Shown here: piece after piece, positions 1 through 64,000 of the stretch
How the letters are laid out: each line of letters begins with the position of its first letter
Position numbering within the stretch: the first letter of the stretch is position 1
Assembly (NCBI GenBank): GCA_002403075.1
Contig: DHHB01000082.1
Location: forward strand, 32,213 to 96,212
Source of the DNA: a bacterium UBP1_UBA4783
GTDB lineage: Bacteria > Krumholzibacteriota > Krumholzibacteriia > Krumholzibacteriales > Krumholzibacteriaceae
Length of the DNA: 64,000 bases
Direction of reading: 5' to 3'
Made by a program: the position numbers and the translations under genes
Notes under the pieces: model-generated
Databases searched by the model: none
What the model was told of the DNA's origin: nothing
The model's input: only the letters and a program-made list of their open reading frames with translations

Positions 1-1050
1 AAGAGCCGGATCGAGCACGTCGGGCCTGTTCGTGGCGGCGAGCAGGATCACGCCCTCGTTCGTCTCGAAGCCGTCCATTTCGACGAGGAGCTGGTTCAGC
101 GTCTGCTCGCGCTCGTCGTGCCCCCCCCCGAGCCCCGCTCCGCGGTGCCTTCCGACGGCGTCGAGCTCGTCGATGAAGAGGATGCAGGGCGCATGTTTCT
201 TCCCCTTGTCGAAGAGATCGCGGACGCGGCTCGCGCCGACGCCGACGAACATCTCGACGAAATCCGATCCGCTCATGCTGAAGAACGGCACGCCCGCCTC
301 GCCCGCGACCGCCTTCGCGAGGAGCGTCTTGCCCGTGCCCGGAGGCCCGAGAAGAATGACCCCCTTCGGGATCCGTCCGCCGAGCCGCTGGAACTTCTTG
401 GGCTCGCGGAGAAACTCGATGATCTCTCCGAGCTCCTCCTTGGCCTCGTCCGCGCCCGCGACGTCGGCGAACGTGACGCGGGGGAGGCTGCCGTCGATCA
501 TCTTCGCCTTGCTCTTGCCGAAGCTGAACGCCTTGTTTCCGCCCGCCTGCATCTGGCGCATGAGGATGATCCAGAGAAAGACGAGCGCGAGTATGGGAAG
601 CGCGGTCGCGAGGGCCTTCATCCAGAAGCCGCCGCCCGGGAACTCCGCTTCGATCTGCGCGTCGGGGTTCTTCGCCCAGATCGCGGTCGGCAGATCCTTG
701 TCCTCGGCCGGCAGGATGACGCGGAAGCTCGAAATCACCGCCTCGTTGTTCCCCATCGGAAGGGTGATTTCCGTCGCGAGCTTGCCGCGGACTTCGAGCC
801 CCTTGATCTTGATCCGCGCCACGTTCCCCTTCTCGATCTGCCGCATGAACTGCGTGTACGTGAGCGTCCACTCGCGTTCCTTGTTCGAGTTGAAGAGGAG
901 GAACGCCATGAACGTGATGATGATCAGCATGATCCAGAGGGCCATGGAGCGCGATTGGCGCTGCGGTCCGGGCAGGGGAACCCCCGGCGGCCACTTCTTC
1001 GGGGTCGGCGGTTCCCGGCGGGGTTTGCTCGTTTTGGGATCGTCCGTCAT
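1..1050 (-). CDS. ftsH: ATP-dependent zinc metalloprotease FtsH. Only the N-terminal ~350 aa lie in the window; the gene runs off the left edge.
   Basis: Reverse-strand translation gives a signal/TM region, Walker A GPPGTGKT and Walker B ILFIDELD. It is the last gene of the conserved tilS-hpt-ftsH operon. The forward-strand ORFs 32..1306 and 118..1296 are antisense artefacts. Confidence 0.9.
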
Positions 1051-1112
1051 GGCGCACCCTTTTCGCTTCTACAGAACATACGTAATGGAGGCCGATTTGT
1101 CCATATCGCGGT

Positions 1113-1802
1113 TCACGATTCGAGGCGGTTCCGGCGGGGGGCGCCTTCGCCTGCCGCTTCCCGCGGACGTGCCGGCGCGGCGAGGCTTTCGGGCTCCCCG
1201 TTCCTCCGCTCCGCCTCCCCGGAGGCGTCCGCGGCCGCCGCCGCGTCCCCGGCGGCGACGGGAACGAGCTCCGCGATGTGGGAGAGGTTGCGGTAGCGTT
1301 CCATGAAGTCGAGCCCGTAACCGACGACGAAGACGTCCGGCACGCGGAAGCCGACGTAGTGGACGTCGACGGCGATCTCCCGGCAGGACGGCTTGTCGAG
1401 GAGCGCGCAGACGCGCAGGCTCCGCACTTCGCGTCCGTGGAGCAGCTCCTCGAGGACCGAGAGCGTATGGCCCGTGTCGACGATGCCGTCGATGACGATG
1501 ACGTCGCGGTCGGCGACGCTTCGCGCCATGTCGTTCAGTATCTCGATCCGCTCGCTCCGCTCGAATCCGGAGCCGTAGCTCCTGACGGCGATGAAGTCGA
1601 TTTCATGGGGAATCGTGAGGTGGCGGACGAGATCGGCGAGAAAAATAAAGCCTCCCTTGAGGAGGCTTATGAAAACGGGAGTCCGGCCCGCGTAGTCCGT
1701 CGAGATCTCGCTCGCGAGCTCGCGGACCCGGGTCTCGATCTCATCCCGGGAGATGAGCACTCGTCCGAGATGAACGGGATTTCCGGCGCCTTCCGATATC
1801 AT
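1113..1802 (-). CDS. hpt: Hypoxanthine-guanine phosphoribosyltransferase with a ~50-aa low-complexity Ala/Glu/Arg-rich C-terminal extension.
   Basis: The PRPP-binding motif [14 protein letters not shown] and the overall HGPRT pattern are present. It is syntenic with tilS and ftsH. Confidence 0.85.
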
Positions 1803-1856
1803 TTCGTTTTCCTGCCCTCATCACGGAAGTGTATCACAGGCGGTCTTCCCGGGGCA

Positions 1857-3233
1857 TCAAAATCCTCGCCGGAGCAAAGAAAGTTTTATGCGTATCGCTT
1901 CTCCGCTCCCCGCGGCCACGCGAGTGCGCTCGTCCGTCGCCACGCCGGGGACCCAGAACGGCCCGTTTTCGTCCTCGAAGACGGGCAGCGCGTCCCGCCT
2001 CGAGCACGGAATCTTGCGGTCGATCATGAGATCGCTGAGCTTCTTGCTCCCCCTCATGCCGAAGGGGGTCATGCGGTCTCCCGGCCGACGCGGGCGCACG
2101 ACGATCGGAAAGCGGAGCGACGAGAACGCCGCCCGCCGCGGCCCGGCGCGGAGCGCCGTCCCCGGGCGGGCCTTCTCGACCGTCACCGAGAGGTTCCACG
2201 CGGGAAGCAGATGCCTTCCCGTTCCCCCGATGACGGCCGCGGGCCGCGTCTCCCGCCGCGCCGCCCGCCTGAAGAGCAGATCCCGCTGCTCGCGGACCAC
2301 CTCGGCGCCGTGCGGGAGGGACAGCCGCCGCCCCGAACGGCCGGTCCTCGCGAGCCGCTTCACGGCGTCGTAATGCTTCTTCTCGACGTCGCTCGCCACA
2401 CCGAGACGCTCGCGGAGAACGACGTCGACGAGGAGGTAGAGCCCGAAATCGTCGAGCCTCCCGATCTTCCCGAGCGGCACGCGGACGCCGCCGCGTTCCT
2501 CGGCGCGGGGGATGACGGCGCGCACGGGCTTCTCGATCGCGTCGCGGACCTCGGCGAGGTTGTCGGCGAGGCGCAGCAGCGCGGCGTCGATCGCGGGGTT
2601 GAACCGGCCGCGCAGGAGCGGCAGAAGCACGCGGCGGACGCGGTTGCGGAGCATCGCCGTATCCCGGTTGCTCGGATCGATCGCGTAGCGGACGCCTCCG
2701 CGCCGGAGAAACATCCGCAGCTCGTCCCGTCCGCACCCGAGAAGCGGCCGGATAAAGACGCCGCGCCGGGACGGCATGCCCGCGAGTCCGCGGAAGCCCG
2801 ATCCGCGGATGATATTCTGGAGGATCGTCTCGATCTGGTCGTCGCGCGTATGCCCGAGAGCGACGGCGGAGGCGTTCCAGGATGCGGCGCACTCCTCGAG
2901 GAAGCGGTGACGGAGAACCCGCGCCGATTCCTCCATCCCCGTGCGCAGTCTCCGCGACTCGGCCGGCACGTCCGCCGATCCGCTCATGAAGGGGAGGCCG
3001 AGGGCGCGCGCGCGCCGCTCGACGAGGCCGCGTTCGCGGCCGGCTTCGGGTCTGATCTTGTGATCGAAGTGAGCGACGGCGAGCTCGAAGGCGCCGTCGC
3101 GGGAGAGCCGGTCGAGGATCTCGAGGAGCGCCATCGAGTCGGGGCCGCCGGATACCGCCGCAATGACCCGCGTTCCCGGCGCGCAAAGGCCCCGGGAGCT
3201 CATCCACTCCCTGACCGCGTCAATACAGCGCAT
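1857..3233 (-). CDS. tilS: tRNA(Ile)-lysidine synthetase TilS.
   Basis: The N-terminal PP-loop SGGPDS and the TilS substrate-binding region are present. The start at MRCIDAV (complement ATG 3231-3233) is in frame with ORF 1857..4652. The upstream part of that ORF overlaps a tRNA and is not coding. Confidence 0.85.
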   Translation of the reverse strand: MRCIDAVREWMSSRGLCAPGTRVIAAVSGGPDSMALLEILDRLSRDGAFELAVAHFDHKIRPEAGRERGLVERRARALGLPFMSGSADVPAESRRLRTGMEESARVLRHRFLEECAASWNASAVALGHTRDDQIETILQNIIRGSGFRGLAGMPSRRGVFIRPLLGCGRDELRMFLRRGGVRYAIDPSNRDTAMLRNRVRRVLLPLLRGRFNPAIDAALLRLADNLAEVRDAIEKPVRAVIPRAEERGGVRVPLGKIGRLDDFGLYLLVDVVLRERLGVASDVEKKHYDAVKRLARTGRSGRRLSLPHGAEVVREQRDLLFRRAARRETRPAAVIGGTGRHLLPAWNLSVTVEKARPGTALRAGPRRAAFSSLRFPIVVRPRRPGDRMTPFGMRGSKKLSDLMIDRKIPCSRRDALPVFEDENGPFWVPGVATDERTRVAAGSGEAIRIKLSLLRRGF

Positions 3234-3280
3234 ATCGTGGCGGATGTCGAGCCGCGGAAGGCGACGGCCGCGAAAAAATC

Positions 3281-3356
3281 TGGTGGCGGTGCAGGGACTC
3301 GAACCCCGGACACAGAGATTATGATTCTCCTGCTCTACCAGCTGAGCTACACCGCC
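3281..3356 (-). tRNA. tRNA with anticodon CAU: elongator tRNA-Met or tRNA-Ile2, the lysidine substrate of TilS.
   Basis: Manual fold of 76 nt: acceptor GGCGGUG/CACCGCC, D-arm GCUC-AGCUGGUA-GAGC, anticodon stem GGAGA/UCUCU with loop AUCAUAA, T-arm CGGGG-UUCGAGU-CCCUG, encoded CCA. It is not initiator-like, because the anticodon stem lacks three G-C pairs. Confidence 0.8.
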
Positions 3357-3365
3357 ACAGCCGTA

Positions 3366-3405
3366 GAATAGTAGGAAGCCGGACGGGTCGATGTCAAGGG
3401 AAAAG
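3366..3405 (-). promoter_or_regulatory. Sigma70-type promoter on the minus strand: TTTTCCCTTGACA -35 block, 17-18 nt spacer, TACTAT -10. It would drive the tRNA(CAU)-tilS-hpt-ftsH unit.
   Basis: Reverse complement of 3366-3405 reads TTTTCCCTTGACA-N17/18-TACTAT. The predicted start site lies just upstream of the tRNA 5' end at 3356. Confidence 0.5.
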
Positions 3406-3503
3406 CTCGGAAGTGCCGTTCGGACAAGCCTCTTGCGCGCCGTCCGCGGTTCTGCTATAGATAAGAGGCTGTTTCTTACGACCGAACGGGAGGAGCCCGC
3501 AGG

Positions 3504-4523
3504 ATGCGCATGTATACCCCGGCGGACGCCGACGAGGGTGTTCTCGAGGGCACAACGATAGCGATCGCGGGCTACGGCAACCAGGGTCGTCCGCAGGCGC
3601 TCAATCTGCGGGACTCGGGATGCCGCGTGATCGTCGGCGCCCGGAGCGGCCGGGAGGGCTGGAAACGGGCCCGCGCGGACGGTTTCGAGGTCCTGCCGGT
3701 CGCCGAGGCGGCTCGAAGAGCCGATATCCTCATGATGCTCCTGCCGGACGAGGTTCAGGGGGACGTTTTCCGGGACGAGATCTCGGGCGCCCTGCGGGCC
3801 GGCGCGGCGATCTGCTTCGCCCACGGCTTCGCCGTCGCGTTCGGCGAGATCGACGACACGGATCACGACGTCATCCTCGTGGCCCCGAAAGCGCAGGGAG
3901 GAAGGCTCCGGGAGGCGTTCGTCTCGGGCGGCGGAGTTCCCTGCCTCGTCGGCGTCGCGCGCGACGGGACGGGCCGCGCGCTCGCGCTCGCCCTCGGCGT
4001 CGCCCTCGCTCTCGGCTGCCTTCGAGAGGGGGCGTACGAGACGACGTTTCGCGAGGAAGCGGTGAGCGATCTCTTCGGCGAGCAGGCCGTCCTCTGCGGC
4101 GGGGTGCCGGCGATCGCGAAACATGCGTTCGATCTCCTCGTTCGAAAGGGGTACAGCCCCGAGGTCGCGTATTTCGAATGCGTGCAGGAGCTCAAGATCA
4201 TCGTCGATCTTGTCGCCGAGCGCGGATTCGCGGGGATGCGGGACGTCACGAGCGGCACCGCCGCGTACGGAAGCCTCGCCTTCGGCGAGCGCGTCGTCGG
4301 GAGCGAGACGGAAACGGCGATGGAGAAGCTGTTCGATCGCATCGAGAGCGGCGAGTTCGCCCGGCTCTGGCTCGACGAGAAGCGCGCGGGCGGCGCCGCG
4401 TTCCAGCGGCTCCGCGACGAGGAACGAAACCTGGCGGTGGAGAAGGCCGGCGCGGCGATACGCGGCCGGTCGCACGGCGGCGCGGAGCGGTCCGCGCGGA
4501 CAAAGGAGAGGAACGATGCGTAA
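3504..4523 (+). CDS. ilvC: Ketol-acid reductoisomerase, class I.
   Basis: The N-terminal Rossmann motif IAIAGYGNQG and IlvC length (339 aa) are present. RBS GGGAGGAG lies upstream. A candidate TTGCGC-N17-TATAGA promoter sits at about 3436-3464. Confidence 0.9.
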   Translation: MRMYTPADADEGVLEGTTIAIAGYGNQGRPQALNLRDSGCRVIVGARSGREGWKRARADGFEVLPVAEAARRADILMMLLPDEVQGDVFRDEISGALRAGAAICFAHGFAVAFGEIDDTDHDVILVAPKAQGGRLREAFVSGGGVPCLVGVARDGTGRALALALGVALALGCLREGAYETTFREEAVSDLFGEQAVLCGGVPAIAKHAFDLLVRKGYSPEVAYFECVQELKIIVDLVAERGFAGMRDVTSGTAAYGSLAFGERVVGSETETAMEKLFDRIESGEFARLWLDEKRAGGAAFQRLRDEERNLAVEKAGAAIRGRSHGGAERSARTKERNDA

Positions 4524-5358
4524 GCTATTTCTCGCGGCGGCGATCGCGGCTGCCGCGTTCGCGGCGGGCTGCGGCAAGGACACGAAACAGGACGACGCCT
4601 CCTTCCGTATTCCCGATTCGCTCTTGTCGGAGATCGAGAGCTTCCGTCTCACGGTCGACGATTATCACGTCGTAAAAGGCGGCGTCATGGCGAACGCTCA
4701 GATCGAGCTCCGCTACCCCGCCGCCGAAGCCAGCCGGTTCGTCGCGGTCAAATCGTTCGGGTTCCTCAAGCGCGCCTACGAGGTCGTCTCGAAAGAGATC
4801 GGAAGGCCGGCCGCCGGCAAGCTCGTCGTCATCGGCACGGCCGACCTCGACGAATACAAGCTCATGACCCGGAAGGAGTGGTGGTACTACGGGGTCGTCA
4901 AGGGCGACACGATCATATTCGAGCCGCTCGACATCATGATCAAGCGAATGATCGCCGAGCCCGGCATCGCGAATCGCGTCGCGCAGGCGGCGGTGAACCG
5001 CCGCTCCGGGGGACGCTCGCCGGCGTGGCTCCGCGAAGCGGTGGCGTCGCGCATCGCGAACGAGGCGGAGATCCTCAAGATCCAGATGCCCGAGTTCGAG
5101 CACGAGGGCAGGGTCATGGACCCCTCGCCCGAGCGGATCGAAGAGGCGATCGCCGAGGGCGCGGAGCGCGGCGATTCGCGGGTCGCCTACTACGCGGCGT
5201 ACCGGATGCTGGAGAACCTCCTCGCGCGGCATTCTATGAACAACGTGCTGTCCTTCTTCGACCGTCTCCGCGAGGGTAAAACGCTGGACGAGGCCTCCGT
5301 CGGGGCGTTCGGCGTCTCGTACGCGACGCTCATCGACGCGATACGGGTCGACGGCTGA
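4516..5358 (+). CDS. Putative lipoprotein of unknown function.
   Basis: ATG 4516 overlaps the ilvC stop and follows RBS AGGAGAGG. The signal peptide MRKLFLAAAIAAAAFAAGC has a lipobox-like AAGC. It is in frame with ORF 4123..5358. Confidence 0.5.
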   Translation: MRKLFLAAAIAAAAFAAGCGKDTKQDDASFRIPDSLLSEIESFRLTVDDYHVVKGGVMANAQIELRYPAAEASRFVAVKSFGFLKRAYEVVSKEIGRPAAGKLVVIGTADLDEYKLMTRKEWWYYGVVKGDTIIFEPLDIMIKRMIAEPGIANRVAQAAVNRRSGGRSPAWLREAVASRIANEAEILKIQMPEFEHEGRVMDPSPERIEEAIAEGAERGDSRVAYYAAYRMLENLLARHSMNNVLSFFDRLREGKTLDEASVGAFGVSYATLIDAIRVDG

Positions 5359-5371
5359 GGGGCCGCGCGGC

Positions 5372-6970
5372 GTGATGGATCTCGTGGAACGGCAGAACGA
5401 CGTCGTCAGGGTGCGTTTCGCTCCGAGCCCGACGGGGCATCTCCACGTCGGGGGCGCCCGCACCGCCCTCTACAACTACCTCTACGCCCGCAAGAACAGC
5501 GGCGTCTTCGTGCTGCGCATCGAGGACACCGACGCGGCGCGCTCGACCCGCGAATCGTACGAGGGGATTCTCCGCGGCCTGCGCTGGCTCGGCCTCGAAT
5601 GGGACGAGGGGCCCGATATCGACGGTCCGTACGGCCCGTACGTCCAATCCGCGCGGAGCGTCCTCTACCACAGCGAAGCGGACCGGCTCCTGCGTGAGGG
5701 GAAGGCCTACCGCTGCTTCTGCGCCGCGGCGGAGCTCGACGCGATGCGGGCCGCGCAGGAGGCGAGGGGAGAGGCGCCGAAGTACGACGGCCGCTGCCGC
5801 TCTCTCGGCGAGACGGAGATCGAGGAAAGGCTCGCCGCGGGCGTACCGAGCGTCGTCCGCTTCGCGATGCCCCGCGACGGCGAGACGCGTTTCCGGGACG
5901 TCGTGCGCGGCGATTTTTCCTTCGGCAACGCGGAGCTCGACGACTTCGTTCTCATCAAGTCGGACGGGCGGCCGACCTACAATTACGCCGTCGTCGTCGA
6001 CGACGCGCACATGCGCATCAGCCACGTGATCCGGGGCGACGATCACATCTCCAACACGCCGCGCCAGGTGCGTCTGTACGACGCCCTCGGGTACCGGCTT
6101 CCCAAGTTCGCCCACCTGCCGATGATCCTCGGCGCCGACAAGACGCGCCTCAGCAAGCGCCACGGCGCGACCTCCGTCGACGCGTACCGGGACCTCCACT
6201 ATCTGAGCGAGGCGATGGTCAACTACCTCGCTCTGCTCGGATGGTCGTTCGACGGGAAACGCGAGCTCTTTTCGTTCAAGGCGCTCATCGAGGCCTTCTC
6301 CCTGAAGCGGGTCTCGAGCAATCCGGCCGTCTTCGACATCGCGAAAATGGAGTGGATCAACGCGGAGCATTTCAAGATGCTCCCTCCCGCGGAGAAGCTC
6401 GAGCTCGTCGCGGAGGCGCTCGAGGAAGAGGGGCTCCTGCCGCCCGCGTTCGAGGTCGATCTTTCCCGGCCCGTCGATCTCAAGCTCGTCGCGGGGAAGG
6501 AGCCGCTCAGGATCGACGCCATCGACGCCGCGAAAAAGGGCTTCGCGCGGGAGCTGCCGCGCCTCGCCCTCATCATAGAGGCGCTCGGCAACCGGCTGAA
6601 GCTCCTGAGGGACGTCCGGGAGCTCATGGGGTACTTCTACACGGACGATTTCGCCAGGGACGAAACCGCCGTGCGGAACCACCTCGCCTCGAAGGAGGCC
6701 GCATCCCGTCTCGAGGCGCTCGCCCGCGCGTACGAGGATCTGCAGTACTTCGACCGCCCCTCGGTCGAGGAGACGCTGCGCGCCCTCGCCGACCGTCTCG
6801 GGCTCCAGTCGGGGGAGCTCATCCATCCGTGCCGCGTCGCCCTCACCGGCAAGACGGTATCACCGGATATTTTCTGGGTCATCGTTCTTCTCGGCAAGGC
6901 GAAGACGGTCGAGAGGCTGCGCGCGGCGGCCGCGAACGCCCCGATTCCGCCCGCCGCGAAAGAGGGATGA
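5372..6970 (+). CDS. gltX: Glutamyl-tRNA synthetase.
   Basis: HIGH motif PSPTGHLHVGGART and KMSKS-type RLSKRHG are present. Length is 532 aa. Confidence 0.9.
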   Translation: MMDLVERQNDVVRVRFAPSPTGHLHVGGARTALYNYLYARKNSGVFVLRIEDTDAARSTRESYEGILRGLRWLGLEWDEGPDIDGPYGPYVQSARSVLYHSEADRLLREGKAYRCFCAAAELDAMRAAQEARGEAPKYDGRCRSLGETEIEERLAAGVPSVVRFAMPRDGETRFRDVVRGDFSFGNAELDDFVLIKSDGRPTYNYAVVVDDAHMRISHVIRGDDHISNTPRQVRLYDALGYRLPKFAHLPMILGADKTRLSKRHGATSVDAYRDLHYLSEAMVNYLALLGWSFDGKRELFSFKALIEAFSLKRVSSNPAVFDIAKMEWINAEHFKMLPPAEKLELVAEALEEEGLLPPAFEVDLSRPVDLKLVAGKEPLRIDAIDAAKKGFARELPRLALIIEALGNRLKLLRDVRELMGYFYTDDFARDETAVRNHLASKEAASRLEALARAYEDLQYFDRPSVEETLRALADRLGLQSGELIHPCRVALTGKTVSPDIFWVIVLLGKAKTVERLRAAAANAPIPPAAKEG

Positions 6971-7029
6971 TTCGTCAAAGATGAGGTTGCATTCCGGAGT
7001 CGAGTGTTTTATTTTCTGATACGCTCTTT

Positions 7030-7103
7030 TGGGGAGTGGTCTAATGGCAGGACAACTGACTCTGGATCAGTTTATGGGGGTTCGAATCCTCCCTCCCCAG
7101 CCA
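7030..7103 (+). tRNA. tRNA-Gln (anticodon CUG).
   Basis: Manual fold: acceptor UGGGGAG/CUCCCCA, anticodon loop CUCUGGA (CUG), T-loop GGUUCGAAUCC, encoded CCA. Confidence 0.8.
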
Positions 7104-7116
7104 TGACGCGAGAGGT

Positions 7117-7191
7117 GGCCCCTTAGTCTAGTGGTTAGGACGCTTGGTTCTCAGCCAAGAATCAGGGGTTCGACTCCCCTAGGGGCTACCA
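7117..7191 (+). tRNA. tRNA-Glu (anticodon CUC).
   Basis: Manual fold: acceptor GGCCCCU/AGGGGCU with G1:U72, D-arm GUCUAGUGGUUAGGAC, anticodon loop UUCUCAG (CUC), T-arm GGGGUUCGACUCCCC, CCA. It resembles E. coli tRNA-Glu. Confidence 0.8.
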
Positions 7192-7237
7192 ATGATACAG
7201 AGCCCGCGAAGCACAAGGCCCCGCGGGCTTCGAAGTG

Positions 7238-7280
7238 AAAGCCCGGGAAGCGTTCGTCGCCCCCCCCGGGCTTTTTCATT
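7238..7280 (+). terminator. Intrinsic terminator after the tRNA-Gln/Glu pair. It also lies downstream of the convergent minus-strand zinc-ribbon gene.
   Basis: Stem AGCCCGGG ... CCCGGGCU followed by UUUUUCAUU. Confidence 0.45.
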
Positions 7281-7311
7281 CCTCGCGGCGACCGCCGCGT
7301 CAGCAGCCCGC

Positions 7312-7500
7312 TCAGGTGGGGCCGCCCGACGATCCGCCGCCGCAGCCCTCGCACCCCCCGCAGGATCCGGCGATCGCGGAGATGAGCTTCTCGAGGTCGG
7401 CCGAGCCGCAGGAGGGGCAGACGACCTTCTGGGACGCCCCCCTGACGAGCTCTTCGAAAAGCTCGCCGCATTTCCCGCATCGATATTCGAATATCGGCAT
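7312..7500 (-). CDS. FmdB-family zinc-ribbon protein.
   Basis: MPIFEYRCGKCG...CPSCGS plus a C-terminal Cys/Gly-rich tail. The start is placed at MPIFEY inside ORF 7312..7617. Confidence 0.6.
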   Translation of the reverse strand: MPIFEYRCGKCGELFEELVRGASQKVVCPSCGSADLEKLISAIAGSCGGCEGCGGGSSGGPT

Positions 7501-7613
7501 GGTCGTCACCGCTGTTCGTTCGCGCTCCGGTCCGCGTCCTCGCGCGGTTCGGCGGTCGCCTCGCGCTGCGTTTTCTTCTTCGATCGGTCCCCGATCGAGC
7601 ATGCGGAGGACAT

Positions 7614-7703
7614 TCACGTGGGAACGCCGAGGCGGGGGAGGATGAAGAACATCAGAACAAACCAGATCGCGACAAACACGAGCAGCTTCAGCATGTCGTT
7701 CAT
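7614..7703 (-). CDS. Possible 29-aa single-pass membrane microprotein.
   Basis: MNDMLKLLVFVAIWFVLMFFILPRLGVPT is a hydrophobic helix lying between the ArsR and zinc-ribbon genes on the same strand. Confidence 0.25.
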   Translation of the reverse strand: MNDMLKLLVFVAIWFVLMFFILPRLGVPT

Positions 7704-8077
7704 CCCCCGTTTCGCCGTGACGTTCGTCCGGCCGGTGCGCCGGGCGGGGCGCTCCGGCGCGATCTCTCCGGCTCCATCGTCGCGCAGATCATGTCGCATA
7801 TCTTCTCCGGCAGACGGCTGCGAAGCCGGTAGCGCACATTGCGACGGTCCCGCCGCGACGCCACGAGCCCCTCGTCGCGGAGAACGCGAAGGTGTTTCGA
7901 GACGTTCGCCTGGGCGAGCCCCGTACCGTCGACGAGCTCCGTGACGCTTCTCTCGCCGTCGCAGAGGCAGCTCAGCACCGCGAGACGCGAAGCGTCCGCC
8001 ATCGCCTTGAGCCGTTTCGCGACGAGCTCGAGGACGGGCGCGTCGTTCCTTCGCAGCATTCGTCCCGCCTCTTTCAT
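7700..8077 (-). CDS. ArsR/SmtB-family transcriptional regulator.
   Basis: Winged HTH pattern ...RLAVLSCLCDGERSVTELVDGTGLAQANVSKHLRVLRDEGLV.... Confidence 0.7.
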   Translation of the reverse strand: MKEAGRMLRRNDAPVLELVAKRLKAMADASRLAVLSCLCDGERSVTELVDGTGLAQANVSKHLRVLRDEGLVASRRDRRNVRYRLRSRLPEKICDMICATMEPERSRRSAPPGAPAGRTSRRNGG

Positions 8078-8261
8078 ATTCTCATATACTCATACAATAA
8101 TATTTCTCCCGCGTCAAGGCGAAACCGCCGTCCGCGGCCGGCGGGAGGGGAGCCACGCCCGCCGAAACCCTTCTTCCGTCCGGCGCCCGACGGGGTTATA
8201 ATCGGCGGCGCGGCCCGGCGAGGGCCGCAGAGACGCTTGACACGGGAGGGTATTCGAGATC

Positions 8262-10223
8262 ATGACGAGACGAGCGACGATTGCAGCCGCCACGCTGACC
8301 GCGGCCGTTACGGTCTTCGGGTGCGTCGCCGCCGCCGCGGGGGCGGAGGCGCCGCCGTTCGCCTTGAGGACGCTCGACGGGAGCGAGGCGGTCGAATCGA
8401 GCGCCCTCTTCGCCGAATACGGACACGTCTTTCTCGTGTTCTGGAGCGGGGGGTGTCCCCACTGCGTCGAGGCGCTCCGCGGGGCGCAGGCGTTTTACCG
8501 GCGATACGGAGGGCCTGACGTCGCGGTTGCGGGCGTCAACGCGGACGAGGGGGATGTATTGGCGTTGCGGCGGACGATCGAGACGAACGGGATCGCGTTT
8601 CGGCAGCTCCGCGATCCCGGAGGGATCGTGTCGGGGTCGTACGGCGTTCCGTTCGAGACGCTCGTGATCGTGCATGTCGCGGGCGGGACCGTCGCGGGGA
8701 CGCGCATCGATCCGGGAGGGGCCATCGACGGGGCGATGGAGGAGATGCTCCTCGGGGACGCGGCGCCGTCCCCGGACGCGCCCGAAACCACAGGAACCGG
8801 GGCCGCGGCGGCAACCGAAATCGCAGAAGAGAACGGCAAGGTTGTCTTCGGCTCGTCGATCCGCGGATGGTCGCGGATCCGGTTTCTCGATATCGATTCG
8901 CGCGGCGAGGAAGCCGCCGGGCTCTACGGCGAGCCGGTGCGGCCCGGCGGCCGGGTCGATTACCGTGTCGAAATCGAGGCCTCAAAACGCGTCGCGGCGC
9001 ATCTGCGCGCCGGCGCGCTCCTGCGGATAAGCAACGAGGGCGAGAGAGTGCTCGAGTCGGGGCCGAAGTATCTCGGCTCGCCGTTGGGGAGCGCCTTCGC
9101 GGAGATCGACGCGGCCGCGTTCACGTTCAGGCTCGGCTATTACTCGATATACATGACTCCCCTCACGCTCATGCGCTGGGATTGGGACGACAACCCGCGG
9201 GTCGGGGGCGACGCGGGATGCGGATGCGGCGCCTCGGCGGGGACGCTCCTCGTCGAGAGCCTCGACGATCTCGCGCCCGAACTCACCTTCGAGGGTGCGC
9301 TCGCGGGGTACGCGTTTTCGGGCGGGGAGATTCGGGCCTTTTACGCCATTCCGCGTCGAGCTCGGGAGACGCCCCGAGGCGCGTGGATAACGGGAGCGGA
9401 GGAGCGGGCGCGATACTCCCTCGAGATGTTCGGCGCCGAATGGCGCTGGCAGCGAGTCTCGCGCTTTTCCGGAGAAGCGTGGAAGCTCGGCGCGCGCTAC
9501 GTCGGAAGCCGCGAGCTCCGGCACAGCGTCGATTTCGTGGAGCTCGGCTACCCCGCGTACGATCCGTGGTGGGAATCGGGCATCGCGACCGTTTCGTTCG
9601 AAGCTCCCCTCGCCGGTTTCGTCCGGGCCCGGGCCGAAGGCGTCGTGTGGAACAGGGCGACCCAATACGGCCGCGGAGCTTCGGGGGACACGATCGCCTT
9701 CCGCGACGACGGCCGCGCCGGCGTCGCCGGCATCGTATTCGACGGACCGCGCGGCGCCTCGCTCACGATCGATTACCTGCTGCTCGATCCCGGTTTCTTC
9801 GCGCCCTTCGCGGCCCTTTCGTACGAGCCGAACCGGGAAGGGTATCGGGCGTCGGCGCGCGCGCCCCTCGCGCGCTCGAAGGTCGACGCCGATCTCTTCT
9901 ACAAACGCGTGCGCGAGCACACGCCGCTCTTCGGAGCCGAGCGGGCCGAAATAGAAACCGCGGGCATCTCGATCACCGGGGATCTCGGCGGCGGGTTCGG
10001 CGCGACGGCGGGCTGGATCGAGGAGAGCGACGAACGCGGCGGCGCGGTTTTTCCCTATAGCCTGTCGCGGCGGGCCGTCGAGGCGGGGCTGCAGTTCGGT
10101 TTCGCGAAGAGCGGCGTCGTCGAGCTGCGCTACAACCGCGTTCGAAGTGAAGAGTCCTCGCCGTCCGCGTCCTCGCGCGCGACGGCCGACCTGTACGCCC
10201 TCTACACGACGATCCGTTTCTGA
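8262..10223 (+). CDS. Secreted thioredoxin-like (TlpA/redoxin, CxxC) domain fused to a ~450-aa C-terminal domain ending in an aromatic residue, i.e. beta-barrel-like.
   Basis: Signal peptide, then WSGGCPHC redox motif in a TlpA-like N-domain. The C-terminal region is Gly/aromatic-rich and ends ...LYALYTTIRF. RBS GGGAGG lies 11 nt upstream. Confidence 0.6.
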   Translation: MTRRATIAAATLTAAVTVFGCVAAAAGAEAPPFALRTLDGSEAVESSALFAEYGHVFLVFWSGGCPHCVEALRGAQAFYRRYGGPDVAVAGVNADEGDVLALRRTIETNGIAFRQLRDPGGIVSGSYGVPFETLVIVHVAGGTVAGTRIDPGGAIDGAMEEMLLGDAAPSPDAPETTGTGAAAATEIAEENGKVVFGSSIRGWSRIRFLDIDSRGEEAAGLYGEPVRPGGRVDYRVEIEASKRVAAHLRAGALLRISNEGERVLESGPKYLGSPLGSAFAEIDAAAFTFRLGYYSIYMTPLTLMRWDWDDNPRVGGDAGCGCGASAGTLLVESLDDLAPELTFEGALAGYAFSGGEIRAFYAIPRRARETPRGAWITGAEERARYSLEMFGAEWRWQRVSRFSGEAWKLGARYVGSRELRHSVDFVELGYPAYDPWWESGIATVSFEAPLAGFVRARAEGVVWNRATQYGRGASGDTIAFRDDGRAGVAGIVFDGPRGASLTIDYLLLDPGFFAPFAALSYEPNREGYRASARAPLARSKVDADLFYKRVREHTPLFGAERAEIETAGISITGDLGGGFGATAGWIEESDERGGAVFPYSLSRRAVEAGLQFGFAKSGVVELRYNRVRSEESSPSASSRATADLYALYTTIRF

Positions 10224-10272
10224 GGTGCGCGCGGAGACGGGACGGCTCGGCGCTCGGGGGGCCGCGGCCTCG

Positions 10273-10857
10273 TCACCGGTAGAGGCTCTTGATCATTCCC
10301 CAGGTGAAGCACTCCGCCGCGATCACCGAATCGAGCTTGAGGTAATCGGCCCAGAAAGCTCCCGCGATCGGGGAGCCGGAAACGTACTCGAGCCGCAGCG
10401 TGCACGAGCTTCCGTATATCAGCAGGGGGCTGCTCCCCGCGGCGTTTATAACCCGTCCACACACGGTGTAATCTCCGGTTCCGGCGAAGGTGAACGCGAT
10501 GGTTTGGAGCCCCGTGTCCTCGAGGTCGCTGTACGAGAGATGCATCGTGTAGGTGACGCCGATCTCCCCCCAACATGCGAGGGTGGCGGCGTAGGTGCCG
10601 AAGCTCGACATCGCGAAGTCGTATTCGACCCACTCTCCCGGCGCGCCGAGCCCATGAAGCCTCGTGTCCACCTTGCGGATGGGATCGAAGTCGACGTCGC
10701 GACAGCGGGAAAAATTCTCGGCCTCGAGCGTGACGCTGACGGCGCCGGCATCGGCCGGTATCGCGCAGAGACCCGCGACGGCCGCGAGAGCGGCGGCGAC
10801 GGCGAGCGTCACACGGCGCGCGCGCCGCCGCGGGCGTATGCCGTTTCTCGATTCCAT
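10273..10857 (-). CDS. Secreted beta-sandwich protein, CBM6/35-like or galactose-binding-like, paralog A. Possible Tat-type signal RRRARR.
   Basis: Signal peptide, then ...TLEAENF...GEWVEYDF...FWADYLKLDSV, a carbohydrate-binding-module-like pattern. It has the same length and pattern as the adjacent paralog. Confidence 0.5.
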   Translation of the reverse strand: MESRNGIRPRRRARRVTLAVAAALAAVAGLCAIPADAGAVSVTLEAENFSRCRDVDFDPIRKVDTRLHGLGAPGEWVEYDFAMSSFGTYAATLACWGEIGVTYTMHLSYSDLEDTGLQTIAFTFAGTGDYTVCGRVINAAGSSPLLIYGSSCTLRLEYVSGSPIAGAFWADYLKLDSVIAAECFTWGMIKSLYR

Positions 10858-10894
10858 GATCGCGTCGAACGAAAGCCGGCGTATCGCGGCCTCG

Positions 10895-11413
10895 TCACCG
10901 GTAGAGGTTCTTGATCGTTCCCCAGGAGTGCGATTCGGCTGCGATCGTCGATTTGAATTCGATGTAATCGGCCCAGAACTGCCCGCCTGAGATATACGTG
11001 AGCCTCGCGACGACCGGGCTTCCGTACATTTCGACGGCGCCGCTCCCGGCGGCGTACACCTCGGTGCCTCAATGGTTGCAATCGCCCTTGCCGGTGAACG
11101 AGAAGTAGATCGTCTGGTTTCCGATCACCGATCCGTCGTAGACGGTGAGGCTGAGGGAGTACGGCATGTTGAGCTCGCCCCAGCAGAGCATCAACACCTC
11201 GTAGACGCCGAAGTCGCCCGTCGTAAATGTATACTGCGTCCATTCTCCCGCGGCGCCGAGGCCATAGAGCCTGCCGCCGATCGAGCGGATGACGTCCCAA
11301 TCGACGTTGTGGCTGCTCGAGTACGTTTCCGCTTGGACGGTGATCTTGACGGCCTGCGCGGCTTCGGGGCGGCAGGCGAGGATCAGAACGAGCATGGCGG
11401 CGATCGCTTTCAC
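10895..11413 (-). pseudogene. Paralog B of the secreted beta-sandwich protein, interrupted by a single in-frame TGA (complement of 11069-11071) that aligns exactly with a Cys of paralog A. It is either a nonsense-mutated pseudogene or a selenoprotein with a CxxU motif.
   Basis: Translation continues in the same frame past TGA to ...FWADYIEFKSTIAAESHSWGTIKNLYR*, which aligns end to end with paralog A. Local context is GDCNH-TGA-GTEVY in B versus GDYTVCGRVIN in A. Confidence 0.5.
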
Positions 11414-11560
11414 ACGGCATCACGCTCCACGAACCTCGATCCGTCGGATCGAAGCCGGCGAAGTCCTCATCTTTATTGTATCGGGCGCTGAGCGGGGAGT
11501 CAATGGGATCCCTCATCTCGCTCATCGTCGCGCGCGCGGCGTTCCCCGCGGCCGCGGACG

Positions 11561-13264
11561 CTAGGAGACGAGCAGCGTCGAGACGATGATCTGCGCGAGG
11601 ATGATCTTCGCGATCATCGAGGCGGGATAGACCGCCGCGTAGTAGATGTTCGGCAGCTCGTTGTCCGTTTGCTGGTTCGCGTAGGCGAGCACGGCGGGCT
11701 GAGTGTGCATCCCCGAAACGATCCCCATCACCGCGGAGAGCGGAAGCCGGAAGAGCCTCGTGCAGACGACCACCGCCGCGACGGACACGAACGTCGTGAT
11801 GAGCGCGCCCGCCGCGATGAGCCCCCAGCCCCCGGATTGGAAGGTGGCGCCGAAGCCCGGCCCCGCCTTCGTACCGATCCCCGCGAGAAAGAAGACGAGC
11901 CCCACCTGCCGGATGACGAGGTTCGCCGCGAAGGGGAGGCCCCAGACGACCGGTCCCGTCCGCTCGAGCTTGCCGAGCACGAGTCCGACGATGAGCGGGC
12001 CGCCGGCGAAGCCGAGACGGAACACCATGCCGTTCGGAAGAGGGAGGGCGATCATGCCGAGGAACACGCCGAGCACGATGCCGAGCGAGAGGGAAAGGTA
12101 GTCGGTCTCGGAGATCGAGCGGAGCGAGTCGCCGAAAAAGCGCGAGATCGTTTCGATGTTCTCCCGCCTCGTGACGACGCGGATGCGGTCCCCGGATTCG
12201 AGGATCGTGTCGGGGCCGGGCACGAAATCCACGTCCCCCCGGCGAAGGCGCGTGATCGTCGCGTCGAAGATCGTGTGGAGACGCAGCTCCCTGATCGTCC
12301 GTCCGATCACGTTCTTGCTCGAGACGAATATGCGCCGGTAGGTGACCTGCCCCGAGGTTTCGGGAAGATCCTGCGTGCTTCGCTCTCCGAAGAGGATGCG
12401 GGCGCGTTCGAGCGCTTCCGCCGGCCCCACCGCGACGATGAGATCGCCCTTCGAGAGCGTCGTGCTCCCGAGGACCACCGATATCGCGTCCCCCTTCTGG
12501 ATCCGGCTGAGAACGAAGCCCGGCTCTCCGAGCGCGGAGAGCGTTTCGGCGACGGTCTTCCCCTCGACGGCGGGGTTCGTAACGCGGAAGGTTCTGCTCT
12601 CGATCGCCTCGGCGCCCGATTCGCGCATATGCTCGGCCGCTTCCTTCGAGAAGTCCGCGCGGAGGAGCTTCGTGAAGACGAAGAGCCAGAGTATCACGCC
12701 GAGCACGCCGAACGGATACGCGAGACCGTAGGTGACGACGGGGCTCTCGAGGTAGAGCTCGAGGAGCGACGGGTCTATCGCGCCCCTCATATTCTCGATC
12801 GTTTCGACGGTCGCGGCGAGGGCGGGGGTATTCGTGAGCGCCCCGCAGAACAGCCCCGCCGCGCTCGGCGCCGGCAGCCCGAGGGCGAACTTCAGCGCGA
12901 CAGCCGCGCCGGCGCCGGCGGCGAGAATGATTATCGCCGCGACGTTGAGACGCAGTCCCCGCTTCCTGAATGATCCGAAGAATCCAGGGCCGGCCTGAAG
13001 GCCGATGGCGTAAACGAAAAGGACGAGCCCTATAACATATATATAGTCGGGTAGGGCGAGCCGACCGTCGACGGCGCCGAAGGCGATCCCCACGAAAAGG
13101 ACCGCCGCCACGCCGAGCTTGAAGCCGAAAATCCTAATATTTCCAACGAGATAGCCGAGTCCTATCACCGTGAACAGGAGCAGGATCGTGTTGGATGCGA
13201 GCACGTCGGCCGGGCCCTGCATGAATCCCGGGAGGGTGGCGAAGGTGAGGATCGAGCCGCTCAA
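11561..13264 (-). CDS. YidE/YbjL/AspT-family (AAE) putative transporter with two central RCK_C (TrkA-C) domains.
   Basis: Duplicated TM halves flank two soluble TrkA-C-like segments. Length is 567 aa. Confidence 0.7.
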   Translation of the reverse strand: MSGSILTFATLPGFMQGPADVLASNTILLLFTVIGLGYLVGNIRIFGFKLGVAAVLFVGIAFGAVDGRLALPDYIYVIGLVLFVYAIGLQAGPGFFGSFRKRGLRLNVAAIIILAAGAGAAVALKFALGLPAPSAAGLFCGALTNTPALAATVETIENMRGAIDPSLLELYLESPVVTYGLAYPFGVLGVILWLFVFTKLLRADFSKEAAEHMRESGAEAIESRTFRVTNPAVEGKTVAETLSALGEPGFVLSRIQKGDAISVVLGSTTLSKGDLIVAVGPAEALERARILFGERSTQDLPETSGQVTYRRIFVSSKNVIGRTIRELRLHTIFDATITRLRRGDVDFVPGPDTILESGDRIRVVTRRENIETISRFFGDSLRSISETDYLSLSLGIVLGVFLGMIALPLPNGMVFRLGFAGGPLIVGLVLGKLERTGPVVWGLPFAANLVIRQVGLVFFLAGIGTKAGPGFGATFQSGGWGLIAAGALITTFVSVAAVVVCTRLFRLPLSAVMGIVSGMHTQPAVLAYANQQTDNELPNIYYAAVYPASMIAKIILAQIIVSTLLVS

Positions 13265-13498
13265 GAAGGAACCTCAATATCGAATGGCGGTTACCGTCGG
13301 CGGCGTCCAAAGCGCGCCTGCGGAGCCGCTTTTCTCGGGCTCATGCCTCGGAATCGGCGGCTCGACGACACAGATATGAGGCGGAAGGCACAAAGTCAAG
13401 AGCTTTGTGGCAGTTGCGCCCTTCGGGGCCGCGGCCGACGCCGCGGATGGCGCGGGGCGGCCGCTCGGAACCGGCCGGCCGGCGGATACTCCGCGCTC

Positions 13499-15424
13499 TC
13501 AGCGGCTCTCGGGAGAGCGTCCGAAAAGCCGGACCGCCGCAGCGAGCGCGGCGGCGCCGAGCGCGAGGGAGACGGCGCTCGGAACGCCGAAGGCCGCCGG
13601 CATATATCCGAAGATGACCGCGGCGGCGGCCGCGGCGAGCGCGTAGGGAAGCTGCGTGCGCACGTGATCGACGTGATCGCAGGATGCGGCCATCGAAGAC
13701 ATGATCGTCGTATCCGAGATGGGAGAACAGTGATCGCCGAAGACGGAGCCGGTGAGGATCGCCCCGATCGAGGCGCCGAGGATCGTCTCGAACGCGCTTC
13801 CTGAGATTCCGGCGGCGCGCGCGGCGCCGAAGGCGAGCGGCACGACGATCGGCGTGAGAATGGACATCGTGCCCCACGAGGTTCCCGTCGAGAACGATAT
13901 CCCCATCGCGACGAGGAAGACGACGAGCGGCAGGAAGCGCGGATCGAGAACGCCGGAAAGCGCGTGAACGAGGTAATCGGCGGTGTGCAGCTGCGTGCAC
14001 ACCGATCCGATGCACCACGCGAGCACGAGTATGACGATGGCGATGAGCATCGAGCGGATGCCGTTCATCCACGCCGCGATCGTTTCGGTGAGGGTGAGAA
14101 GGCGCTGACCGAGCGCGAGGATCGCGGCCGCGAGACAGCCGGCCGTCGAGCACCAGAGCAGCGCGACGAAGGAGTCCGCTTCCTTGAGGGCGTCGAGCAT
14201 GCCGCCCGTTTCGCCGCGCGCGGCGAGCGCCGCCCGGCCCGTGACGACGAGCCCGGCGAACGCGACGCCGACGACGACGAGGATCGGGACGAGGCCGTTC
14301 ACCCAGAGCGGCCGCGCCCGAGGCCCCGGCGCCGCGCTCTCGGCGTCGATGTTCGAGAGGAGCACCGCGCCGTCGGCGGCCGTCTTGCCCGTCCGGCGCG
14401 CGCGCCGTTCGGCCGCGAGCATCGGGCCGAAATCGCGGTTCATGAGCGCGACGAAGAGCACGAGGAGAACGGCGAGGATCGAATAGTAGCAGTAGGGGAT
14501 GGCCGCGACGAACGCGGCGAAGGGGTTCCGGTCGACGCCGAGGGAATCGAACGACTGCCCGATGAGCGAAACCTGAAACCCGATCCAGCTCGTTATCACC
14601 GCGATCGACGTGACCGGGGCGGCCGTCGAATCGACGATGTAGGAGAGCTTCTCCCGCGAGATGCGGAGCCGGTCGGTGAGCGGCCGCAGCGAGTTGCCGA
14701 CGATGAGCGTGTTCGCGTAATCGTCGAAGAAGATCGCGACCCCCATGATCCAGCCGGCGAGCTGTCCCCGGCGCGGCGTCGTCGCGAGGCGCGACACCCG
14801 GTCGACGATCCCCTGCATGCCTCCCATCCGGTACATGATGCCGACCATGCCGCCGAGCATCAGCGTGAAAACGACGATGGAGACGTGATCGCTTCCCTGC
14901 GAGGGATCGGACAGCGCCCGGATCACGTCCCGGTCCGCGATCCTGAGCAGCGCGGAGAGGGGGCGGTAGCCCTCGAGGAAAAAGTTGCCGAGCCAGATGC
15001 CCGAAAGGAGCGCGAGCACGACCTGCCGGAAGACGAGCGCGAACGCGATCGCGACGAGCGGGGGAAGGATCGAGAACCACGCCGGAACGGCGTGTATATC
15101 CTCGCGGAGCGATCCGGCTGCGTGCGAGACGACGATCTCGTGGCGGCCCGGGCTCGGGAGCGTCACCGTGATCGCCGCGGGCGGGAGAGGCGGCGCGCCG
15201 CGGTACACGACGGCGCCGTCGAGACGGGCGACGACGGAATCGGCGTGGGCCGGGAACGCCGCGGCCGGCGGCTCGTAGCGATAGGGGATGCCGGCGAGCG
15301 CGGTGCGCCGCACGGCGCCTTCCGCCGCGAGGGCGGCGCCGCCCGGCGGCGGGAGACACGAGAGGAGCACGGCGAGAACGGGAAACGCGCGGAGAGCGAT
15401 GCGGCCGGGCGCGGTTCGTGTCAC
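13499..15424 (-). CDS. NhaC-family Na+/H+ antiporter-like membrane protein with a ~120-aa N-terminal extracytoplasmic extension.
   Basis: Signal peptide plus a long polytopic region carrying NhaC-like motifs. Length is 641 aa. Confidence 0.65.
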   Translation of the reverse strand: MTRTAPGRIALRAFPVLAVLLSCLPPPGGAALAAEGAVRRTALAGIPYRYEPPAAAFPAHADSVVARLDGAVVYRGAPPLPPAAITVTLPSPGRHEIVVSHAAGSLREDIHAVPAWFSILPPLVAIAFALVFRQVVLALLSGIWLGNFFLEGYRPLSALLRIADRDVIRALSDPSQGSDHVSIVVFTLMLGGMVGIMYRMGGMQGIVDRVSRLATTPRRGQLAGWIMGVAIFFDDYANTLIVGNSLRPLTDRLRISREKLSYIVDSTAAPVTSIAVITSWIGFQVSLIGQSFDSLGVDRNPFAAFVAAIPYCYYSILAVLLVLFVALMNRDFGPMLAAERRARRTGKTAADGAVLLSNIDAESAAPGPRARPLWVNGLVPILVVVGVAFAGLVVTGRAALAARGETGGMLDALKEADSFVALLWCSTAGCLAAAILALGQRLLTLTETIAAWMNGIRSMLIAIVILVLAWCIGSVCTQLHTADYLVHALSGVLDPRFLPLVVFLVAMGISFSTGTSWGTMSILTPIVVPLAFGAARAAGISGSAFETILGASIGAILTGSVFGDHCSPISDTTIMSSMAASCDHVDHVRTQLPYALAAAAAAVIFGYMPAAFGVPSAVSLALGAAALAAAVRLFGRSPESR

Positions 15425-15431
15425 GGCGTCG

Positions 15432-16433
15432 TCATCCGATCTCCCGCAGGACGGCCGTCGCGTCGCGGCCGCTCATCCGCGCCGCCGCGCGCACGTGCTC
15501 CCAGGGCGAGTGCTTGTGGATCTCGGCGAAGAGGTCCGCGCGCCCCGACGCGCGCGCGAGGAGATCGAGGGACGCGGCGTCGGCCGAGATCATATCGCCC
15601 GCGCAGACGAACCCGACGTCGGGCGCGACGATCGGCCCCGCGTCGGCCACGCAGTCGCAGAGCCGCGAGATCCGGCGCAGGACGTTCACCGCGTACGCCT
15701 TTTTGAACCGACCCGCCGCGAGGACCGCCGCCTCGGCGAGCAGCTCGTCGAAGAGGGCGACGCGCGGCCTGATCGCGCGTTCCGGACAGACGATGGCGCA
15801 GTTGCTGCAGCCCGGGCACCACGTGATCCCGAAGCGGGGCCGGTCCCCCTCGAGAACGATATTGCCCGTCGGGCACCGCTCGACGCACGCTCCGCATTGC
15901 GTGCATCCGCCGGCGTACACGGGCTCTCCGCCTTCGTGGATGGCCCCCTTCGTCTCCTTGGCGACGCATCCCATGCCGACGTTCTTGATAGCGCCCCCCA
16001 TGCCGCATGCGACGTGCCCCTTGACGTGCGAGAGGAGCAGCACGCCGTCGGCCTCGATCGGATCGGCGGCGAGCCGGAAGGTCATCGTCTCGCCCGAAAC
16101 GGCGAGGCTCCGGTTCGATACGACGACCGGCGCGCCGATCTCCTCTTTCGTGAAGCCGCGCTCGGCCGCGCTCGCGAGGTATCCGTCCGCGGTGCCGCGG
16201 GGGCTCGCGTAGATGACGGGCGTGTCGAACAGGAACGGATCGCAGCCGCATCCGGCGAGGCAGGAGACGACGCGGCGCGCGAAGGCGGCGTCGACGGCGT
16301 AGGGATTTCCCGGCTCGCCCATGTGGAGTTTGACCGCGATCCGGTCGCGCGGCGCGAAGACGCCCGGGAACGTCCGCGCGAGAAACGCGACGAGCGCGTC
16401 GTCGTCCGCGAGGAACATCGCTTCGTGATTCAT
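15432..16433 (-). CDS. DUF362-domain protein with an embedded 4Fe-4S ferredoxin domain.
   Basis: CTQCGACVERCP and CPGCSNCAIVCP cluster motifs. The start is placed at MNHEAMF inside ORF 15432..16529. Confidence 0.65.
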   Translation of the reverse strand: MNHEAMFLADDDALVAFLARTFPGVFAPRDRIAVKLHMGEPGNPYAVDAAFARRVVSCLAGCGCDPFLFDTPVIYASPRGTADGYLASAAERGFTKEEIGAPVVVSNRSLAVSGETMTFRLAADPIEADGVLLLSHVKGHVACGMGGAIKNVGMGCVAKETKGAIHEGGEPVYAGGCTQCGACVERCPTGNIVLEGDRPRFGITWCPGCSNCAIVCPERAIRPRVALFDELLAEAAVLAAGRFKKAYAVNVLRRISRLCDCVADAGPIVAPDVGFVCAGDMISADAASLDLLARASGRADLFAEIHKHSPWEHVRAAARMSGRDATAVLREIG

Positions 16434-16522
16434 CGTCTCTCTCTCCGCGTCCGGCCGCGCGACGCGAACGAACGCGACGCGACTATAGCAAAAAAAATAT
16501 CTTCTTCGCGAATCAAAAATGC

Positions 16523-16552
16523 TTGACACATTTTTTCATGAATGAATACCAT
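16523..16552 (+). promoter_or_regulatory. Putative sigma70 promoter (TTGACA-N18-TACCAT) in an AT-rich island upstream of the Lys-rich microprotein gene.
   Basis: TTGACA at 16523-16528, and the only AT-rich stretch in this intergenic region. The -10 is imperfect. Confidence 0.35.
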
Positions 16553-16667
16553 GCCCTCGAAGTGAATTCGCGTCCGCCTCCGAACGCATCGAGCGCCGGA
16601 CGACAGAGGAGAGGCGGACACCAAGTGGCGATGGTAGGCTTTCAACCTTCACAAAGGAGTGGATACC

Positions 16668-16763
16668 ATGCCGGTAAAGAAGAAAGCAAAAGCGAAACCG
16701 AAGAAGAAAGCCAAAGCCAAAGCGAAACCGAAAAAGAAGGCAAAGAAGAAAGCCAAGAAGTAA
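16668..16763 (+). CDS. 31-aa lysine/alanine-rich microprotein MPVKKKAKAKPKKKAKAKAKPKKKAKKKAKK, 58% Lys and very basic.
   Basis: ATG sits 7 nt after RBS AAAGGAG, with a TAA stop. The AAG/AAA-rich coding sequence is anomalous in a 70%-GC genome. It is followed 40 nt later by a strong intrinsic terminator. The overlapping 206-aa ORF 16523..17143 has no RBS and spans the terminator. Confidence 0.55.
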   Translation: MPVKKKAKAKPKKKAKAKAKPKKKAKKKAKK

Positions 16764-16805
16764 TAGCACGTCTTCGCCATTTCCGACAGTTACCATCGTC
16801 ATTAT

Positions 16806-16843
16806 GCGGGAGCGGCCTTCGGGCCGCTCCCGTTTTTTATTTT
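16806..16843 (+). terminator. Intrinsic terminator: 11-bp GC stem, UUCG tetraloop, U-tract.
   Basis: GCGGGAGCGGCC-UUCG-GGCCGCUCCCG followed by UUUUUUAUUUU. Confidence 0.75.
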
Positions 16844-16847
16844 GGCG

Positions 16848-16876
16848 TTGACACGGCCCGCTCGGGGGCCATAATT
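16848..16876 (+). promoter_or_regulatory. Sigma70-type promoter TTGACA-N17-ATAATT (or N16-CATAAT) for the pdaD-speB-DHS-like operon.
   Basis: Consensus -35 TTGACA at 16848-16853 and -10 ATAATT at 16871-16876, sitting between the terminator and pdaD. Confidence 0.55.
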
Positions 16877-16959
16877 CATCTGAATCGGTTCGGCGCGCGG
16901 CGGCTTTTCGTCGGGCGCGGCCGCGGGTTGGCGCTCACCAGCCGCAAGGGGGTACCCGG

Positions 16960-17520
16960 GTGGAAGGAAAGATACCGGACAAGATCTTCCTCACGCGAGG
17001 CGTCGGCAGGCACAAGGAAAAGCTCACGAGCTTCGAGCTCGCGCTCCGCGCGGCCGGCATCGCCCAGTTCAACCTCGTGCACGTCTCGAGCATCTTCCCG
17101 CCGCACTGCGTGCTCATTCCGCGCACGCGGGGCATATCGATGATGCGCGCGGGCGAGATCGTGTACTGCGTGCTCTCGCAGAACAGCTCGAACGAGCAGA
17201 GCCGTCTCGTCGGAGCCGGCATCGGCGTCGCGATACCGACGGATCGCAAAAAGTACGGGTACATCTCCGAGCACCACGCCTACGGCATGCGCCAGGAGGG
17301 GATGGGGGACTACACGGAGGATCTCGCCGCGACGATGCTCGCCTCGACGCTCGGCATCGAGATCGACCTCAGCCGCGCGTGGAACGAACGCAAGCAGGAA
17401 TGGAAGATCGCCGGACAGATCGTCCGCACGACGAATATCACGCAGACGGCGTTCGGCAAGGAAGGGATGTGGACATCCGTCGTCGCGGCGGCGGTGTTCT
17501 GCAGCTACAAGAGCCGGTAA
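16960..17520 (+). CDS. pdaD: Pyruvoyl-dependent arginine decarboxylase.
   Basis: The PvlArgDC family pattern is present. GTG start. Length is 186 aa. Confidence 0.75.
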   Translation: MEGKIPDKIFLTRGVGRHKEKLTSFELALRAAGIAQFNLVHVSSIFPPHCVLIPRTRGISMMRAGEIVYCVLSQNSSNEQSRLVGAGIGVAIPTDRKKYGYISEHHAYGMRQEGMGDYTEDLAATMLASTLGIEIDLSRAWNERKQEWKIAGQIVRTTNITQTAFGKEGMWTSVVAAAVFCSYKSR

Positions 17521-18362
17521 TGGAGCGAAGCTACGATTTTCTCGGCACCGAAGTCGCCGGTGCGGACAGGGATCGCGTCTATGTGATCCCTGTTCCCGTT
17601 GAATGGAGCGTCTCCTACGGGAAGGGAGCGGGAAGCGCGCCGGCGGCGCTGCTCGCCGCCTCCATGCAGATCGAGGTGTACAACGCCGGACTCGGCGTCG
17701 ATCTCGAGGGCTCGGGCATCGTGACGCTCCAGCCGGGGATCCGTTCGAAGGACGATCTCCTCTCGTTCCTCCGCGAGAACCGCGGCCTCTTCCGCGACGC
17801 GCTTCCCTGTTTTCTCGGCGGCGAGCACTCGATCACCCCGTGGATACTCGAGGGGCTCGAGCTTCGCGACGTCGGGATCGTATGGCTCGACGCCCACGCC
17901 GACCTGCGGGAGCGCTATCTCGGCGAGCGCGAGAGCCACGCGTGCGCCGCGCGCAACTCGCTCCCCTACGGCCCGCTCGTCCAGATCGGCGTGCGGAGCT
18001 ACTCGCGTGAGGAGCGGGACTTCCTGCGGGGCGCGGGGGGCACGCGGGTGTTTCCGTTCTGGAACGAGGGCGCGTGGGAGGCGATCCGGCGCCTCCCCGA
18101 GAACGTGTACCTCTCGATCGATTTCGACGCGGTGGATCCCGCGATCCTGCGCGCCGTCGGCACGCCGGAGCCGGGCGGGCTCGGCTGGGAGGAGCTCATG
18201 GATCTCCTCACCTTCGTCTTCGAGAAGAAACGGGTCGTCGCGATGGACGCCGTCGAGCTCGCGCCGGCGGAGCACGACGTGACCTCGAGCTTCATCGCGG
18301 CGAAGATCGTGTACGAGGCGATATCGCGATATCTGAGAAGGGAGCTTCCCCGTGAAACGTAA
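17520..18362 (+). CDS. speB: Agmatinase (ureohydrolase family).
   Basis: Arginase-fold metal ligands GGEHSIT, DAHADL and SIDFDAVDP are present. The ATG overlaps the pdaD stop (TAATG). Confidence 0.8.
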   Translation: MERSYDFLGTEVAGADRDRVYVIPVPVEWSVSYGKGAGSAPAALLAASMQIEVYNAGLGVDLEGSGIVTLQPGIRSKDDLLSFLRENRGLFRDALPCFLGGEHSITPWILEGLELRDVGIVWLDAHADLRERYLGERESHACAARNSLPYGPLVQIGVRSYSREERDFLRGAGGTRVFPFWNEGAWEAIRRLPENVYLSIDFDAVDPAILRAVGTPEPGGLGWEELMDLLTFVFEKKRVVAMDAVELAPAEHDVTSSFIAAKIVYEAISRYLRRELPRET

Positions 18363-19344
18363 ATACCTCACCCATCCGACGAGGCCTATCCTCCCGAAGG
18401 CGGGGATGACGTGCGACGAGCTGCTGCTCGGCCTCGAAGGGTGCAGCTTTCAGGCGCGCCAGCTCGCGCTCGCCGCGAAGATCTGGTCGGAGGCCCTCGA
18501 CGACGATATCGTCGTCATGTTCGGCCTCGCCGGCGCGATGGTTCCCGCCGGCATGCGCGCGACGATCGTGACGCTCATGGAGCACCGCCTCATCGACGTC
18601 GTCGTCTCGACGGGCGCCAACCTCTACCACGATTTCTACGAGACGGCGGGCAACTTCCACTACCTCGGGAGCCCCTACGCGGACGACACGAAGCTCCGCG
18701 CGGACAAGATCGACCGGATATACGACACGTACGCCGACGAGGACGGTTTCGTCCGGCTCGACCGCCACATCGGCCGCTGGGCGACGAAGACGCTCGAGGA
18801 GCGGCCCTACACGACGCGCGAGTTCCTCCATCTGCTGGGGAAGGAGGCGAACCGCGTGTCGAAGGGGGAGCAGGGCATCCTCAGCACGGCCTACCGCCTC
18901 TCGATCCCGGTCTACTGTCCGGCGATCGGCGACTCCTCGATCGGCATCGGGCTCGCGGGGCGCACGCCGAAGGTGATCTTCGACATGATCGGCGACGTCG
19001 AGGAGACCGCCGACATCGCGGCCTCGAAGCCGACGATGGTGATCTACGTCGGCGGCGGGACGCCGAAGAACTTCATCCAGCAGACCGAGGTGACGAACAT
19101 GGTCCTCGGGCGCGAGGCGGAGGGGCACCGCTACGCGATCCAGTTCGTGGTCGACGCGCCGCACTGGGGAGGCCTGAGCGGCTGCACCTTCGAGGAGGCG
19201 ATCAGCTGGGGCAAGATCGCCGTCGACGCGAAACGCGTCACGGTCGTCTCGGACGCGGCGATCGCGCTGCCGATCGTCGCGGCGTCCGTGCTCACGCGCC
19301 GCCGGAGGGCGAAGAAGAGACGCGCGCCGAAGCTGTTTTCGTGA
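18352..19344 (+). CDS. Deoxyhypusine synthase-like protein; in bacteria usually the homospermidine-synthase-type enzyme.
   Basis: DHS family pattern ...FGLAGAMVPAGMR...GANLYHD...VYCPAIGDSSIGIG...VIYVGGGTPKNF.... GTG start overlapping the speB 3' end. Confidence 0.75.
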   Translation: MKRKYLTHPTRPILPKAGMTCDELLLGLEGCSFQARQLALAAKIWSEALDDDIVVMFGLAGAMVPAGMRATIVTLMEHRLIDVVVSTGANLYHDFYETAGNFHYLGSPYADDTKLRADKIDRIYDTYADEDGFVRLDRHIGRWATKTLEERPYTTREFLHLLGKEANRVSKGEQGILSTAYRLSIPVYCPAIGDSSIGIGLAGRTPKVIFDMIGDVEETADIAASKPTMVIYVGGGTPKNFIQQTEVTNMVLGREAEGHRYAIQFVVDAPHWGGLSGCTFEEAISWGKIAVDAKRVTVVSDAAIALPIVAASVLTRRRRAKKRRAPKLFS

Positions 19345-19387
19345 CGGCCGACGGGGCGGCCGGGGTCGATGTGCGGGGAGGTCGGGG

Positions 19388-20914
19388 ATGGTCGCTGAAA
19401 TTCGTTCCGGTGCCGTTTTCGGGATCGAGGGGTTCGGAGTCACGGTCGAGATAGATCTCTCGCGCGGTTTGCCGGCGTTTACGATCGTCGGCCTGCCGAC
19501 CGCGGCGGTGCGCGAGAGCCGCGAGCGGGTGACCGCCGCGATCAAGAACAACGGGTTCACGTTCCCGCAAAAACGAATCACGGTCAATCTGGCTCCCGCC
19601 GACGTGCGGAAGGAGGGGGCGGCGTTCGACCTGCCGATCGCGCTGGGCATCCTCTCGGCGAGCGGCCAGACTTCGTGCGCCGTGCCGCCGCACGTCCTCG
19701 TGCTCGGGGAGCTCGCCCTCGACGGGAGGCTGAAGCCGGTTAGGGGGGCGCTCCCCATCGCGCTCTTCGCGCTCTCGACCGGCTGCCGGCGCATCCTCGT
19801 GCCCGACGCGAACGCCGCCGAGGCCGCGGCCGTGAGAGAGATCGAGGTCGTGCCGTGCAGAGATCTCGGCGAGGCGCTCCGCGTCCTCGGCGGGGCGAAC
19901 GCGCGCGAGGCGCCCGACCGCGCGGACGCGGACGCGGCGGCGCCCGCCGCCGGCCTCGATTACGCGCAGGTTCTCGGACAGGACGCGGAGAAGCGCGCGA
20001 TGCAGATCGCGGCGGCGGGCGGGCACCACGTCATCATGGTCGGGCCGCCCGGCTCGGGAAAGACGATGCTCGCCCAGCGCCTTCCCTCGATACTGCCGCC
20101 GCTCGACGACGACGAGGCGCTCGAGCACGCGCGGATCATGAGCGTCGCCGGAGCCCGCGGGTCGGCGCGGCGCGGCCGCGAGCGGCCCTTCCGCGCGCCG
20201 CACCACTCGGCGAGCGACGCAGGGCTCGTCGGCGGCGGGCGGGGCGTCGCGCCGGGCGAGATCACGCTCGCGCACAACGGCGTTCTCTTTCTCGACGAGC
20301 TCACCGAGTTCCGGCGGAACGTCCTCGAGTGCCTCCGCCAGCCGCTCGAGGACGGCCGCATCGCGATCTCGCGCGCGAACGCCTCGTGCGTCTTCCCGGC
20401 GCGGTTTCAGCTCGTCGCGGCGATGAATCCGTGCCCGTGCGGCTACGCGGGATCGCCGCGGCACGCGTGCCGATGCTCGCCGAACGCGATCAAACGGTAC
20501 CTCGCGAAGATCTCGGGGCCCCTCATCGACCGCATCGGCGTGCACGTGGCGGTGCAGCCGGTGGAGCCGGCGGATTTCGACGGCGCGGGGGACGGCATGG
20601 GCTCCGCCGGCATGCGCGAGGCGGTGCTGCGCGCGGCGGAGGCTCAGCGCGAGCGTTTTCTCGGCCTCCGCGGCGTTCGGAGGAACGCCGACATGCCGGT
20701 CGCCGATCTCGAGGGGTTCTGCGGGATGGGGCGGGACGCGGTCGATCTCCTCGCCGCCGCGCAGCGGCGGCTTCTCGTCAGCGCGCGGGCGAGGAGGAAC
20801 GTCATACAGGTCGCGCGCACGATCGCCGACCTGGACGGGTGCGGGACGATCGGCGCGCGCCATCTCGCCGAGGCGGTCCAGTACCGCGTGCCGCGGGCGA
20901 TCGAGGAGTGCTGA
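19388..20914 (+). CDS. comM: YifB/ComM-family Mg-chelatase-like AAA+ ATPase.
   Basis: Walker A GPPGSGKT, Walker B/sensor VLFLDELTEF, N-terminal Lon-like domain. Length is 508 aa. Confidence 0.8.
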   Translation: MVAEIRSGAVFGIEGFGVTVEIDLSRGLPAFTIVGLPTAAVRESRERVTAAIKNNGFTFPQKRITVNLAPADVRKEGAAFDLPIALGILSASGQTSCAVPPHVLVLGELALDGRLKPVRGALPIALFALSTGCRRILVPDANAAEAAAVREIEVVPCRDLGEALRVLGGANAREAPDRADADAAAPAAGLDYAQVLGQDAEKRAMQIAAAGGHHVIMVGPPGSGKTMLAQRLPSILPPLDDDEALEHARIMSVAGARGSARRGRERPFRAPHHSASDAGLVGGGRGVAPGEITLAHNGVLFLDELTEFRRNVLECLRQPLEDGRIAISRANASCVFPARFQLVAAMNPCPCGYAGSPRHACRCSPNAIKRYLAKISGPLIDRIGVHVAVQPVEPADFDGAGDGMGSAGMREAVLRAAEAQRERFLGLRGVRRNADMPVADLEGFCGMGRDAVDLLAAAQRRLLVSARARRNVIQVARTIADLDGCGTIGARHLAEAVQYRVPRAIEEC

Positions 20915-20929
20915 GGGCCGGCGGGCGTC

Positions 20930-22081
20930 TCAGATCTGCCGCGCGTGGAGCACCTCGTGCGCGATGATGAGGCGCTGGATCTCGCTCGTGCCCTCGAAGA
21001 GGCGGTTGATGCGCGAGTCGCGGTACATCCGCTCGATCGGGTACTCGCGGATGAATCCGTACCCGCCGTGCACCTGCAGCGCCTTGTCGACGATGCGGTC
21101 GAGCGCCTCGGAGCAGTAGAGCTTCACCATGGAGGATTCCTTGGTGACGTCCATGCCTTCGTCGTACATCCACGCGGTGCGGTACACGATCGATTCCATA
21201 TTGTAGATCTCGGTCGCCATGTCGGCGAGCATCCACTGGATGGCCTGATTCTGGGAGATCTTGACGCCGAACTGGACGCGCTCCTTCGAGTGGGCAGCGC
21301 TCAACGCGAGCGCTTCCTTCGCCGCGCCGAGCGTCGCCGCGCCGAGGCCGAGACGGCCGCACGCGAGGATGCGCATCCCGACGATGACGCCTCGTCCGGC
21401 GCGACCGAGGAGGTTCTCCCCGGGCACCTTCACGTCTTCGAAGATGAGCTCGGCGGTCTCCGAGCCGCGGATCCCCATCTTGTGCTCGATCTTGCCGATC
21501 GAGAATCCGGGCGACTCGCGCTCGACGATGAAGGCGGAAACCTTGCCGGCCGCCTTGCCGCCCTTGTGCCGGGCGAAGACGGTGAACGTGTCGGCGAAGC
21601 TTCCGTTCGTGATGAAGTTCTTGCGTCCGTTCAGCACGTAATGGCCGCCCGCATCCTCGACGATCGTTTCGCAGTTGAACGCGTCGGAGCCGGCGTTCGG
21701 CTCGGTGAGGGCGAAGGCGGCGATGGTGCGCCCCTCGGCGAGCGGCACGAGGTATTTTTTCTTCTGCTCCTCGGTGCCGAACATGTAGATACCCGAGCTC
21801 CCGATGCTCTGGTGGGCGCCGATGAAGGTCGCCGTCGACGAGCAGCCCCTGCCGATCTCCTCCTGCACGATGCAGTAGCCCGTCTCGCCCATGCCGGAGC
21901 CGCCGTACTCGGGCGGGAACGAGACGCCGAGGAGCCCGAGCTCCGCGATCTTCGCGATGAGCTCGCGAGGAATCTTCTCCTCCTGGTCGATCCGTTCGGC
22001 GATCGGCTTGATCTCGTTCGCGACGAACTTGCGGACCATGTCGCGCAGCATCTTCTGCTCGTCGGTAAACGTCCAGTCCAT
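20930..22081 (-). CDS. Acyl-CoA dehydrogenase.
   Basis: The ACAD three-domain pattern is present, with catalytic-region YPIERMYRDSRI and FEGTSEIQR. Length is 383 aa. Confidence 0.85.
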   Translation of the reverse strand: MDWTFTDEQKMLRDMVRKFVANEIKPIAERIDQEEKIPRELIAKIAELGLLGVSFPPEYGGSGMGETGYCIVQEEIGRGCSSTATFIGAHQSIGSSGIYMFGTEEQKKKYLVPLAEGRTIAAFALTEPNAGSDAFNCETIVEDAGGHYVLNGRKNFITNGSFADTFTVFARHKGGKAAGKVSAFIVERESPGFSIGKIEHKMGIRGSETAELIFEDVKVPGENLLGRAGRGVIVGMRILACGRLGLGAATLGAAKEALALSAAHSKERVQFGVKISQNQAIQWMLADMATEIYNMESIVYRTAWMYDEGMDVTKESSMVKLYCSEALDRIVDKALQVHGGYGFIREYPIERMYRDSRINRLFEGTSEIQRLIIAHEVLHARQI

Positions 22082-22204
22082 GCGAGGCCTCCTTCGTAAT
22101 CGTCGTTTCGGGTGATGCCGGCGTCCGGCGGTTATGGCGAATCGATGCGGAACGCGCCCGGCGCTCTGCCGCCCGGGCGCCCGGAGTGCCGGATTCCGGT
22201 TCCG

Positions 22205-22249
22205 GCGCGGTTACCATAGAGCCGCAACCCGTTCCTGTCAAGGGAAATG
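22205..22249 (-). promoter_or_regulatory. Minus-strand promoter TTTCCCTTGACA-N17-TATGGT for the acyl-CoA dehydrogenase gene.
   Basis: Reverse complement of 22205-22249 contains the same extended -35 block seen at 3392, 25152 and 27528, with a 17-nt spacer. Confidence 0.45.
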
Positions 22250-22296
22250 CATTGCGGGGCGCTCCCGCGGCGTGATATCCTGTTCCTTCGCGCGCG

Positions 22297-23031
22297 GTGC
22301 GCGAAGGGAGCGATCGAATGGCCGGATCCGCGGCGCCGGATCTCAAGGATGAGTGGCTTCCGCTCGGCAGGCGGAGGGCGACGGCGGTGCTCCGCCGCGT
22401 CGTGCCCGCCGTCCGCGCGGCGGTCGCCGGGGCGCGGAACCCCTCGGTGACGGAGATCGCGGGCCGCACGCGCTCCCCGTTTCGCGTGCTCGTTTCGACC
22501 GTCATCAGCGCGCGGACGAAGGACGAGGTGACGGGGCGGGCGAGCGAACGCCTGTTCGCGCGCGCCTCGACCCCCCGAAAGATCGCGGCCCTTTCCGAGC
22601 GTGCGATCGCGGAGCTCATCTATCCCGCAGGATTCTACCGGACCAAAGCCCGGGCGATCCGGGCCCTCTCCCGGGCGATCGACGCCGAGCTCGGCGGGCG
22701 GGTGCCCGACACGATGGAAGGGCTGCTCGCGCTCCCCGGCGTGGGGAGAAAGACCGCGAACCTCGTCCTCACGCTCGGTTTCGGCGCCCCCGGCATCTGC
22801 GTCGATACGCACGTGCACCGGATCTCGAACCGTCTCGGCGTCGTCCGCACGACGAATCCGGCCGGCACGGAGTCGGCGCTCCGCGCGGCGCTTCCGCGCG
22901 GGCACTGGATCGAGATCAACGACCTCTTCGTCATGTTCGGACAAACGATCTGCGTTCCCGTCTCGCCGCGCTGCTCGGCGTGTCCCGTCTCCCGCTTCTG
23001 CCGGCGCGCCGGGGTGAAACGATCGCGGTGA
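22297..23031 (+). CDS. nth: Endonuclease III.
   Basis: HhH-GPD motif LPGVGRKTANLVL and a C-terminal 4Fe-4S loop CVPVSPRCSACPVSRFC. Confidence 0.85.
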   Translation: MREGSDRMAGSAAPDLKDEWLPLGRRRATAVLRRVVPAVRAAVAGARNPSVTEIAGRTRSPFRVLVSTVISARTKDEVTGRASERLFARASTPRKIAALSERAIAELIYPAGFYRTKARAIRALSRAIDAELGGRVPDTMEGLLALPGVGRKTANLVLTLGFGAPGICVDTHVHRISNRLGVVRTTNPAGTESALRAALPRGHWIEINDLFVMFGQTICVPVSPRCSACPVSRFCRRAGVKRSR

Positions 23032-23122
23032 CGCGGCGCCGGACGTCCGCTCCCCGGACGCGGGGAGCGGAGACGAGCCGGACGGGTCCCCGCGCGGACG
23101 ACTCTCGCTGTGGAGGTTGCGC

Positions 23123-24412
23123 ATGAAAGCGATAACGGCGCTCGTCTTTCTCGTATCGATCGCGGGGCGCGCCGCGGCCTTCGCCCCGGATTTCGACCGG
23201 CACTTCACCGCCCAGGCGCTCCGGATCGATCTCCACCACGGCGGGGACGCCGCCCGCGAAACCTACAGCCTCGACGAGCTTCGGGCCGAGCCCTTCTACG
23301 CGGGGAGCAGGACGAATCTCGTCGACACGCTCAATCTCGGAGAGTACATCGTCCGCGTGTTCGATCTCAAAACGAACGCTCTGATATTCTCGCGCGGCTA
23401 CTCGACCGTCTTCGCGGAATGGAGCACGACCGACGAGGCGCTCGCGGGGTTCACGCGGGTCTTTCACGAGTCGATCGTCATGCCGTTTCCGAAGGCCCCC
23501 GTGCAGGTCCGCATCGAACGCCGCGACCGGAACAGGGTCTTCAAGCCCGTCTTCGACCTCGCCGTCGATCCCGCCGACTGGCACATCAACCGCGAGCGGC
23601 GGTTCCGGGAGCTCCGCGTAGTCGAGCTTCTCGACAACGCGCCGAGCGAGCGGGCGGTCGACCTCGTGATCCTCGGGGACGGCTATCGGCGCGACGAGAT
23701 GCACAAGCTCCGCAAGGACGCCGACCGCCTGCTCGGCGCGCTCTTCGACATGGAGCCGTTCAAGAGCCGCAAACGGGACTTCAACGTCAGGCTCGTCGAA
23801 ACGGTCTCGGCCGACTCAGACATCGACGAGCCCCGCGAGGGCCGCTGGAAAGGAAACCTGCTCGGCTGCTCGTTCGACGCCTTCGACATCCCGCGATACG
23901 TGCTCTCCTTTTCAAACAAGGTCATGAGGGACGTCGCCGGCAACGTTCCGTACGACGCCGTGCTCATCCTCGCGAACGCGAAGCGGTACGGAGGCGGAGG
24001 CATCTACCAGCTCTACGCGATCAGCACCGTCGACAACGAGCACTCGGCCTTCGTGTTCACGCACGAGTTCGGACATTCGTTCGCGGGGCTCGGCGACGAG
24101 TACTACACGTCCGAGGTGGCCTACAACGACATGTACCCCCGCGGCGTCGAGCCGTGGGAGCCGAACATCACGGCGATGCTCGACTCGACCGCCGTGAAAT
24201 GGGGGGACCTCATCGCGCCGGGCACCCCGGTGCCCACTCCCGACGATTCGCTTCACGCGGACGTCGTCGGCTGCTTCGAGGGGGCGGGATACTCGGCGAA
24301 GGGCCTCTACCGGCCGACGCGCGATTGCAGGATGTTCTCGAAGAAGGCGGACTCGTTCTGCCCCGTCTGCCGGCGGGCGATCGAGCGGGCGATCGATCAC
24401 TACGTGAAATAG
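23123..24412 (+). CDS. Peptidase family M64 (IgA-peptidase-like zinc metalloprotease), secreted.
   Basis: Signal peptide and zinc motif HEFGHSFAGLGDEYY. RBS GGAGG lies 6 nt upstream of the ATG. Confidence 0.75.
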   Translation: MKAITALVFLVSIAGRAAAFAPDFDRHFTAQALRIDLHHGGDAARETYSLDELRAEPFYAGSRTNLVDTLNLGEYIVRVFDLKTNALIFSRGYSTVFAEWSTTDEALAGFTRVFHESIVMPFPKAPVQVRIERRDRNRVFKPVFDLAVDPADWHINRERRFRELRVVELLDNAPSERAVDLVILGDGYRRDEMHKLRKDADRLLGALFDMEPFKSRKRDFNVRLVETVSADSDIDEPREGRWKGNLLGCSFDAFDIPRYVLSFSNKVMRDVAGNVPYDAVLILANAKRYGGGGIYQLYAISTVDNEHSAFVFTHEFGHSFAGLGDEYYTSEVAYNDMYPRGVEPWEPNITAMLDSTAVKWGDLIAPGTPVPTPDDSLHADVVGCFEGAGYSAKGLYRPTRDCRMFSKKADSFCPVCRRAIERAIDHYVK

Positions 24413-24418
24413 AAAAAA

Positions 24419-24450
24419 GGGAAGGGGCGGCATCGCGCCGCCCCTTCGGG
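24419..24450 (-). terminator. Intrinsic terminator, best on the minus strand: GGGGCGGC-loop-GCCGCCCC then UUCCCUUUUUUC. It lies between the convergent M64 and rubrerythrin-like genes.
   Basis: 8-bp GC stem at 24425-24445, flanked by an A-tract on the plus strand and a U-tract on the minus strand. Confidence 0.55.
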
Positions 24451-24479
24451 ACGCACGGGCACGAGCGCTCGGCGGCGGC

Positions 24480-24986
24480 TCACGGACCGACGTTCATGAG
24501 GCGCTCGCCCCGCAGGAAATCGTCCGTGTTGTAATCCTCGGTTATCTCGAGCGCGCGGAACTCCGCCTCGAGGATCGAATAGTGGCTACGCTCCATGCTC
24601 GCGAGGTACTCGAGCATCGAACGGCTGCTCTGGTCCCGCGTTTTTCCGGCGAGTCCCCCGTAGAACTCCTCCGACTTCTTTTCCGCCTCCATGGCCGCGG
24701 CGAAATACTCCTTGAGCGTCGCGTCGCGCTCGAGAACGTCCGACACGCTCGGCACGAGCGATTTCGGCGGCAGGCTGAGATCGACTCCCGGGAAACGCTT
24801 CCGGTAGGCCTCGGTGAGGATCTTCTCGTGGTTCTTCTCCTGATCGATGAGAAAGTCGACCTTCGTGCGCAGATCCGGATTTTTCGCCTTTTCCTTTATG
24901 CGATGGTAGAGCTTGATCGCCTCGATCTCGGACTTGATGGCGATCCCGAGGACCTCGAGGGTCGTGAGATCTCGTTCGCGGGTCAT
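24480..24986 (-). CDS. Rubrerythrin/ferritin-like diiron-domain protein.
   Basis: Two E-x-x-H four-helix-bundle pairs (EIEAIKLY...EKNHEKIL ; EAEKKSEEFY...MERSHYSIL). Confidence 0.6.
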   Translation of the reverse strand: MTRERDLTTLEVLGIAIKSEIEAIKLYHRIKEKAKNPDLRTKVDFLIDQEKNHEKILTEAYRKRFPGVDLSLPPKSLVPSVSDVLERDATLKEYFAAAMEAEKKSEEFYGGLAGKTRDQSSRSMLEYLASMERSHYSILEAEFRALEITEDYNTDDFLRGERLMNVGP

Positions 24987-25128
24987 ACGCGGGTCCTTTC
25001 ATCCGTCGCGGCGCCGCGGTTCGGGGCGCGGCGGCGCCGGGTCCGGGGTTTGCCGCCGCGCCAATTTTCGCTTTACTTGGGCGGCGGCCGCACGTACCTT
25101 TTGACTGCATCGTTCGAGAATCATTACG

Positions 25129-25165
25129 AATAGTAGGGCAGCGGCGCCGCCTTGTCAAGGAAAGC
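25129..25165 (-). promoter_or_regulatory. Minus-strand promoter TTTCCTTGACA-N17-TACTAT for the rubrerythrin-like gene 24480..24986.
   Basis: Reverse complement reads GGCTTTCCTTGACAAGG-N-TACTATTC, the same architecture as the other three instances. Confidence 0.5.
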
Positions 25166-25218
25166 CCGCGGAGAACCGGCGCGCCGACCGCATGCCCGTT
25201 CGCTCAAGGAGGATCGCG

Positions 25219-25740
25219 GTGGAAAACACGAAGAGGCTCGAAGCGCTCAGGATCGCGCTCGCGAACGAGGAGAAGGAGCGCGATTTCTATCTCGCCCACG
25301 CGAAGCGCACGAAGGATCCGCTCGGGAAGCAGATGTTCGAATCGATCGCGGCCGACGAAGAGGAGCACCGCAAGCGGCTCGTCGATCTCCACGCGAAGCT
25401 CGAGGAGCGGAAAAAATGGCCCGACGGCTTCTCCCTCGACGTTTCGACGCGCGTCACGGCGGCCCTCAACCGCCTCAGCAAGGAGGCGAGCGCCGCTCCC
25501 GAAAGCGACGACGACGATCTCGCGGCGGTCAAGACCGCGATCGAGTTCGAGACGAAGGGCGAGGCGTTCTACGCCCGCCTCGCGGACGAGGCCAAGGACA
25601 AGCCGGAGAAGCGCTTTTTCTCCCTCCTCGCCTCGATGGAGCGGGAGCACAGACTGTCGCTCGAGGACACCTTCGAGTATTTCACCGATCCGCAAAGCTG
25701 GATGGAGAGGAAGGGCGGGCGCCATCTCGACGGCGCGTGA
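25219..25740 (+). CDS. Second rubrerythrin/ferritin-like protein, divergent from the first.
   Basis: GTG start 6 nt after AAGGAGGA. Motifs EKERDFY...EEEHRKRL and EFETKGEAFY...MEREHRLSL. Confidence 0.6.
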   Translation: MENTKRLEALRIALANEEKERDFYLAHAKRTKDPLGKQMFESIAADEEEHRKRLVDLHAKLEERKKWPDGFSLDVSTRVTAALNRLSKEASAAPESDDDDLAAVKTAIEFETKGEAFYARLADEAKDKPEKRFFSLLASMEREHRLSLEDTFEYFTDPQSWMERKGGRHLDGA

Positions 25741-25761
25741 TCGCCGCCCGGGGCGGCGGCG

Positions 25762-26511
25762 CTAGAGGGTGATGCCGCCGTCCGCGACGACGGTCTGCCC
25801 CTGAATCCAGGACGCCTCGTCCGAGAGAAGAAAGACGGCGACGGCGGCGATCTCCTCGGGCCTCGCGAGCCGGTGCGTCGGCGTGCGATCCTTCCAGGCC
25901 TCGACGAGCGTTTCCTTGTCCGGGAAGTAGTCGAGCGCCGCGGTGTCGACGGGTCCTCCCGAGACCGCGTTCACCCTGACGCCGCGCGGCGCGAGCTCCT
26001 TCGCGAAGTAGCGGACGAGGGTTTCGAGCGCCGCCTTGCTCGCGCCGACCGCCGCGTACCCCGGAAGACACGAGAAACTCCCGATCGAAGACACGGCCAC
26101 GGCCCGTCCGCCCGCTTCGGGGAAAAGCTTCGACGCCTCCTGCATGCCGAGCAGAAACGCCCGCGCGTTCGCGTTGAGGGCGAGGTCCCAGCCGAACCGG
26201 CCGATCCTCGCCGCCGGGCCGAGAACGCCCGAGACCGCGTTCGACACGAAGAGATCGAGTCCGCCGAAGGCCTCTCCGACCGCGGCGAAAAGGCCGCGGA
26301 CCTCCTTCGGCTCCGAGACGTCGGCCTTGATCCGCACGGCCCTGCGGCCGAGACGCTCGACGGCGAGCGCGGTCTCGGCGGCCGCCTCTTCGTTCTTCAC
26401 GTAGCTCAGGGCGACGTCGGCGCCGCGTTCGGCGAGACGCAGAACGATCGCTCGGCCGATGCCGCGCGATCCGCCGGTCACGAGGGCGCGTTTTCCCGTG
26501 AAGTCCGCCAT
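25762..26511 (-). CDS. Short-chain dehydrogenase/reductase (SDR).
   Basis: TGGSRGIGRAI Rossmann motif and SDR catalytic tetrad pattern (N...S...Y...K). The start is placed at MADFTGKRALVTGG. Confidence 0.75.
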   Translation of the reverse strand: MADFTGKRALVTGGSRGIGRAIVLRLAERGADVALSYVKNEEAAAETALAVERLGRRAVRIKADVSEPKEVRGLFAAVGEAFGGLDLFVSNAVSGVLGPAARIGRFGWDLALNANARAFLLGMQEASKLFPEAGGRAVAVSSIGSFSCLPGYAAVGASKAALETLVRYFAKELAPRGVRVNAVSGGPVDTAALDYFPDKETLVEAWKDRTPTHRLARPEEIAAVAVFLLSDEASWIQGQTVVADGGITL

Positions 26512-26539
26512 ATCCCGTCCGTCCGAGGCGGCCGCCCGG

Positions 26540-27472
26540 CTACCAGCCGGGCAAGGCATCCTCGCCCTGAAGGAATTTCAGGGCGTCGATCGCGGCCCTG
26601 CATCCGCTGCCGGCCGCGGATATCGCCTGCCGGTAGCGCGGATCCGCCACGTCGCCGGCCGCGAAAACGCCCGGCGCCGACGTGCTCGTTCCCTTCGTCA
26701 CGATGTATCCGCGCCGGTCGAGCTCGAGCTTTCCCTTGAACAGGGAGGTCGCCGGATCGTGGCCGACCGCGACGAAGACGCCGTCGACGGGGAGTTCCTT
26801 CCGTTCGTTCGTCTTCACGTTCCGCAGAACGAGCGCCGTCACCTTGTTTTGAGCGGGATCGAGGATATCCTCGACGACGGAGTTCCATTCGTACGAGATC
26901 TTCGGATTGTCGAAGGCCCTCTTCTGCATCGCCTTCGAGGCGCGCAGCTCATCCCGGCGGTGAACGATGGTCACGGAGCCCGCGAACCTCGTGAGAAAGG
27001 TCGCCTCCTCGATTGCGGCGTCGCCGCCTCCGACGACGGCGATCCGTTTTCCCGTGAAGAAGAAGCCGTCGCAGGTGGCGCACGCCGACACGCCCTTGCC
27101 CCGGAGCTTCGTCTCGGATTCGAGCCCGAGCCAGCGGTAGGCGGAGCCCGTCGCGACGATGAGGGCGCGCGTTTCGACCGTCTTCGAGCCCATCGTGATT
27201 TTGAGCGGGCTGCTCTCGATGTCGATCGCCGTGACCTCGCGGGTCTCGAACTCCGCGCCGAACCGCTCGGCCTGCGCGCGGATCCGTTCCATGAGCTCCG
27301 GTCCCTGAATCCCCTCGGGGAATCCGGGGAAATTGTCGACGGTCGACGTGATGGTGAGCTGTCCGCCCGGCTCCGTCCCGGTGACGACGAGCGTCGAGAG
27401 CTCGGAGCGGCGGCAGTAGATCGCCGCGGTCAAACCCGCCGGGCCGGATCCGATGATCGTTACGTCGTACAT
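26540..27472 (-). CDS. trxB: Thioredoxin-disulfide reductase.
   Basis: FAD motif IIGSGPAG, redox-active CATCDG and an NAD(P) site GGGDAA. The start is placed at MYDVTIIG. Confidence 0.85.
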   Translation of the reverse strand: MYDVTIIGSGPAGLTAAIYCRRSELSTLVVTGTEPGGQLTITSTVDNFPGFPEGIQGPELMERIRAQAERFGAEFETREVTAIDIESSPLKITMGSKTVETRALIVATGSAYRWLGLESETKLRGKGVSACATCDGFFFTGKRIAVVGGGDAAIEEATFLTRFAGSVTIVHRRDELRASKAMQKRAFDNPKISYEWNSVVEDILDPAQNKVTALVLRNVKTNERKELPVDGVFVAVGHDPATSLFKGKLELDRRGYIVTKGTSTSAPGVFAAGDVADPRYRQAISAAGSGCRAAIDALKFLQGEDALPGW

Positions 27473-27505
27473 GAGCCTTCCTCCTGTAAACGGGGCAGGG
27501 GTATC

Positions 27506-27543
27506 AGTATAGGGCCGCCGCGGACCCTCGACAAGGGAAAACG
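27506..27543 (-). promoter_or_regulatory. Minus-strand promoter TTTTCCCTTGTCGA-N17-TATACT for trxB.
   Basis: Reverse complement of 27506-27543. The predicted start site is ~25 nt upstream of the trxB ATG. Confidence 0.45.
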
Positions 27544-27683
27544 CCGGCGCCGGGCGCCCGCAGGTGCGGGTTGACCGTTCGCGGCCCTCGCAGCCGCCGA
27601 CCGCCGCGCGGCCGCGGCCGGCCCGAAGTATTGCCGCGGCGCTCCCGTACGTGGTATCGTTTCTCCCGCAGGGGAGGCTTTCC

Positions 27684-28664
27684 ATGCCCGCGAATCTGCC
27701 GCCGCAATACTTCAAGGCCGAGGAGGAGTACAAGAGCGCGAAAACCCTTCCCGAGAAGATCGCGGCGCTCGAGGCCATGATGGCCGTCATGCCTCACCAC
27801 AAGGGCACGGACAAGCTCCGCGCCCAGCACACGCGGCATCTCTCGCAGCTTCGCGAGCAGCTCGAATCGGGAGGGAAGGGGAAGCGGCCGTCGATCTATC
27901 ACATCGAGAAGCAGGGCGCCGCGCAGACGATCCTCGTCGGACCGCCGAACGCCGGCAAATCGTCGATCCTCGCCTCGCTCACCCATGCCGCGCCCCACAT
28001 CGCCGATTACCCGTACACCACCGCGCAACCCGAGATCGGCATGATGCCGTACCGCGACATACAGATTCAGATAATCGATCTTCCGCCGACGGAGGGGGAC
28101 GTGCGGAAGCTCCCGTTCTACAACCTCCTGCGCACCGCCGACGCCCTCGTATTCGTCGTCGACGCCTCGGGCGAGCCGGACGCCGAGGTCCTTCTCCTCG
28201 TCGAGGAGCTCGCCGACGGAAAGGTTTTCACGCCTCTTTTCGGGAGCGGGGACCTGCCGGTCGGCGGCGTGCGCGCGCGGGCGCTCGTCGCGCTCAACAA
28301 GGCCGACTCGGCGGACGCGCCGGCCGCCGCCGGCAAGGTGCGCGAGGCCGTAACGGACCGGATCCGCGTCGTAGCCGTCTCCGCCCGCGACGGGACGGGG
28401 ATCGAGGCTCTCAAGGACGAGATCTACGGCGTCGTCGAGATCGTGAGGGTCTACACGAAGGTGCCCGGAAAGAAGGCCGATCTCGGAACGCCGTTCGTTC
28501 TCGCGCGCGGCAGCACGGTGATGGATCTCGCGCGGGAGATCCACCGCGATTTCGCCGAGGGGTTCCGGTTCGCGCGCATCTGGGGGTCGGGACGCTTCGA
28601 CGGGCAGAGCGTGGAGCGCGATCACGTGCTCGAGGACGGGGACATCATCGAGCTTCACCTCTGA
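27684..28664 (+). CDS. Obg/DRG-like GTPase with a C-terminal TGS domain.
   Basis: G1 GPPNAGKSS, G3 DLPP, G4 NKAD and a TGS-like C-terminus. The start is at MPANL after RBS GGGGAGG. Confidence 0.7.
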   Translation: MPANLPPQYFKAEEEYKSAKTLPEKIAALEAMMAVMPHHKGTDKLRAQHTRHLSQLREQLESGGKGKRPSIYHIEKQGAAQTILVGPPNAGKSSILASLTHAAPHIADYPYTTAQPEIGMMPYRDIQIQIIDLPPTEGDVRKLPFYNLLRTADALVFVVDASGEPDAEVLLLVEELADGKVFTPLFGSGDLPVGGVRARALVALNKADSADAPAAAGKVREAVTDRIRVVAVSARDGTGIEALKDEIYGVVEIVRVYTKVPGKKADLGTPFVLARGSTVMDLAREIHRDFAEGFRFARIWGSGRFDGQSVERDHVLEDGDIIELHL

Positions 28665-29506
28665 CGGCGCATCGCGCGCAGCAGGGCGAGGTTCCGGCGG
28701 TCGTTGCGGCCGCGCTCGTCCTTCGGCGTCTCGAGGATCATGGGACGGTCGAGGAACCGGCCGTCGTTCACGAGGAGCGAAAACGCCCGCTCTCCGATCC
28801 TTCCCCGGCCGATGTGGGCATGCCGGTCCGCGCCGCTCCCGAGCTCCCTCGCGGAATCGTTCAGATGAAAAACCTCGATCCGTTCGAGGCCGATCGCGCG
28901 GTCGAAGAGCGCGAACGTTCGATCATAGGCGCGCCTCGTGCGCAGGTCGTAGCCGGCCGCGAAGACGTGGCAGGTGTCGAAGCACACGCCGAGCCGATCG
29001 CCGCGGCGGCAGAGATCGAGAAGCCGGGCGAGCTCCTCGAAGCTTCCTCCGAGGGTGTCTCCCTGCCCGGCCGTCGTTTCGAGCAGGAGCCGCGTTCCCG
29101 CGTCCTTCGCGCCGGCGAGCGCCGCGTCGATCGCGCGAGCCGCGCGCCGAAGCGTGCGTGTACCGTCGTCGCCGCGGCCGCTTCCCGGGTGGAGAACGAG
29201 TCGGCCGACGCCGAGCGCGCCGGCTCGCCGGAGCTCGTCGCCGAGCCCCGCGATCGAGCGCTCGAGAAGCCGCGGATCGGGAGAGGCGATATTGAGGAGA
29301 TAGCTCGCGTGCCCCACGACGAATCCCGGGGCGAAGAGGGAGGAGAGGGCGCGGAAACGCTCGATCTCGCCGGCGGCGAACGGACGCGCACGCCACTGGC
29401 TCGGGCTTTTCACGAAGATCTGCACGGCGTTGCACCCGAGCGCCCGGCCGCGCTCGAGAGCGAGGTGCGCGCCTCCCGCGATCGACATGTGGGCGCCGAG
29501 ATTCAC
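28655..29506 (-). CDS. nfo: Endonuclease IV (AP endonuclease).
   Basis: TIM-barrel AP endonuclease 2 pattern MNLGAHMSIAGG...HASYLLN...LETTAGQG...FDTCH. Confidence 0.85.
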   Translation of the reverse strand: MNLGAHMSIAGGAHLALERGRALGCNAVQIFVKSPSQWRARPFAAGEIERFRALSSLFAPGFVVGHASYLLNIASPDPRLLERSIAGLGDELRRAGALGVGRLVLHPGSGRGDDGTRTLRRAARAIDAALAGAKDAGTRLLLETTAGQGDTLGGSFEELARLLDLCRRGDRLGVCFDTCHVFAAGYDLRTRRAYDRTFALFDRAIGLERIEVFHLNDSARELGSGADRHAHIGRGRIGERAFSLLVNDGRFLDRPMILETPKDERGRNDRRNLALLRAMRRQR

Positions 29507-29617
29507 GTGCGTTCCGCCTTCGAAAGCCTCGAGGGCCGGGTGTGGGATGGGCGGGCGGGCTTATCCTTCTGAGCGCTTGCATTCGCTCCCCGGCGGGTAG
29601 TACTATCACATCGAACG

Positions 29618-29875
29618 ATGGGAGGCCACGGAGAAATGAACGGCAGCGCGAACGACGAGTTCGTCGAGCTCGAGAAGGTTCAGGGGGATTTCGAGGCGCA
29701 GGTTCTGAGAAGCCTCCTCGAATCCGAGGGGATCGACGTGATCGTGAAGGCCGGCCTCGTCCATACGGTTCATCCGCTGACCGTCGACGGCCTCGGCGAG
29801 GTTCGCGTGTGCGTGCGCGACGGGGACGTCCCCCGCGCGCGGGAGATTCTCGACGCGTTTCGGGAGCGCCGGTAG
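29618..29875 (+). CDS. Small DUF2007-like protein.
   Basis: 85-aa ORF with the pattern E..A..L.S.L...GI.....D.... Family assignment is tentative. Confidence 0.4.
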   Translation: MGGHGEMNGSANDEFVELEKVQGDFEAQVLRSLLESEGIDVIVKAGLVHTVHPLTVDGLGEVRVCVRDGDVPRAREILDAFRERR

Positions 29876-29877
29876 CG

Positions 29878-31005
29878 ATGGCGCGGGATGCCCTCCCGGC
29901 GTCGAGCGGCGAGGATCCCGAGTTCCTGTCACGCCAGCTCATCACGTATATCGGCAACAAGCGAGCCCTGCTGGGTCAGATCGCCGCGGCGTCCGAGCGC
30001 GTCAAGCGCCGACTCGGGAAGAGCAAGCTGCGCGTATTCGACGCGTTCAGCGGCTCCGGGATCGTCTCGCGGTTCTTCAAAGCGTACTCATCGTATATCG
30101 CGAGCAACGACATAGAGGATTACGCCGCGACGGTCTCCCGTTGCTTTCTCCGCAACAGGAGCGCGGTCGACATGCCGGCGCTGCGCCGGCTCGTTGACGA
30201 TCTGAACGAGCGGGTTTCGACGGTCCCCTTTCAGCCGGGATTCATCGAGGAGCTCTACGCCCCGCGCGACGACGACGCGATCACGAAGGACGACAGGGTC
30301 TTCTACACCCGCGCGAACGCGCGGCGTCTCGACAACTACCGTCGGCTCATCGAATCCGCACCGGACGGCGAGAGGGACCTGCTCCTCGGCCCGCTCCTTA
30401 GCGAGGCGTCGGTACACGCCAACACGGCGGGCGTATTCAAGGGCTTTTACAAGAACAGACATACGGGGATCGGCCGGTTCGGCGGAAGCGGCGCCGACGC
30501 GCTCGGCCGCATAACGGGCGAGATACGGCTCGAGCCGCCCGTTCTCAGCAGGTTCGAGTGCGATCACGAGGTGTTCCAAACCGACGCGGCGGCCGCCGCG
30601 CGAGGACTCCAAGATCTCGACCTCGCGTACCTCGATCCGCCGTACAACCAACATCCGTACGGGTCCAACTATTTCATGCTCAATCTGCTCGTGTGGTACG
30701 AGCGTCCGGAGCGCGTGAGCCGCGTTTCCGGAATTCCCGCGCACTGGCGGCGCTCCGGATACAACGTCCGGGCGAGGTCGCTCCCGCTTCTGCGGGAGCT
30801 CGTCGCCGCGATCGACGCTCCGTTTCTTCTCGTCTCGTTCAACGACGAGGGGTTCATCGCCCCGTCCGCGATGCGCTCGATGCTGGAGGAGGCGGGGAGG
30901 GTGGAGACCTTCGAGACGAGGTACAACGCCTTTCGCGGGAGCAGGAGCTTCGCGAACCGGCCGCTCCACGTGACCGAACGGCTGTTCCTCGTCGAGCGGA
31001 GATAG
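29878..31005 (+). CDS. D12-class (Dam-like) N6-adenine DNA methyltransferase with no cognate nuclease in view.
   Basis: Motif I FDAFSGSG, motif IV DPPY (LAYLDPPYNQ) and N-terminal YIGNKRALL. The start is at MARDALP. Confidence 0.7.
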   Translation: MARDALPASSGEDPEFLSRQLITYIGNKRALLGQIAAASERVKRRLGKSKLRVFDAFSGSGIVSRFFKAYSSYIASNDIEDYAATVSRCFLRNRSAVDMPALRRLVDDLNERVSTVPFQPGFIEELYAPRDDDAITKDDRVFYTRANARRLDNYRRLIESAPDGERDLLLGPLLSEASVHANTAGVFKGFYKNRHTGIGRFGGSGADALGRITGEIRLEPPVLSRFECDHEVFQTDAAAAARGLQDLDLAYLDPPYNQHPYGSNYFMLNLLVWYERPERVSRVSGIPAHWRRSGYNVRARSLPLLRELVAAIDAPFLLVSFNDEGFIAPSAMRSMLEEAGRVETFETRYNAFRGSRSFANRPLHVTERLFLVERR

Positions 31006-31139
31006 CGGTCGTTCGGCCGGCAGGCGAAGCGGCGCCGAGCCTCGCGGCGGGCGCGAGAAACGAGGGGCGGCGCGCCCCCGCGCGGACGTTCTTCGGGCCT
31101 TGCCAATTCGCGGGGACTTCGCTATTATCCCCCCTGCGT

Positions 31140-31214
31140 GGGGGCTTAACTCAGCGGTAGAGTGCTATCCTCACACGATAGAAGTCGCAGGTTCAAATCC
31201 TGCAGTCCCCACCA
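31140..31214 (+). tRNA. tRNA-Val (anticodon CAC).
   Basis: Manual fold: acceptor GGGGGCU/AGUCCCC with one G:U pair, D-arm ACUC-AGCGGUA-GAGU, anticodon stem CUAUC/GAUAG with loop CUCACAC, T-arm GCAGG-UUCAAAU-CCUGC, CCA. Confidence 0.75.
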
Positions 31215-31331
31215 TGAGTTTTCCGCGCGGCGCTTTGTGCCGGCGGACGTCTCCGCCGTCCCACCCGGCGGCTCCCGAACAGGCCCGTTATGCGACATCG
31301 TACCCCCCCACCCGGTGCGAAGGAGTGTGCC

Positions 31332-34300
31332 ATGATGCACGGCTCGATGTTCGCCCGTCGCCGCCGCGGCGCCGCCGCGGCCGCACTCGCGGCGCTCGCG
31401 GTTCTGTGTGCTCTCGTCCCGGCGTCCGGCGCCCGCGCGGCGGACGCGCGCCCCCTCATGCGTTTTCCCGACATCTCCGGCAACATGATCGCGTTCGTGT
31501 ACGGGGAGGATATATGGTCGGTGAGCGCGGACGGCGGCGTGGCGACGCGGCTCACGATCCACGACGGGCAGGAGCGCTACCCGCGGTGGAGCCCGGACGG
31601 CTCGATGATCGCCTTCACCGGCGAGTACGACGGGAACGCCGACGTGTACGTGATGAACGCGCGCGGCGGCGCCATCACGAGGCTCACGTACCATCCGGAC
31701 AACGACCGGGTCGTCGGATGGCATCCGACGAAGAACAAGATCATGTTCATCTCGGGCCGGAAACACTTCAGATTCACGAAGCTCTATCTCGTCTCTCCGG
31801 ACGGCACGGGGCTCGAGGAGACGATCCTGCACAACGTCGCCCACGCGAGCTTCTCTCCCGACGGATCGAAGATCGCCTACAACGAGGACGAGCGCGAGTT
31901 CCGCACGTGGAAGCGCTACCGGGGCGGCCTCGCTCAGGAGGTCCTCCTGTACGATTTCTCGACGGACGAAAAGCGCAACCTCACGAACTTCGACGGCACC
32001 GACCGCTTGCCGATGTGGATCGGAGACGCCGTCTATTTTTCCTCCGACCGCGACGGCGTTCTCAACATCTATTCGGTCGACCCGCGGTCGGGCGCGATCG
32101 AGCAGCTCACGCGCCATACCGAGTACGACGTCCGCCGCCCGAGCGAAGGGGACGGACGCATCGTCTACGAGCTCGGCGGAACGCTGTGGGTGCTCGACGT
32201 CGCGACGAAACGGACGCGGCAGGTGCCCGTCGAGATCGGGGCGGACGCCCCGGAGATTCGGCCGACGCTCGTCGACGTCGCCGGGTTCATACAGGACGTC
32301 GACATATCGCCGAGCGGCAAGCGCGCCGTCGTGGTCGCGCGGGGAGAGGTCTTCACCGTTCCGAAGGAGCACGGTCCCATACGCAACCTGACGCGCGACA
32401 GCGGCTCCCGGGACAAGGACGCCGTCTGGTCGCCGGACGGAACATCGATCGCCTATCTTTCGGACCGCAGCGGCGAGTACGAGATATACGTCGCCGACGC
32501 CGGGGGCGCGGGCACGCCGATGCGGCTCACGACGAGCAGGGACGGGTACCGCCATACGCTCCGCTGGTCGCCCGACGGCTCGAAGATCGCCTTCACCGAC
32601 CAGACGCTCACCCTGTATTTCGTGGACGTCGCGACGAAGAAGATCACGAAGGTCGACAAGGCCGAGTACGAGCACATGGACGTCTCCCTCGACGCCAAGG
32701 ACATCTACGATTTCGCCTGGTCCCCCGACGGCAGGCATCTCGCGTACTCGAAGATGAGCGCGGACCTCGTCTCGCAGGTCTACGTCTATTCCCTCGGCAC
32801 GAAGGAGCCGCGCTGCGTCTCGAACGGTCTCTTCAACGATTTTCATCCCGCGTTCTCGCGCGACGGGAAACGCCTCTTCTTCGTTTCGAACAGGCGCTTC
32901 GATCCCGTCTTCTGCGATTTCGAGTGGGAGATGGTCTACAAGAAATCCTCGGGGATCTACTGTCTGGCCCTTCAAGCCGACGCCGGGCCTCTCTTCCCGC
33001 CGCGGAGCGACGAGGAAACCGCCGGGAAGCCGGCCGCCCAAGAGGAGGGAAAGGCGAAGTCGAAAGCGCGCGCCGATAAGGACGACGGCCTCGTCCGCAT
33101 CGACTTCGACGGCATCGCCGAGCGCATCGAACGCCTCCCGCTCCCCCCGGGCAACTACCGCTTCCTCGCCGCCGGCGAGAAGGCGCTCTTTTATCTCAAC
33201 CGCGCCGACGGCGATTTCAACCGCTTCGAGTTCCGCCTTCCGGGATCGATGAGCCTCTACGCGTTCGACTTCGAGGAGCGCGAGGAGAAAAAGGTCATCG
33301 ACGAGATCAACTCGTACGCCCTCTCGGCCGACGGATCGAGCATCGCGTACCGGCAGGGACCGGTCGTCGGCATCGTCTCCTCCGACGCGCGCGAGACGCC
33401 GGGCAGCCCGCTCGATCTCGGCGACCTCTCGATGTGGCTCGACCCGCGCGCCGAGTGGACGCAGATCTTCAACGAGGCCTGGCGCATGGAGCGAGATTTC
33501 TACTACGAGCCCGGAATGCACGGCCTCGACTGGAACGCGATGAGGGAGAAGTACGGACGCCTCATGCCGTACGCTTCCTGCCGCCAGGACGTCGAGTTTC
33601 TCGTCGGCGAGCTCATCGGCGAGCTCAACACGTCGCACACGTACGTCTACGGAGGAGACCGACGCCGCGCGGCGGAGCCGGTCGGGGTCGGCATGCTCGG
33701 CGCCGATTACGAGGTCGACGCGGCCTCGAACCGGTACCGCGTCGCGAGGATACTGCGCGTTTCCGACTGGACGCGCGAGGTCCTGCCGCCGCTCGTGCGT
33801 CCGGGGCTCCGGGTCGCGGAAGGGAACTATGTCCTTCGCGTGAACGGACGGGAGATCACGGCGGACAAAGAAATCTACGCGTGCTTTCAGGGTCTCGCGG
33901 GGAAACAGACGTCGCTTCTCGTGAACGACAAGCCGTCCGAGACGGGGGCGTGGGAGATCGTCGTCGAGCCGCTCGGGAGCGAGAACACCCTGCGTTACCT
34001 CGATTGGTGCGAGAGCAACAGGGCGATCGTGGAGAAGGAGTCGAACGGAACGATCGGCTACATCCACCTGCCCGACACCTACACGGGCTCGGCGCGCGAG
34101 TTTCCGAAGTACTTCCTGAGCCAAACGCGCAAGCGGGGGATCGTCGTCGACGGACGCTTCAACGGCGGAGGCCTCGATCCGTCGATCTTCCTCCAGCGTC
34201 TCACGCGGCCGATCACGGGATATTGGACCCGCCGCCATTCGCACGACCAGACGAGTCCGTTCTTCGCCGTCACGGCGCACCTCGCCTGCCTCACGAACCG

Positions 34301-34655
34301 GCAGGCAGGCTCCGGCGGCGACGAGCTGCCGTTCGAGTTCCAGCTTCTCGGGCTCGGTCCCGTCATCGGAACGCGCTCGTGGGGCGGTCTCGTCGGCGTA
34401 TCGATGTTCATCGATCTCGTCGACGGCGGCGGGCTCACCGCGCCCGATTACCGGATCTACGATCCGAACGGAAAATGGGTCGTAGAGAACACGGGCGTCA
34501 CGCCGGACGTCGAGGTCGAGCTTCATCCGGCCGAGATGGCCCGCGGCTACGACGCCCAGCTCATGAAGGGGATAGAGGTCCTCGCGAAAAAGATCGCGGA
34601 GGGGCCTCGGCCGTGGCCGAAACACGAAGCTATCCCCCGCGACAATATGAAGTAG
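31332..34655 (+). CDS. Tricorn protease homolog (peptidase S41B).
   Basis: About 1100 aa with a signal peptide, N-terminal beta-propeller WSPDG repeats, a PDZ region and a C-terminal S41 catalytic domain. RBS AGGAG lies 6 nt upstream. Confidence 0.8.
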   Translation: MMHGSMFARRRRGAAAAALAALAVLCALVPASGARAADARPLMRFPDISGNMIAFVYGEDIWSVSADGGVATRLTIHDGQERYPRWSPDGSMIAFTGEYDGNADVYVMNARGGAITRLTYHPDNDRVVGWHPTKNKIMFISGRKHFRFTKLYLVSPDGTGLEETILHNVAHASFSPDGSKIAYNEDEREFRTWKRYRGGLAQEVLLYDFSTDEKRNLTNFDGTDRLPMWIGDAVYFSSDRDGVLNIYSVDPRSGAIEQLTRHTEYDVRRPSEGDGRIVYELGGTLWVLDVATKRTRQVPVEIGADAPEIRPTLVDVAGFIQDVDISPSGKRAVVVARGEVFTVPKEHGPIRNLTRDSGSRDKDAVWSPDGTSIAYLSDRSGEYEIYVADAGGAGTPMRLTTSRDGYRHTLRWSPDGSKIAFTDQTLTLYFVDVATKKITKVDKAEYEHMDVSLDAKDIYDFAWSPDGRHLAYSKMSADLVSQVYVYSLGTKEPRCVSNGLFNDFHPAFSRDGKRLFFVSNRRFDPVFCDFEWEMVYKKSSGIYCLALQADAGPLFPPRSDEETAGKPAAQEEGKAKSKARADKDDGLVRIDFDGIAERIERLPLPPGNYRFLAAGEKALFYLNRADGDFNRFEFRLPGSMSLYAFDFEEREEKKVIDEINSYALSADGSSIAYRQGPVVGIVSSDARETPGSPLDLGDLSMWLDPRAEWTQIFNEAWRMERDFYYEPGMHGLDWNAMREKYGRLMPYASCRQDVEFLVGELIGELNTSHTYVYGGDRRRAAEPVGVGMLGADYEVDAASNRYRVARILRVSDWTREVLPPLVRPGLRVAEGNYVLRVNGREITADKEIYACFQGLAGKQTSLLVNDKPSETGAWEIVVEPLGSENTLRYLDWCESNRAIVEKESNGTIGYIHLPDTYTGSAREFPKYFLSQTRKRGIVVDGRFNGGGLDPSIFLQRLTRPITGYWTRRHSHDQTSPFFAVTAHLACLTNRQAGSGGDELPFEFQLLGLGPVIGTRSWGGLVGVSMFIDLVDGGGLTAPDYRIYDPNGKWVVENTGVTPDVEVELHPAEMARGYDAQLMKGIEVLAKKIAEGPRPWPKHEAIPRDNMK

Positions 34656-34710
34656 AGTCTCCGCGTGCCGGGACGAGGAGCCCCGGGGCTCCCATGCTTC
34701 GATCGCGAGG

Positions 34711-34747
34711 CCGGGCGGGATATCGGAAATCCCGTCCGGCTTTTTTT
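34711..34747 (+). terminator. Intrinsic terminator after the tricorn gene.
   Basis: 11-bp stem CCGGGCGGGAU/AUCCCGUCCGG, loop AUCGGAA, then CUUUUUUUGGGG. Confidence 0.7.
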
Positions 34748-34808
34748 GGGGGGCGCCCGCGAGGACAGGATTCGGGGATGCTTCTGCGTGCGCTCGCCGT
34801 TTCGAGCG

Positions 34809-34849
34809 TGTAAACATTTGTTTACAATTGTTCCGCCTTGCGGTATAAT
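34809..34849 (+). promoter_or_regulatory. Near-consensus sigma70 promoter TTTACA-N17-TATAAT, overlapped by a perfect palindrome TGTAAACA-TT-TGTTTACA (candidate operator).
   Basis: -35 at 34821-34826 and -10 TATAAT at 34844-34849 with an exact 17-nt spacer. The 8-bp inverted repeat spans 34809-34826. It sits in an AT-rich island ~180 nt upstream of the 35030 and 35585 genes. Confidence 0.6.
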
Positions 34850-35029
34850 CGATCGGTAATCCAAGCAATATTCCTAGGGGTTTGACAAGTTCCGCCGTCT
34901 CTGTGGCTTTGCCGTCCAGCGCGCAAGCGGAGGCGATCCCGGGTGCCATTGTTTCGTATCGCATTGAGAAATATGCGTTTTCCCATCGAAATTCCTTCCG
35001 ATGATCCGCTCAAGCAGGGGGTGGCTGTT

Positions 35030-35569
35030 ATGAAACGGGTCGTTCTCTTGTTTCTCGCCTCGATCCTTTTCCTCGCGTTCGCGGCCGATATCGGCCTCGC
35101 GACGAAGATTGTGTACCGGAGCCCGCGCGAGCTCGCCGACGAGTCCTCGCACATCGTGCGGGGAAGGGTCGAGCGCGTGCGGTCGTTCTGGAATCGCGAG
35201 CAAACCAAGATATTCACCGAAGCCGTCATCGCGGTGGACGAGACGTACAAGGGCGCCGCTCTCGGCGAAGCGCGCGTCCTTCAGCTCGGCGGAATCGTCG
35301 GCCACGTGAACATGCGCGTCGAAGGCGCGCTCTCGTGGAGGCTCGATGAGGAGGTGCTGCTCTTCCTCGAGCCCGGCATGCAGGGCACGTTCAACGTCGC
35401 GGGGTTCTCGCAGGGGAAGTACGAGATCGAGCGCGATCCGAGGACGAACCGGGCGTTCGTGCGTTCACCGGGGCTTCCCGATACGGAGCTCGTGGGGAAG
35501 CCGAACGGGGCGGCGCCGCGGCGCATCGGTCTCGGAGATTTCATCGATGAAGTCGTCGGACAAAGGTAG
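35030..35569 (+). CDS. Secreted 179-aa protein of unknown function, co-transcribed with the giant protease.
   Basis: Signal peptide MKRVVLLFLASILFLAFAADIG. It ends 16 nt before the RBS and ATG of the 2388-aa gene. Confidence 0.5.
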   Translation: MKRVVLLFLASILFLAFAADIGLATKIVYRSPRELADESSHIVRGRVERVRSFWNREQTKIFTEAVIAVDETYKGAALGEARVLQLGGIVGHVNMRVEGALSWRLDEEVLLFLEPGMQGTFNVAGFSQGKYEIERDPRTNRAFVRSPGLPDTELVGKPNGAAPRRIGLGDFIDEVVGQR

Positions 35570-35584
35570 AAAGGAGGGATCGCC

Positions 35585-38500
35585 ATGAAGACGATAGCAT
35601 TCGCAACGATGGTCGTTCTGGGGATCCTCCTTTTCGGATCCCTCGGTCTTTCAGGCGCCGGCCGGGACCCGCTCCGCATGCCGAACGATTCGGACGGAGA
35701 CGGCGTGCCCGATCCGCTCGACCTCTGTCCGCAGGAGAACGCCTCGTTCTTCGACCGCGACGGAGACGGGTGCATCGACGACCCGGTCAGCGCGCGCCAT
35801 ACGGAATACTGGGCGCCGGATCAGATGCCGTTTACGTACTATATCCACGAGGGTGGCGCGCCCGGCGTCGGGGACGGCAGCGATTTCGCCGCGATCCAGA
35901 ACGGGATGAGCGCGTGGGCCGCCATCCCGGGCGTCGATTTCTCGGTGAGCTACGGCGGAACGACGTCGCAGGCCGTGGCGGCGGCGCTCGACCAGGTGAA
36001 CCTCGTCACCTTCAGCGACAATCAGTACCAGTTCGGGGCGGCGGTGCTCGCCGTGGGCATCTCGACCTCCTTTACGGTCGACTCCGTGTACAACGGGACG
36101 CAGTATCGTCCCGGACAGATCGTCGACGCCGATATGATATTCAATCCGCTCAAGAAATGGCGGACGCCGACCGCAGGGACGCAGGGCACGGACATCCGGA
36201 GTGTGGCGACCCATGAGGCGGCGCATCTTTTCGGCATCGCCCACTCGCCGGTGCGGACCTCGACGATGTTCTACGTGCTCCCGCCGGGAACGGAGGCGGC
36301 GAGCCTCGAGACGGAAGACGAGCTCGTATTTTTCAAGGCGTATCCCGAGGCCGGCGCCCTCGCCGCCGCGAGCCGTCTCGACGGATCCGTTCTCGACGGA
36401 TCCACGAACGCTCCCGTGCCGGGAGCGATCGTGTGCGCGATCGACGCCGCGTCGGGGGATACCGTCGCGGCGGACTACACGATGCCGGACGGCAGCTTCT
36501 GCTTCGTCGGGCTCCCGGACGGACAGTACTACGTCGCGATCCACGCCCTCGACGGGAGCTCGACCATCGGATACCTCAAGCCTGCCTACATCAATAGCCT
36601 CGTCGACACGACGGCCGTGACGGCTTTCGTCGCCGAATACTGGGATCTCGCCGAGTCGAATACGGACGACGCCGCGGCGAAGGACGTCGTTACGATCGGC
36701 CCCGCCGCGCCGCCGGGAGCCCTTGCGATCGTCACCAACATCGACAGCACGCCCCCGGAAGTCGTCTCGATCACTCCGGCGGCGAGCATGGACTCGGTCA
36801 GCATCGACGCCGCCGTCGTCATCACGTTCTCGGAGCCGATCGATTACACGACCATCAGCGGCAACTTCAGGATCCTCGATGCCGCGGCCGGAACGTTCAT
36901 CTCGGGTTCCGCGACCGTTCTCCGGGACGATTCGGTCATCGCGTTCACTCCCTACGGTCTCTTCCAGTTCGAAACGGCGTACGAGCTGTCGCTCGAAACG
37001 GGGCTCACCGACAAGAACGGCGTCGCGCTCGCGACGGAGTTCCAATCGAATTTCGTCACGGAGCCCCTGCCGCCGCTCGCCGTCATGAACCTATCGCCGA
37101 GCAAGGGGGTCGGCGGGTCGATCGTCATCGTGAACGGAGCGGGATTCTCGTGGACGGCGTCGGCGAACACGGTGCGCTTCGGATCGATGGAGGCGCCCGT
37201 GCTCGACGCCTTCCCAAACCGGCTCATCGTGATGGTTCCGGCCGGCGCCTCGACCGGTCTCGTGACGGTAGAGACGGGGGGCGAAACGAGCAACGGGCTC
37301 ACCTTCACCGTGCTCTCTGCTTTCGAAATCGCCCGAGGCTACGAGACCGGCGTGACCGAGCTCGGCGCCCTTCCGCGGGCGATCACGGTCCTGCCGGACG
37401 GCGGCTGGGCGTACGTCGCGACGGATATCGGTGCCGCGGCCGTCATCGTCGATCCCGGCCGCTCCGGATATCTCACCGTGACGTCGATACCGATGACGGG
37501 GGGTTTCGTCGCAGTCGAGGCGACGCCCGACGGCAAGCGCGTGTACGCCGCGAACGCGGTCATGGGAAGGCTCTGCACGATCGACACCGATCCGTCGCAC
37601 GGACTCCTCTTCAACACGATCATCGCGGAACATTCGGTCGGGTGCAGCCCGATCGGAATCGCCGTCGATCCGAACGGCGGCAGGGCGTACGTCGCGACGG
37701 ACGTCGGCGGCGTGCAGGTATGGGACATTCGATCCGGGAGCCTCACGTACGAGCGGCACATCGGCGAGCTCGCGCCGGGAGAATCCGGTCTTCGGGGCGC
37801 CCTCGCCGTCGATCCCGCGGGAAGCCGCCTGCTCGCGCCGACGGACCGCGGCACGCTGCTCGTGTTCGATCTCGGCGGGGATTCGCTCCTCGCGGAGATC
37901 CCCGTTCTCGGCGATCCGCAGGACGTCGTCGTCGATCCGGCCGGACAGCGCGCCTACGTGAGCGACGGGACGGGCAACGTCACCGTCGTATCCATCACGG
38001 GTCTTTTCAGGGTGCAGGATATCAATACGGGCGGATCGCTTCGCGGGATGACGCTCACGCCGGGAGGCGGCTACCTCTACGCGACGAACCGGCAGCTCGA
38101 TCTCATCGACGTGATCGATCTCAAGGAAGAGAGCCCGACCTTCCGGAGCGTCGCCGCGACGATCGCGATCGGCTCGAATCCGGTCGACGTCGCCCGATCG
38201 CCCGACGGGTTCTACGCGTTCTCCGTCGTGCAGGGCACTCGGCAGCTCATCGTCACGACGATCGGGCTCGGTCCGACGCTCGCGAGCCTTTCGAGGCGCG
38301 CGGGACCGCCGGGCGCGAAACTCGTGCTCGCGGGAACCGGTTTCGGCGTGAATATCGAAGAGCTCTTCGTCGAGTTCCCGAACGCGCTCGATCCGGCGCA
38401 TCCGATTCGAGTCATCCCGGAGTACAGCTCCGGCACGGCGATAGCGGCGGCGGTTCCCCGGGGAGCGGGGAGCGGGCCCGTGAAGGTCGTGCGAGTCCCG

Positions 38501-41500
38501 TGGAACGCCGTCCCGGGGAGCGAAGCGCACGCAACCGCGCAAGAGGAGGGCGAGCAGTTCTCCAACGCTCTCTATTTCCAGGTTCTCGACGGTTCATCCG
38601 GGACGGGAACGATGCGCCACGCCACGGGCATCGGAATGCCGCCGCTCTTCGAGCTCACGAACGAGCTCGCCTTTTCCCCGACGGGGGATTTCGTTCTCGT
38701 CGGCGGTTACGACGGGAAAGCCGCGATCCTCGACACCGATCCCGAAAGCGCCACCTTCAATCAGTTCCTGAGAACGATGGACGTATCGTCGGAGCTGCTC
38801 GAAGACATGACGCTGACGCCGGACGGAGAACGCGCCTATTTCGCCGTCCGCGGCCTCGATAGCATCCCGTGTTTCAACATGAACCGTCATTCGCCGGGAT
38901 TCGGCGACTTCATGGGCGCAATATGGGTGCCGACGATTTATATCAACAACCGCATCGCCGTGAGCCCGAGCGGCGAGCTGCTTCTCGTCACGGCGGGCGA
39001 TTCGCTCTGCGCAGTCGACATCGTGCCGGGGTCCACGAGGGAGAACGAGATCATCGGCGTCGCGATGAACCATGCGATGCCGGACGCGCTCGGATTCCAT
39101 CCCGGCGGTAGGCACGCCTATTTCGCGACCGCCGCGAACGTTCTCGGTGTCCTCGATATCGATCCGCTGAGCCCGCGGTACCTCGAAGTCATCGGCTCGG
39201 TGACGATGCCGGATACGCTGACGATTCGGCGGTTCGTGGGGTCGTTTTCATTCACCCCCGACGGCGCCCGATGCCTCGTCGTCACCGTCGCGCCGGAGCT
39301 GGCGCAGGAGGCCTGGTGTCTCTTCGTGCTCGATACGTCGGATCCCGGCGCGCCGGTGATCGAGCAGCGGATCGATTTTCCGTGCCAAAACAACATTCGG
39401 GCCATGGGAGCGGTCGACGTATCTCCCCAGGGAGACCGCGCCATCGCGGGGCTGGGTTTCTGCGCGTACTATACGGTGGATCTCCTTTCGGAGCCGATGT
39501 CCATCATCGATACGCACTTTGACTGGAGCAACATCTCCACGATGAACATGGATTTCACGCCGGACGGCTCTCGCCTCTACGCCACCGCGCCCTACGCGAC
39601 CGAAGACAGCATTTTCGTGTACGACTTCAGCAACGCCGCCGACATCGTGGCGGTTTCCGGCGACATGCAGAGCGGCGTCATCGGACAACCGCTTCCGGCG
39701 CCGCTCAGGGTGTTCGTGAGCGAGCCCGGTCTCGTGCCCGTTCCGGTGCCCGGAGTGCTCGTGAACTACCGAGTCATAGACGGCGGAGGCCATTTCACGC
39801 AGAGCGGCCTCGTGACGCAGACCGTCGCGACGGACCAAGCGGGATTCGCCGAGCTCGATTGGACTCTCGGGGACGAGATCGGCGAGCAAACGCAGATCGT
39901 CGAGGTGAGGGCGATCGGGCTCATGGGCTCCCCGCTCTATTTCGTGGCTCATTCGTATCCCGATCCCGAATCCCTGCCGCTCACGCTCTCGCAAACGGCG
40001 CCGCTCGACGGGAGCGGCACGGTGAGCGTCACGAGCGCCGTTCAGGCGGTCTTCAGCAAGGCGGTGCAGCAGGCGTCGATCTCGTCGTCGACCTTTTCCC
40101 TCCGTCGGACGGGAGCGGCGGAGGGCGTTCCCGCGAACACGGGCTTCGCCGACGGCGACCGACGGGTGGCACTCATTCCGCTCGCCGCGCTCGAATACGG
40201 CACGACCTACGTTCTCGAGGCCACGGGCGGCGTCCTCGGCGTGCTCGGCGATTCCCTCCAGAATCCCGATTCGAGCCGTTTCACGACCGCCCCGAAACCG
40301 CCGCTCGTCCTCGCCTCGGTGACGCCGCCGGCGGCGTCCGTCGGCGCGTGCCTCATCCTCTCGGGGCAGGGCTTCGATCCGTCGCCGGCGAACAACACCG
40401 TGCTCTTCAACGGGGCCGCCGTCCCGCCGACGTCGGCCGGGGTCGATTATCTGAGCCTCAAGGTGCCTCTCGCCGCGATTACGGGGCCGATCCGCGTCGT
40501 GTCGGGGGGCGATACGACGAACGCCGCGCCCTTTGTCGTGCTCGTGCCGAGCATGTCGCCCGTCGACGAGGTCGTCGCGACCGTCGGCACCGGCAACTCG
40601 ACGAACAGCGTCGCCGTGACGCCTGACGGCGCGATCGCGTACTCCGTGAGCCCGGACGGCGACATCGTCATCCCGATCGACATCGGCGGCCTCGCGACCT
40701 ATCCGAGCATCTCGGTCGGGGACAATCCCGTCGCGATCGCGATCCATCCCGAAGGCACGTACGCGTACGTCGTCAATTTCGGCTCGGGCAGCGTTTCCAT
40801 CATCGTCGTCGATCCCGATTCGGCGGCCTTCAACACCGTTGTTCAGACGATCCTCGTCGGCACGAATCCGCTCGACGTCGCGGTGAACCCGGACGGCGAC
40901 CGCGTCTACGTCGCGAACGCCGGCTCTTCGAGCCTGAGCGTGATCGACGGCGACAATTCGAGCGCGACGCATCACCAGGTGCTCGCGACGATCTCCACCG
41001 GCTCCTCGGCTAAGAGCGTGGCGGTGACGCCGGACGGCGCCGTCGTGTACGTCGGCACGGGCGCCGGCTACTCGATCGTCGACGCCGAAACGAACGCCGT
41101 CGTCGGCGCCGTCTCGACCGGCTCCTCGACGAAGAGCGTCGCGGTGACGCCTGACGGCGCGCTCCTCATCATCCTCACGGCGGGAGGCGATATCCTCGTC
41201 GTCGACGTGCAGGAGGGAAGTCCGACGGAAAACCAGGTCCTCGCGACGATCTCCGCGGGCACGACGACGAAGAGCGTGGCGGTTAGTCCGGACGGTGCGC
41301 TCCTCTACATCATCCTCGAAGACAGCGACGAGGTGATCGTCTACGCGCTCACGATCGTCGCGGGCGCCTCCGTCTTCGAGCCGGGCGTCATTATCCCGCC
41401 GACTCGCGTTGAGGTGTCGCCGATCGATACGATACCGGCCGGAAGCGATCCGGCGTATATCGCCTTTGATCCGTCCGGCTCGGGGCTTGCGATCATTTGT

Positions 41501-42751
41501 AGCGCGGGAGACAGGACGGTCATCATTCTCAACGCCTCGAGCGTGCCGATCGGGCCGCTCTCGGCGGCGGTCACGGTCACGCCGCATACCCTCAATCTCC
41601 GGTCGAACGGCCGGTGGGTGAGCGGGCGCATCGAGCTGCCCGCGGCCTTCTTCCCCGAGGAGATCGCGCTCGCGAGCGTTCTGCTCCAGAACGCGATCCC
41701 CGCTGATCCGGAACGCTGGACGATTGAGGATTGCGACGCGGACGGCATCCGCGAGCTCGTCTGCAAGTTCGACCGCGCCTTGTTCCAGGCGATGCTGCCG
41801 CAGGGTGAATACGTGCCGGTGACGATCACGGGGAACGTGAGAAACCGCACCTTCGAGGGACTCGATACGATCCGCACGATCCGCCCGACGGTGAAGCATC
41901 CGACGGGCTGCGTAGTCACCATGGGCGAGATCACGACGATCCTCTGGACCTCGCCCGCGGGAATCCGCGTCGACGCGGTCAACGTGCACTGGTCCCCCGA
42001 TGACGGCGAAACGTGGTTCCCCGTCGCCGAGGCCGTGCCGGACGAGGGCGGCGTTCCCTGGCGCGCGCCGGAAACAGAGCACGCGAACTGCCGGGTGCTC
42101 GTCACGCTCCTCCGTGACGGCGAGATCCTCGGGATGGGCATCAGCCCCGATCCCTTCACGGTAAGCGTGCCGGTCGCCGTGACCGTCGCGGGTTTTTCGG
42201 CCGTTATGCGCGGAGAGGAAGCCGCGATCCGATGGAGCACGCAGACGGAATCCGGCGTCGACGGATTCAACGTGCTGCGCGCCGATCGCGAGGACGGTCT
42301 CTTCGAGAGGATCGGCGGGGAAACGGTTCCGGCCCGCGGCGGCGCGGACGGCGGAGAGTACGAGGTTCGGGACACTGAGGTCTCGCTCAACCGGACCTAC
42401 TACTACGAGCTCGAGCGCGTGTCCCGCGACGGAAGCCGGGTCATCGCGGGTCCATTCCGTCTCGACGTGCGCGCGCCGTTCGATCTCGCGCAGAACGTGC
42501 CGAACCCGTTCAATCCGACGACGCTCATCAAGTTCACGATCGCGGAGGATTGCCGCGTGACCCTCGTCGTCTACGACGCGAGCGGACGCAGGGTTCGCTC
42601 TCTCGTCGCGCGGGATCTCCCCGCCGCGTTTTATCGCATCGAGTGGGACGGCCGCAACGACGAAGGGCGTCGCCTGTCGAGCGGCGTGTATTTCTACCGT
42701 CTGAACGCGGGACGGTTCACGAAGACGCGAAAGCTCGTGCTTCTCAGGTGA
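35585..42751 (+). CDS. Giant (2388 aa) secreted multidomain metzincin-type metalloprotease with Ig-like and beta-propeller repeat domains and a T9SS-type C-terminal sorting domain.
   Basis: Signal peptide and thrombospondin-3-like Ca-binding repeats DSDGDGVPD/DRDGDGCID. Metzincin motif HEAAHLFGIAH with Met-turn STMFY. SbsA/Big-like and IPT-like segments, then many YVTN-type beta-propeller repeats (VAVTPDGA..YV.N..S.SVID). The C-terminus NVPNPFNPTTLIKF...VYDASGRRV...WDGRNDEGRRLSSGVYFYRL matches the Por-secretion tail. RBS AAAGGAGGG is upstream. Confidence 0.8.
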   Translation: MKTIAFATMVVLGILLFGSLGLSGAGRDPLRMPNDSDGDGVPDPLDLCPQENASFFDRDGDGCIDDPVSARHTEYWAPDQMPFTYYIHEGGAPGVGDGSDFAAIQNGMSAWAAIPGVDFSVSYGGTTSQAVAAALDQVNLVTFSDNQYQFGAAVLAVGISTSFTVDSVYNGTQYRPGQIVDADMIFNPLKKWRTPTAGTQGTDIRSVATHEAAHLFGIAHSPVRTSTMFYVLPPGTEAASLETEDELVFFKAYPEAGALAAASRLDGSVLDGSTNAPVPGAIVCAIDAASGDTVAADYTMPDGSFCFVGLPDGQYYVAIHALDGSSTIGYLKPAYINSLVDTTAVTAFVAEYWDLAESNTDDAAAKDVVTIGPAAPPGALAIVTNIDSTPPEVVSITPAASMDSVSIDAAVVITFSEPIDYTTISGNFRILDAAAGTFISGSATVLRDDSVIAFTPYGLFQFETAYELSLETGLTDKNGVALATEFQSNFVTEPLPPLAVMNLSPSKGVGGSIVIVNGAGFSWTASANTVRFGSMEAPVLDAFPNRLIVMVPAGASTGLVTVETGGETSNGLTFTVLSAFEIARGYETGVTELGALPRAITVLPDGGWAYVATDIGAAAVIVDPGRSGYLTVTSIPMTGGFVAVEATPDGKRVYAANAVMGRLCTIDTDPSHGLLFNTIIAEHSVGCSPIGIAVDPNGGRAYVATDVGGVQVWDIRSGSLTYERHIGELAPGESGLRGALAVDPAGSRLLAPTDRGTLLVFDLGGDSLLAEIPVLGDPQDVVVDPAGQRAYVSDGTGNVTVVSITGLFRVQDINTGGSLRGMTLTPGGGYLYATNRQLDLIDVIDLKEESPTFRSVAATIAIGSNPVDVARSPDGFYAFSVVQGTRQLIVTTIGLGPTLASLSRRAGPPGAKLVLAGTGFGVNIEELFVEFPNALDPAHPIRVIPEYSSGTAIAAAVPRGAGSGPVKVVRVPWNAVPGSEAHATAQEEGEQFSNALYFQVLDGSSGTGTMRHATGIGMPPLFELTNELAFSPTGDFVLVGGYDGKAAILDTDPESATFNQFLRTMDVSSELLEDMTLTPDGERAYFAVRGLDSIPCFNMNRHSPGFGDFMGAIWVPTIYINNRIAVSPSGELLLVTAGDSLCAVDIVPGSTRENEIIGVAMNHAMPDALGFHPGGRHAYFATAANVLGVLDIDPLSPRYLEVIGSVTMPDTLTIRRFVGSFSFTPDGARCLVVTVAPELAQEAWCLFVLDTSDPGAPVIEQRIDFPCQNNIRAMGAVDVSPQGDRAIAGLGFCAYYTVDLLSEPMSIIDTHFDWSNISTMNMDFTPDGSRLYATAPYATEDSIFVYDFSNAADIVAVSGDMQSGVIGQPLPAPLRVFVSEPGLVPVPVPGVLVNYRVIDGGGHFTQSGLVTQTVATDQAGFAELDWTLGDEIGEQTQIVEVRAIGLMGSPLYFVAHSYPDPESLPLTLSQTAPLDGSGTVSVTSAVQAVFSKAVQQASISSSTFSLRRTGAAEGVPANTGFADGDRRVALIPLAALEYGTTYVLEATGGVLGVLGDSLQNPDSSRFTTAPKPPLVLASVTPPAASVGACLILSGQGFDPSPANNTVLFNGAAVPPTSAGVDYLSLKVPLAAITGPIRVVSGGDTTNAAPFVVLVPSMSPVDEVVATVGTGNSTNSVAVTPDGAIAYSVSPDGDIVIPIDIGGLATYPSISVGDNPVAIAIHPEGTYAYVVNFGSGSVSIIVVDPDSAAFNTVVQTILVGTNPLDVAVNPDGDRVYVANAGSSSLSVIDGDNSSATHHQVLATISTGSSAKSVAVTPDGAVVYVGTGAGYSIVDAETNAVVGAVSTGSSTKSVAVTPDGALLIILTAGGDILVVDVQEGSPTENQVLATISAGTTTKSVAVSPDGALLYIILEDSDEVIVYALTIVAGASVFEPGVIIPPTRVEVSPIDTIPAGSDPAYIAFDPSGSGLAIICSAGDRTVIILNASSVPIGPLSAAVTVTPHTLNLRSNGRWVSGRIELPAAFFPEEIALASVLLQNAIPADPERWTIEDCDADGIRELVCKFDRALFQAMLPQGEYVPVTITGNVRNRTFEGLDTIRTIRPTVKHPTGCVVTMGEITTILWTSPAGIRVDAVNVHWSPDDGETWFPVAEAVPDEGGVPWRAPETEHANCRVLVTLLRDGEILGMGISPDPFTVSVPVAVTVAGFSAVMRGEEAAIRWSTQTESGVDGFNVLRADREDGLFERIGGETVPARGGADGGEYEVRDTEVSLNRTYYYELERVSRDGSRVIAGPFRLDVRAPFDLAQNVPNPFNPTTLIKFTIAEDCRVTLVVYDASGRRVRSLVARDLPAAFYRIEWDGRNDEGRRLSSGVYFYRLNAGRFTKTRKLVLLR

Positions 42752-42783
42752 TCGCGGTCTCTTCCGAGTGGAGCGGGTTCTCG

Positions 42784-42827
42784 AAAGCCCGGTCGTCGAA
42801 TCCGGCGGGGATTCGGCGGCCGGGCTT
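42784..42827 (+). terminator. Nested GC-rich hairpin between the convergent giant protease and kinase genes; possible bidirectional terminator.
   Basis: AGCCCGG...[CGAAUCC-GGCGG-GGAUUCG]...CCGGGCU. No strong U-tract. Confidence 0.3.
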
Positions 42828-42830
42828 CTC

Positions 42831-44456
42831 TCATTCCGCCGGCCGGAGGCGCCGGAGAGCCTCCGCGGCGCCGGCCTTGTCCGTCTCCGAGCCGACGGTG
42901 CCGAGCCTGTTCCAGCACGCGGCCGCGTCCTCGCTCCGCCCCGCGCGGGTATGCCATTCGGCGAGGAGTCTCAGGAGCTCGGGGTTGTCCGGAATGATTT
43001 CGATCGCCTGCCGCCAGTACGAGCCGGCTTCCGATTCCCGGCCGAGCGCGGCGGCGGCGAGCCCGCGGTTCTTGAATAGATAACCGCGCAGCGGTCCCTC
43101 GGCGGGGTCCGTTCGCTCCCGGGCGAGTCCCTCGTCGAGAATTCGGACCGCCTCCTCGGCCTTGCCGCGCCGGACGAGCAGGAGGCCGAGGTTGTTGTAC
43201 GGCGCGGCGAGCGACGGGTCGGCGTCGACGGCGCGGCGGAAATACGTTTCGGCTCCGTCGAGATCCTCGAGCCGCCAGCGCACGTCGCCGAGGTTGTAGA
43301 GCGCGGCGGCGTAGCGGGGCGCGAGCGAGACCGCGCGCCGGAGCAGGGAATCCGCTTCGGCCAACGCGCCTTTGCGGATGTAGAGCATGGCGAGGTTGTT
43401 CAGGGGGATTTCCCAACTTCCGTCGGCGATGAGGGCCTTCTGATACTCGATCTCCGCCTCAGGCATCCGTCCCGCGTCCTCGTGCGCGTGGGCGATGGAA
43501 TCGTGGCGCGCGGCGGCGGGACGGTCGCCGCGGGGGGGTGCGCCGCGGTTCATGACGAGGGCGATCGCCACGGCGGCGACGGCGGCCGCCGGGATCGCGA
43601 TTTTGAGGAGCAAGATCGAGCGCGCGCGCGGCGCCGCCGCCGACGGCGGCCGGAGAGCGGAGCTGAGAGCGTCGCGGAACGAGCCCGCGTCCGCGAAACG
43701 CGCGGCCGGATCCTTTTCGAGGGCGCGATCGAGCGCATCGGCGATCGATCCGGGGAGGCCGGGAACGAGCTCGAGGATCGAGCGCAGCGGATCGTTCGTG
43801 ATGGCGTACATCGTGGCGAGGGGATGCTCGCCGGGGAACGCCGGCTCCCCCGAGAGCAGCTCGTACAGCACCGCCCCGAGGGAAAAGAGGTCGCTCCGGG
43901 CATCGACCGGCGTTCCCCGGACCTGCTCGGGAGACATGTAGCGCGCGGTTCCGAGCGTGGCGCCGTCGGCGGTGAGGGACGTCTCGAAGCTCAGGCGGGC
44001 GATGCCGAAATCCATGAGCTTCGCCGCGCCGTCCCGCGTGACGATGATATTCTCCGGCTTCAGATCGCGATGCACGATGCCCTCGGCGTGAAGGCGCGAG
44101 AGCGCGTCGAGGACGCCGGCGATCCAGTCAGCGGCCGTTTCCCACGGCACCGGGCCGCGATGGATCACGGCGCGAAGCGTCTCGCCGTCGACGAGTTCCA
44201 TGGCGTACCAGGGCGCGCCGCCGTCCTCGCCCGCCGCGTAGACGGTGACGATGTTCGGGTGATTGATGCGGGAGCAGGCCTTCGCCTCGCGCACGAATCT
44301 CTCGCGGGCTTGGACGCCGAGAGACTCGGGGCGGATGACCTTGAGCGCGATTTCGCGATCGAGGGCGGCGTCGCGGGCCCGGTACACGATCCCCATGCCG
44401 CCCTCGCCGAGCGTGCCGATGATGTCGTAGCCTGCGATTCTCGCCGGGTCGGTCAT
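42831..44456 (-). CDS. Ser/Thr protein kinase with a TM segment and C-terminal TPR repeats.
   Basis: Hanks motifs [22 protein letters not shown], then a hydrophobic segment and TPR-like repeats. Confidence 0.8.
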
Positions 44457-44487
44457 GGGCAGTCGCGATCTCTCGCCGGCGCCGCCG

Positions 44488-45444
44488 TCAGCGCCGTTCG
44501 AGGAGCCGGTTGTATTCCTGGAGCGCCTCGACGGTCCGTCCCGTTTCGGCGTAGAGACGCGCGAGGATCGTGCGCAGCGCGGCGTTATCCGGGTCCGCCT
44601 CGATCGCGAGGCGCATCTCCGCCACGGCGTCGTCGAGCAGCCGGTAGCTGAACAGCGCGCTTGCGCGAACGATACGGCGCGCCGATTCGCTCGGAGCGCG
44701 CTGAGCCTCCGCGGTCGCGAGCAGGGTGTCGAGGGATCGCTCCTCGGCGGCGGACAGCACCTCGAAGAAACCGGCCGGAGTTCTCACGGGCGGAACGCGA
44801 AGCGGGTCGGTCGTCTCGAGGGTCCAGGAGTAGATCGTGCCGGGTTCGAGGGGCGGCTCGCCGGCCGGATACTCCGCCGCGCTCGTTCCCGCGACGTCCG
44901 CTTGCCACCGAAGGCCCGATTCGTCGTAGAGCTTGAGGCGCAGCTCCGTCGACGGGTCGGCCGCGGACCATCGGAAGCGCGGATGTCCTCCGCGGACGGC
45001 CGTCCGGCACGGCGCCTCGAGGCGGATATCGTCCGTCGCCGCGCCCGAGCGGAGCGCGGCGAGCGTGCTCACGCCTTCGGCGTCCTTGAGCGTGAGAAAG
45101 CTCTGCACGGACGCGAACGTTTCGCCCTCCGCCGGCGCCGCGCGTCCCGGGACCGGTCCCCCCGCCGCCCGCACGACGAGACTGCTCGAGGCGCCGACCG
45201 TGATCCACGTGCCGTTTTGAAAATGAATCTCGGCTTCCGCTCCGGGACCGGTGCGGATTTCGTCCCCCGCGCGAAGGGAGAGGCCGTACGCGCCGGGCGC
45301 CGTCGTGCCGTCCGTACGCCGCACCGTGACCTCGCCCGTGCACGAGAGGAGGAGGGCGTCGGGCGGCTGCGTGCGGGCCTGCGAAACGGCAATCGTCGCC
45401 CCGATCGCGGCAATCATCACGAACGACGAAAGAATAGCTTTCAT
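44488..45444 (-). CDS. Secreted protein with a C-terminal TPR region; upstream partner of the kinase.
   Basis: Signal peptide MKAILSSFVMIAAIGATIAVSQA. C-terminus ...AEMRLAIEADPDNAALRTILARLYAETGRTVEALQEYNRLLE. Confidence 0.5.
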   Translation of the reverse strand: MKAILSSFVMIAAIGATIAVSQARTQPPDALLLSCTGEVTVRRTDGTTAPGAYGLSLRAGDEIRTGPGAEAEIHFQNGTWITVGASSSLVVRAAGGPVPGRAAPAEGETFASVQSFLTLKDAEGVSTLAALRSGAATDDIRLEAPCRTAVRGGHPRFRWSAADPSTELRLKLYDESGLRWQADVAGTSAAEYPAGEPPLEPGTIYSWTLETTDPLRVPPVRTPAGFFEVLSAAEERSLDTLLATAEAQRAPSESARRIVRASALFSYRLLDDAVAEMRLAIEADPDNAALRTILARLYAETGRTVEALQEYNRLLERR

Positions 45445-45618
45445 GCCGGATCCGTCCCTTTGTAAAGGCTGTGTGCGCGAATCGATCCCTTGGTGCCGTG
45501 ATGATACACCGGGGAAGCGGGGGGGCCAATAGAAAAGTGCGCCAGCGGCGACGGGCGGTTCCGGAACGGACAGGGTCCCGCGGTTGCGACGTCGAGGGCG
45601 GAGTCGGGGGAACGATCG

Positions 45619-46668
45619 TCAGCGTTCCCTCCGCGCGCCGCCGCGGACGGCCGGGCCGTCGAGCCGGCGCACTTCCTCGGAGTACCGTTTCTGCATCGAG
45701 AGCAGCTTCGGATCGCCGTCGGTCTCGAGGGCGTCGGGGCAGCGGTTCGAAGCGGAGATCTCGAGCGAATCGGCGCCGAAGGTCACCGTCACCTCGGTGA
45801 AAAACTGCTCCTTGGCGCCCGTTTCGACGACGGCCGTGCGGCCCGCGCGTTCGAAACGCGTCGTCCGCCCCGTGCGGTGTCCGTTCAGGACGACGTCGAT
45901 CCCCGGCACCTCGCGGGCGAGCGCCACGCTCTCCTCCCAGCCGAGGTGGGAAATGGCGACGACGACGTGGCAGCCGTCCGCGCGGAGCCTCGCCGCCGAT
46001 TCGAGGGCGGCGAGTTTCGGGTCGATCGCGGCGTAGCGATTCGAGCCGTCCGCGAGGCCGCGGTGCCATGGGGGAGGAAACACGACGGCGAAAACGCCGA
46101 CGCGGAGCCGTCCGCGCGCGCCGGAAGGGGTCCGGACGCCGGGGAATTCCTTCACGATCTCGCCGGGAAGCGCGCGCTCGCGCGTGCGCCGGTCGAGGAG
46201 GTTCGCGGCGAGGAGCGGCGGCGCATGAGGTCCCGCGCGGGAGCGGAGCTCGTCGAGGCCGATGCGGAGCTCGCTTTCGCCGACGCCCACCGCGTCGTAC
46301 CCGAGCAGCCGCATCGAACGGAACAGGTAGCGGTCGTTCATCTCGCGGTGACGCACGTCGGCGCCGAAATAGAAATCGCCCGTATCGAGGAGGAGGGTCG
46401 GCCGTTCACGGCGCCGCGCGCCGACGAGGGAAGCCCACCGGGCCATCCCGCATTGGTCCCGCTTCCTTCAACCGCAGGGTTCTCGGTAGCCGGACAGATT
46501 GCTCGTGAAGAAGATGCCGAGCTCGGTGCCCGGAGCGCACGGCTCCGGGGCGCGATCCTGGCGGGCCATCCGCACGCGGAGCGGCACGTAGAGGGCGAGC
46601 AGCAGGAGAAGGACGACGGCGGCGGCGTTCCGGAACGCTGCGGCGCTACGGATTCTTGGTTTTTCCAT
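45619..46668 (-). pseudogene. Secreted 5'-nucleotidase/metallophosphoesterase-like protein with degenerate metal ligands. One in-frame TGA (complement of 46468-46470) splits it into ORFs 46468..46668 and 45619..46446 in the same frame. It is either a pseudogene or a Sec-containing protein.
   Basis: The N-terminal fragment has a signal peptide and ...IFFTSNLSGYREPCG, then TGA, then ...RKRDQCGMARW...TLLLDTGDFYFG...LLGYDAVGVGESEL. This parallels UshA, where the corresponding motifs are HTNDHHG and GNHEFD. The two fragments are in the same frame, separated only by TGA. Confidence 0.5.
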
Positions 46669-49600
46669 ATTTCTTGAGCTTCGAATAGACGGTCGGTTTC
46701 GAGATGCCGAGGAGCGCGGCGGCCTTCGTCTTGTCGCCGATCTTCTCGACCACCTTGCTCACGATCATCCCTTCCACGCGCGGAAGGATCGGATCGGCGG
46801 CCGACAGCTCGGTGCGTTCGACGAGCTCCTCGATCGTTTGCTCGAGGGTCGCGCGCTGTTCGGCGCGGGCGATCTCGCGCCGTTTCGCGATGGCGTCCGG
46901 CAGATCCTCGGGCAGGATCGTCTCGCGCCGCGCCGCGATGATCGTCCGGTTGACGATGTTCTCGAGTTCCCGCACGTTCCCCGGCCAGTCGTAGGCGACG
47001 AGGCGGGCCATCGCCTCGGGAGAGATCTTCTTCACGGGCATGCCGTAGAGACGGCAGTAGACGGCGAGGAAATGGAGGGCGAGCGGCTCGATGTCCTCGG
47101 CCCGCTCGCGGAGATCGGGAATGCGGATGGGAAACACGTTGATGCGGTAGTAGAGATCCTCGCGGAATCTTCCCTCGCGGACGAGGGCGAGGAGATCCTT
47201 GTTGGTGGCGGTGATGATCCGCACGTTCGTCGAGATCAAGTGCGAGCCGCCGACGCGGTAGAAGGTCCGGTTCTCGAGCACGTGGAGGAGCTTCGGCTGG
47301 AGCGCGAGCGGCATATCGCCGATCTCGTTCAGGAAGATCGTTCCGCCGTTCGCCGACTCGAAATGGCCGATCCGCAGCTTGTGGGCGCCGGTGAACGCGC
47401 CCCGCTCGTGGCCGAAGAGCTCGCTCTCGAGGAGCTCGGCTGATATCGCCGCGCAGTTGAGCGCCACGAACGGCTTTTCCGCGCGGGGGCTGCGGCAATG
47501 GATCGTTCTCGCGACGAGGTCCTTGCCGGTGCCGTTCGATCCCGTGAGCAGCACCGTGGTGTCCATGTCCCTGATGCCGTCGAGAAGCCCGTACAGGTGC
47601 CTCATCGGGGCGGAGGAGCCGATCACGTCCGGGAACGCCGCGCGCTTGCCGGGCCGCGCGGGCGGGGCGTTCGCCTCGATGCGCGATCGCTCGAACCCCT
47701 CGATCCGATCGGCGAGGAGCGCGCGTTCGAGGGCGAGCGCCGCTTCCTGGCAGAAAGCGACGAGCAGACTATGGTCGCCGTCGGCCGTTCGTTCTCCCCC
47801 CCGCGCGGAGTCGAGGTACAGGAACGCCGTCGCGTCGCCGCCGACGCGCAGCGGCACGCACAGGATGCGCGGGCGTTCCGCGAGAAACTCGGGCGGCACC
47901 TTGCCTTCGGGGAGCGTCGAACGCGTCGTGTCGAGGGGGTATCCGAGCCGCACGGCGACGGCGAGCACGGCCGCGACGCGCCGGTCGGCGAGCGTCCCCG
48001 AAGCGGGGAAGTCGCCGCTCGCGGCGGCGATCCGGAAGGCGTCCTTGCCGTCGGCCTTGCGGATGAGCGCCGCGCGCTCCATGCCGGTGATGCGGAGCGC
48101 CGTATCGACGACGAGGTTTTCGATTTCGGCCGTCCCCCTCGCCGAGCGCACCATCGCCGCGAGGCGGCAGAGCGCGTGGAAGCGGTCGGTATCCGATACG
48201 ATTTCGCCGCGGCACAGCGGCGAGCGCTTTTCGACGCTCTCCCGGAGGCGGCGCACCGGAAGCGGCACGTGCTCGCTTTCGCCGACTGCGGAGAGCGAGC
48301 GGAGGAGGTACTCGCGGGCGAGCGGCTCGTTCCCCTCGGCGAGCGAGAGCGATCCGATCTCGGCGGCGACGCTCGCCGCCGCGTTCGTTCGGCCGAGGAG
48401 CGAGAGCTCGAGGCTCCCGCTCTCGAGCTTGAACCGTCCTTCCTCGACCCGTCCCTGCGAAATGAGTATCCGCCCTTCGAGGATCGTGAGGAGCACCGCC
48501 TCGAGGCGCGAACCGATCCGCTGGTTCAGGGCGCGCGCTTCGGCGAGATGCTTCGCCGCCTCGGGCGCGTCCCCCGAGGCGAGGCGCAGCTCGCCGAGCT
48601 TCCGCAGCACGACGGCGCGCTCGCGGATCGATTTCGTCCGATCGCAGAGGTCGAGGTCGCGCTCGTAGTACGCCGCCGCCTTCTCGCCGTTCCCCTGGAG
48701 AAACTGGATCTCGCCCATCGTGCCCCACACCTCGGCGAGGAGCTGCTGGTTGCCGATCGTCTCGGCGAGGTGCGCGGCCGTGGCGCAGCTGCGCTCCGCG
48801 TCGCGGTACTTCTCCGTCTCGAGATACACGAGGGCTTGATTGAGAAGCGCCGCGGCGAGCCCGGGGAGGTTCTCGTGGCGCTTCTTGATCTCCATGCTCT
48901 TCGCGAAGCATTCGAGCGCCTCGGCGTACGCGCCGAGAGAACGGTACACGAGGCCGAGGTTGTTGTACGTCGCGGCGACGCCGATCTCGTCGCTGCAGTC
49001 CTCGCGGAGAGCGAGACAGCGCTTGTAGCAGAGGATCGCGTCCTCGTACTTGCTGCGGTTCCAGTTGATCGTTCCCATGAGGTTGTACGACTGGGCGATC
49101 TCCGCAGGATCCCTCTTCTCGTCGAGGAGCCGGTGCACGAGAAGACAGTGCTCCCACGAACGGTCGAACGCTCCGAGGCGGTAGTGGATCCAGGCGATGT
49201 CGTTGTAGAGCTTCGCGCGTTCCTGCGAGAGGAGCTCGTCGCCGTGCATCTCGAGCGCTTTCTCGAGGAGCTCCTGCGCCGCGGGAAACTCCCCCCGTTT
49301 TTCGAGGATCTCGCTCTCGCGGCGCACCGCTTCGACGGCGAGGTTGCGGAAACGGGCCGTCTCGGGCTCGCGGTCGATCTCCTCGCGGCAGCGGCGGTAG
49401 AAGGATTCCGCCGCCGAGGTGTTCCCCGTCAGCGCACAATGGGCGCCGAGATCGAGGAGGAGGGCGTAGCGCGCGTCGGCTGGGAGCGCGAGATCGAGAC
49501 CCTCCTCGAAATAGCTCTCGTGAAAGCAGCGCAGCGCCGCGAGCCGCTTGCGCCGCATGAAATGCTGCAGGATCTCGCGGCCGCGCAGCGCCGCTTCGGC

Positions 49601-51289
49601 GCGCGCGCCGCTCCGCACGAGGTGGACGTAGGAGCAGATCGCCGGCACGCCGCGACGTTCGTCGAGGAGCCGCGCGATATTCCGGTGGATCGACTCGAGC
49701 CGCTCGGCGGGAAGCGCCTCGATCGCCGCGCGGGCGATCGAACGTCCCGCCACGCGGTACAGCATGGCGAGGGCGCCGTTCGAGAGCGGCGAGACCCCCG
49801 CGCGCGTACGCACGAGACCGCGGGCCTCGAGGCGCCGGAGCGCGTCGAAGACGCTCTGCTCCTCCGGGGCGTAGACGGCGAGAATGAAGGAAAGCGGCGC
49901 TTCGAAATCGAACGCCGAGAGGAACGCGAGCACGGAGCGCTCCTCTCCGCCGAGCGAGTCGAGGAAGAGCCGGGCGCCCGCAGCCGGCGCCGCGCCGTTT
50001 TCCTCGATCGCCGCGATGCGGTCGAGCCGCTCGAACGCGAACGAACCCGCCGCCGTCCCTCCGGAGGCGCTCTCCGGAGCGATGCGATCGAGCAGCCGGC
50101 GGCGTTCCGCCGCGGAGAGCGGCGGCAGGGCCACCTCCCGGACGTCGACGCCGCGCTTCCCGATCTCCTCGCGTATGCCGTCCGCGAGCCGGGAGCCGCC
50201 GTCTTCGCCCACCGCGGCGACGGTGAGACGGCAGCGCTCCGCCGCCTGGCACAGGTAATCGATCACGCAGCATTCGAGGAGCGGTTCGAGGGCGTGGTCG
50301 TCGACGAGGGCGAAGTCGGCGCCGTCGACCGCCTCCTTTTCGGCGACGTCTTGAAAGATCGATTGGTCGCCGGCGATCGAGCCGCGCCGGTATCCCCATT
50401 CGTCGACGAGGATACGCTCGAGGCGCTCGAGAAAATGAGTTTTCCCCTCGCCGTCCGCTCCCCTGAGCAGGATGAGCGCGCGTTCGTCGTCGCGGGCCTT
50501 GAGGGCGGTCTGCTTCACCGCTCGAAGCGCGGCGGCGGGAGGATGGACGTTGACGGTCCGCGCCGGGAAGATCCGGTCCGGAGACACCGCCGTCTCCGCG
50601 AATGCGGCGAGCGCCTCGATCGCCGCTCGGTAGTCGCGGCCCCCTGTTTCCGGACCGAGCGCCTTGAGGGCGTCGGCGACGCGCTTGGCGCGCTCCGCTT
50701 CGCCGGATTCGAAGTGGCGGGCCGCCGTCGAAAGGAGCTCGGCCGCGGCGCGAAGGTCGACGTACGGCGTCTCCGGCGCCGCGCCCTCCCGCGCCCCGGA
50801 GCGGATGATCGAGAGCACCGGCCCCGGAATGAGATAGGCCGTCGGCAGGACGCCGGGCGCGTCGTTCGCCATGTACATCGATTCGAGGGAGAGGTTCGAA
50901 AAGGCGCATCCGTCGGCGAGGCACGCGAGCACGTAGGAGAGAAGGGCGCGCGTGTGCGCGAGCGCGCGGGCCGGCTGCATGAGAGAAAGCGCCTTGGTGA
51001 GCGGCGCGATCTCGACCCGCGGGACGAGGAAGGTGACCGCTCCGTTCGCCTGCTGCAGCGAAAGCGTCGGCGACGCGATCGCGCCGTGCCGCGTGAACAG
51101 GCGATCCCGCATCCGTAGATCGTCGATCGAAACGGAAAGGTTCGCGGGGATTTCGAGAGAGAAGAAGAAATACTCCTTCTCGCTCAGGCTGTCGCTGACG
51201 GAGCATCCGTGCCACGGCGGAAATTCACCGAGCGTCGTGCGGACGATATAGCGAGAATCGAGCGGGATTCGAGCCTTTTCGTTGTTCAT
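46646..51289 (-). CDS. Giant (1547 aa) sigma54-dependent transcriptional activator: N-terminal ~250-aa unknown domain, STAND/AAA_16-type P-loop NTPase, long TPR array, GAF-like region, sigma54-interaction AAA+ domain, Fis-type HTH.
   Basis: Walker A GADGEGKT and multiple TPR repeats. Sigma54 AAA+ motifs GSNGTGKD, the GAFTGA signature (ELFGHERGAFTGA), FLNEIGDMPL and PGNVRELEN. C-terminal HTH AAALLGISKPTVYSKLKKYG. Confidence 0.8.
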   Translation of the reverse strand: MNNEKARIPLDSRYIVRTTLGEFPPWHGCSVSDSLSEKEYFFFSLEIPANLSVSIDDLRMRDRLFTRHGAIASPTLSLQQANGAVTFLVPRVEIAPLTKALSLMQPARALAHTRALLSYVLACLADGCAFSNLSLESMYMANDAPGVLPTAYLIPGPVLSIIRSGAREGAAPETPYVDLRAAAELLSTAARHFESGEAERAKRVADALKALGPETGGRDYRAAIEALAAFAETAVSPDRIFPARTVNVHPPAAALRAVKQTALKARDDERALILLRGADGEGKTHFLERLERILVDEWGYRRGSIAGDQSIFQDVAEKEAVDGADFALVDDHALEPLLECCVIDYLCQAAERCRLTVAAVGEDGGSRLADGIREEIGKRGVDVREVALPPLSAAERRRLLDRIAPESASGGTAAGSFAFERLDRIAAIEENGAAPAAGARLFLDSLGGEERSVLAFLSAFDFEAPLSFILAVYAPEEQSVFDALRRLEARGLVRTRAGVSPLSNGALAMLYRVAGRSIARAAIEALPAERLESIHRNIARLLDERRGVPAICSYVHLVRSGARAEAALRGREILQHFMRRKRLAALRCFHESYFEEGLDLALPADARYALLLDLGAHCALTGNTSAAESFYRRCREEIDREPETARFRNLAVEAVRRESEILEKRGEFPAAQELLEKALEMHGDELLSQERAKLYNDIAWIHYRLGAFDRSWEHCLLVHRLLDEKRDPAEIAQSYNLMGTINWNRSKYEDAILCYKRCLALREDCSDEIGVAATYNNLGLVYRSLGAYAEALECFAKSMEIKKRHENLPGLAAALLNQALVYLETEKYRDAERSCATAAHLAETIGNQQLLAEVWGTMGEIQFLQGNGEKAAAYYERDLDLCDRTKSIRERAVVLRKLGELRLASGDAPEAAKHLAEARALNQRIGSRLEAVLLTILEGRILISQGRVEEGRFKLESGSLELSLLGRTNAAASVAAEIGSLSLAEGNEPLAREYLLRSLSAVGESEHVPLPVRRLRESVEKRSPLCRGEIVSDTDRFHALCRLAAMVRSARGTAEIENLVVDTALRITGMERAALIRKADGKDAFRIAAASGDFPASGTLADRRVAAVLAVAVRLGYPLDTTRSTLPEGKVPPEFLAERPRILCVPLRVGGDATAFLYLDSARGGERTADGDHSLLVAFCQEAALALERALLADRIEGFERSRIEANAPPARPGKRAAFPDVIGSSAPMRHLYGLLDGIRDMDTTVLLTGSNGTGKDLVARTIHCRSPRAEKPFVALNCAAISAELLESELFGHERGAFTGAHKLRIGHFESANGGTIFLNEIGDMPLALQPKLLHVLENRTFYRVGGSHLISTNVRIITATNKDLLALVREGRFREDLYYRINVFPIRIPDLRERAEDIEPLALHFLAVYCRLYGMPVKKISPEAMARLVAYDWPGNVRELENIVNRTIIAARRETILPEDLPDAIAKRREIARAEQRATLEQTIEELVERTELSAADPILPRVEGMIVSKVVEKIGDKTKAAALLGISKPTVYSKLKKYGKTKNP

Positions 51290-51380
51290 ATCGGCGCAAC
51301 CGTTAAGGAATTTGACCGGGTAAAATTACTTTACCGCATACGGCAAGGTGATTGCAAGAGAAAAATGGGGCGGCGGGGGA

Positions 51381-51725
51381 TCAGGGGATATAGAGCAGGC
51401 GCCCGCAGCTCTCGCAGGTCTGGAGCTCGACGCGGTTCGCCGACGAGAAGAACGACGTCGGAAGCTTCACGAAACAGCCGAGGCACCGGCTGCCGGAGAC
51501 GGGCAGAATGGCCACCGTGTAATGCTCGGCGAGCTTTTCGTAGCGGTTGAGGAGCGCCTTCGGAACCGAGGAGGCGAGCTTCGCGCGCGCGTCGAGGAGG
51601 ACCGACAGTCCGGTGAGCTTGAATCCGAGACCCTCGAGCTCCTTCGACGTGGCCTTGTCCTTGACCTCCTTGATCATGATGTCGAGGTCCTGGAGCGCGA
51701 TGAGGAGCCGGTGCTCGTCTTTCAA
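51381..51725 (-). CDS. C4 zinc-ribbon domain protein (COG1579-like, short form).
   Basis: Coiled-coil N-terminus and CLGCFVKL...CESCGRLL. Confidence 0.5.
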   Translation of the reverse strand: MKDEHRLLIALQDLDIMIKEVKDKATSKELEGLGFKLTGLSVLLDARAKLASSVPKALLNRYEKLAEHYTVAILPVSGSRCLGCFVKLPTSFFSSANRVELQTCESCGRLLYIP

Positions 51726-52189
51726 TCGTCTTTCCCTTCGAAGATGCCGACGAGCGTCGAGAAATCGGCGGCCTCGTTGAGCGCCCTGAGCTTCGCCGGT
51801 TTCTGGATGAGCCCGATGAGCTCGCTGAGGATCGCGAGATAGGTTTCAGATCCCTTGTCCGACGGCGCGAGTATGAGGAAGAAGACGTTCGTCGGCTTGC
51901 CGTCGAGCGCCTCGAAATCGACTCCCGACGAGGAGCGCGCGAACAACACCGTAAGCTGCTTGATGGCGAGGGAGCGGCCGTGGGGAAACGCGACGCCGTT
52001 TCCGAGCCCCGTGCTGCCGAGGTTCTCGCGGTTCTTCAACATGTCGAGGATGAACCGTTCGTCCGAGATGCGTTTCTGGAGAGCGAGGTGATGTACCATC
52101 TCCGTGAGCGCGCTGATCTTCTTGCGCGACCGGAGATGAAATATGCAAAGATCCTCTTCGAAGAACGAAATCAGCTTGGAAGCTTCCAT
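51722..52189 (-). CDS. ptsN: PTS EIIA(Ntr)-type nitrogen regulatory protein.
   Basis: EIIA(Fru/Mtl/Ntr) fold with phosphorylatable His in GLGNGVAFPHGR. Length is 155 aa. Confidence 0.75.
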   Translation of the reverse strand: MEASKLISFFEEDLCIFHLRSRKKISALTEMVHHLALQKRISDERFILDMLKNRENLGSTGLGNGVAFPHGRSLAIKQLTVLFARSSSGVDFEALDGKPTNVFFLILAPSDKGSETYLAILSELIGLIQKPAKLRALNEAADFSTLVGIFEGKDD

Positions 52190-52316
52190 ATGCGCCCCAA
52201 TATATCACCCGCCTCGCACGCATGTATAGCAATTTTATCGTTCGGCGACAACATATTTTTTGCTATCTTCCGGCGTGCACGGTCGAACGCAACGAACGGC
52301 GGAGAAAACGGTTGCC

Positions 52317-53243
52317 ATGACGGCTGAAGAAATCGTCGAGGGTCTCGTCGTCCGCATCCGAGGCGCGGATTTCGTCGCCGAGAGCGGCGGGGAGGAAGTG
52401 CGCTGCGCGCTTCGCGGCAGGACGCGTCTCTCGGAATCTCCGGGCGAGGTCCTGCCCGTCGTCGGAGACAGGATCCGTTTCACGAGAGAGCGCGGCGGCG
52501 CGGGCGGCTTCGTGAAGGACATTCTGCCGCGCCGGTCGCTGTTCGCCCGCGTGGACCCGTCGCAGAGGTTCGGCTACCGCGTCATATGCGCCAACATGGA
52601 TTTCGCCGTTCTCGTTTTCGCCGTCCGGGAACCGCGGCTGAACGAGCGCATGCTCGACCGGATGCTCGTCGCGGCCGAACGCGGCGGCATCGAGCCCGTG
52701 ATATGCGTCAACAAGGTCGATATCGCGGAGGACCGGGCCGCGCTCGACCGAACCCTTCATCCCTACCGCGGAATGGGTTACCGCCTGATCCTCTCGAGCG
52801 CCGTGACGGGCGAGGGCGTCGACGAGCTCGCGGCTCTGCTCGCGGGCCGTCTCTCCGTTCTCGCCGGACCGTCCGGGGCGGGAAAGACGTCGCTCATCTC
52901 GCGCGTCCAGCCGGGCCTCGAGCTCGCGGTCGGGGAGGTGAGCGCGAAAACGGGCAAGGGAAAGCACACGACGAGCCATTTCGAGCTCCATCGCCTCCGC
53001 GGCGGGGGGTATCTCGGCGACACCCCCGGCGTGAGGGAGTTCGGCGTCTGGGGCGTTTCGAAGGCCGTTCTGCCGTCTCTCTTCAGGGATTTCGCCCCGT
53101 TTCGCGGGGAATGCCGGTTCGCCGCCTGCACCCACAGCCATGAGCCGGACTGCGCGATCAAGGATGCCGTCGCCTCCGGCGACCTCTCGCGCGAGAGGTA
53201 CGAGAGCTATCTTCGCATGCTGGAGACGGTTCCGGACCGGTGA
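52317..53243 (+). CDS. rsgA: Ribosome small-subunit-dependent GTPase A.
   Basis: Circularly permuted GTPase (NKVDI...GPSGAGKTSL) and a C-terminal zinc finger CRFAACTHSHEPDC. Confidence 0.85.
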   Translation: MTAEEIVEGLVVRIRGADFVAESGGEEVRCALRGRTRLSESPGEVLPVVGDRIRFTRERGGAGGFVKDILPRRSLFARVDPSQRFGYRVICANMDFAVLVFAVREPRLNERMLDRMLVAAERGGIEPVICVNKVDIAEDRAALDRTLHPYRGMGYRLILSSAVTGEGVDELAALLAGRLSVLAGPSGAGKTSLISRVQPGLELAVGEVSAKTGKGKHTTSHFELHRLRGGGYLGDTPGVREFGVWGVSKAVLPSLFRDFAPFRGECRFAACTHSHEPDCAIKDAVASGDLSRERYESYLRMLETVPDR

Positions 53244-53458
53244 GGCGGACGCCCGCCGGCCCCGCGGCGGCCGCTCGTTCCCGAGGCGCCGGCTCCCGGC
53301 GGGAGTGCGGCGGGAAAATATAAATGGCGGCCCGGGGAGGGCCGCCATCCGCAAGAAGGGACTATGGGATGGGGGCAAAACATCCGCATTCTGATTATTG
53401 ATACGCGTGAGGCGGGGATGAAGTTCCATAAAAATAAAAAAATATTTCGGGGGTCCCC

Positions 53459-54568
53459 ATGAGGAAGCGGATCGAACGGGCGCTCAAACGCCGTTTCGCC
53501 CGGTGCGCCGCGCTTTTTCTCGACCGACGCCGGATCACCCCCGCGGAGCTCGAAAGGATCGAGATATCGCGCCTTCTCGTCATCCGCCAGCACAACCAGA
53601 TGGGGGATATGCTGCTCGCCGTGCCGGCGTTCCGGGGTCTTCGCCGCCGTTTCCCCGGGGCGCGGATATCGCTCGTCGCCGCTCCCGTCAACGCGGCGGC
53701 CGCGGCGCGGATCCCGTATATCGACGAGGTGCTGACGTACGCGAAACGGCGAAACCGGTGGAACCCGTTCGCGCTCCCGGCGTTCGTCGCGGGCCTTCGC
53801 AGCCGGCGCTTCGACGCGGTCATCGTGCTCAACACCGTGTCCTTCTCGATCACGAGCATGCTGCTCGCCGCGGCGAGCGGCGCGCGCGTCCGTCTCGGGT
53901 CGACGAGCCGGCCGTTCGGGCACGATCTTTCCGAGAGGTTCTATCATCTCGAGTTGCCGCTCCCTCCGCCGGAGGAGCTCGCCGCGATGCACGAAAGCCG
54001 GCACAACCTCTATCCGCTCGCACCGATCGGCGTCCGGGAGGACGACCTTCGATCGATCGTCGTTCCGACGGCGGAGGAGGAGCGGGACGCCGTTCGATTC
54101 GTCGCGGCGTCCGTCGGCGACGGGACGCCGTTCGTCGTTGTGCATCCGGGCGCGGGCAAGCGTGGGAATATCTGGCCTCCCGAGCGTTTCGCCGAGGTCG
54201 TCTCGGCGCTTCACGATCGCCGCGGCGCGGGAGCGATCGCCGTGCGCGGCCCGGTCGACGGCCCCGCCGTCGACGCCTTTCTCCGCTCGTGCAGGGTACG
54301 TCCGGCGGTCGTCTCGTCGCCCGGCATCGGATTCCTCGCGAGCCTCATGAAGCTCGCGTCATGCGTCCTCTGCAACGATACCGGGGTCATGCACGTCGCC
54401 GGCGCCGCGGGGGCGCGATGCGTCGCCGTGTTCGGGCCGACGGATCCGCGCCGCTGGAAGCCCCCGAACGACACGGTCGTCGCCGTGCGCGCCCGGGACG
54501 GAAGGGTCGAGTCAGTCGAAGCCGGCGAGGTTCTCGAGGCGGTCGAGCGCTTACTGGCTCTCCGATAG
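53459..54568 (+). CDS. Glycosyltransferase family 9 (LPS heptosyltransferase-like).
   Basis: GT9 pattern with C-terminal ...NDTGVMHVAGAAGARCVAVFGPTDPRRW. An AT-rich tract lies immediately upstream. Confidence 0.75.
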   Translation: MRKRIERALKRRFARCAALFLDRRRITPAELERIEISRLLVIRQHNQMGDMLLAVPAFRGLRRRFPGARISLVAAPVNAAAAARIPYIDEVLTYAKRRNRWNPFALPAFVAGLRSRRFDAVIVLNTVSFSITSMLLAAASGARVRLGSTSRPFGHDLSERFYHLELPLPPPEELAAMHESRHNLYPLAPIGVREDDLRSIVVPTAEEERDAVRFVAASVGDGTPFVVVHPGAGKRGNIWPPERFAEVVSALHDRRGAGAIAVRGPVDGPAVDAFLRSCRVRPAVVSSPGIGFLASLMKLASCVLCNDTGVMHVAGAAGARCVAVFGPTDPRRWKPPNDTVVAVRARDGRVESVEAGEVLEAVERLLALR

Positions 54569-56395
54569 GGGAACGAGGCGGATGGCGAGCGTGAGCGGCT
54601 CTCCGTCGGGCACGTTCACGCCGGCGGACCACGAACGGTATCCCGGCTTTTTCAGCTCCACGCGGTGCGGACCGGGCGCGAGAGGGACGGGCTGAGCGAG
54701 CGGGAGCTCGCCCCGGTACGCGCCGTCGACGAAGAGGCGGGCGCCGCGCTCGGATTTCACGACGAGCGATCCGACGATCTCGGCGAGCACGATGCGGCGG
54801 CGCGAGAGCTCGCCTGCGGCGACGCGCACCGTCTCCACGTAATCGCGGTATCCATCCCGCCGGACGACGATCTCGTGCGGTCCGGCCGGCAGCTCGAGCA
54901 TCGATATCCTTCCGGTCGCGGTCTGCGGTTCGCCGTCGACGATGATCGAGGCGGCGGGTTCTACCGAGACGTCGAGGAATCCCGTTTGCGCGCGCGGCGG
55001 GGGCGCCTCGCGCGAGGGGCGCGCATCAGCGGGGAGCGGCGCCGCGGCCGCCGGTTTTCCGCCGGAGGGGGCCGCGACGGGAAACGGGATGTCCACGCCG
55101 CGGTCGGCGTCGCGCTCGACGTCGCGCGCGGCGCCGTCCGCGGAATCGGCTGAAACGCCGGAAAGGGCCGAAGCGTCCGCCGCGGAGCCGGTCCCGATAT
55201 CCATGAGGGAATCGGCCGCGTACGTCCCTCGCGGCGTTCCGGCCTCGATGACCGCGCCGGCCGCGGTCTCGACCGGGACCGTCTCGCCTATCGGCGTCAT
55301 CGTGACGCCGGGCAGCGGCTCGCCGATCGAGGCCGGGATCGCCTCGCGTCGAGGCTGAGCCGGATCGGGGAAGCCCGCGCGGATCGATTGCGGCAGCGCG
55401 CCGAGGAAGCCCGTGTGCACGGCGGCGAGGCCGAGCACTGCGGCGGCTCCCGCGGCGATCGCCGCCGCGCGGACGGGGGAGCTCGCGCGGCGCTTTCCGG
55501 GGCGGCGCAGGACGCGGCGCGGGGCGGCGTCCTCTCCGCACGCGAGAAGGCGCAGCCGCGCGCGGGCGGAGGCGATCGTCTCGGGATCGAGCGCGGCCTC
55601 GATCGCGGAGGCCATCTCGGCGGCGTCCCGGAAGCGCTTCGCCGGATCGAGCTCGAGCGCCCTCATAACGACGGCGTCCGTATCGGGGCGCACGTCTCCT
55701 CTCAGGCGTTTCGGCCCCGCCGAGACGCCGTTCAGTATCTTCCGTATCACCGCCGCGTAGGTCTCTCCGAAAAAGGGCTGCGCGCCGGTGAGCGCTTCGT
55801 AGCAGATCGTGCCGAGAGAGAACAGATCGCTCCGGCCGTCGATCGCCTCGCCGGCCGCCTGCTCGGGAGACATGTAGAGCGGCGTGCCGAGCAGCGTGGA
55901 GGCCAGCGTTTGCTGCGCTTCGGGACGGTGGAGCTTCGCGAGGCCGAAGTCCGTTATGACGACCCGTCCGTCGCGTCCGATCATGACGTTCGCGGGCTTG
56001 ATGTCGCGATGGACGACGCCGCGCCGGTGGGCGTGGTCGAGCCCGAGGCAGATCTCGCGGGCGACGAGCAGCGCGAGATCGTCTCCGAGGACCGGTCTCG
56101 CGGCAAGAACCTCCTTGAGACTCGGCCCGTCGACGTACTCCATGACGATGTAGTGGCCGTCGTCGTCTCGTCCGAAATCGATGATGCGCACGATGTTCGC
56201 GTGGTCGAGCCGCGCTGCGGCCTTCGCCTCGGTCGCGAACCGCTCGGCGAAGCCGGGCTCGGCGGCGAGGTGGGCGTGCAGACGCTTGACGACGACGGGT
56301 CGGTCGAGGGAGACCTGCACGGCCTTGAAGAGCGCGGCCGTGCCGCCCGTCGCGAGCGCGCGTTCGATCCGGTACGTTTCGTCGATCTTATTCAT
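54551..56395 (-). CDS. Ser/Thr protein kinase with a TM segment and C-terminal PEGA-like beta-domains.
   Basis: VHRDIKPANV, DFG and SPE motifs. Ends with ...GPHEIVVRRDGYRDY and ...GPHRVELKKPGYRSW repeats. The start at MNKIDE overlaps the phosphatase stop (ATGA). Confidence 0.8.
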   Translation of the reverse strand: MNKIDETYRIERALATGGTAALFKAVQVSLDRPVVVKRLHAHLAAEPGFAERFATEAKAAARLDHANIVRIIDFGRDDDGHYIVMEYVDGPSLKEVLAARPVLGDDLALLVAREICLGLDHAHRRGVVHRDIKPANVMIGRDGRVVITDFGLAKLHRPEAQQTLASTLLGTPLYMSPEQAAGEAIDGRSDLFSLGTICYEALTGAQPFFGETYAAVIRKILNGVSAGPKRLRGDVRPDTDAVVMRALELDPAKRFRDAAEMASAIEAALDPETIASARARLRLLACGEDAAPRRVLRRPGKRRASSPVRAAAIAAGAAAVLGLAAVHTGFLGALPQSIRAGFPDPAQPRREAIPASIGEPLPGVTMTPIGETVPVETAAGAVIEAGTPRGTYAADSLMDIGTGSAADASALSGVSADSADGAARDVERDADRGVDIPFPVAAPSGGKPAAAAPLPADARPSREAPPPRAQTGFLDVSVEPAASIIVDGEPQTATGRISMLELPAGPHEIVVRRDGYRDYVETVRVAAGELSRRRIVLAEIVGSLVVKSERGARLFVDGAYRGELPLAQPVPLAPGPHRVELKKPGYRSWSAGVNVPDGEPLTLAIRLVPLSESQ

Positions 56396-57120
56396 CGCGC
56401 CGTCGCGAGCCGCGCCGCGAGCGATTCCGGCAGGCCCGCGCTCCGTATCTTTTCCTGCGCGCCCCGGACGTCGTACGGGATGCGCCTGATGACGATGGTG
56501 CCCTTGTGCTCGTCGAGCAGAGCGAAGCTCGCCGCGGCGACGCCGTCCCGCGGCTGTCCGACGCTTCCCACGTTGACGAGATATCGCGATCCGGGAGCGA
56601 CCGCGGCGAACGGAGAACGCAGGACGCGCGACCCCCGCGCGTCGTCGCGCTCGATGATGCCGGGCACGTGGGTATGTCCGATGAAGACGAAACGTTCCGT
56701 CGTTCCCCCGAGGATCGCGTTCGCCTGGTTGAGCGTATAGACGTATTCCCAGCCCATCGGCGCCGTCGGCGAGGCGTGCGCGAAAACGCAATCGCCGTGG
56801 CGGCGGATCGTGTCGTACTCTCCGAGGAGCTCGAGGCTCGACAGATCGATCGCGCGGCATGTCCACAGGATCGCCCGCTCGGCCGCCTCGCCGAACGCGT
56901 CGGTGTCGATGAGCCCGGCCGCCGCGGCGTCGTGGTTGCCGGCGATCCGGATGGCGGCCCGCTCCTGCACGAGCGCGACGCACTCGTTCGGATTGGCTCC
57001 GTACCCGACGACGTCGCCGAGCGAGACGACGACGTCCGGGCGGAGCCGTTCCGCCTCCTCGAGGACCCGCTCGAGGGCCTCGACGTTTCCGTGCACGTCC
57101 GAGAATACGAGGTATCTCAT
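56392..57120 (-). CDS. Metallophosphoesterase (calcineurin-like); likely the kinase's partner protein phosphatase.
   Basis: FSDVHGN, LGDVVGYG and AGNHD motifs. Length is 242 aa. It is translationally coupled to the kinase. Confidence 0.75.
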   Translation of the reverse strand: MRYLVFSDVHGNVEALERVLEEAERLRPDVVVSLGDVVGYGANPNECVALVQERAAIRIAGNHDAAAAGLIDTDAFGEAAERAILWTCRAIDLSSLELLGEYDTIRRHGDCVFAHASPTAPMGWEYVYTLNQANAILGGTTERFVFIGHTHVPGIIERDDARGSRVLRSPFAAVAPGSRYLVNVGSVGQPRDGVAAASFALLDEHKGTIVIRRIPYDVRGAQEKIRSAGLPESLAARLATAR

Positions 57121-57122
57121 GG

Positions 57123-58460
57123 CTATTCCTTGAAGACGAACTCTTCGGCGCCGATCGCGATGAGATCGTCGCGCTCGAGGATCTTCTCGTCGGTTTCCTC
57201 GCCGTTCACCCTCACGCGGGCGCCTCCGCGCCTCATGAGCACCCAGTCGTCTCCCGCCCGCACGATCTCGATCCGCACGCGCGGGGCGAAGAGCCCGCCG
57301 ACGCGTATATCCGCGTCTCTCGCCCGCCCGATCACGGTCCGTTCCTTCGCGAGCGGGTACTCCTCTTGCGCCGTTTTCCGGAAAAGCCGCGGATCGGGCG
57401 GCGGATCCTCTCCGGCGCCCGATCCGGGACGGGGAGGCCCGGCCGCGCGGAACTGCGGAACGACGATCGTCTGGTCGAGCTCGCCGGCGGATGCGCCCTC
57501 GAGCGTCGGAATTTGAAACAGGATGTCGTACTTGCCGACCGATATGACGTCTCCGTCCGCGAGGCGGGCCGAGGTGACGGGGGCCCCGTTCAGCATCGTG
57601 CCGTTCCTGCTCGCGAGATCCCTCACGACGTATCCGTCGCCGCTCGCGGCGACGGCGGCGTGCGAGCGGGAGACGCTCAGATTGTCGATCACGACGTCGT
57701 TGTCGGGAAGGCGTCCGATGGTGACTTCCTGCCCGGAGAACGGGTACGTCCGCAGCGGTCTTCCCTTGAGCCGCACGACGAGCCTGGGCGGCTGGCTCAG
57801 GAAGAACGACGCGATCGATCCCGCGTAGCCGGCGGGGACCGCCCGCACGTCCTCCGCGTGGGTGACGGAGAGGTCGGTGAAGAGGCAGAGCTCGAGCGGA
57901 TGCTTCGCCGAAATCGTGTAGACGGCGACGAGAAAATCCTCGCGGGCGGCCGCGCGTCCGGCCGCCTCGAAGCGGCCGCGGCGGCAGAAGACGGGGGCGC
58001 CGGCCTGGCAGCGGAGCACGATGAGGTCCGCGCGGTCGCGCGCGGTGAGGACGGCGCTCGCGCGGTCCGTTTCCGTGCGGTCGAGGAGCTCGTCGAGATC
58101 GACGAGCGTCGAAGCGACGCGCAGCTCGGGTTTCTTCTGTCCCCATACGAGGAGCGAATGGAAGAGGGCGAGGTCCGTGCGGTACGCGACGATCTGCGGG
58201 AACTGCATGCGTCGCAGGCGCGAGAAGAACTCGCGCAACGGCACGGCGCGCACCCGGTCGCCGTCGTGAGCCCCGGCCCAGTAGATCTGTCCCTCGTTGA
58301 GGAACAGGAAATACTGGATGTCCCCGCTCGAGACCTCGATCACGACCGGCGCCGCGCGGCTCGCCGCGAGCTGCCCGCGGCAGAGTGCGTCGAAATCCTC
58401 CGGGTCGAGATCGCGCGGCTCGAGCAGGACCGATCCGTATGGAATTTGCAGCCGAACCAT
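57123..58460 (-). CDS. Protein with an N-terminal unknown domain and two C-terminal FHA domains.
   Basis: Two FHA cores (VTIGRLPDNDVVIDNLSVSRSHAAV...NGTMLNGAPV ; TVIGRARDADIRV...RVNGEE). Confidence 0.7.
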   Translation of the reverse strand: MVRLQIPYGSVLLEPRDLDPEDFDALCRGQLAASRAAPVVIEVSSGDIQYFLFLNEGQIYWAGAHDGDRVRAVPLREFFSRLRRMQFPQIVAYRTDLALFHSLLVWGQKKPELRVASTLVDLDELLDRTETDRASAVLTARDRADLIVLRCQAGAPVFCRRGRFEAAGRAAAREDFLVAVYTISAKHPLELCLFTDLSVTHAEDVRAVPAGYAGSIASFFLSQPPRLVVRLKGRPLRTYPFSGQEVTIGRLPDNDVVIDNLSVSRSHAAVAASGDGYVVRDLASRNGTMLNGAPVTSARLADGDVISVGKYDILFQIPTLEGASAGELDQTIVVPQFRAAGPPRPGSGAGEDPPPDPRLFRKTAQEEYPLAKERTVIGRARDADIRVGGLFAPRVRIEIVRAGDDWVLMRRGGARVRVNGEETDEKILERDDLIAIGAEEFVFKE

Positions 58461-58485
58461 CGTGCGGTCTCCCAGCCGGCGGGCG

Positions 58486-59682
58486 CTACTTCACCTCTGC
58501 GTGAAAGCGCTTGAGGTTGCGCTTCGCCTTCTCGTTCGCCGGATCGATCTCGAGGGCCCGTTTCCAGGCGCCGATCGCGTCCTCGATCCGCTTCATCTTG
58601 TAGTAGGCGTTGCCGAGGTTCGTGTAGGCGGAGGAGTTGTTCGCGCTCCGGCCGATCGCCTCGTTGTACATCTCGATCGCTTCGTCGTACGAGCCGAGAC
58701 GGTAGAATACGTAGCCGAGGTTGTTGTACGCGGCCGCGAGCTCCGGTTCGATTTCGATCGCCTTCCGGAAGGCCTCGGTCGCCCGTTTCGCGTCGTTCGT
58801 CTCCGTGTAGGCGAGGCCGAGGTTGTTGTACGCCTCGGTCATCGCCGGTTCGATCTCGACCGCCTTGCGGAACAGCTCGAGAGCCTTTTCGTACTGGCCG
58901 TTGTGGTACGCCATGACGCCGGCGTTGTTGTGCCGCCGCGCTTCCGCGGTTCGGCGCTTGCGGCTCTCCTCCTCGATGCTCCGCTTCTGGTTCTCGACGA
59001 CCTGCATGACCCCCTCGTGGCTGCGGGTCAGCTCGTCGACGAGCCGCCGGTTCTCGGCGAGGCCCGTCTCGAGCCCCGAGGCGTTCGTCGATATGGCGTC
59101 CTTCCACGAGGCGATCTCTCCGCGGAACGCGGCGACGCTCTCCGCGCTCGATTCGATCTTCCTCTCGATCTCCTCGCTCCGCGCGTCGAGCGTGAGGGAA
59201 AGGGCCTCGATCGCCGTGTCCCGCTCCCCGGCCGTCGAACGAACGAGCTCTCGCAGCTCCTCGAATCCGCGCGAGACGCCCGTCGAGAGCTCCTCGAGGC
59301 GCGCGGCGTGCTTCGTTTCAAGCTCCGCGAACAGGTCGCGGATCGTATCCGCGGACCCGTCCTGCGCCTGCGGCCGTTCCGACAGGACGCGGTCGAGGCG
59401 ACACTCGTTCGCCGCGTCGTCGTGGAACCGGCAGAGATCTCCGAGACACTCGACGCGCCCGCGGTAGGCCTTGGCGATGAAACGCACGGCCGTTCCGGAT
59501 TCGGCGGCTTCGTCGAGCGGCGTCTCGTCGGGCGGCTTCGACTCCGGATTGATGAAGAGCAGATCCTTCGTCGCTTCCGGCGCCGGACCCTCGCGGGGGG
59601 GCTCGACGTCGTCGAGCTCGCGAACGAGAACGTTCGCGTCCTCGAGCATGCATGTCTGCGTGACGAGCGGGCAGATCTTCAT
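58486..59682 (-). CDS. Cys-cluster/coiled-coil/TPR protein.
   Basis: Start MKICPLVTQTC after RBS AAAGGAGA. N-terminal C..C...C..C pattern, a central coiled-coil and four or more C-terminal TPR repeats. Confidence 0.65.
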   Translation of the reverse strand: MKICPLVTQTCMLEDANVLVRELDDVEPPREGPAPEATKDLLFINPESKPPDETPLDEAAESGTAVRFIAKAYRGRVECLGDLCRFHDDAANECRLDRVLSERPQAQDGSADTIRDLFAELETKHAARLEELSTGVSRGFEELRELVRSTAGERDTAIEALSLTLDARSEEIERKIESSAESVAAFRGEIASWKDAISTNASGLETGLAENRRLVDELTRSHEGVMQVVENQKRSIEEESRKRRTAEARRHNNAGVMAYHNGQYEKALELFRKAVEIEPAMTEAYNNLGLAYTETNDAKRATEAFRKAIEIEPELAAAYNNLGYVFYRLGSYDEAIEMYNEAIGRSANNSSAYTNLGNAYYKMKRIEDAIGAWKRALEIDPANEKAKRNLKRFHAEVK

Positions 59683-59705
59683 GATCGTTCTCCTTTGCGT
59701 GTCGT

Positions 59706-62700
59706 TCAAATCGATTCCGTTTTTTCGATCGTGTATGCCGGCTCCCCGCACGATTCGGCGAGGAACGCGGCGTAGTTGCGCGTCGCGCGCTCGCGACTGT
59801 CGTCCGTTCCGTCGAGAGCCGCGGCCGCCGCGAATATCGCCGCGGCGCGGCCGCTGTCCCCCGCGCGCTCGCGCGCGGTTCCCTCGAGGTAGAGCGCGGC
59901 CCGTTTCGCCCCGGGAGAGATCGCGTCGTCCCCGGCCGCGCCCGCGAGGGCGGCGCACGCGAGGAACGGGCGATCCATGGCGAGGTAGACCCGGCCGAGG
60001 AGCATCGCACGCTCGGTTCTCGGCGGCGCGGCGTTCGTGATCGCCTCGAGCGCCTCGGCGCCTCTGCCCCGCTCGAGGAGCAGCTCGACGAGAAGCTCGA
60101 CGCCGTCCGCGGACTTTCCCGGTTCGGCCGCGCGGGAGGAGAGAGAGGCGATCGCGCGGTCCCCCCACGCGAGATACGATCGTTCGATGCGCTCGTAGAC
60201 GGCAGCCCGGTCCGGCGCCGCGGCGAGCGCCTCGTCGAATATGCGGGAGGCGCGTTCGGAGCGTCCCTCCCCGCGCAGGATCTCGGCGAGCTCGATCGCG
60301 AGATCGAGCGAGTCGGGTCCGCCGAGAACGTTTCTGCCGCGCTCGATGAAGCGCTCCGCCTCGTCGATCCGGCCCGCCGCCGCGAGACGCTGCGCGCCGA
60401 GCGAGAAATGCTCCCGTCGCGGCGCGCGGCCGGCGAGCGCGGCGAGGCGCGGAACGATATCGTCCACGAGGGCGGCGCCGGGATCGGCGACGGCGCCGAT
60501 AGCGGCGAACGCCTCGTCGAACCGGCCGGCGGCGACGAGGCAGTCGGCGGCGAGAAGCGATTTCGCCGCGGCGAGGCCGTCCGGCCACGGGCGCCGGTCG
60601 AGCACGGCGACGATCTCCCCCGCGAGCGAGGCGTCTCGTTCGAGCGACGCGCGAAGGCGCGCGAGGGCTTTCTCGTCCTCCCCGGCGCGCGCCATGAGCG
60701 CGCCGTAGCGGAGAAGAAAGCCGCCGTCCTCGCCGTGCGCGGCGAGGAACGGCTCGACGACCGCCGCGAGCGCCGCCGGATCGCCGGTTTCGTCGGCGAG
60801 GAGACGCGAGAGGGCCTCGCGCGAGCGGGCCGGATCGCCGGCGTCGAGATGCATCCGGGCGAGCATCGCGTTCGCGTCGATCTGGGACGGAGAGTCGGCG
60901 ACGATGCCCTGGAGGACGTCCTTCACGGCCGGGCCGGCGCCCGCGTCGCGCTGGAGCAGCGAGGCGAGGAGCGCCGCAGTCTCCGCGTACCGCTCTTGGC
61001 GCGCGAGTATGCGCGCGTGGAGAAGTCCGAGATCCGCGTCTCCGGGCGAGGTCGATCTCGCCCGCTCGAGCGACGCGGACAGGTCGGCGAGCGATTCGAC
61101 GGAGCCGCTCTCGGCGGACGCGAAGAGGCGGAGCGCCTCCGCGCGGCGTCCCTCGAGCCAGAGGATCTCGCCGAGGAACGCCGCGATTCTCCACGGCTCC
61201 ACGGCGAGCGGCAGGATCAATTCGAGCGTGCGCTTCACGGGACCGCTGTGGTCCGTGGAGAGATCGAGGCATCGCCTGAACGAATCGACGGCCTCGCGTT
61301 CGCGCCCGAGCACGGCGAGCGACCGGCCGAGCAGGAGGTGCGAGCGCGGTTCGCGCGGATCCCGCTCGACGATCGCGCGGAGCTCGCTTTCGATTCCTCG
61401 GGCGTCGGGCCGGTCGGCCCCGAGGGCGGCCTCGAGGCAGCGGAGCGCCTCTTCGAACGCCCCTTCCGCCGAGGCGATGCGCGCGCCGTGGAGATGGAGC
61501 CCAGCGGCCGCCTGCGGCGGCAGGGACGCGAGAGCGCGCTTCAGGATCTCCTTCGCGAGGCCGGCGCGGCGCATCGAGAGCGCCGTCGAGAGCATCGCGT
61601 CCCAGATCGCCGCGTTTCCCGGATCGCGCTCGACGAGCTTGTCGAAGCGCTGCATGATGTCGCGTATCTGGCCGGGATCGAGCTCGAGGGTGCGGCCGAG
61701 ATGCCGCGCCGCCTCGACGAACGATTCCATATCGAGATGGAGGTGATAAAGAGCGAGGTGCAGCATCGCGCTGCCGCCGAGGCGCGCGGCGGCGCGTCCG
61801 TATATGTCGATGAGGCTCCGGCGGAGCCCCTCGTCGAACATCATGAGCTGGTCGAACTCGAACACCGCCCGTTCGATCTCGCCGCGATAGAGGTGGCCGG
61901 TGGCGCGAACGATCCTGAGCGGCTGAGAAAGCTCCTCGTCGGCGGCCATAGCGTCGAGCAGGTCGGCGACGAGACGCCAGCGCCCGTCGTCGTCAGCGGC
62001 GAGATCGCGGAGCTCGGCGGCGAGCGACTCGTGATCCTCCCGGTTCTCGCGGCAGAACGCGGCGACGTGCGGAAGCGCCTCCCCGATATTCCCGCTGCGG
62101 AGCGCGATGTCGACCGCGGCGACGACGCCGGGGAGCGTGACGCCGCACCGGTTCATGATCTCTCCGGCGAGCCGCAAAAGCTCGTCCTCCGGGAGTCCGC
62201 CGGTCCTGCGGAGAAGTCCGAGCGCCTCCTCGGCGCTTTCGCGGTCCCCGAGGCGCGCGCGCAGCTCGGCGAGCAGCATGACGAGCTTCGGATCGCGCTC
62301 GCGCGGCGGCGCGACGAGCGCCGAGACGGCCTCGACGATGCCGGGGATCGCGGTCGCGTCCGCGTCCGCGGCGAGCCGCGCGGCGCGCACGGCGTCATCG
62401 ACGCGCCCTCCCTTCGCGTAGAGTCGCGCGAGCAGCGTTTCTCCCGGGGCGCTCGGCGCCGTCGATTCGATCCGCTCGAGCCACGCGACGATCGCCTCCG
62501 CGCGGGCGGGATCGCGCTCGAGCGATTCCTCGAGCGCCCCGACCGCGTCCTTCATGCGGCCGAGGGACGCGGCGGCTTCGGCGTATGCGAAGGCGACCCC
62601 GCCGAGCGAGAAGAGATCCGCCGGCAGGATGGTGAGCCGCGAAACCGTCCGGCGGCAGCGTTCGAGCCGGTCGGCGGGAGGATCGCCGCCGGCCGCCGGA

Positions 62701-63569
62701 GGCTCGGTGTCCAGGTATTCGCGCAGCGCGGACGTCCCCTCGTCGACGCGTTCCGCGCGGACGAGCGCTTCGCCCGCGAGGAGCCTGCCGTTCGGGAGGG
62801 AGGGAAGAACGCCCTCGATCGCCGCGAGTATCCGGTCGACCGGGGCGGCCGGCCGTTCCATGCACTGGAAAAAGCGCGCCTCGGCCTTGTCCGGATGTCC
62901 GAGGCGAAGCGACGCGAGTCCGAGGGAGAACTTGACCGCGGCGCTTCCCGGCAGCTCGGCGTCGAGCCGGACGAGCGCCTCTCCGATGGGGCGCTCATCG
63001 CCGGAGAGGGTCTCGAATGCCGCGCACAGCATCTCCGCGGATTTCTCGTACTGCTTCGTTTCGCGATAGAGGATCCCGAGGAGAAGGGCGTTCTCGCCGT
63101 AGAGCGCGGACTGTTCCTGACCCTCGTCGGCGAGATTGCGCGCCCGCGTTTCGCACCGTTTCACGAGCTCGCTCGAAAAGGATTCGGGCGCCGTGTTCAC
63201 GAGATCGGCGATCGCCTCGAGGTCGCGGCTTCGCAGATGCGCGTCCACGAGAAAGGCGCCGATAAGCGTGCTCTTCGAGTGGGCGAACGCGCTCCGCGCG
63301 TAATCCATGATGTCGTCGCGCCGGGAGCCGTGGCGCCGGTGCGCGTTCTTGAGGAGGTTCGCCGCCTGCGGATAGTCCGAGAGGTCGAGGGAGGCCTGAA
63401 TCGCCTCCATCGCGAGATCGTAGTCGCCCGGCCATTTTTCGAGCGCCTCGAGCGCGTGCTGGCGCGCCTTGGCGAGGTCGCCCCGCTCGCGGTCCTGCAC
63501 TATCCTTTTCTGTGCCTTCTCCTGCGTGAGAAAGATGGATCCCGAAACCACTTCGCTGATCTTCGCCAT
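59706..63569 (-). CDS. Giant (~1287 aa) all-TPR repeat protein; first gene of the kinase/phosphatase/FHA operon.
   Basis: Continuous TPR-like helical repeats. The start is placed at MAKISEVV after GGAG. Confidence 0.65.
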   Translation of the reverse strand: MAKISEVVSGSIFLTQEKAQKRIVQDRERGDLAKARQHALEALEKWPGDYDLAMEAIQASLDLSDYPQAANLLKNAHRRHGSRRDDIMDYARSAFAHSKSTLIGAFLVDAHLRSRDLEAIADLVNTAPESFSSELVKRCETRARNLADEGQEQSALYGENALLLGILYRETKQYEKSAEMLCAAFETLSGDERPIGEALVRLDAELPGSAAVKFSLGLASLRLGHPDKAEARFFQCMERPAAPVDRILAAIEGVLPSLPNGRLLAGEALVRAERVDEGTSALREYLDTEPPAAGGDPPADRLERCRRTVSRLTILPADLFSLGGVAFAYAEAAASLGRMKDAVGALEESLERDPARAEAIVAWLERIESTAPSAPGETLLARLYAKGGRVDDAVRAARLAADADATAIPGIVEAVSALVAPPRERDPKLVMLLAELRARLGDRESAEEALGLLRRTGGLPEDELLRLAGEIMNRCGVTLPGVVAAVDIALRSGNIGEALPHVAAFCRENREDHESLAAELRDLAADDDGRWRLVADLLDAMAADEELSQPLRIVRATGHLYRGEIERAVFEFDQLMMFDEGLRRSLIDIYGRAAARLGGSAMLHLALYHLHLDMESFVEAARHLGRTLELDPGQIRDIMQRFDKLVERDPGNAAIWDAMLSTALSMRRAGLAKEILKRALASLPPQAAAGLHLHGARIASAEGAFEEALRCLEAALGADRPDARGIESELRAIVERDPREPRSHLLLGRSLAVLGREREAVDSFRRCLDLSTDHSGPVKRTLELILPLAVEPWRIAAFLGEILWLEGRRAEALRLFASAESGSVESLADLSASLERARSTSPGDADLGLLHARILARQERYAETAALLASLLQRDAGAGPAVKDVLQGIVADSPSQIDANAMLARMHLDAGDPARSREALSRLLADETGDPAALAAVVEPFLAAHGEDGGFLLRYGALMARAGEDEKALARLRASLERDASLAGEIVAVLDRRPWPDGLAAAKSLLAADCLVAAGRFDEAFAAIGAVADPGAALVDDIVPRLAALAGRAPRREHFSLGAQRLAAAGRIDEAERFIERGRNVLGGPDSLDLAIELAEILRGEGRSERASRIFDEALAAAPDRAAVYERIERSYLAWGDRAIASLSSRAAEPGKSADGVELLVELLLERGRGAEALEAITNAAPPRTERAMLLGRVYLAMDRPFLACAALAGAAGDDAISPGAKRAALYLEGTARERAGDSGRAAAIFAAAAALDGTDDSRERATRNYAAFLAESCGEPAYTIEKTESI

Positions 63570-63781
63570 AACGACTCCGGCTTGGGTTGAGGTTACGCCC
63601 GAGCTCTGCGAATAACGTACCATTCGGCCGGCGCGCCCCGAGCTTCTTTAATCGTTGAAATTTCGGGGGGTTAGATGTAAAGTATTCTCGCAGGGGCGGC
63701 GTAAGCCCATGATGCCGTTGCAATTTGCGACGACCGGGCACCCGTGCCGCCATGCCGCGGCGGCGCTTCGGAGGGCGAACC

Positions 63782-64000
63782 ATGGCGGGACGATACCTGA
63801 TCGCGACCGAGATATCCTTCTCCGCCTCGCACGCGCTCCGCGCGTATCGGGGTGACTGTGCCCGTGTGCACGGGCACAACTGGATCGTGCGCGTCTGCTA
63901 CGAGTTCGACCGGCTCGACGACGAGGGGCTCACGGTCGACTATCGCGAGCTGCGTTCAGCGCTCGAGCGCGTGATCCTGCCGCGGTTCGACCATCGCCAC
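63782..64000 (+). CDS. queD: 6-carboxy-5,6,7,8-tetrahydropterin synthase. Only the N-terminal 73 aa lie in the window; the gene runs off the right edge.
   Basis: MAGRYLIATEISFSASHALRAYRGDCARVHGHNW... with the CxxxHGH zinc motif. Confidence 0.7.
   Translation, partial: MAGRYLIATEISFSASHALRAYRGDCARVHGHNWIVRVCYEFDRLDDEGLTVDYRELRSALERVILPRFDHRH

Follow-up and report, generated by a model that had tools for sequence, protein, structure and literature searches.

Gene B, located in a 64-kb stretch of DNA that was analyzed in its entirety (hereinafter, the window), very probably encodes an exported, CBM6-like selenoprotein in which an in-frame UGA at codon 115 is decoded as selenocysteine (Sec) through a hairpin in the coding region. 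This interpretation, which had been put forward in a first-pass annotation of the window, is supported by the presence of TGA in 12 of 12 lineages, by Cys at the same column of the full-length homologs, and by a covarying hairpin that is found only in the TGA forms.

Gene B, its paralog and their relatives

The features of gene B and of the tandem paralog A are as follows.

10895-11413, minus strand: gene B, the selenoprotein candidate; 172 codons including one UGA (Sec115), GTG start, TGA terminal stop
11351-11413, minus strand: putative N-terminal signal peptide of B, MKAIAAMLVLILACRPEAAQA, with an AxA-type cleavage site, judged by eye
11069-11071, minus strand: in-frame UGA, probably read as selenocysteine (U115); TGA in 12 of 12 lineages, Cys in nine full-length homologs
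11078-11080, minus strand: Cys112 of B, first residue of the C-N-H-U motif, which is clade-specific
11475-11503, minus strand: match to a sigma-70-like promoter, TTGACT-17-TACAAT, about 60 nt upstream of the B start; 10 of 12 positions, a consensus match only
10273-10857, minus strand: paralog A, the Cys form; intact, 194 aa, without an in-register hairpin
10459-10461, minus strand: Cys133 of A (TGT), at the column of the TGA of B

The translated open frame of B reads VKAIAAMLVLILACRPEAAQA...FTGKGDCNH-TGA-GTEVYAAGSG...SWGTIKNLYR-TGA and stays open for 57 codons past the internal TGA, up to LYR-TGA; Cys112 and Sec115 together form a C-x-x-U motif. Hydrophobic N-termini are retained across the B family. 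In accord with the first-pass annotation, A and B are tandem paralogs (46% identity over 165 residues, E 7e-52, with the TGA taken as Cys), the TGA of B aligns with a Cys of A, namely, Cys133, and the 57 in-frame residues past the TGA align, on their own, with the C-terminus of A (51% identity, E 1e-18). The duplication had also been described as recent, with the 3' ends about 85% identical. The duplicate is indeed lineage-restricted: the window, L004, L005 and L001 are the sole carriers of A. Over a span of 94 nt, however, the identity of the 3' ends is 81% (around the stop, 33 of 34 nt are identical, including 11 nt past the stop), and the label 'recent' is doubtful because the two copies are only 46% identical in protein sequence. 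Paralog A carries Cys (TGT or TGC) at the Sec column and Tyr at the position of the CxxU Cys; it is a lineage-specific duplicate in which Sec was replaced by Cys, the CxxU Cys was replaced by Tyr, and the hairpin was lost.

A scan of the window identified the TGA of B as the sole in-frame TGA flanked on either side by a coding signature. As an ordinary stop codon, TGA terminates 25 of the 36 window genes, and A and B also end with it; therefore, the codon is not reassigned, and this explanation was ruled out.

When 5.8 billion proteins were searched through a word index with B as the query, four matches were obtained, at 98, 89, 73 and 62% identity, all of them exactly 114 aa long. The respective contigs (L001-L004) contain GDCNH-TGA-G followed by an in-frame continuation to ...LYR-stop, and the same TGA and continuation are present in two GTDB species representatives (MAG DeMMO6_31 and UBP1_UBA4771). 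An HMMER profile search over 1.84 billion cluster representatives, for which the Cys form A was used rather than a read-through version of B with U changed to C, produced 173 matches to the family. Of these, 97 are 100-160 aa long and cover only profile positions from about 1 to 110 or 114, approximately eight are fragments of 46-57 aa that cover positions 116-169, and a handful are full-length (176-188 aa).

Comparison of orthologs at the TGA column, which the first-pass annotation had recommended, gave TGA in the 12 Sec-form lineages and Cys in all full-length forms aligned. The internal stop codon was read in the DNA of these 12 independent lineages; it is TGA in 12 of the 12, over a range from 98% to about 30% identity, with the terminal stop varying among TGA, TAA and TAG. 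In the distant members L007, L009, L010, L013, L014, L015 and L016, the TGA occupies this column as well, with G, S or T next to it and a conserved in-frame C-terminal part behind; the downstream motifs AAGSG, RLxY and SWGxIKxLYR persist in relatives as distant as about 30% identity. In a 17-sequence alignment, the Sec column is occupied by Cys in all nine natural full-length homologs (window A, P0005, P0006, P0010, P0016, P0041, P0088, P0107 and P0124). Because the TGA, the downstream frame and the Cys column are conserved, a nonsense mutation, a pseudogene and an assembly error all fail as explanations; in particular, the simple C-to-A nonsense mutation that the first-pass annotation had named as the alternative is disfavored by the recurrence of the TGA and the persistence of the frame behind it.

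For divergent ortholog pairs, dN/dS is 0.29 to 0.42 after the TGA, compared to 0.14 to 0.29 before it; for the pair of the window and L001, the ratio after the TGA is about 1, a value that comes from few changes. Synonymous divergence in the divergent pairs is lower after the TGA than before it, which is the pattern expected from an additional constraint on an RNA element in this region.

Family members are carried by the closed genomes CP070677.1 and CP070727.1, and the family comes, so far, from MAGs labeled Latescibacterota and unclassified relatives. Scanning of JGI metagenome contigs by a protein pattern and by a DNA pattern yielded no match. The window genes are housekeeping ones, typical of an uncultured bacterium of the FCB group, and their close homologs are labeled 'Candidatus Latescibacterota bacterium' at NCBI. 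Public gene calls represent the Sec forms as a stub of 110-125 aa plus a separate piece of about 50 aa, or else omit the second part. Because gene callers split the Sec forms at the TGA, about 100 protein clusters appear to be misannotated, and therefore the use of selenium is likely to be under-counted in Latescibacterota and in uncultured bacteria related to them.

A SECIS-like hairpin downstream of the UGA

The first-pass annotation had placed a possible hairpin with GGGAGC about 13 nt past the UGA. The hairpin is present but is better drawn as follows.

11038-11054 (loop 11044-11048), minus strand: SECIS-like hairpin CGCCGC-CGGGA-GCGGCG, which begins 15 nt past the UGA; UGA-to-loop distance 20 nt

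The window hairpin encodes A-A-G-S-G and has an energy of -11.3 kcal/mol. The conserved A-A-G-S peptide itself constrains part of the hairpin sequence. The stem consists of 5-6 bp in most lineages, with 4 bp in L015 and a fold in another register in L013, and the loop sequence CGGGA, shared by 11 lineages, is replaced by AGGUG in L014. The spacing between the UGA and the loop is 20 nt in 10 lineages, 17 nt in L016, where a one-codon deletion brings the hairpin 3 nt nearer to the UGA, and 22 nt in the alternative fold of L013. In the alignment of the 12 sequences, 87.9% of the hairpin cells are paired, and compensatory double changes occur in five of the six pairs (11 cells), with no one-sided changes. 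The covariation score is 0.418, compared to 0.210 for shuffles, and was reached by none of the 500 shuffles; slid controls gave scores of at most 0.17. The loop Gly codon is GGG in 11 of the 12 lineages, and the next Ser codon is AGY; among the window genes, GGG accounts for 23% of the Gly codons and AGY for 28% of the Ser codons. None of the three Cys forms that were examined (window A, L001 A and L012) folds into the hairpin.

The consensus bSECIS model of Zhang and Gladyshev, as summarized in PMC13188914 (Fig. 2), comprises a loop of 3-9 nt, a stem of 4-16 bp, a G within the first two loop positions, a distance of 16-37 nt from the UGA to the apical loop, and a minimum free energy no higher than -7.5 kcal/mol. 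The window hairpin falls within all these bounds, those of loop, stem, G position, spacing and energy, and the family lineages fall within those of loop, stem, G position and spacing; in several lineages, the energies of the 22-nt cores are marginal, at -7.4 for L006 and L009, -6.1 for L014, -5.9 for L015 and -7.1 for L016 (fixed frame), against the model limit of -7.5. Folding of 60-nt stretches, another check proposed in the first-pass annotation, gave energies no better than those of shuffled sequences in this DNA of 65-70% GC. A search of the whole window against Rfam at gathering thresholds detected tRNAs only and no SECIS family, and neither did a search of positions 10850-11150 at E <= 10 detect a SECIS family. 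When a covariance model of the hairpin was run over 218 kb, the sole additional matches were an antisense one at 41547-41575 and a terminator-like hairpin at 25736-25764, located 7 nt past a stop; both were rejected as SECIS elements.

Alternative readings of the UGA

The rival that fares best is read-through of the UGA without Sec, by a near-cognate tRNA (inserting Trp, Cys or Arg) or a suppressor tRNA, with the hairpin acting as a stimulator; on balance, we consider it improbable. Such read-through would be compatible with a hairpin that is small and matches no Rfam model, and with the lack of observed Sec machinery: selA, selB, selC and selD were found neither in the 64-kb window nor in the fetched loci, ARAGORN predicted no tRNA-Sec in the window and seven loci, and Pfam searches identified no SelA, SelB or SelD among the 36 window genes, a result that carries little weight for a 64-kb piece of a genome. 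The related candidate phylum KSB1 has been reported to possess selABD (PMC9012183). A literature search on Sec use in Latescibacterota or Krumholzibacteriota found nothing relevant. Against non-Sec read-through stand the Cys at the UGA column in every full-length homolog, which is the pattern of Sec/Cys pairs, and the loop size, G position and spacing of the hairpin, which are those of a bSECIS element. Furthermore, we know of no bacterial pattern of programmed read-through that is conserved over about 100 clusters.

Still less credible is a true stop, whereby B would end after 114 residues, with the part beyond the TGA being either a small gene of its own or a remnant in decay. Gene callers annotate it so in every database, and in the window, a GTG codon lies four codons past the TGA. 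This GTG, however, is not conserved (GTA in L001, GTC in L006), the downstream frame persists with its motifs down to about 30% identity, the break would cut through a single beta-sandwich domain, and across the 12 lineages, the internal stop is never TAA or TAG. Finally, for this contig, an error of sequencing or assembly can be dismissed almost completely, the same TGA being present in independent assemblies from ENA, Logan, JGI, NCBI and GTDB.

Under the preferred reading, with UGA115 decoded as Sec, SelB carrying Sec-tRNA(Sec) would bind the hairpin with its stem of 5-6 bp and CGGGA loop inside the coding sequence and insert Sec at codon 115, and the resulting product of about 150 residues would be exported through the putative signal peptide. 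The decoding mechanism itself would be the standard bacterial one.

Fold, genomic neighborhood and relation to known proteins

Paralog A was modeled with AlphaFold2 from a 117-row alignment of the family (mean pLDDT 87.9); the model shows a beta-sandwich and, after it, a short C-terminal helix (WGxIKSLYR) of lower confidence. A Foldseek comparison of this model with the PDB placed CBM6 (2CDP, E 7e-7), CBM36 and CBM35 modules at the top, with E values from 7e-7 to 1e-4 and a TM-score on the target of about 0.7. The predicted fold of B, as judged from the model of its paralog, is the CBM6/35/36 jelly roll, so that the CBM6/35-like beta-sandwich of the first-pass annotation is borne out. The score against Pfam CBM_6 was 15.8 bits, below the cut-off of 28.9, and the match is limited to residues 27-65.

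The Sec/Cys residue resides in a confidently modeled loop, with strands 117-125 and 137-141 on either side. Multi-domain CBM6-like relatives from the profile search, when aligned to the family HMM, have TGGW or GTGxW in this loop, and the U/C column most frequently falls at or beside the Trp of TGGW, although the alignment of the loop is approximate. The sugar-stacking TGGW Trp is an aromatic platform of the cleft-A binding site in CBM6 modules. Because the U/C column aligns with this cleft Trp, the Sec most likely sits in the ligand-binding cleft, to the extent that this can be judged from the sequence alignment. The family motif is F-x-G-x-G-[YF]-G-U-G...A-[AT]-G-S-G. The first-pass annotation emphasized CxxU as a selenoprotein signature; C-x-x-U is present in B owing to Cys112 but is not family-wide. 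Among the 97 truncated representatives, 17 carry CxxU, four carry CxU, and the other 76 lack a Cys within four residues; with CxxU in only 17 of the 97, it is a feature of a clade rather than a signature of the family. In L015, a type IX secretion C-terminal domain (FlgD_ig/Por_Secre_tail) stands in for the tail SWGxIKxLY[RE], which suggests that the tail serves as a module for sorting or anchoring; this replacement fits an exported protein.

The family gene has a conserved neighbor, recognized already in the first-pass annotation as a secreted thioredoxin-fold fusion, and an additional gene for a regulator lies beyond it.

8262-10223, plus strand: exported ResA/TlpA-like thioredoxin fusion, 653 aa, a conserved neighbor of the family gene
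8454-8465, plus strand: CPHC motif of the thioredoxin domain
9216-9230, plus strand: GCGCG motif in the C-terminal domain of about 460 aa of the thioredoxin fusion
7700-8077, minus strand: ArsR-family regulator adjoining the thioredoxin-fusion gene; the neighborhood is kept in L001, L002 and L007

The N-terminal domain of the fusion, which contains CPHC, matches Pfam AhpC-TSA (2e-11) and Redoxin as well as ResA in the PDB (4nmu, 1.9e-7). The C-terminal domain of about 460 aa showed no family match; it has a conserved GGDAGCGCGA motif and ends in ...TTIRF. An AlphaFold2 model of the 653-aa fusion from the single sequence was unusable (pLDDT 32.5). Homologs of the thioredoxin fusion adjoin the family gene in L001, L002, L005, L006, L007/L008, L010 and L016, and one also adjoins the Cys form in L012. 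The relative orientation varies, being convergent in some cases, whereas in L012 the two genes are on the same strand with a 52-nt gap. In L009, a separate gene for a 165-aa AhpC/TSA-Redoxin protein is found instead, 106 nt upstream. The gene upstream in L013 was considered as a fusion homolog and rejected since it encodes a membrane transporter.

A selenol in the binding cleft could act on, or capture, a ligand outside the cytoplasm, possibly as a redox center, and the gene neighborhood suggests that the CPHC domain of the ResA/TlpA-like neighbor might keep this selenol reduced. Recycling of the selenol center by the neighboring protein is proposed because of the analogy with single-Cys peroxidases and other clients of TlpA, and we offer this redox-partner model only tentatively. 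Metal or metalloid binding is a reasonable alternative function of B; the gene for the ArsR-family regulator is located nearby.

With similar reservations about the combination as a whole, the results might be read as follows: an uncatalogued family, with about 100 clusters at 50% identity and roughly nine Sec forms per Cys form, could have built on the CBM6 scaffold, with the cleft Trp replaced by Sec, a new extracytoplasmic selenoenzyme or ligand trap served by a dedicated ResA/TlpA-like reductase; the latter would be fused to what is possibly an outer-membrane domain, and some lineages would employ type IX export. If this is the case, Latescibacterota-type bacteria could have their signature selenoprotein in this family. 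A secreted CBM fold with Sec in the cleft, mostly without a nearby resolving Cys, and with a TlpA-like neighbor hints at undescribed chemistry. The compact, covarying SECIS (CGGGA loop, 20-nt spacing) could seed selenoprotein searches in these phyla.

The family is probably a new selenoprotein family. B, A, five Cys forms and one Sec-form fragment have no match at E <= 1 in NCBIfam release 20, a library that includes curated selenoprotein models, and there is no comparable entry among the 119 families and subfamilies of the 2026 selenoprotein catalogue (PMC13188914, Table 1). A literature search on CBM-type or secreted selenoproteins found nothing.

With the CBM6, CBM35 and CBM36 modules (PDB 2CDP, 1W0N and 2W1W), the family shares the beta-jelly-roll, and the resemblance to the CBM6 profile extends to the N-terminal E-A-E and G-L-D-x-x-G-E-W motifs, as well as the weak Pfam match. 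Unlike these modules, the family protein stands alone, without an attached enzyme, carries G-[YF]-G-Sec at, or next to, the site of the TGGW Trp, and possesses the distinct tail SWGxIKxLYR.

With bacterial selenoproteins decoded via bSECIS, the family has in common a UGA followed by a small hairpin with a stem of 5-6 bp and a 5-nt loop in which G at position 2 is followed by another G, a spacing of 17-20 nt, and Cys homologs at the Sec column; CxxU is shared as well, but within the family, it is confined to one clade. The catalogued families are mostly thioredoxin-fold proteins or cytoplasmic enzymes (PMC13188914), whereas the B family is an exported, lectin-like jelly roll in which Sec forms far outnumber Cys forms. 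The catalogue also includes envelope selenoproteins without the thioredoxin fold, namely, the TonB-dependent receptor of the FCYXU type, the DUF1573 protein and the outer-membrane protein of the GSU2204 family (PMC13188914). The models of these three do not match the B family in Pfam or NCBIfam; they provide a precedent for Sec in beta-rich proteins of the cell envelope. The DsbA-like, DsbG-like, UGC-containing TlpA family and thiol:disulfide interchange selenoproteins (PMC13188914, Table 1) have in common with the B family the extracytoplasmic site, a probable selenol redox function and the association with TlpA/ResA-type chemistry. In these exported thiol:disulfide selenoproteins, however, Sec is part of the CxxC site of the thioredoxin fold, whereas in the B family, the thioredoxin-fold neighbor keeps a plain CPHC, and the Sec belongs to a separate, non-thioredoxin protein.

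Gene order and the 3' ends of the paralogs

The window (1-22100) and the relative locus L016 (1-20351 of a 205-kb Logan contig) share identical gene order over about 20 kb: FtsH, HPRT, TilS, KARI, GlnRS, the partner (the thioredoxin fusion) and the selenoprotein, continuing with an AspT-like permease, an NhaC-like antiporter, DUF362, arginase, deoxyhypusine synthase, ChlI and acyl-CoA dehydrogenase. Given that this order is common to the two despite only ~40% identity between their selenoproteins, the locus is old and stable. The final 34 nt around the stops of the Cys-form paralog and the selenoprotein gene (window 10262-10295 and 10884-10917, respectively) are identical at 33 positions, with the identity running 11 nt past the TGA, whereas elsewhere the two are only ~46% identical as proteins; local gene conversion or a common 3' element could account for these near-identical ends.

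C-terminal regions of the probable selenoprotein and its putative partner

10895-10930, minus strand: C-terminal tail of the selenoprotein family, SWGxIKxLY[RE]
8832-10223, plus strand: C-terminal domain of the thioredoxin fusion, ~460 aa (also L010 989-2659 and L012 7957-9945)

In one relative (L015, 10361-10792), a T9SS sorting domain takes the place of the family tail, which is also found behind a truncated N-terminal domain in the short proteins P0068, P0081 and P0111. The tail looks like a module for sorting or anchoring that can be separated from the rest of the protein.

Searches of Pfam, NCBIfam and PDB with the C-terminal domain of the partner yielded no match. The domain retains the motif RWDWxDNPRxGGDAGCGCGA, with a CGAC variant in the Cys-form locus L012, and terminates in ...YALYTTIRF, an end that resembles an outer-membrane beta-barrel terminus. 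In MAG UBA4771 (L006, 10571-12114), the match to the partner gene is broken into two segments, residues 123-346 and residues 380-653, which suggests a frameshift or assembly error there.

Additional hairpin matches and other genes of the window

25736-25764, plus strand: GC-rich hairpin GCCGCC-CGGG-GCGGCGGC (hairpin model, 20.4 bits)
41547-41575, minus strand: hairpin GCCGC-CGAGA-GCGGC (hairpin model, 25.3 bits, the top non-family match)
24480-24986, minus strand: rubrerythrin-family gene
25192-25740, plus strand: rubrerythrin-family gene (Pfam model, first half only)
35585-42751, plus strand: giant secreted protein, 2388 aa (matrixin-like, Big_5, TIG and beta-propeller domains)
7312-7617, minus strand: zinc-ribbon gene of the FmdB family (Pfam Zn_ribbon_8), lying two genes away from the thioredoxin fusion

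The hairpin at 25736-25764 begins at the TGA of the second rubrerythrin-like ORF, with convergent genes on either side. With just 7 nt of spacing and a downstream frame antisense to an SDR gene, the hairpin looks like a terminator rather than a SECIS. The two rubrerythrin-family genes are divergently oriented. The match at 41547-41575 lies inside the 2388-aa ORF, antisense to it, and was judged to be due to chance. The giant protein itself also carries a C-terminal FlgD_ig domain, an architecture indicating that the organism has a repertoire of type IX secretion cargo.

The FmdB-family zinc-ribbon gene is found in the relative locus L007 as well. A UxxU selenoprotein form of this family is included in the 2026 catalogue of selenoprotein families (PMC13188914); the window copy is all-Cys.

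What the first reader, a model, noticed from the sequence alone, without database searches (positions are those of the whole stretch)
16523..19344. Standalone 31-aa poly-Lys/Ala microprotein gene immediately upstream of an arginine-to-homospermidine/deoxyhypusine-synthase-like operon
The microprotein has its own promoter, RBS and terminator, sits in a 70%-GC genome and is about 58% lysine. It is tandem (same strand) and immediately upstream of the pdaD-speB-DHS-like operon, whose last enzyme belongs to the family that aminobutylates a lysine epsilon-amine using spermidine or putrescine.

Three readings are possible:
- a polycationic nucleoid or ribosome-associated microprotein;
- a lysine-rich protein substrate or carrier for the DHS-like enzyme, which would be an undescribed bacterial hypusine-like modification;
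- a polyamine-sensing leader peptide, where Lys-codon runs stall ribosomes and the terminator 40 nt downstream acts as an attenuator.

A separate consensus promoter (16848-16876) after the terminator complicates a pure attenuation model.
Basis: partly seen in the sequence, partly recalled or inferred. Interest (0 to 1): 0.65.

Follow-up and report, generated by a model that had tools for sequence, protein, structure and literature searches.

The report
Conserved poly-lysine microprotein gene, Krumholzibacteriota
A real, separately transcribed gene for a tiny, extremely lysine-rich protein, conserved across one uncultured bacterial phylum, sits beside a known homospermidine operon as a neighbour rather than as its leader or substrate.

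Summary
Window 16668-16763 (+) encodes MPVKKKAKAKPKKKAKAKAKPKKKAKKKAKK (19 Lys of 31). It has a near-consensus promoter, a strong Shine-Dalgarno (SD) site and a 12-bp intrinsic terminator. A second promoter follows, then pdaD, an agmatinase-like gene and a DHS-like gene.

The organism is a Krumholzibacteriota MAG. Every related locus with enough sequence carries a same-strand Lys/Ala(Arg/Thr/Val)-rich ORF at this position, 31 to at least 147 aa long. Promoter, terminator and a structured 5' leader are conserved; all 9 pairs of one leader stem show compensatory changes.

The Lys-to-Arg replacement in distant lineages uses CGN codons. This shows selection on the protein.

The downstream operon matches the published diagmatine route to homospermidine (arginine decarboxylase, SpeY, ureohydrolase).

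Three points argue against a leader-peptide or enzyme-substrate role:
- the operon carries its own conserved promoter;
- three loci keep the Lys-rich gene but lack the operon;
- 47 SpeY loci from other phyla have no such ORF.

Most likely this is an abundant, disordered polycation that binds DNA, RNA or polyphosphate, similar in kind to Chlamydia Hc2 or Pseudomonas AlgP. It matches no protein family library. Interest is moderate.

The parts
16523..16552 (+). Promoter P1 of the Lys-rich gene (TTGACA, 18 nt, TACCAT) with an A/T-rich stretch upstream
   Evidence: Found by the promoter scan. The TTGACA and an (A)TAACAT/TACCAT -10 element, with an A/T-rich upstream region, are conserved in all orthologous loci printed.
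16572..16619 (+). Leader helix 1: GTCCGCCTC (16572-16580) pairs with GAGGCGGAC (16611-16619)
   Evidence: Present in the single-sequence fold. In 41 distinct leaders, all 9 pairs show changes on both sides and 94% of cells are paired. Slid controls give 36-58% for the whole two-helix structure, and 0 of 500 shuffles reach the observed values.
16637..16661 (+). Invariant leader motif GGCTTTCAACYTTYWCAAAGGRGTG, containing the SD site (AAAGGAG 16653-16659) inside a small hairpin (CCTT pairs with AAGG; TTCA pairs with TGGA in the window, TGRG in the consensus)
   Evidence: Occurs once in the window, 0 expected by chance. Invariant or nearly so in 17 loci that were found through the DHS gene, not through this motif. 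A metagenome scan gave 31 further hits, each followed by a Lys-rich ORF. The hairpin is predicted but never varies, so covariation cannot test it.
16668..16763 (+). Lys/Ala-rich microprotein gene: 31 aa, 19 Lys, 8 Ala, 3 Pro, about +19 net charge
   Evidence: Orthologues of 31 to at least 147 aa occupy the same position. The internal repeat has a 24-30 nt period. No Pfam or NCBIfam match.
16764..16775 (+). Conserved post-stop element TAGCACGTCTTC; function unknown
   Evidence: Conserved as TAGCASGTCTTC in most Krumholzibacteriia loci, including those without the operon.
16806..16843 (+). Intrinsic terminator of the Lys-rich gene (GCGGGAGCGGCC, loop TTCG, GGCCGCTCCCGT, then a T-run)
   Evidence: 54 of 55 loci have a hairpin plus T-run 6-60 nt after the stop codon, with 39 different stem sequences.
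16848..16875 (+). Promoter P2 of the polyamine operon (TTGACA, 16 nt, CATAAT)
   Evidence: The TTGACA and ATAAT/ATACT elements are invariant in alignment A2. P2 was found within 120 nt after the terminator in 38 loci. L092 and L106, which lack the operon, show no TTGACA-type promoter after the terminator in the printed sequence, and the scan found none in L089, L092 or L106.
16960..17520 (+). pdaD: pyruvoyl-dependent arginine decarboxylase
   Evidence: PF01862, E 2.5e-56. TIGR00286 scores 125 bits, above its cut-off of 107.
17520..18362 (+). Arginase-family ureohydrolase: agmatinase-like, probably the diagmatine (G44G) ureohydrolase
   Evidence: PF00491, E 4e-46. It scores below the agmatinase equivalog cut-off, 158 against 174 bits. 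SpeY-associated homologues are specific for G44G according to PMC13625781.
18352..19344 (+). DHS homologue, probably SpeY (diagmatine synthase)
   Evidence: PF01916, E 1.5e-84. Below every NCBIfam equivalog cut-off. The closest solved structures are deoxyhypusine synthases. The SWGK motif is readable in the translation; that it holds the catalytic Lys is from my own knowledge of human DHS. The cluster type matches the one tested in PMC13625781.

Best explanation
The microORF is a genuine, independently transcribed and probably highly expressed gene for a small, intrinsically disordered polycationic protein. In kind it is a free-standing histone-H1-tail or protamine-like Lys/Ala repeat. It is specific to the phylum Krumholzibacteriota.

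Shown here:
- The gene is a conserved monocistronic unit: strong promoter, roughly 105-nt structured leader, strong SD site, ORF and strong terminator.
- Selection keeps the protein basic while repeat number changes freely (31 to at least 147 aa).
- The neighbouring pdaD / ureohydrolase / SpeY genes form a separately promoted cassette, which can be absent while the Lys-rich gene stays.

Inferred:
- The protein binds polyanions (chromosomal DNA, rRNA or mRNA, or polyphosphate) non-specifically through charge. It would act as a macromolecular counter-ion or compaction factor.
- Its synthesis is controlled after transcription through the conserved leader. The 5'-proximal stem may stabilise the mRNA, and the invariant hairpin that holds the SD site may gate translation.
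- The position next to the homospermidine operon reflects inherited synteny in this phylum. At most it reflects a loose functional kinship, since both modules supply cellular polycations. It does not reflect cis-regulation or an enzyme-substrate relation.
For: - Position: a Lys-rich ORF lies directly 5' of pdaD in every Krumholzibacteriota genome locus that has upstream DNA, at SpeY identities from 98% down to 55%.
- Independent retrieval: 31 of 31 metagenome hits to the leader motif are followed by such an ORF.
- Protein-level selection: distant lineages replace Lys with Arg encoded by CGN codons (13-19 per gene), and all length differences are in frame.
- Start context: the ATG sits 8 nt after AAAGGAG, and the N-terminus is conserved as MP(V/K) or MA(A/M/V/I).
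- Expression signals: P1 is conserved; 54 of 55 loci have a terminator, with 39 distinct stems.
- Leader: helix 1 has 9 of 9 pairs with compensatory changes, and 0 of 500 shuffles reach the observed values.
- A-runs are kept to 7 nt or fewer. In the window's lineage they are shorter than in about 98% of synonymous Lys-codon shuffles. This fits productive translation rather than stalling.
- Independence from the operon: L089, L092 and L106 read DUF362, Lys-rich gene, ComM, with no cassette and no TTGACA-type promoter found after the terminator.
- The operon is explained on its own terms by PMC13625781.
- Known analogues: Chlamydia Hc2 binds DNA and varies in length through lysine-rich pentamer copy number (PMC2848022). 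Pseudomonas AlgP is histone-H1-like and associates with polyphosphate granules (PMC9239181). Both come from the titles and abstracts listed.
Against: - There is no expression or binding data of any kind.
- The polyanion target is inferred from composition only.
- Homology cannot be established. Pfam, NCBIfam, the 5.8-billion word-indexed search and the 1.8-billion-representative phmmer search all returned nothing, as expected for a short, biased sequence.
- ORF openness itself is weak evidence, because all frames of this T-poor sequence are open.
- Adjacency to the operon holds in 20 of 23 informative metagenome loci and in all genome loci. A functional link therefore cannot be dismissed.
- The 50% AAA usage (16% in neighbouring genes) and the conserved post-stop element remain unexplained.
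Confidence: 0.6

Rival explanations
1. Polycation homeostasis module. The Lys-rich protein and homospermidine are functionally coupled. Translation of the Lys-rich mRNA would be tuned by polyamine level through the invariant SD-occluding leader hairpin, in the manner of the E. coli 'polyamine modulon' mRNAs. The cell would thereby balance protein and small-molecule polycations.
For: - The two modules are adjacent throughout the phylum.
- The leader motif around the SD site is invariant across lineages whose neighbouring proteins are only 50-70% identical.
- Both products are polycations.
- That polyamines alter SD-proximal RNA structure in E. coli is from my own knowledge of the polyamine modulon.
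Against: - The whole eight-gene neighbourhood is syntenic, so adjacency is not specific to this pair.
- The gene persists without the cassette in three loci.
- No ligand-binding architecture is evident, and there is no Rfam match.
- The hairpin shows no covariation.
Confidence: 0.1
2. The Lys-rich peptide is an acceptor substrate of the DHS-like enzyme. Lys side chains would be guanidinobutylated from agmatine and then trimmed by the ureohydrolase to aminobutyl-lysine. This would be a bacterial hypusine-like modification.
For: - The gene lies next to a DHS-family gene in nearly all loci.
- In halophilic archaea, aIF5A modification has been linked to agmatine (title and abstract of PMC5178350); that the route runs through DHS and an agmatinase-like enzyme is from my own knowledge of that paper. 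This gives the chemistry a precedent on a protein lysine.
Against: - The same enzyme trio occurs in 47 loci from at least 8 other phylum-level groups with no Lys-rich ORF nearby.
- All tested bacterial SpeY homologues, including one from a cluster with the same type of arginine decarboxylase, make G44G and then homospermidine (PMC13625781).
- The peptide has no folded eIF5A-like domain. DHS is known to need one (my own knowledge).
- The window's enzyme ends in a basic tail, RRRRAKKRRAPKLFS, which is not what one expects on a partner for a polycation.
- The gene is retained where the cassette is missing.
Confidence: 0.04
3. Leader peptide or transcription attenuator. Ribosome stalling on the Lys codons would control read-through of the terminator into the pdaD operon.
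For: A short ORF, then a terminator, then the operon, all on one strand. Lys-codon runs can slow ribosomes (my own knowledge).
Against: - A TTGACA-type promoter follows the terminator: found within 120 nt in 38 of the 54 loci with a terminator and visible further downstream in several distant-lineage loci.
- There is no alternative antiterminator pairing. Only the terminator is stable in the centroid fold.
- The stop codon lies 6-60 nt before the stem, and the ORF is 31 to at least 147 aa long.
- A-runs are avoided.
- The gene with its terminator persists without the operon in L089, L092 and L106.
Confidence: 0.03
4. The locus does not encode the Lys-rich protein. The functional product would be a purine-rich RNA, or a hydrophobic Phe/Leu/Ala-rich peptide from the minus strand.
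For: - All six frames are open over the repeat because of its composition.
- The window has a 43-aa antisense ORF, MAKTCYYFLAFFF....
- AAR triplets resemble the ARN motifs bound by Hfq (my own knowledge).
Against: - Antisense ORFs have no conserved start codon or N-terminus, and an SD-like motif was flagged for only 4 of about 48 of them, never in a conserved position.
- Promoter, SD site and terminator are all oriented for the plus strand.
- Lys-to-Arg replacement through CGN codons keeps the charge but not the nucleotide sequence.
- The ATG is held at a fixed distance from the SD site in all loci.
Confidence: 0.05

Closest known systems
Chlamydia histone H1-like protein Hc2 (hctB)
   Same: It is a Lys/Ala/Arg-rich low-complexity protein, and its length varies between strains through the copy number of lysine-rich repeats (PMC2848022). 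It is a polycation that binds DNA. The present family shows the same composition and the same length plasticity, 31 to at least 147 aa.
   Different: - No detectable sequence relationship: no Pfam hit even at E <= 10.
- The present proteins are much smaller (31 aa in the window, against 165-237 aa).
- They come from a different phylum.
- DNA binding has not been shown for them.
- They carry a conserved structured 5' leader of their own.
Pseudomonas aeruginosa AlgP (AlgR3), a histone H1-like repeat protein
   Same: It is a histone-H1-like protein (per the title; its Lys/Pro/Ala-rich tandem repeats are from my own knowledge) that associates with a cellular polyanion, namely polyphosphate granules (PMC9239181). 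This illustrates that the target of such proteins need not be DNA.
   Different: AlgP is a much larger protein with an additional N-terminal region (my own knowledge). There is no homology evidence, and no localisation data exist for the present family.
Eukaryotic histone H1 C-terminal tail and protamines
   Same: They have the same composition (Lys/Ala/Pro or Arg-rich), are disordered, and compact nucleic acids through charge (my own knowledge).
   Different: The present protein is bacterial and free-standing, with no globular domain. Any similarity is compositional and convergent, not a sign of common descent.
SpeY / diagmatine pathway gene clusters (arginine decarboxylase, DHS homologue SpeY, G44G ureohydrolase)
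   Same: The three downstream genes have the same three families in one cluster. A cluster with the same pyruvoyl-type arginine decarboxylase, from Caldilinea aerophila, was shown to make G44G and homospermidine (PMC13625781).
   Different: - The gene order here is pdaD, ureohydrolase, speY.
- The Krumholzibacteriota enzymes have not been tested.
- The DHS homologue scores below all NCBIfam equivalog cut-offs.
- A Lys-rich gene upstream is not a feature of any of the other 47 clusters examined.
SD-occluding RNA elements (fourU-type RNA thermometers; 5' stem-loop mRNA stabilisers such as the ompA leader)
   Same: A U-rich strand (CYUU) pairs with the SD site (AAGG). A covarying 5'-proximal stem-loop precedes it. 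The comparison with these known elements is from my own knowledge.
   Different: There is no Rfam match. The hairpin is short, and neither temperature nor ligand response has been tested. The motif is specific to this one gene.

Membership tests
Bacterial histone H1-like Lys/Ala-repeat proteins (Hc2, AlgP type) | Lys/Ala(/Pro/Arg)-rich low-complexity repeat making up most of the protein | tested here: met
   19 Lys, 8 Ala and 3 Pro in 31 aa. Tandem repeat with a 24-30 nt period. Orthologues have the same composition.
Bacterial histone H1-like Lys/Ala-repeat proteins (Hc2, AlgP type) | Length polymorphism through repeat copy number | tested here: met
   Lengths run from 31 to at least 147 aa across loci, always in frame. 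Even the closest relatives differ: 31, 33, 36 and 31 aa.
Bacterial histone H1-like Lys/Ala-repeat proteins (Hc2, AlgP type) | Significant profile match to a curated family of this kind (for example the Pfam Hc2 or Hc1 models) | tested here: not met
   No Pfam family at E <= 10 for five members of 31-147 aa, and none in NCBIfam. The test has little power on biased sequence.
Bacterial histone H1-like Lys/Ala-repeat proteins (Hc2, AlgP type) | Binds and compacts DNA, or associates with another polyanion | not testable with these tools
   Needs EMSA, localisation or pull-down experiments.
Transcription-attenuation leader peptides | The leader ORF and the regulated genes share one promoter, and the terminator is the only entry to the operon | tested here: not met
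   A conserved TTGACA-N16-18-ATAAT promoter lies between the terminator and pdaD.
Transcription-attenuation leader peptides | Mutually exclusive antiterminator and terminator structures coupled to ribosome position | tested here: not met
   Only the terminator hairpin is stable in the centroid fold. No G+C-rich segment complementary to its 5' arm lies upstream.
Transcription-attenuation leader peptides | The leader always accompanies the regulated operon | tested here: not met
   L089, L092 and L106 have the Lys-rich gene and its terminator but no pdaD, speB or speY.
Deoxyhypusine synthase protein substrates (eIF5A / aIF5A type) | A folded N-terminal domain that presents one conserved Lys in an exposed loop | tested here: not met
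   The protein is 31 aa of Lys/Ala/Pro repeat with no room for a domain. No family match.
Deoxyhypusine synthase protein substrates (eIF5A / aIF5A type) | Co-occurs with the DHS-family enzyme wherever the enzyme occurs | tested here: not met
   47 DHS-homologue loci from other phyla (about 474 kb) have no comparable ORF.
Deoxyhypusine synthase protein substrates (eIF5A / aIF5A type) | Carries aminobutyl- or guanidinobutyl-lysine | not testable with these tools
   Needs mass spectrometry or an in vitro assay.
SpeY (diagmatine) homospermidine pathway cluster (downstream operon) | An arginine decarboxylase, a DHS homologue and an arginase-family ureohydrolase in one cluster | tested here: met
   PF01862, PF00491 and PF01916 hits on overlapping or abutting genes. 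The same trio is found in 80 related loci.
SpeY (diagmatine) homospermidine pathway cluster (downstream operon) | The DHS homologue passes a curated SpeY equivalog score | tested here: not met
   [quoted passage not shown] The best model, NF002006, scores 380 against 434.
SpeY (diagmatine) homospermidine pathway cluster (downstream operon) | Makes G44G from two agmatine molecules, and the ureohydrolase converts it to homospermidine | not testable with these tools
   Shown for homologues from other phyla in PMC13625781. Not shown for this lineage.

The most novel reading that the evidence does not exclude
The Lys-rich protein is post-translationally aminobutylated or guanidinobutylated on lysine by the neighbouring DHS homologue, using agmatine, with trimming by the ureohydrolase. 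This would be the first hypusine-like protein modification in bacteria. A milder version is that the two modules form a regulated polycation-homeostasis unit, with the invariant leader sensing polyamines.
Probability: 0.05. Interest if true: 0.85.

Novelty: new member of a known kind. Interest (0 to 1): 0.38.

Why it matters
- It adds a phylum-wide, probably abundant microprotein to an uncultured phylum (Krumholzibacteriota) for which no work on chromatin-like or RNA-associated proteins turned up in the one literature search made.
- It exposes a blind spot. The family matches no model in the family libraries searched and was not returned by the large protein searches, and it breaks many MAG assemblies, because it is short and low in complexity.
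- At 31 aa and about +19 charge, it may be close to the minimal natural protein polycation. It comes with a natural length series (31 to at least 147 aa) suited to studying charge-driven compaction or condensation.
- Its covariation-supported leader is a candidate new cis-regulatory RNA.
- The more exciting idea of a bacterial hypusine-like modification is made unlikely here, but it can be tested cheaply with a synthetic peptide.

Tried and rejected
- Sequence homology searches returned nothing. Composition bias and short length make these tools blind here, so I switched to synteny and a DNA-motif search.
- Rfam found only four tRNAs in the window and only sub-threshold terminator-like hits at the locus. 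No known riboswitch or leader is present.
- Antisense hydrophobic peptide: rejected. It has no conserved start codon or N-terminus, and an SD-like motif only sporadically.
- Attenuator model: rejected. The reasons are a conserved second promoter, no antiterminator, and persistence of the gene without the operon.
- RNAalifold on the MAFFT alignment of the terminator region recovered only the base of the stem, because the stems are out of register. I replaced it with a per-locus hairpin search.
- The synonymous-shuffle test for A-run avoidance is significant only in lineages with about 50% AAA, and those lineages are related to each other. I treat it as modest evidence.
- The literature searches made for Lys-rich small proteins linked to polyamines, and for Krumholzibacteriota, returned nothing relevant.

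Full report
**Observation**

- A promoter-like site: TTGACA at 16523, an 18-nt spacer, TACCAT ending at 16552.
- A leader of about 108 nt that ends in AAAGGAG (16653-16659).
- An ATG at 16668 opening a 31-codon ORF, MPVKKKAKAKPKKKAKAKAKPKKKAKKKAKK, with stop TAA at 16761-16763.
- A 12-bp, G+C-rich hairpin at 16806-16833 followed by a T-run.
- Only 5 nt after the T-run, a second promoter matching 11 of 12 consensus positions (16848-16875).
- Then pdaD (16960-17520, PF01862), an arginase-family gene (17520-18362, PF00491) and a deoxyhypusine-synthase-family gene (18352-19344, PF01916).

Lys is 19 of 31 residues (61%). GC falls to 0.44 over the ORF, against about 0.70 in the flanks. No other stretch in the 64-kb window reaches 40% Lys in a 25-residue window in any frame. 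Independent Logan and ENA contigs carry the same 31-aa gene call in the same context.

**Organism and conservation**

The DHS-like protein retrieves 80 genome loci. The closest (55-98% identity) are MAGs labelled Krumholzibacteriota / UBP1, a few of them labelled Latescibacterota. More distant ones (50-55%) come from Acidobacteriota, Deltaproteobacteria, Nitrospinota, WOR-3, Gemmatimonadota and others.

In every Krumholzibacteriota-type locus that has DNA upstream of pdaD, a same-strand Lys-rich ORF ends 144-345 nt before pdaD. Lengths range from 31 aa in the window's lineage to at least 147 aa. Many contigs end, or carry N-gaps, inside the repeat.

None of the 47 loci from other phyla (about 474 kb) has anything comparable.

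The entire neighbourhood is syntenic within the phylum: Na+/H+ antiporter (-), DUF362/4Fe-4S (-), Lys-rich gene (+), pdaD, ureohydrolase, DHS-like, ComM (+), acyl-CoA dehydrogenase (-). Adjacency of the Lys-rich gene to the operon is therefore no more conserved than the other adjacencies.

**Is it a protein-coding gene?**

An open frame is weak evidence here, because this T-poor sequence is open in all six frames. Four other lines of evidence are stronger.
- The ATG is held at a fixed distance from an invariant SD site, and the N-terminus is conserved as MP(V/K)... or MA(A/M/V/I)KAK....
- All length differences are in frame, even among near-identical genomes: 31, 33, 36 and 31 aa.
- In the distant lineages, a third to a half of the basic residues are Arg encoded by CGN (13-19 codons per gene). 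Charge is kept while the nucleotides change.
- Antisense ORFs have no conserved start codon or N-terminus, and an SD-like motif appears only sporadically.

Lys codons are about 50% AAA in the window's gene, against 16% (12 of 73) in seven neighbouring genes. Even so, the longest A-run is 5 nt. That is shorter than in about 98% of synonymous shuffles for the window's lineage and several others. This fits selection against slippery poly(A) tracts.

**Transcription unit and leader**

P1, with an A/T-rich stretch upstream, is conserved. A hairpin plus T-run follows the stop codon in 54 of 55 loci, with 39 different stem sequences.

The leader has two parts.
- Helix 1 is a 9-bp stem (window 16572-16580 with 16611-16619). 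Its sequence drifts but its pairing is kept. In 41 distinct leaders, all 9 pairs show double changes and 94% of helix-1 cells pair. For the whole two-helix structure 96.6% of cells pair, against 36-58% in slid controls, and 0 of 500 shuffles reach the observed values.
- An invariant 25-nt motif, GGCTTTCAACYTTYWCAAAGGRGTG (window 16637-16661), places the SD site in a short hairpin.

The motif is unique in the window. In a metagenome scan it hit 31 contigs, each time directly upstream of a Lys-rich ORF. The invariance among those metagenome hits follows from how they were found. Among the 17 loci found through the DHS gene, it does not.

Rfam has no match. I infer post-transcriptional control, through mRNA stabilisation by the 5' stem, gated initiation, or both. 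The effector is unknown.

**The operon**

The trio of pyruvoyl-dependent arginine decarboxylase, DHS homologue and arginase-family ureohydrolase corresponds to the agmatine-dependent 'diagmatine' route to homospermidine. SpeY couples two agmatine molecules to N1,N9-bis(guanidino)homospermidine (G44G). A SpeY-associated ureohydrolase, inactive on agmatine, converts G44G to homospermidine.

This was shown for SpeY homologues from diverse phyla, including a cluster with the same type of decarboxylase in Caldilinea aerophila (PMC13625781).

The window's DHS homologue keeps the SWGK lysine motif, and its nearest solved structures are deoxyhypusine synthases. It scores below every NCBIfam equivalog cut-off. 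Its assignment as SpeY therefore rests on the cluster context, not on a passing score.

**Relation between the two modules**

Attenuation:
- A TTGACA-type promoter follows the terminator: within 120 nt in 38 of the 54 loci with a terminator, and visible further downstream in several distant-lineage loci.
- No antiterminator alternative exists.
- The ORF is long and variable in length.

Most telling, three metagenome loci (L089, L092, L106) read DUF362, Lys-rich gene, terminator, ComM. They have no pdaD, ureohydrolase or speY, and no TTGACA-type promoter was found after the terminator. L092 and L106 share the 3'-UTR sequence of close relatives that do have the cassette, while L089 belongs to another lineage. 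The cassette was therefore lost or moved at least twice while the Lys-rich gene stayed. This fits the published view of speY plus its hydrolase as a mobile module.

Substrate reading:
- The enzyme trio is widespread without any Lys-rich ORF, and it has a demonstrated small-molecule function.
- The peptide lacks the folded domain that DHS needs.
- A precedent in halophilic archaea, where aIF5A modification has been linked to agmatine (PMC5178350), keeps the chemistry conceivable. I put this reading at about 4-5%.

**What it most likely is**

It is a free-standing, disordered polycation made in quantity and acting through charge on DNA, RNA or polyphosphate. This is the same kind of protein as Chlamydia Hc2, whose length varies through lysine-rich repeat number and which binds DNA (PMC2848022), and Pseudomonas AlgP, which is histone-H1-like and sits on polyphosphate granules (PMC9239181).

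Membership in those families cannot be shown. No profile matches, and the similarity is compositional. I therefore classify it as a new member of a known kind, not a new kind.

Which polyanion it binds, whether it regulates its own mRNA, and whether its level is coordinated with homospermidine all remain open.

**Unexplained**
- The 12-nt TAGCASGTCTTC element right after the stop codon is conserved even in loci without the operon.
- The enrichment in AAA codons.
- The effector of the invariant SD hairpin.

**Verdict**

Interest is moderate. The solid new items are a phylum-wide, unannotated microprotein family and its covarying leader RNA. The hypusine-like idea that drove the original score is unlikely.

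Noticed in passing
window 16764-16775; same position in L002-L022, L035, L092, L106: The 12-nt element TAGCASGTCTTC directly after the stop codon of the Lys-rich gene is more conserved than the protein's C-terminus. It is kept even where the polyamine cassette is absent. No pairing partner was found, and no conserved antisense ORF explains it.
   Followed up: partly
L089 about 5147-5662; L092 about 9956-10476; L106 (reverse-complemented) about 1614-2065: In three Krumholzibacteriota metagenome contigs, the promoter-plus-pdaD-ureohydrolase-speY cassette is missing between the Lys-rich gene and ComM. This suggests at least two independent losses or relocations of the homospermidine module.
   Followed up: partly
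L012, L016, L021-L025, L028, L030, L090, L093, L095, L096, L105, L109: Many MAG and metagenome contigs end, or carry N-gaps, inside the Lys-rich repeat gene. The exact-sequence look-up of seven orthologues in the 15-billion-protein collection found none. The family is systematically under-assembled and under-annotated.
   Followed up: partly
window about 16883-16959 (5' UTR of pdaD): This G+C-rich leader of about 77 nt may contain a hairpin (GCGGC...GCCGC here, GCGGTTC...GAACCGC in relatives). It has no Rfam match and is poorly conserved in sequence. It could be a structured leader of the polyamine operon.
   Followed up: no
window 19297-19341 (C-terminus of the DHS-like protein): The SpeY-like protein ends in a strongly basic tail, RRRRAKKRRAPKLFS. 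In at least one close relative (L003) the tblastn match stops at query residue 315, before this tail.
   Followed up: no
window 16434-16529 (minus strand): The mechanically listed DUF362/4Fe-4S ORF starts at a GTG (16529) that overlaps the -35 of P1. The gene call on independent contigs is 333 aa, and similarity starts further in. The real start is probably the ATG near 16433 (MNHEAMF...), which would leave a divergent A/T-rich intergenic region of about 90 nt.
   Followed up: partly
window 16649-16802 (minus strand): The reverse-strand frames of the Lys-rich ORF read as Phe/Leu/Ala-rich hydrophobic peptides (for example MAKTCYYFLAFFFAFFFGFALALAFFF...). This by-product of composition could be mistaken for a small membrane-protein or toxin gene.
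   Followed up: yes

Follow-up and report, generated by a model that had tools for sequence, protein, structure and literature searches.

What is the function of a palindrome that lies across the -35 box of a strong promoter, ahead of an operon encoding a giant protease? Such an arrangement is found in the window, i.e. the whole stretch of 64,000 nucleotides analysed here, between a tricorn-like protease gene and a two-gene operon. An earlier note had described it as a near-perfect sigma-70 promoter, TTTACA-N17-TATAAT, overlapped by a perfect 8-bp inverted repeat. Both elements are present as described: based on the sequence reading, the repeat consists of TGTAAACA, a central TT and TGTTTACA, and it covers the -35 element of a promoter for which the promoter scan gives 11 of 12 hexamer matches (Table 1).

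Table 1. Positions of the promoter, the putative operator and the flanking genes in the window.
Feature	Position	Strand	Remarks
Tricorn-like S41 protease gene	31290-34655		upstream of the promoter; ends in the intrinsic terminator 34710-34747
Intrinsic terminator of the tricorn-like S41 protease gene	34710-34747	+	GC-rich 12-bp stem, 7-nt loop, T7 run
Full 8-2-8 palindrome TGTAAACA-TT-TGTTTACA, putative operator	34809-34826	.	arms 34809-34816 and 34819-34826, TT 34817-34818; centre near -38.5
Left arm core TGTAAA, conserved form (T/C)GT(A/C)AA	34809-34814	+	approximately -47 to -42; mirrors the -35 hexamer
Promoter TTTACA-N17-TATAAT	34821-34849	+	11/12 hexamer matches
-35 hexamer TTTACA, also the right half-site	34821-34826	+	5/6 consensus
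-10 hexamer TATAAT	34844-34849	+	6/6 consensus; 17 bp from the -35 hexamer
Predicted transcription start	near 34855-34857		from the position of the -10 box
Predicted 5' leader, approximately 174 nt	34856-35029	+	GGGGG Shine-Dalgarno at approximately 35017-35021
Operon gene 1: 179-aa protein, signal peptide	35030-35569	+	no Pfam or NCBIfam family; NTR/TIMP-like OB fold predicted
Operon gene 2: 2388-aa metzincin, HEAAHLFGIAH	35585-42751	+	15 nt 3' of gene 1

The promoter carries near-consensus hexamers separated by a spacer within the range of 16-18 bp. It is intergenic and co-oriented with the operon, is located past the upstream gene's terminator at a distance of 180 nt from the ATG, and is conserved in orthologous loci. 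In the terminator scan the inner part of the upstream gene's intrinsic terminator was detected at 34723-34739, followed by CTTTTTTT, and the complete structure is predicted to shield the promoter from read-through. The view that this is the best consensus match in the window needs qualification: 11/12 is the top score and only at 34821 does it come with both a 17-bp spacer and a perfect -10 box, but the same score is reached by TTGACA-16-CATAAT at 16848. The AT-rich island around the promoter is real, with a GC content of 0.44 at 34800-34899 compared to 0.674 for the whole window; it is one among about a dozen in the window, and the background amounts to 67% rather than the 70% GC that had been given. 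A further AT-rich region, at 16461-16800, contains TTGACA-18-TACCAT at 16523 and a lysine/alanine-rich coding-like stretch (AAGAAGAAAGCAAAAGCGAAACCGAAG..., approximately 16674-16770) that may encode a small basic, histone-like protein. The second 11/12 promoter, at 16848, lies beyond this region.

The eight best promoter matches of the window allow a comparison of the target promoter with its neighbours. Two of the eight sit 11 nt 5' of tRNA genes: TTGCCA-17-TATTAT (31100-31128, plus strand) ends at this distance from tRNA-Val, and TTGACA-18-TACTAT (3397-3368, minus strand) at the same distance from a second tRNA. The organism appears to make use of canonical sigma-70 promoters, and the two sequences suggest canonical hexamers, and not those of the Bacteroidetes type, for this FCB-related lineage. 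None of the seven other good promoters has TTTACA, the -35 box being TTGACA or TTGACT in six of them and TTGCCA in one, and the element formed by the left arm of the palindrome is absent from all seven.

Perfect 8+8 inverted repeats with spacers of 0-6 bp are not rare in the window, where 76 were counted compared to 32.5 in simulations, and AT-rich repeats of this kind number 2 compared to 0.38 in simulations. The 18-mer pattern itself has a single match in the window at up to three mismatches, and none of 100 shuffles gave any. Taken by itself, the palindrome is only mildly unusual and constitutes weak evidence; since 8+8 repeats are common here, it needed independent support from a comparison between genomes.

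Orthologous loci were taken from species-representative genomes, from exact-protein look-ups of close homologues and from JGI metagenomes. The resulting comparison set comprises 22 distinct promoters, whose 179-aa orthologs are 46-100% identical to the protein encoded in the window; the nearest genomes are labelled UBP1 and one more distant relative is labelled Candidatus Eisenbacteria. All 22 promoters keep the -35 box (TTTACA in 18, TTGACA in three loci and TTTAAA in one) and the 17-bp spacer, and most have a TA(T/C)AAT -10 box. The hexamers and their 17-bp spacing are conserved whatever gene is upstream, which supports the promoter as real in the comparative sense. Sequences 3' of the -10 box are unrelated between clades, and a weak TG is seen near -17 to -14.

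With the 22 promoters aligned on the -35 box, a third block becomes apparent. An element of the form (T/C)GT(A/C)AA sits exactly 6 bp 5' of the -35 box in surroundings that are otherwise randomised, and its information content is comparable to that of the -35 and -10 hexamers. High information is confined to G-46, T-45, A-43, A-42 and G-36 and to the two hexamers, and there is almost none 5' of -48. At a spacer of 6 bp, the left hexamer and the -35 hexamer show complementarity at 4.82 of 6 positions on average, compared to 0.6-2.9 at every other spacer. Thus, the conserved core is a 6+6 inverted repeat, TGT(A/C)AA-N6-TTTACA, and not the 8+8 repeat that had been taken as the unit: the inner CA/TG pairs, which extend the arms to 8 bp, are confined to the clade of the window. 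Even among close relatives the arm matches fall to 7/8 in a locus with a 97% identical ortholog (L010) and 6/8 in one at 91% identity (L003).

The form of the repeat differs between lineages. The clade at 46-48% identity has a perfect TGTAAA-N6-TTTACA, with CGTAAA as the left element in L031, and the clade at 60-69% identity has (T/C)GTCAA-N6-TTTACA. In two loci (L059 and L060) both arms are changed and again form a perfect repeat, TGTCAA-N6-TTGACA. In many lineages the left arm deviates from a perfect match, with agreement at 4-5 of 6 positions in the TGTCAA/CGTCAA clade, and G-36 is conserved and its mirror position is not, so that the site is not fully symmetric. Overall, of approximately 60 orthologous loci that could be assessed, approximately 22 carry the element; it is present in every assessable ortholog of at least 60% identity and absent from L020, at 59%.

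Two features of this pattern point to a protein that binds over the -35 box. The left arm has no role in sigma-70 recognition and yet is conserved at a fixed distance, as predicted for such a binding site; an arm that is dispensable for RNA polymerase shows selection both in its sequence (GT.AA) and in its 6-bp spacing. Furthermore, 18 of the 22 promoters have kept a T as the third base of the -35 box, where the consensus and six of the seven other good promoters of the window have G, which suggests that the hexamer is constrained by more than sigma binding.

We estimate a probability of roughly 0.55 that the site is an operator for a dimeric regulator with a half-site resembling TT(T/G)ACA, and that this regulator is likely a repressor. 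The strong sigma-70-type promoter TTTACA-N17-TATAAT would drive a two-gene operon encoding an NTR/TIMP-like secreted protein and a giant T9SS-exported M10 metalloprotease. The operator core TGT(A/C)AA-N6-TTTACA would overlay this promoter from approximately -47 to -30, with the -35 hexamer as its promoter-proximal half-site. A dimeric helix-turn-helix regulator could then bind the -35 hexamer with one subunit and the mirror element (-47 to -42) with its second, and its occupancy would exclude sigma region 4 as well as the C-terminal domain of the RNA polymerase alpha subunit from its proximal position. The most likely effect would be repression of an otherwise constitutively strong promoter. 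Several observations count against this reading: the left arm is often imperfect, the symmetry breaks at G-36, the block at -47 to -36 coincides with the proximal UP-element position, many of the assessed loci are without the element, and neither a regulator gene among the window ORFs scanned nor a second site in 331 kb was found.

The sequence features and their selective conservation are observed, and from them we infer protein binding, a dimer, repression and the transcription start. The geometry had been likened to that of a repressor operator in the earlier note: a dyad-symmetric 8-2-8 repeat does overlap a core promoter element, the -35 box, and its left arm is conserved at fixed spacing, and it is this geometry together with the intrinsic strength of the promoter, and nothing else, that argues for a repressor. 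Since the promoter stays at 11/12 of consensus in essentially all lineages, repression is more plausible than activation. Overall, the earlier interpretation is partly supported: the data speak for a functional, conserved and operon-specific site overlapping the -35 box, and a repressor would be its probable ligand.

A search for further copies had been proposed as a way to define a regulon. A PWM scan of 331 kb (the window and 95 related loci) matched the target promoter alone, in line with the single match at up to three mismatches within the window. Neither the members of a regulon nor an autoregulated regulator gene, either of which would carry a further site, were found in these 331 kb.

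The proximal subsite of a UP element is an A-rich tract, AAAAAARNR at -46 to -38, which contacts the alpha C-terminal domain and is typical of the strongest promoters. The left arm might be read as an intrinsic proximal UP-like element that adds to the strength of an already strong promoter, needs no dedicated regulator and has an incidental symmetry. The conserved block at -47 to -36 does occupy the position of the proximal subsite and is A/T-rich in a genome of 67% GC, the operon has features of a highly expressed gene (near-consensus promoter, long leader), and neither a regulator among the window ORFs scanned nor a regulon in 331 kb was found. However, the most conserved bases are G-46 and T-45 and there is no A-tract, the element is a mirror image of the -35 hexamer in a single register, and the tRNA promoters as well as the other good promoters of the window are without it. 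The retention of the non-consensus TTTACA is also left unexplained, and we consider a UP-like element unlikely.

Should the dimeric protein instead be an activator, it would act in a class-II-like manner and recruit RNA polymerase, either as a CRP/FNR-type protein or as one of the OmpR/PhoB type, the latter reading TGTnnnCAnT as a direct repeat of 10 bp. Like class II sites, the site covers the -35 box 5' of the -10 box, and TGTAA-N8-TTACA resembles TGTGA-N6/8-TCACA, CRP sites with 6- or 8-bp spacers being documented (PMC5263246). The direct-repeat reading of the window sequence, TGTAAACATT against TGTTTACAAT, agrees at 7 of 10 positions, but it fails in the TGTCAAA clade (4/10), where the inverted reading holds (5/6). 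An 11/12 promoter with an optimal spacer in all lineages should need no activator, the centre of the site is near -38.5 and not at -41.5, and the downstream half-site is the very hexamer with which sigma region 4 has to make contact. Activation is therefore a rather improbable reading of the site.

That the palindrome has no function of its own, being a chance repeat, a leftover terminator hairpin, a divergent -35 box or a sigma-54 activator site, is very improbable and largely refuted, since the left arm is conserved across lineages with randomised flanks and no sigma-54 promoter lies within 34650-35100, even though the window holds 76 perfect 8+8 repeats, a 1547-aa sigma-54 activator is encoded nearby with an ortholog directly following the operon in one relative (L095), and another (L045) has TTTACA-17-TAAAAT on the minus strand.

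The structural variants were rejected on their own merits. As a terminator or cruciform the hairpin is weak (-4 kcal/mol, z = -1.55), is without a T-run and lies 3' of the real terminator. As part of a divergent promoter the left arm would pair with a minus-strand -10 box that matches at 1 of 6 positions in the window and at up to 3 of 6 in most orthologs, with L045 as the exception. In that locus (approximately 1165-1224, minus strand) the left arm doubles as the -35 box of the promoter-like site TTTACA-17-TAAAAT, which may represent a back-to-back divergent promoter unique to that lineage.

If the operator reading is right, a regulator should exist, and we looked for it in the vicinity of the operon. 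In the window, in L095 and in L096, no candidate regulator gene was seen next to the operon. Of DNA-binding proteins, the scanned ORFs of the window yielded only an ArsR-family protein 27 kb away and the sigma-54 activator, and no LacI-family gene was among these ORFs. The ArsR-family protein (7700-8077, minus strand) was rejected as a candidate, its own upstream region being without the TGTAAA motif. At the start of its gene, an AT-rich segment at 8060-8105 carries a repeated motif, CATATTCTCATATACTCATACAATAATATT, which is probably the gene's own operator and promoter and is unrelated to the TGTAAA motif. One relative (L059) has an ArsR/SmtB-family gene (633-947, minus strand) that is divergent to the TGTCAA-N6-TTGACA promoter and located approximately 190 nt 5' of it; its product is only 35% identical to the ArsR-family protein of the window, which also counts against the latter as the regulator.

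The 1547-aa protein (46646-51289, minus strand), encoded four genes 3' of the operon, combines TPR repeats, a sigma-54 activator domain and a Fis-type helix-turn-helix. In L095 its ortholog (12365-15189, minus strand) lies directly next to the gene for the giant protease, in convergent orientation. Enhancers of sigma-54 promoters are TGT-N10-ACA-type dyads located 80-150 bp upstream of a GG-N10-GC (-24/-12) promoter. The dyad described here is TGT-N12-ACA with no -24/-12 promoter nearby, and an upstream activator site was rejected as no TGGCACG-N4-TTGCW match at up to three mismatches occurs within 34650-35100.

In the loci compared, the element follows the operon and not the upstream gene. 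The upstream neighbours differ, being the tricorn-like gene in the window, tRNA-Val and DUF2007 in L005, L014 and L017, and other genes in the distant clade, which has the same operon. The tRNA-Val(CAC) lies 65-90 nt 5' of the element in L005, L014 and L017. The gene pair of the operon is also kept in L095, L096 and L057. Comparison of L095, L096, L005, L014 and L017 gives the order AP-endonuclease-like gene, DUF2007, tRNA-Val(CAC), promoter and operon for the relatives. In the window the same tRNA-Val is found at 31140-31214, preceded by a D12-class adenine methyltransferase-like gene (29542-31005), and the gene for the 1121-aa tricorn-like protease (31290-34655) is inserted between this tRNA and the promoter.

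All lineages have a long predicted leader: in the orthologs, 107-340 nt separate the -10 box from the ATG. At gathering thresholds Rfam detects nothing but tRNAs in the window and has no match in the leader, and a permissive Rfam scan of 34650-35100 gave sub-threshold matches only, at the terminator region or just 5' of the promoter. The fold of the window leader is no more stable than that of shuffled sequences (z = +1.6). When the leaders of the window (34856-35029), L004, L014-L017, L031 and L044-L058 were compared, blocks conserved within clades were observed, among them CATTGAGAAATATGC in the clade of the window and GTGTAAGACATACACTCGGAC in the clade at 60-69% identity.

The description of the downstream gene as a T9SS-type metalloprotease is borne out by two matches above their cutoffs: the 2388-aa protein matches Pfam M10 with 36.1 bits (cutoff 24) and carries a C-terminal T9SS type A sorting domain, TIGR04183, with 34.2 bits (cutoff 23). 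Its further domains are Big_5, TIG and a beta-propeller, with Lactonase and FlgD_ig matches in Pfam. The 179-aa family comprises 288 homologues, all named 'hypothetical protein' and without a Pfam domain, in which Thr25 is invariant at the predicted mature N-terminus. In the predicted structure the protein adopts an OB-fold beta-barrel with flanking helices, as expected for an NTR/TIMP module; the Cys1 and conserved disulfides of such modules are lacking, the mature protein being without cysteine.

Gene pairs of an inhibitor and its protease are known for M10 metzincins, for example aprA with aprI/inh in Pseudomonas, Serratia and Erwinia, and animals have the TIMP-MMP pairs. The position of the 179-aa gene directly 5' of the M10 metzincin gene suggests that its product may be a cognate inhibitor or chaperone. 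This comparison concerns operon content, as the 179-aa protein has no sequence similarity to the proteins of the aprA-aprI/inh and TIMP-MMP pairs. Unlike TIMPs, the mature protein is without Cys1 and disulfides, and unlike aprA and MMP products, the protease is a 2388-aa T9SS cargo. A literature search for TIMP-like bacterial proteins returned nothing relevant. The operon content is perhaps a more interesting lead than the promoter, since a TIMP/NTR-fold protein beside a matrixin-type protease would be in bacteria what the TIMP-MMP pairs are in animals.

A wider proposal is that TGT(A/C)AA-N6-TTTACA is the operator of a novel regulator conserved among uncultured lineages related to Eisenbacteria/UBP1, with the -35 hexamer as a half-site, and that it gates a module not known to have been described in bacteria before: a secreted TIMP/NTR-fold protein (a possible inhibitor) co-transcribed with a giant matrixin-like T9SS cargo. 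We offer this tentatively and with some doubt. If true, this candidate phylum would gain its first defined cis-regulatory element; the Eisenbacteria literature that we found consists of community surveys only. If confirmed, it would provide a footprinted promoter and operator for a lineage without cultured members or known regulatory sites, and might be used for fishing for the regulator, for expression tools and for predicting when the giant surface protease is made.

How does the site compare with known operators? Sites for CRP, FNR and NtcA have the form TGTGA-N6-TCACA, or GTA-N8-TAC centred at -41.5, and usually go along with a weak -35 box. The site described here shares with them a TGT...ACA dyad over the -35 region. 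However, it is 2 bp longer (TGTA-N10-TACA, within an 18-bp core), its centre near -38.5 is approximately 3 bp nearer to the start, and it sits on a good -35 box (5/6) rather than replacing one, which sets it apart from class II sites of this family. In LacI/GalR operators half-sites like TGTAAAC and GTTTACA abut across a central CG, with a total length of 14-16 bp, and a 14-mer of this type, TGTAAACGTTTACA, reportedly appears in an article on CcpA of S. aureus. In the window, TGTAAAC and GTTTACA are half-sites typical of the LacI type, but they do not abut: they are parted by 4 bp (ATTT) and lack the central CpG, the spacer is variable and AT-rich in the orthologs, and the inner C and G are not conserved there.

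In sequence, the core agrees with cre-var, which is bound by CcpA with HPr-Ser-P in Gram-positive hosts. TGTAAA-CATTTG-TTTACA in the window has the cre-var architecture. In Clostridium acetobutylicum and other Firmicutes (clostridia and bacilli) this CcpA-bound element is NxTGTAAA-Yx-TTTACAMx, with spacers of 0-40 nt and varied promoter positions in these low-GC genomes, and in EMSA and reporter assays a construct with a 6-nt spacer behaved as the natural 15-nt site did (PMC5263246). The core 6-bp arms TGTAAA/TTTACA are identical in both, and the existence of a class of sites with this core that is bound in experiments speaks for the operator reading. In contrast to cre-var, the site in the window has a constant 6-bp spacer in strict register with the -35 box, and it belongs to an uncultured high-GC lineage related to UBP1/Eisenbacteria.

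A dimeric regulator that competes with sigma for the -35 box is a textbook mechanism. Palindromic operators over sigma-70 -35 hexamers are used by many members of the TetR, MarR, LacI and Xre families. The site resembles these promoter-overlapping repressor operators in being an 18-bp dyad that overlaps the -35 box of a strong promoter and whose non-promoter arm is conserved. It differs from them in that the proximal half-site is the -35 hexamer itself, no regulator gene lies beside the target and a single site occurs in 331 kb. Judged by its sequence, the site is best filed as a further example of the palindromic operators that overlap promoters, which form an ordinary class.

Follow-up and report, generated by a model that had tools for sequence, protein, structure and literature searches.

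A very probable selenocysteine codon with its own insertion hairpin in a short UshA-like gene of Krumholzibacteriota

A TGA codon interrupts, in frame, a 5'-nucleotidase-like gene in the 64-kb window (the whole stretch of DNA analysed here, 64,000 nucleotides), and the question is whether it ends one gene, marks a dead one or encodes an amino acid. The minus-strand frame opens with the ATG at 46668, reaches the TGA at 46470..46468 after 66 codons and continues to a terminal TGA at 45621..45619; reading of the open frame 46668..45619 finds one internal TGA only. The translation around it is ...FFTSNLSGYREPCG*RKRDQCGMARWASLV.... The original prediction took the two parts for a single gene, interrupted by just one UGA, and proposed either selenocysteine (Sec) insertion or recent pseudogenization. 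One gene it is, since the 349-codon frame has this TGA as its sole interruption and its orthologs are co-linear across it; of the two explanations, Sec insertion is favoured by the data and pseudogenization is excluded. We regard it as very probable that the in-frame TGA specifies selenocysteine and is served by an insertion hairpin of its own. We hold with high confidence the whole explanation set out below, according to which one gene, its UGA decoded as Sec by means of a SECIS element, specifies an exported or membrane-anchored protein of redox type.

Table 1. Features of the locus, all on the minus strand (positions are those of the window).
Feature	Position	Strand	Description
Upstream gene, 1547-aa TPR-GAF-sigma54-AAA+-HTH activator	46646..51289	minus	Pfam Sigma54_activat, TPR, GAF, HTH_8
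Predicted complete selenoprotein gene	45619..46668	minus	349 codons including Sec67; UshA-like/5'-nucleotidase N-domain fold
N-terminal hydrophobic segment A15-L30, AAAVVLLLLLALYVPL	46579..46626	minus	After basic n-region; direct sequence reading
CxU motif Cys65-Gly66-Sec67 (TGC GGT TGA)	46468..46476	minus	Context EPCG-U
Predicted Sec-encoding UGA codon	46468..46470	minus	TGA in 27/27 aligned Sec-form sequences; Cys aligned in homologs
Putative bacterial SECIS hairpin	46428..46449	minus	GGGA / bulged U / GGCCC, loop GGU (46439..46437), GGGCU / UCCC
Retained Asp98 of motif II (DTGDF)	46375..46377	minus	Lines up with 'DnGD' in enzymes of known structure
Degenerate metallophosphoesterase motif III, G130-E-S-E133 for GNHE	46270..46281	minus	PDB alignments
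Downstream 318-aa protein, N-terminal hydrophobic segment and C-terminal TPR	44488..45444	minus	Pfam
Ser/Thr kinase-TPR gene, after the 318-aa gene	42831..44456	minus	Pfam

Orthologous loci were found from a 28-sequence alignment (A2). TGA occupies the identical codon in 22/22 Krumholzibacteriota orthologs (36-96% identity) and in four distant relatives from Latescibacteria and Acidobacteriota, which is the outcome of the ortholog alignment that the original prediction had put forward as a check. Chance would not give anything near such a recurrence. Among the 22 orthologs the codon is preceded by PCG, PCS or PTS, while the distant Sec forms (L027, L036, L045 and L052) all read PCG-TGA. Three Cys homologs (P0032, P0033 and L074) have PCGC in place of PCG-TGA. 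The orthologs are co-linear across the TGA: a hydrophobic segment and the motif IFxTxxLxGYREPCG are conserved in frame upstream, GMARWASL and what follows is kept downstream, and amino-acid conservation extends over both sides in a single frame. The hydrophobic segment A15-L30, with an equivalent in every full-length ortholog, is probably a signal peptide or signal anchor.

This pattern bears on the view that a nucleotidase paralog in decay has recently acquired the TGA as a nonsense mutation, or else that the TGA is an error of sequencing or assembly. Such a view could invoke the degenerate metal-binding motifs, the failure of the fused window protein to match any Pfam family at E <= 1, and one ortholog locus, L021, that appears frameshifted. 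However, 26 further sequences, drawn from three phyla, have the TGA at the identical codon, with strong amino-acid conservation on either side, and conservation extends to the degenerate motifs ('GE' is shared by every PCGU form), unlike what decay would leave. An error is also opposed by the identical sequence having been assembled independently at least seven times; the split calls of 66 and 275 aa recur identically on those contigs, and the TGA-bearing ortholog sequences come from NCBI, ENA, JGI and Logan sources, not from one shared assembly pipeline. Decay or error is thus barely conceivable, and the conservation of the TGA throughout the phylum, together with purifying selection on both sides of it, is what excludes recent pseudogenization. 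A tblastn search found no paralog of the selenoprotein within the window.

A second reading accepts the TGA as a stop and assumes two genes, a 66-aa membrane peptide ending at the UGA and a 275-aa cytoplasmic protein translated from the AUG of M75, a conserved codon that stands 8 codons downstream of the UGA. This is how the locus is annotated. The two ORFs are called apart on every contig and all public gene callers do the same; the public records (31 database clusters, NCBI MAG annotations included) are all cut to 260-275 aa with M75 as the start and are labelled 'hypothetical protein' or '5'-nucleotidase'. Accordingly, 31/31 close database homologs begin at MARWASL, and every one of the 22 Krumholzibacteriota orthologs has the AUG. 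We nevertheless consider two genes very unlikely. Strand beta1 and the loop that follows it, which the fold needs, are encoded upstream of the TGA, and the full-length Cys homologs run continuously through the TGA site. The two pieces always share one frame, with exactly 7 codons between them, and are never found separately; the original prediction had asked whether the N-terminal fragment might exist elsewhere as a gene of its own, and it never occurs apart from the downstream piece. Moreover, the distant Sec forms have CUC or CUG (Leu) instead of the AUG, most orthologs show no Shine-Dalgarno-like sequence at a suitable distance before it, and the AUG itself (A25, U26, G27) belongs to a conserved hairpin described next. 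With a single gene as the preferred reading, the public records, which have neither the export signal nor the Sec active site, represent a systematic annotation error that is corrected here.

The hairpin, GGGA-U-GGCCC[GGU]GGGCU-UCCC, sits 18 nt downstream of the UGA, inside codons G74-L81 (GMARWASL), and is the local hairpin of the minimum free energy fold. Its columns (22-43) are 94.2% paired over 27 sequences, a value reached by 0/500 shuffles, and its register is the best among slides from -3 to +3. Three pairs are changed on both sides, and it is the four distant sequences that supply these double changes; covariation is thin because the hairpin is nearly invariant within the phylum. Even outside the phylum the core GGCCC-GGN-GGGCY shows no variation, and one SECIS core has been kept across three phyla. 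As a consequence, the encoded residue 78 has to be specified by NGG, which allows Trp or Arg. Synonymous-codon entropy over codons 74-81 is 0.39, as against 1.35 elsewhere (Mann-Whitney p=1.8e-4). A pair of Cys-form genes with 77% identity carries 4 synonymous differences within the same 8 codons.

Like the E. coli fdhF-type SECIS and the bSECIS model, the window hairpin lies in coding sequence just 3' of the UGA and has a small apical loop. The bulged U below the upper stem and a loop starting with GG(U) are further fdhF-type features. It differs from the fdhF element in its unrelated sequence and in a loop of only 3 nt. The published limits for a bSECIS are an apical loop of 3-9 nt, an upper stem of 4-16 bp, a G in the first two loop positions, a UGA-to-loop distance of 16-37 nt and a minimum free energy of <= -7.5 kcal/mol (PMC13188914). 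The window hairpin falls inside all of them, with its 3-nt GGU loop, a stem of 5 bp and 4 bp parted by the bulge, a spacing of 28 nt and -14.0 kcal/mol for the 29-nt segment. The SECIS region has no thermodynamic excess for a sequence of 67% GC (91-nt fold, z = 0.14), and the Cys-form genes have GC-rich hairpins of similar energy at the same place. The energy being not significant, the case for the hairpin is made by conservation and covariation. No SECIS family was matched in the window by Rfam at gathering thresholds. The original prediction had pointed to another structure as the possible SECIS, a stem GGAAGC...GCUUCC enclosing CGGG-AUGG-CCCG. This nested stem is present in the window and is not a conserved structure: over the alignment it is 73% paired overall and 62% in its outer helix, versus 94% for the hairpin at 46449..46428.

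A stable hairpin 3' of a stop codon can also stimulate read-through, and it may be asked whether one of the standard amino acids (Trp, Cys, Gly or Arg) is inserted at the UGA, through hairpin-stimulated near-cognate decoding or a lineage-wide change of code. That no Sec machinery was found in the window would fit such a reading and speaks against Sec decoding. Neither selA, selB, selD nor the gene for tRNA-Sec lies within the 64 kb; SelA, SelB and SelD are missing among its long ORFs, read by eye. ARAGORN found no tRNA-Sec in the window or in the 22 ortholog loci, the Rfam gathering scan of the window returned 4 tRNAs only and no tRNA-Sec, and no sel genes or tRNA-Sec were seen in the ortholog flanks. 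The GTPases in the window are Obg/DRG-like and RsgA-like, judged from their sequences. Against the reading stands the code itself. TGA terminates the selenoprotein gene and 15/19 of its orthologs, and the majority of window genes also end in it, which means that the code is standard; the earlier argument against global UGA reassignment is borne out by the same observation. Furthermore, Cys at the site in the homologs that lack the TGA is the classic Sec/Cys signature, the hairpin carries specific bSECIS features (the 3-nt loop beginning with GG and the 28-nt spacing), and the family is catalogued as a selenoprotein family. We rate a standard amino acid at the UGA as highly improbable and retain selenocysteine. 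A selenoprotein gene would imply that this organism uses selenocysteine.

The original prediction also mentioned a further in-frame TGA in the window, and this one could be located at 11071..11069 on the minus strand. It aligns with a Cys of a tandem paralog, which adds to the case for Sec decoding and makes it a further candidate. The paralog pair, at 10.3-11.4 kb, belongs to a gene family different from that of the UshA-like gene.

What kind of protein would the complete gene encode? The structure modelled was that of the Cys homolog P0032, standing in for the window protein (AF2, pLDDT 86.5). By Foldseek this model resembles the N-domains of UshA, CD73, YfkN and CpdB (TMq 0.72-0.77, E 1e-24), and the window protein itself aligns by sequence to those PDB chains, with matches that reach 3e-12. 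The PDB alignments and the fold of P0032 uphold the assignment to 5'-nucleotidase/metallophosphoesterase-like proteins, and the window protein is predicted to be a calcineurin-like alpha/beta sandwich of the 5'-nucleotidase/UshA/SoxB superfamily. The replacement of the metal-binding motifs, as first described, was confirmed as well: in the PDB alignments 'GESEL' falls on the 'GNHEF' of CpdB, T. thermophilus 5'-NT and YfkN, and 'TsNlS' on the 'TtDiH' of YfkN. In terms of ligands, DxH has become NxS, GNHE has become GESE and GHxH has become GHxT, while 'GD', 'SH' and the first 'GH' are kept. In motif II, D21, G23 and D24 are invariant in alignment A2; in motif III, other PCGU relatives have 'GE(R/M)D', and 'GE' is common to all PCGU forms. 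The ligand set of an active phosphoesterase (DxH, GD, GNH(E/D), H, GHxH) is thus incomplete in the window protein, which scores far below the cut-off of every enzyme model and has no C-terminal 5'-nucleotidase substrate-binding domain PF02872 (no Pfam match; the protein is too short).

The original prediction concluded that the protein is probably non-catalytic. Although the phosphoesterase site is lost, this conclusion does not follow: the invariance of the Sec speaks for a new active site, probably a redox one. The conserved anatomy suggests the following scheme. The UGA at 46470..46468 would be decoded as selenocysteine during translation, with the hairpin at 46449..46428, through its GGU loop and bulged U, recruiting SelB and Sec-tRNA(Sec). 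The product would be an exported or membrane-anchored protein of about 349 aa with an N-terminal calcineurin-like fold, in which the ligands for the dinuclear metal centre are lost and Cys-Gly-Sec occupies the loop after strand beta1. This loop would lie beside the former metal site, a position taken from the alignment only since the CGC loop of the P0032 model has a pLDDT < 50. A selenenylsulfide/selenolate centre formed by Cys-x-Sec would then carry out redox or chalcogen chemistry rather than nucleotide hydrolysis. This reading derives from the invariance of the Sec and from the fusion or adjacency of the parent family to multihaem cytochrome c554-like proteins. One ortholog, L011, does not have the Cys of CxU (PTS-U), which weakens a strict selenenylsulfide mechanism. 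Most likely, then, the window protein is a redox protein acting through Cys-x-Sec, neither a nucleotidase nor inert.

The neighbourhood of the gene may hold a clue to its role. The stop of the activator gene overlaps the start of the selenoprotein gene by 23 nt, which suggests co-expression with a regulator. This activator lies directly upstream in 21/21 ortholog loci that hold upstream sequence (46-98% identity), the locus L010 starting inside the gene, and the overlap with its stop codon recurs in every genome. The downstream order, the 318-aa gene followed by the kinase-TPR gene, is also seen in L009-L011, and the gene of the 318-aa protein is located further downstream in L018-L020 and L022. 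It is conceivable, albeit unlikely on present grounds, that the short form of Krumholzibacteriota is an extracytoplasmic sensing partner of the TPR-GAF sigma-54 activator, passing the state of redox or chalcogen (S/Se) conditions in the periplasm on to a cluster for transcription and Ser/Thr-kinase signalling. If so, the need to decode the UGA would make expression of the module depend on selenium availability, and the module would consist of a cytochrome-less Cys-x-Sec on a dead nucleotidase scaffold.

A family of UshA-like selenoproteins with CxU (COG0737) was described by Zhang and Gladyshev in 2008 (PMC2398784) and appears in later reviews (PMC9312934, PMC13188914). The selenoprotein catalogues consulted give no function for it, and a literature search on selenocysteine in Krumholzibacteriota or Latescibacteria found nothing relevant. 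The best NCBIfam match of the window protein is to NF041198, the 'UshA_like_PCGU' (seleno)protein, with 104.3 bits versus a curated cut-off of 275; the match spans profile positions 19-269 of 519, the N-terminal half only. Other orthologs score 105-132 bits against this model. The P-C-G-U/C motif of NF041198 is present as EPCG-TGA. The C-terminal half of the profile (~344-518), absent from the window protein, which ends at 349 aa, corresponds in the distant relative L027 to a multihaem cytochrome c554-like domain: there the PCGU domain is fused to Cytochrome_C554 and the whole profile is covered. The Cys-form genes adjoin a Cytochrome_C554 gene. No CxxCH motif occurs in any frame of the 64-kb window. 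Much lower scores were obtained with NF049981, UshA-like selenoprotein family 2 (36.4 bits versus a cut-off of 140; profile positions 1-91) and with the SoxB model TIGR04486 (51.8 bits versus a cut-off of 550).

The window gene is thus a further member of an already described kind, the UshA-like CxU selenoproteins, an affiliation that the original prediction did not recognize. Its protein represents a short subfamily, devoid of the cytochrome, that occurs throughout Krumholzibacteriota. This extends the family to that phylum and reveals a subfamily that the curated NCBIfam models miss. It also provides functional leads for the family: the link to cytochrome c554-like proteins, by fusion or adjacency, and a coupling to a sigma-54 activator that is invariant.

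Compared with UshA, CD73, CpdB, YfkN and SoxB, the window protein shares the N-domain fold, whereas the ligands DxH, GNHE and the second of GHxH are replaced and the Cys-x-Sec motif is an addition of its own. Family 2 (NF049981) likewise has an UshA-like N-terminal region with Sec, in a CxxU motif instead of CxU. The closest likeness is to the NF041198 family, in which the loop that follows strand beta1 in an N-domain of 5'-nucleotidase type also carries PCGU, Sec and Cys interchange at the U position, and the SECIS core GGCCC-GGN-GGGCY occupies the same codons. Unlike that family, the window protein is devoid of the C-terminal multihaem cytochrome c554-like domain. Acidobacterial and Latescibacterial forms preserve the Asp of motif I (YTGD/SSD), but this residue is variable (N/Q/E/G) in the Krumholzibacteriota form, which, again in contrast to the NF041198 family, is always coupled to the sigma-54 activator gene.

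The gene for the UshA-like selenoprotein opens at an ATG, 66 codons precede the in-frame TGA (Sec67), and the frame stays open past it as far as a terminal TGA, for a total of 349 codons (coordinates are collected in the table below). The junction reads ...IFFTSNLSGYREPCG-TGA-RKRDQCGMARWASLV... The coordinates and sequence context in the original prediction of a split gene proved right when the minus-strand frame was re-read. The G+C content of the window is 67%, and GC3 of the gene is high on either side of the internal TGA (0.86 upstream and 0.82 downstream). The start of the gene overlaps the stop of an upstream 1547-aa gene by 23 nt.

A protein search returned 31 close homologs of the fused protein, of 220-288 aa, mostly 260-275. 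MARWASL, which directly follows the TGA, is the start of all 14 close homologs placed in the full alignment. Two remoter full-length homologs (317 and 337 aa) are continuous across the TGA position (...LKPCGCHTPKGGLARVASL...). In the DNA of relatives, taken from species-representative genomes, TGA occupies the identical codon in 22 of 22 close loci (36-96% identity), those with an annotated name being Krumholzibacteriota. Upstream of the TGA, each has a conserved frame in the same phase, which encodes, in order, a basic n-region, a hydrophobic segment and IFxTxxLxGYREPCG. PCG-TGA also occurs in four remoter relatives, L027 (Latescibacteria) and L036, L045 and L052 (Acidobacteriota), and a planctomycetotal homolog (L074) carries PCGC at this position. 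Since the TGA is shared by relatives, and since the exact pair of 66-aa and 275-aa gene calls is found on at least seven independently assembled contigs (JGI, ENA, Logan), a sequencing error is ruled out. The same evidence, with the coding frame kept in all 22 close loci, excludes the recent pseudogenisation that had been considered. The earlier argument against a global UGA reassignment is borne out: the window gene itself ends in TGA, as do 15 of the 19 orthologs of full length and the majority of long ORFs with high GC3 in the window. TGA is therefore an ordinary terminator here, which excludes a change of the genetic code.

Features of the window and of related loci discussed in the text
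Feature	Position	Strand	Source
UshA-like selenoprotein gene (start ATG at 46668)	45619..46668	-	window
Internal TGA (Sec67)	46470..46468	-	window
Terminal TGA	45621..45619	-	window
SECIS hairpin	46449..46428	-	window
Codon 78	46434..46436	-	window
tRNA-Val(CAC)	31140..31214	+	window
Gene with second in-frame TGA	10895..11413	-	window
Second in-frame TGA	11071..11069	-	window
Tandem paralog, Cys form	10273..10857	-	window
Adjoining gene, AhpC/TSA-redoxin domain	8262..10223	+	window
Ortholog and regulator, frameshifted	L021:6001-6808		CAVVEY010000006.1
Thr-Ser-Sec ortholog	L011:5977		Krumholzibacteriia MAG JBGPBA010000003.1
PCG-U/cytochrome fusion	L027:5977 onward		Latescibacteria MAG CAVXFV010000013.1
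Cys-form neighbourhood	L081:4897-8473	+	
Cys-form neighbourhood	L083:3370-8329		

The nucleotides encoding G74-L81 are nearly invariant in the 22 orthologs (GGG AUG GCC CGG UGG GCU UCC CUC). At conserved residues with at least four synonymous codons, the mean synonymous-codon entropy is 0.39 bit in this stretch versus 1.35 in the rest of the gene (6 versus 51 columns; Mann-Whitney p = 1.8e-4), and the stretch is under an RNA-level constraint additional to that on the protein. It folds into a hairpin that is a local element of the minimum-free-energy fold. In a numbering that starts at the U of UGA, the lower stem consists of G22-C43, G23-C42, G24-C41 and A25-U40, U26 is bulged, and the upper stem (G27-U39, G28-C38, C29-G37, C30-G36, C31-G35) is capped by the apical loop G32 G33 U34. 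When 27 Sec-form sequences are aligned without gaps, pairing holds in 94.2% of the SECIS cells, and three pairs are altered on both sides; in L027, G27-U39 is replaced by C27-G39, a two-sided change. None of 500 shuffles reached these pairing and covariation values, the register is better than every slid register, and the core GGCCC-GGN-GGGCY is the same in sequences of three phyla. The window hairpin agrees with all four criteria of a bacterial SECIS model (PMC13188914), having an apical loop of 3 nt (3-9 nt asked), an upper stem of 5 bp, a bulge and then 4 bp (4-16 bp), a UGA-to-loop spacing of 28 nt (16-37 nt) and an MFE of -14.0 kcal/mol (<= -7.5 kcal/mol). The fold energy of the region is unremarkable for its GC-rich sequence (z = 0.14). 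Cys-form genes also have hairpins of comparable energy, but these lack the GG loop, and two such genes have 4 synonymous differences in the same 8 codons. The stem originally drawn here (GGAAGC/GCUUCC around CGGG-AUGG-CCCG) shares its 3' nucleotides with the conserved hairpin; it was rejected on account of its poor pairing (73% of cells, 62% in the outer helix) and of a covariation no better than that of slid controls. The internal UGA is very probably a Sec-decoding codon served by a functional SECIS.

Codon 78 comprises the last, variable base of the SECIS loop and the first two G of its 3' stem. This accounts for the restriction of residue 78 to Trp (UGG) or Arg (CGG/AGG) in all Sec forms; the Cys forms have Val. 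It is a clear case of an amino acid dictated by an RNA element.

Sec insertion at U67 would be SelB-dependent. No tRNA-Sec, selA, selB or selD is visible in the 64-kb window or in the ortholog flanks. With 64 kb covering little of a ~4-Mb genome, this speaks neither for nor against Sec decoding. Indirect evidence for it is a second in-frame TGA, which interrupts an unrelated gene of 172 codons; the product of that gene starts with a hydrophobic segment and matches no Pfam family. This product is 46% identical, over 165 aa spanning the TGA, to the product of a tandem paralog in which a Cys is aligned with the TGA: GDCNH-U-G (GTEVY) versus GDYTV-C-G (GRVI). A GC hairpin, GCCGC[CGGGA]GCGGC, lies at +19..+33 after this TGA. 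The two genes are probably a second, uncatalogued Sec/Cys pair. The product of the adjoining gene (653 aa) has a hydrophobic segment and an AhpC/TSA-redoxin domain (GGCPHC) at its N-terminal end, and its long C-terminal part is without Pfam match.

The fold was studied on a model of P0032, a Cys homolog, built from an alignment of 32 sequences (mean pLDDT 86.5, pTM 0.85). Its best Foldseek matches in the PDB are the N-terminal metallophosphoesterase domains of E. coli UshA, CD73, YfkN and CpdB (E ~1e-24, TMq 0.72-0.77 for the top matches). The window protein sequence aligns with the same PDB chains, and this alignment verified the degenerate metal motifs noted previously: DxH is lost (N-L-S), as is GNHE (GESE); GD and the single His (H241, in SHLG) are kept, and GHxH has become GHRT, losing the second His. 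Because these ligands are replaced, the phosphoesterase dinuclear site is gone. The motif-I position is variable within the Krumholzibacteriota clade (N/Q/E/G), and motif III begins with GE in all PCG-U forms. C-G-U sits in the loop after strand beta1 (the strand normally has DxH at its end) and, by alignment, would adjoin the former metal site; we infer this placement, as the P0032 model is of low confidence in the equivalent loop (pLDDT < 50, residues 46-49).

The N-terminal hydrophobic segment A15-L30, which has no obvious AxA cleavage site, may export the protein or anchor it in the membrane. The Cys65-x-Sec67 centre could carry out redox or chalcogen-transfer chemistry. Its electron exchange would be with c-type cytochromes in long or cytochrome-adjacent forms, and with some partner in the window protein. 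A redox, non-phosphoesterase function is suggested tentatively for the window protein, with the odds slightly against it. The earlier supposition that the protein is non-catalytic is improbable, given the cost of a Sec that is invariant and has a dedicated RNA element to maintain it. In the L011 ortholog, Thr-Ser-Sec (REPTS-TGA) replaces Cys-Gly-Sec and the Cys of CxU is gone; the essential residue is therefore Sec, not the Cys-Sec pair. In the same ortholog, positions +3 and +6 after Sec are additional Cys. The orthologs L006 and L014 read PCS-TGA, and Cys73 (QCG) is restricted to the L001-L011 subgroup, L015 and L021.

The upstream 1547-aa gene encodes a TPR-GAF-sigma54 AAA+-HTH activator. 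Synteny is conserved, this activator directly preceding the selenoprotein gene in 21 of 21 ortholog loci with upstream sequence (46-98% identity); L010, which starts inside the gene, was left out of the count. In L021, several frameshifts seem to disrupt the ortholog and its upstream regulator (the frame has 174 codons, and tblastn matches are fragmented); either this copy is decaying or the long-read assembly contains indel errors. Its TGA and SECIS are intact nonetheless. Downstream in the window are genes for a TPR protein (318 aa, hydrophobic segment at the N-terminus) and then for a Ser/Thr kinase with TPR repeats, an order shared by L009-L011. In nine orthologs tRNA-Val(CAC) lies behind the selenoprotein gene, within ~100 nt in L002-L008 and L021 and at ~3.5 kb in L001. 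The distance in the window is 14 kb, with the TPR protein, kinase and 2388-aa protein genes, among others, in the interval. This block appears to be an insertion in the window and looks like a variable, tRNA-adjacent one.

The fused window protein has no match in Pfam. Its top NCBIfam match is NF041198 (UshA_like_PCGU, UshA-like (seleno)protein; 5.9e-30), followed by SoxB, CpdB-type enzymes and 'UshA-like (seleno)protein family 2'. Its score of 104 bits is below the curated threshold of 275, and it covers only positions 19-269 of the 519 in the profile. The 491-aa PCG-U protein of L027 scores 258 bits across the entire profile; its C-terminal 170 residues, with four CxxCH motifs, correspond to profile positions 344-518 and match Pfam Cytochrome_C554. 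The C-terminal half of NF041198 is hence a cytochrome domain rather than a 5'-nucleotidase C-domain, which accounts for the half missing from the window protein. L027 itself is a fusion of the PCG-U domain with a four-haem Cytochrome_C554. Both Cys-form genes have a separate Cytochrome_C554-type gene immediately upstream and cystathionine beta-synthase-like and gamma-lyase-like genes downstream. In L081 and L083, the PCGC gene has a Cytochrome_C554/MtrC-like multihaem cytochrome gene on one side and cystathionine beta-synthase-like (PALP+CBS) and Cys_Met_Meta_PP genes on the other, a sulfur-metabolism neighbourhood. Despite the cytochrome-linked parent family, no CxxCH haem-binding motif occurs in any of the six frames of the 64-kb window, and the window gene is a short form devoid of the cytochrome domain. 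Acidobacterial short forms also exist (140-161 bits against NF041198).

What these results chiefly offer is a corrected annotation, a SECIS shared across phyla and leads to the function of an uncharacterised family of selenoproteins. UshA-like (COG0737) CxU selenoproteins are among the more abundant families of the Global Ocean Sampling selenoproteome (PMC2398784) and are included in recent catalogues (PMC9312934; PMC13188914), so that the kind of protein encoded here is already known. The window gene is a real selenoprotein gene of this UshA-like CxU kind, belonging to a short subfamily overlooked by curated models and by every public gene call.
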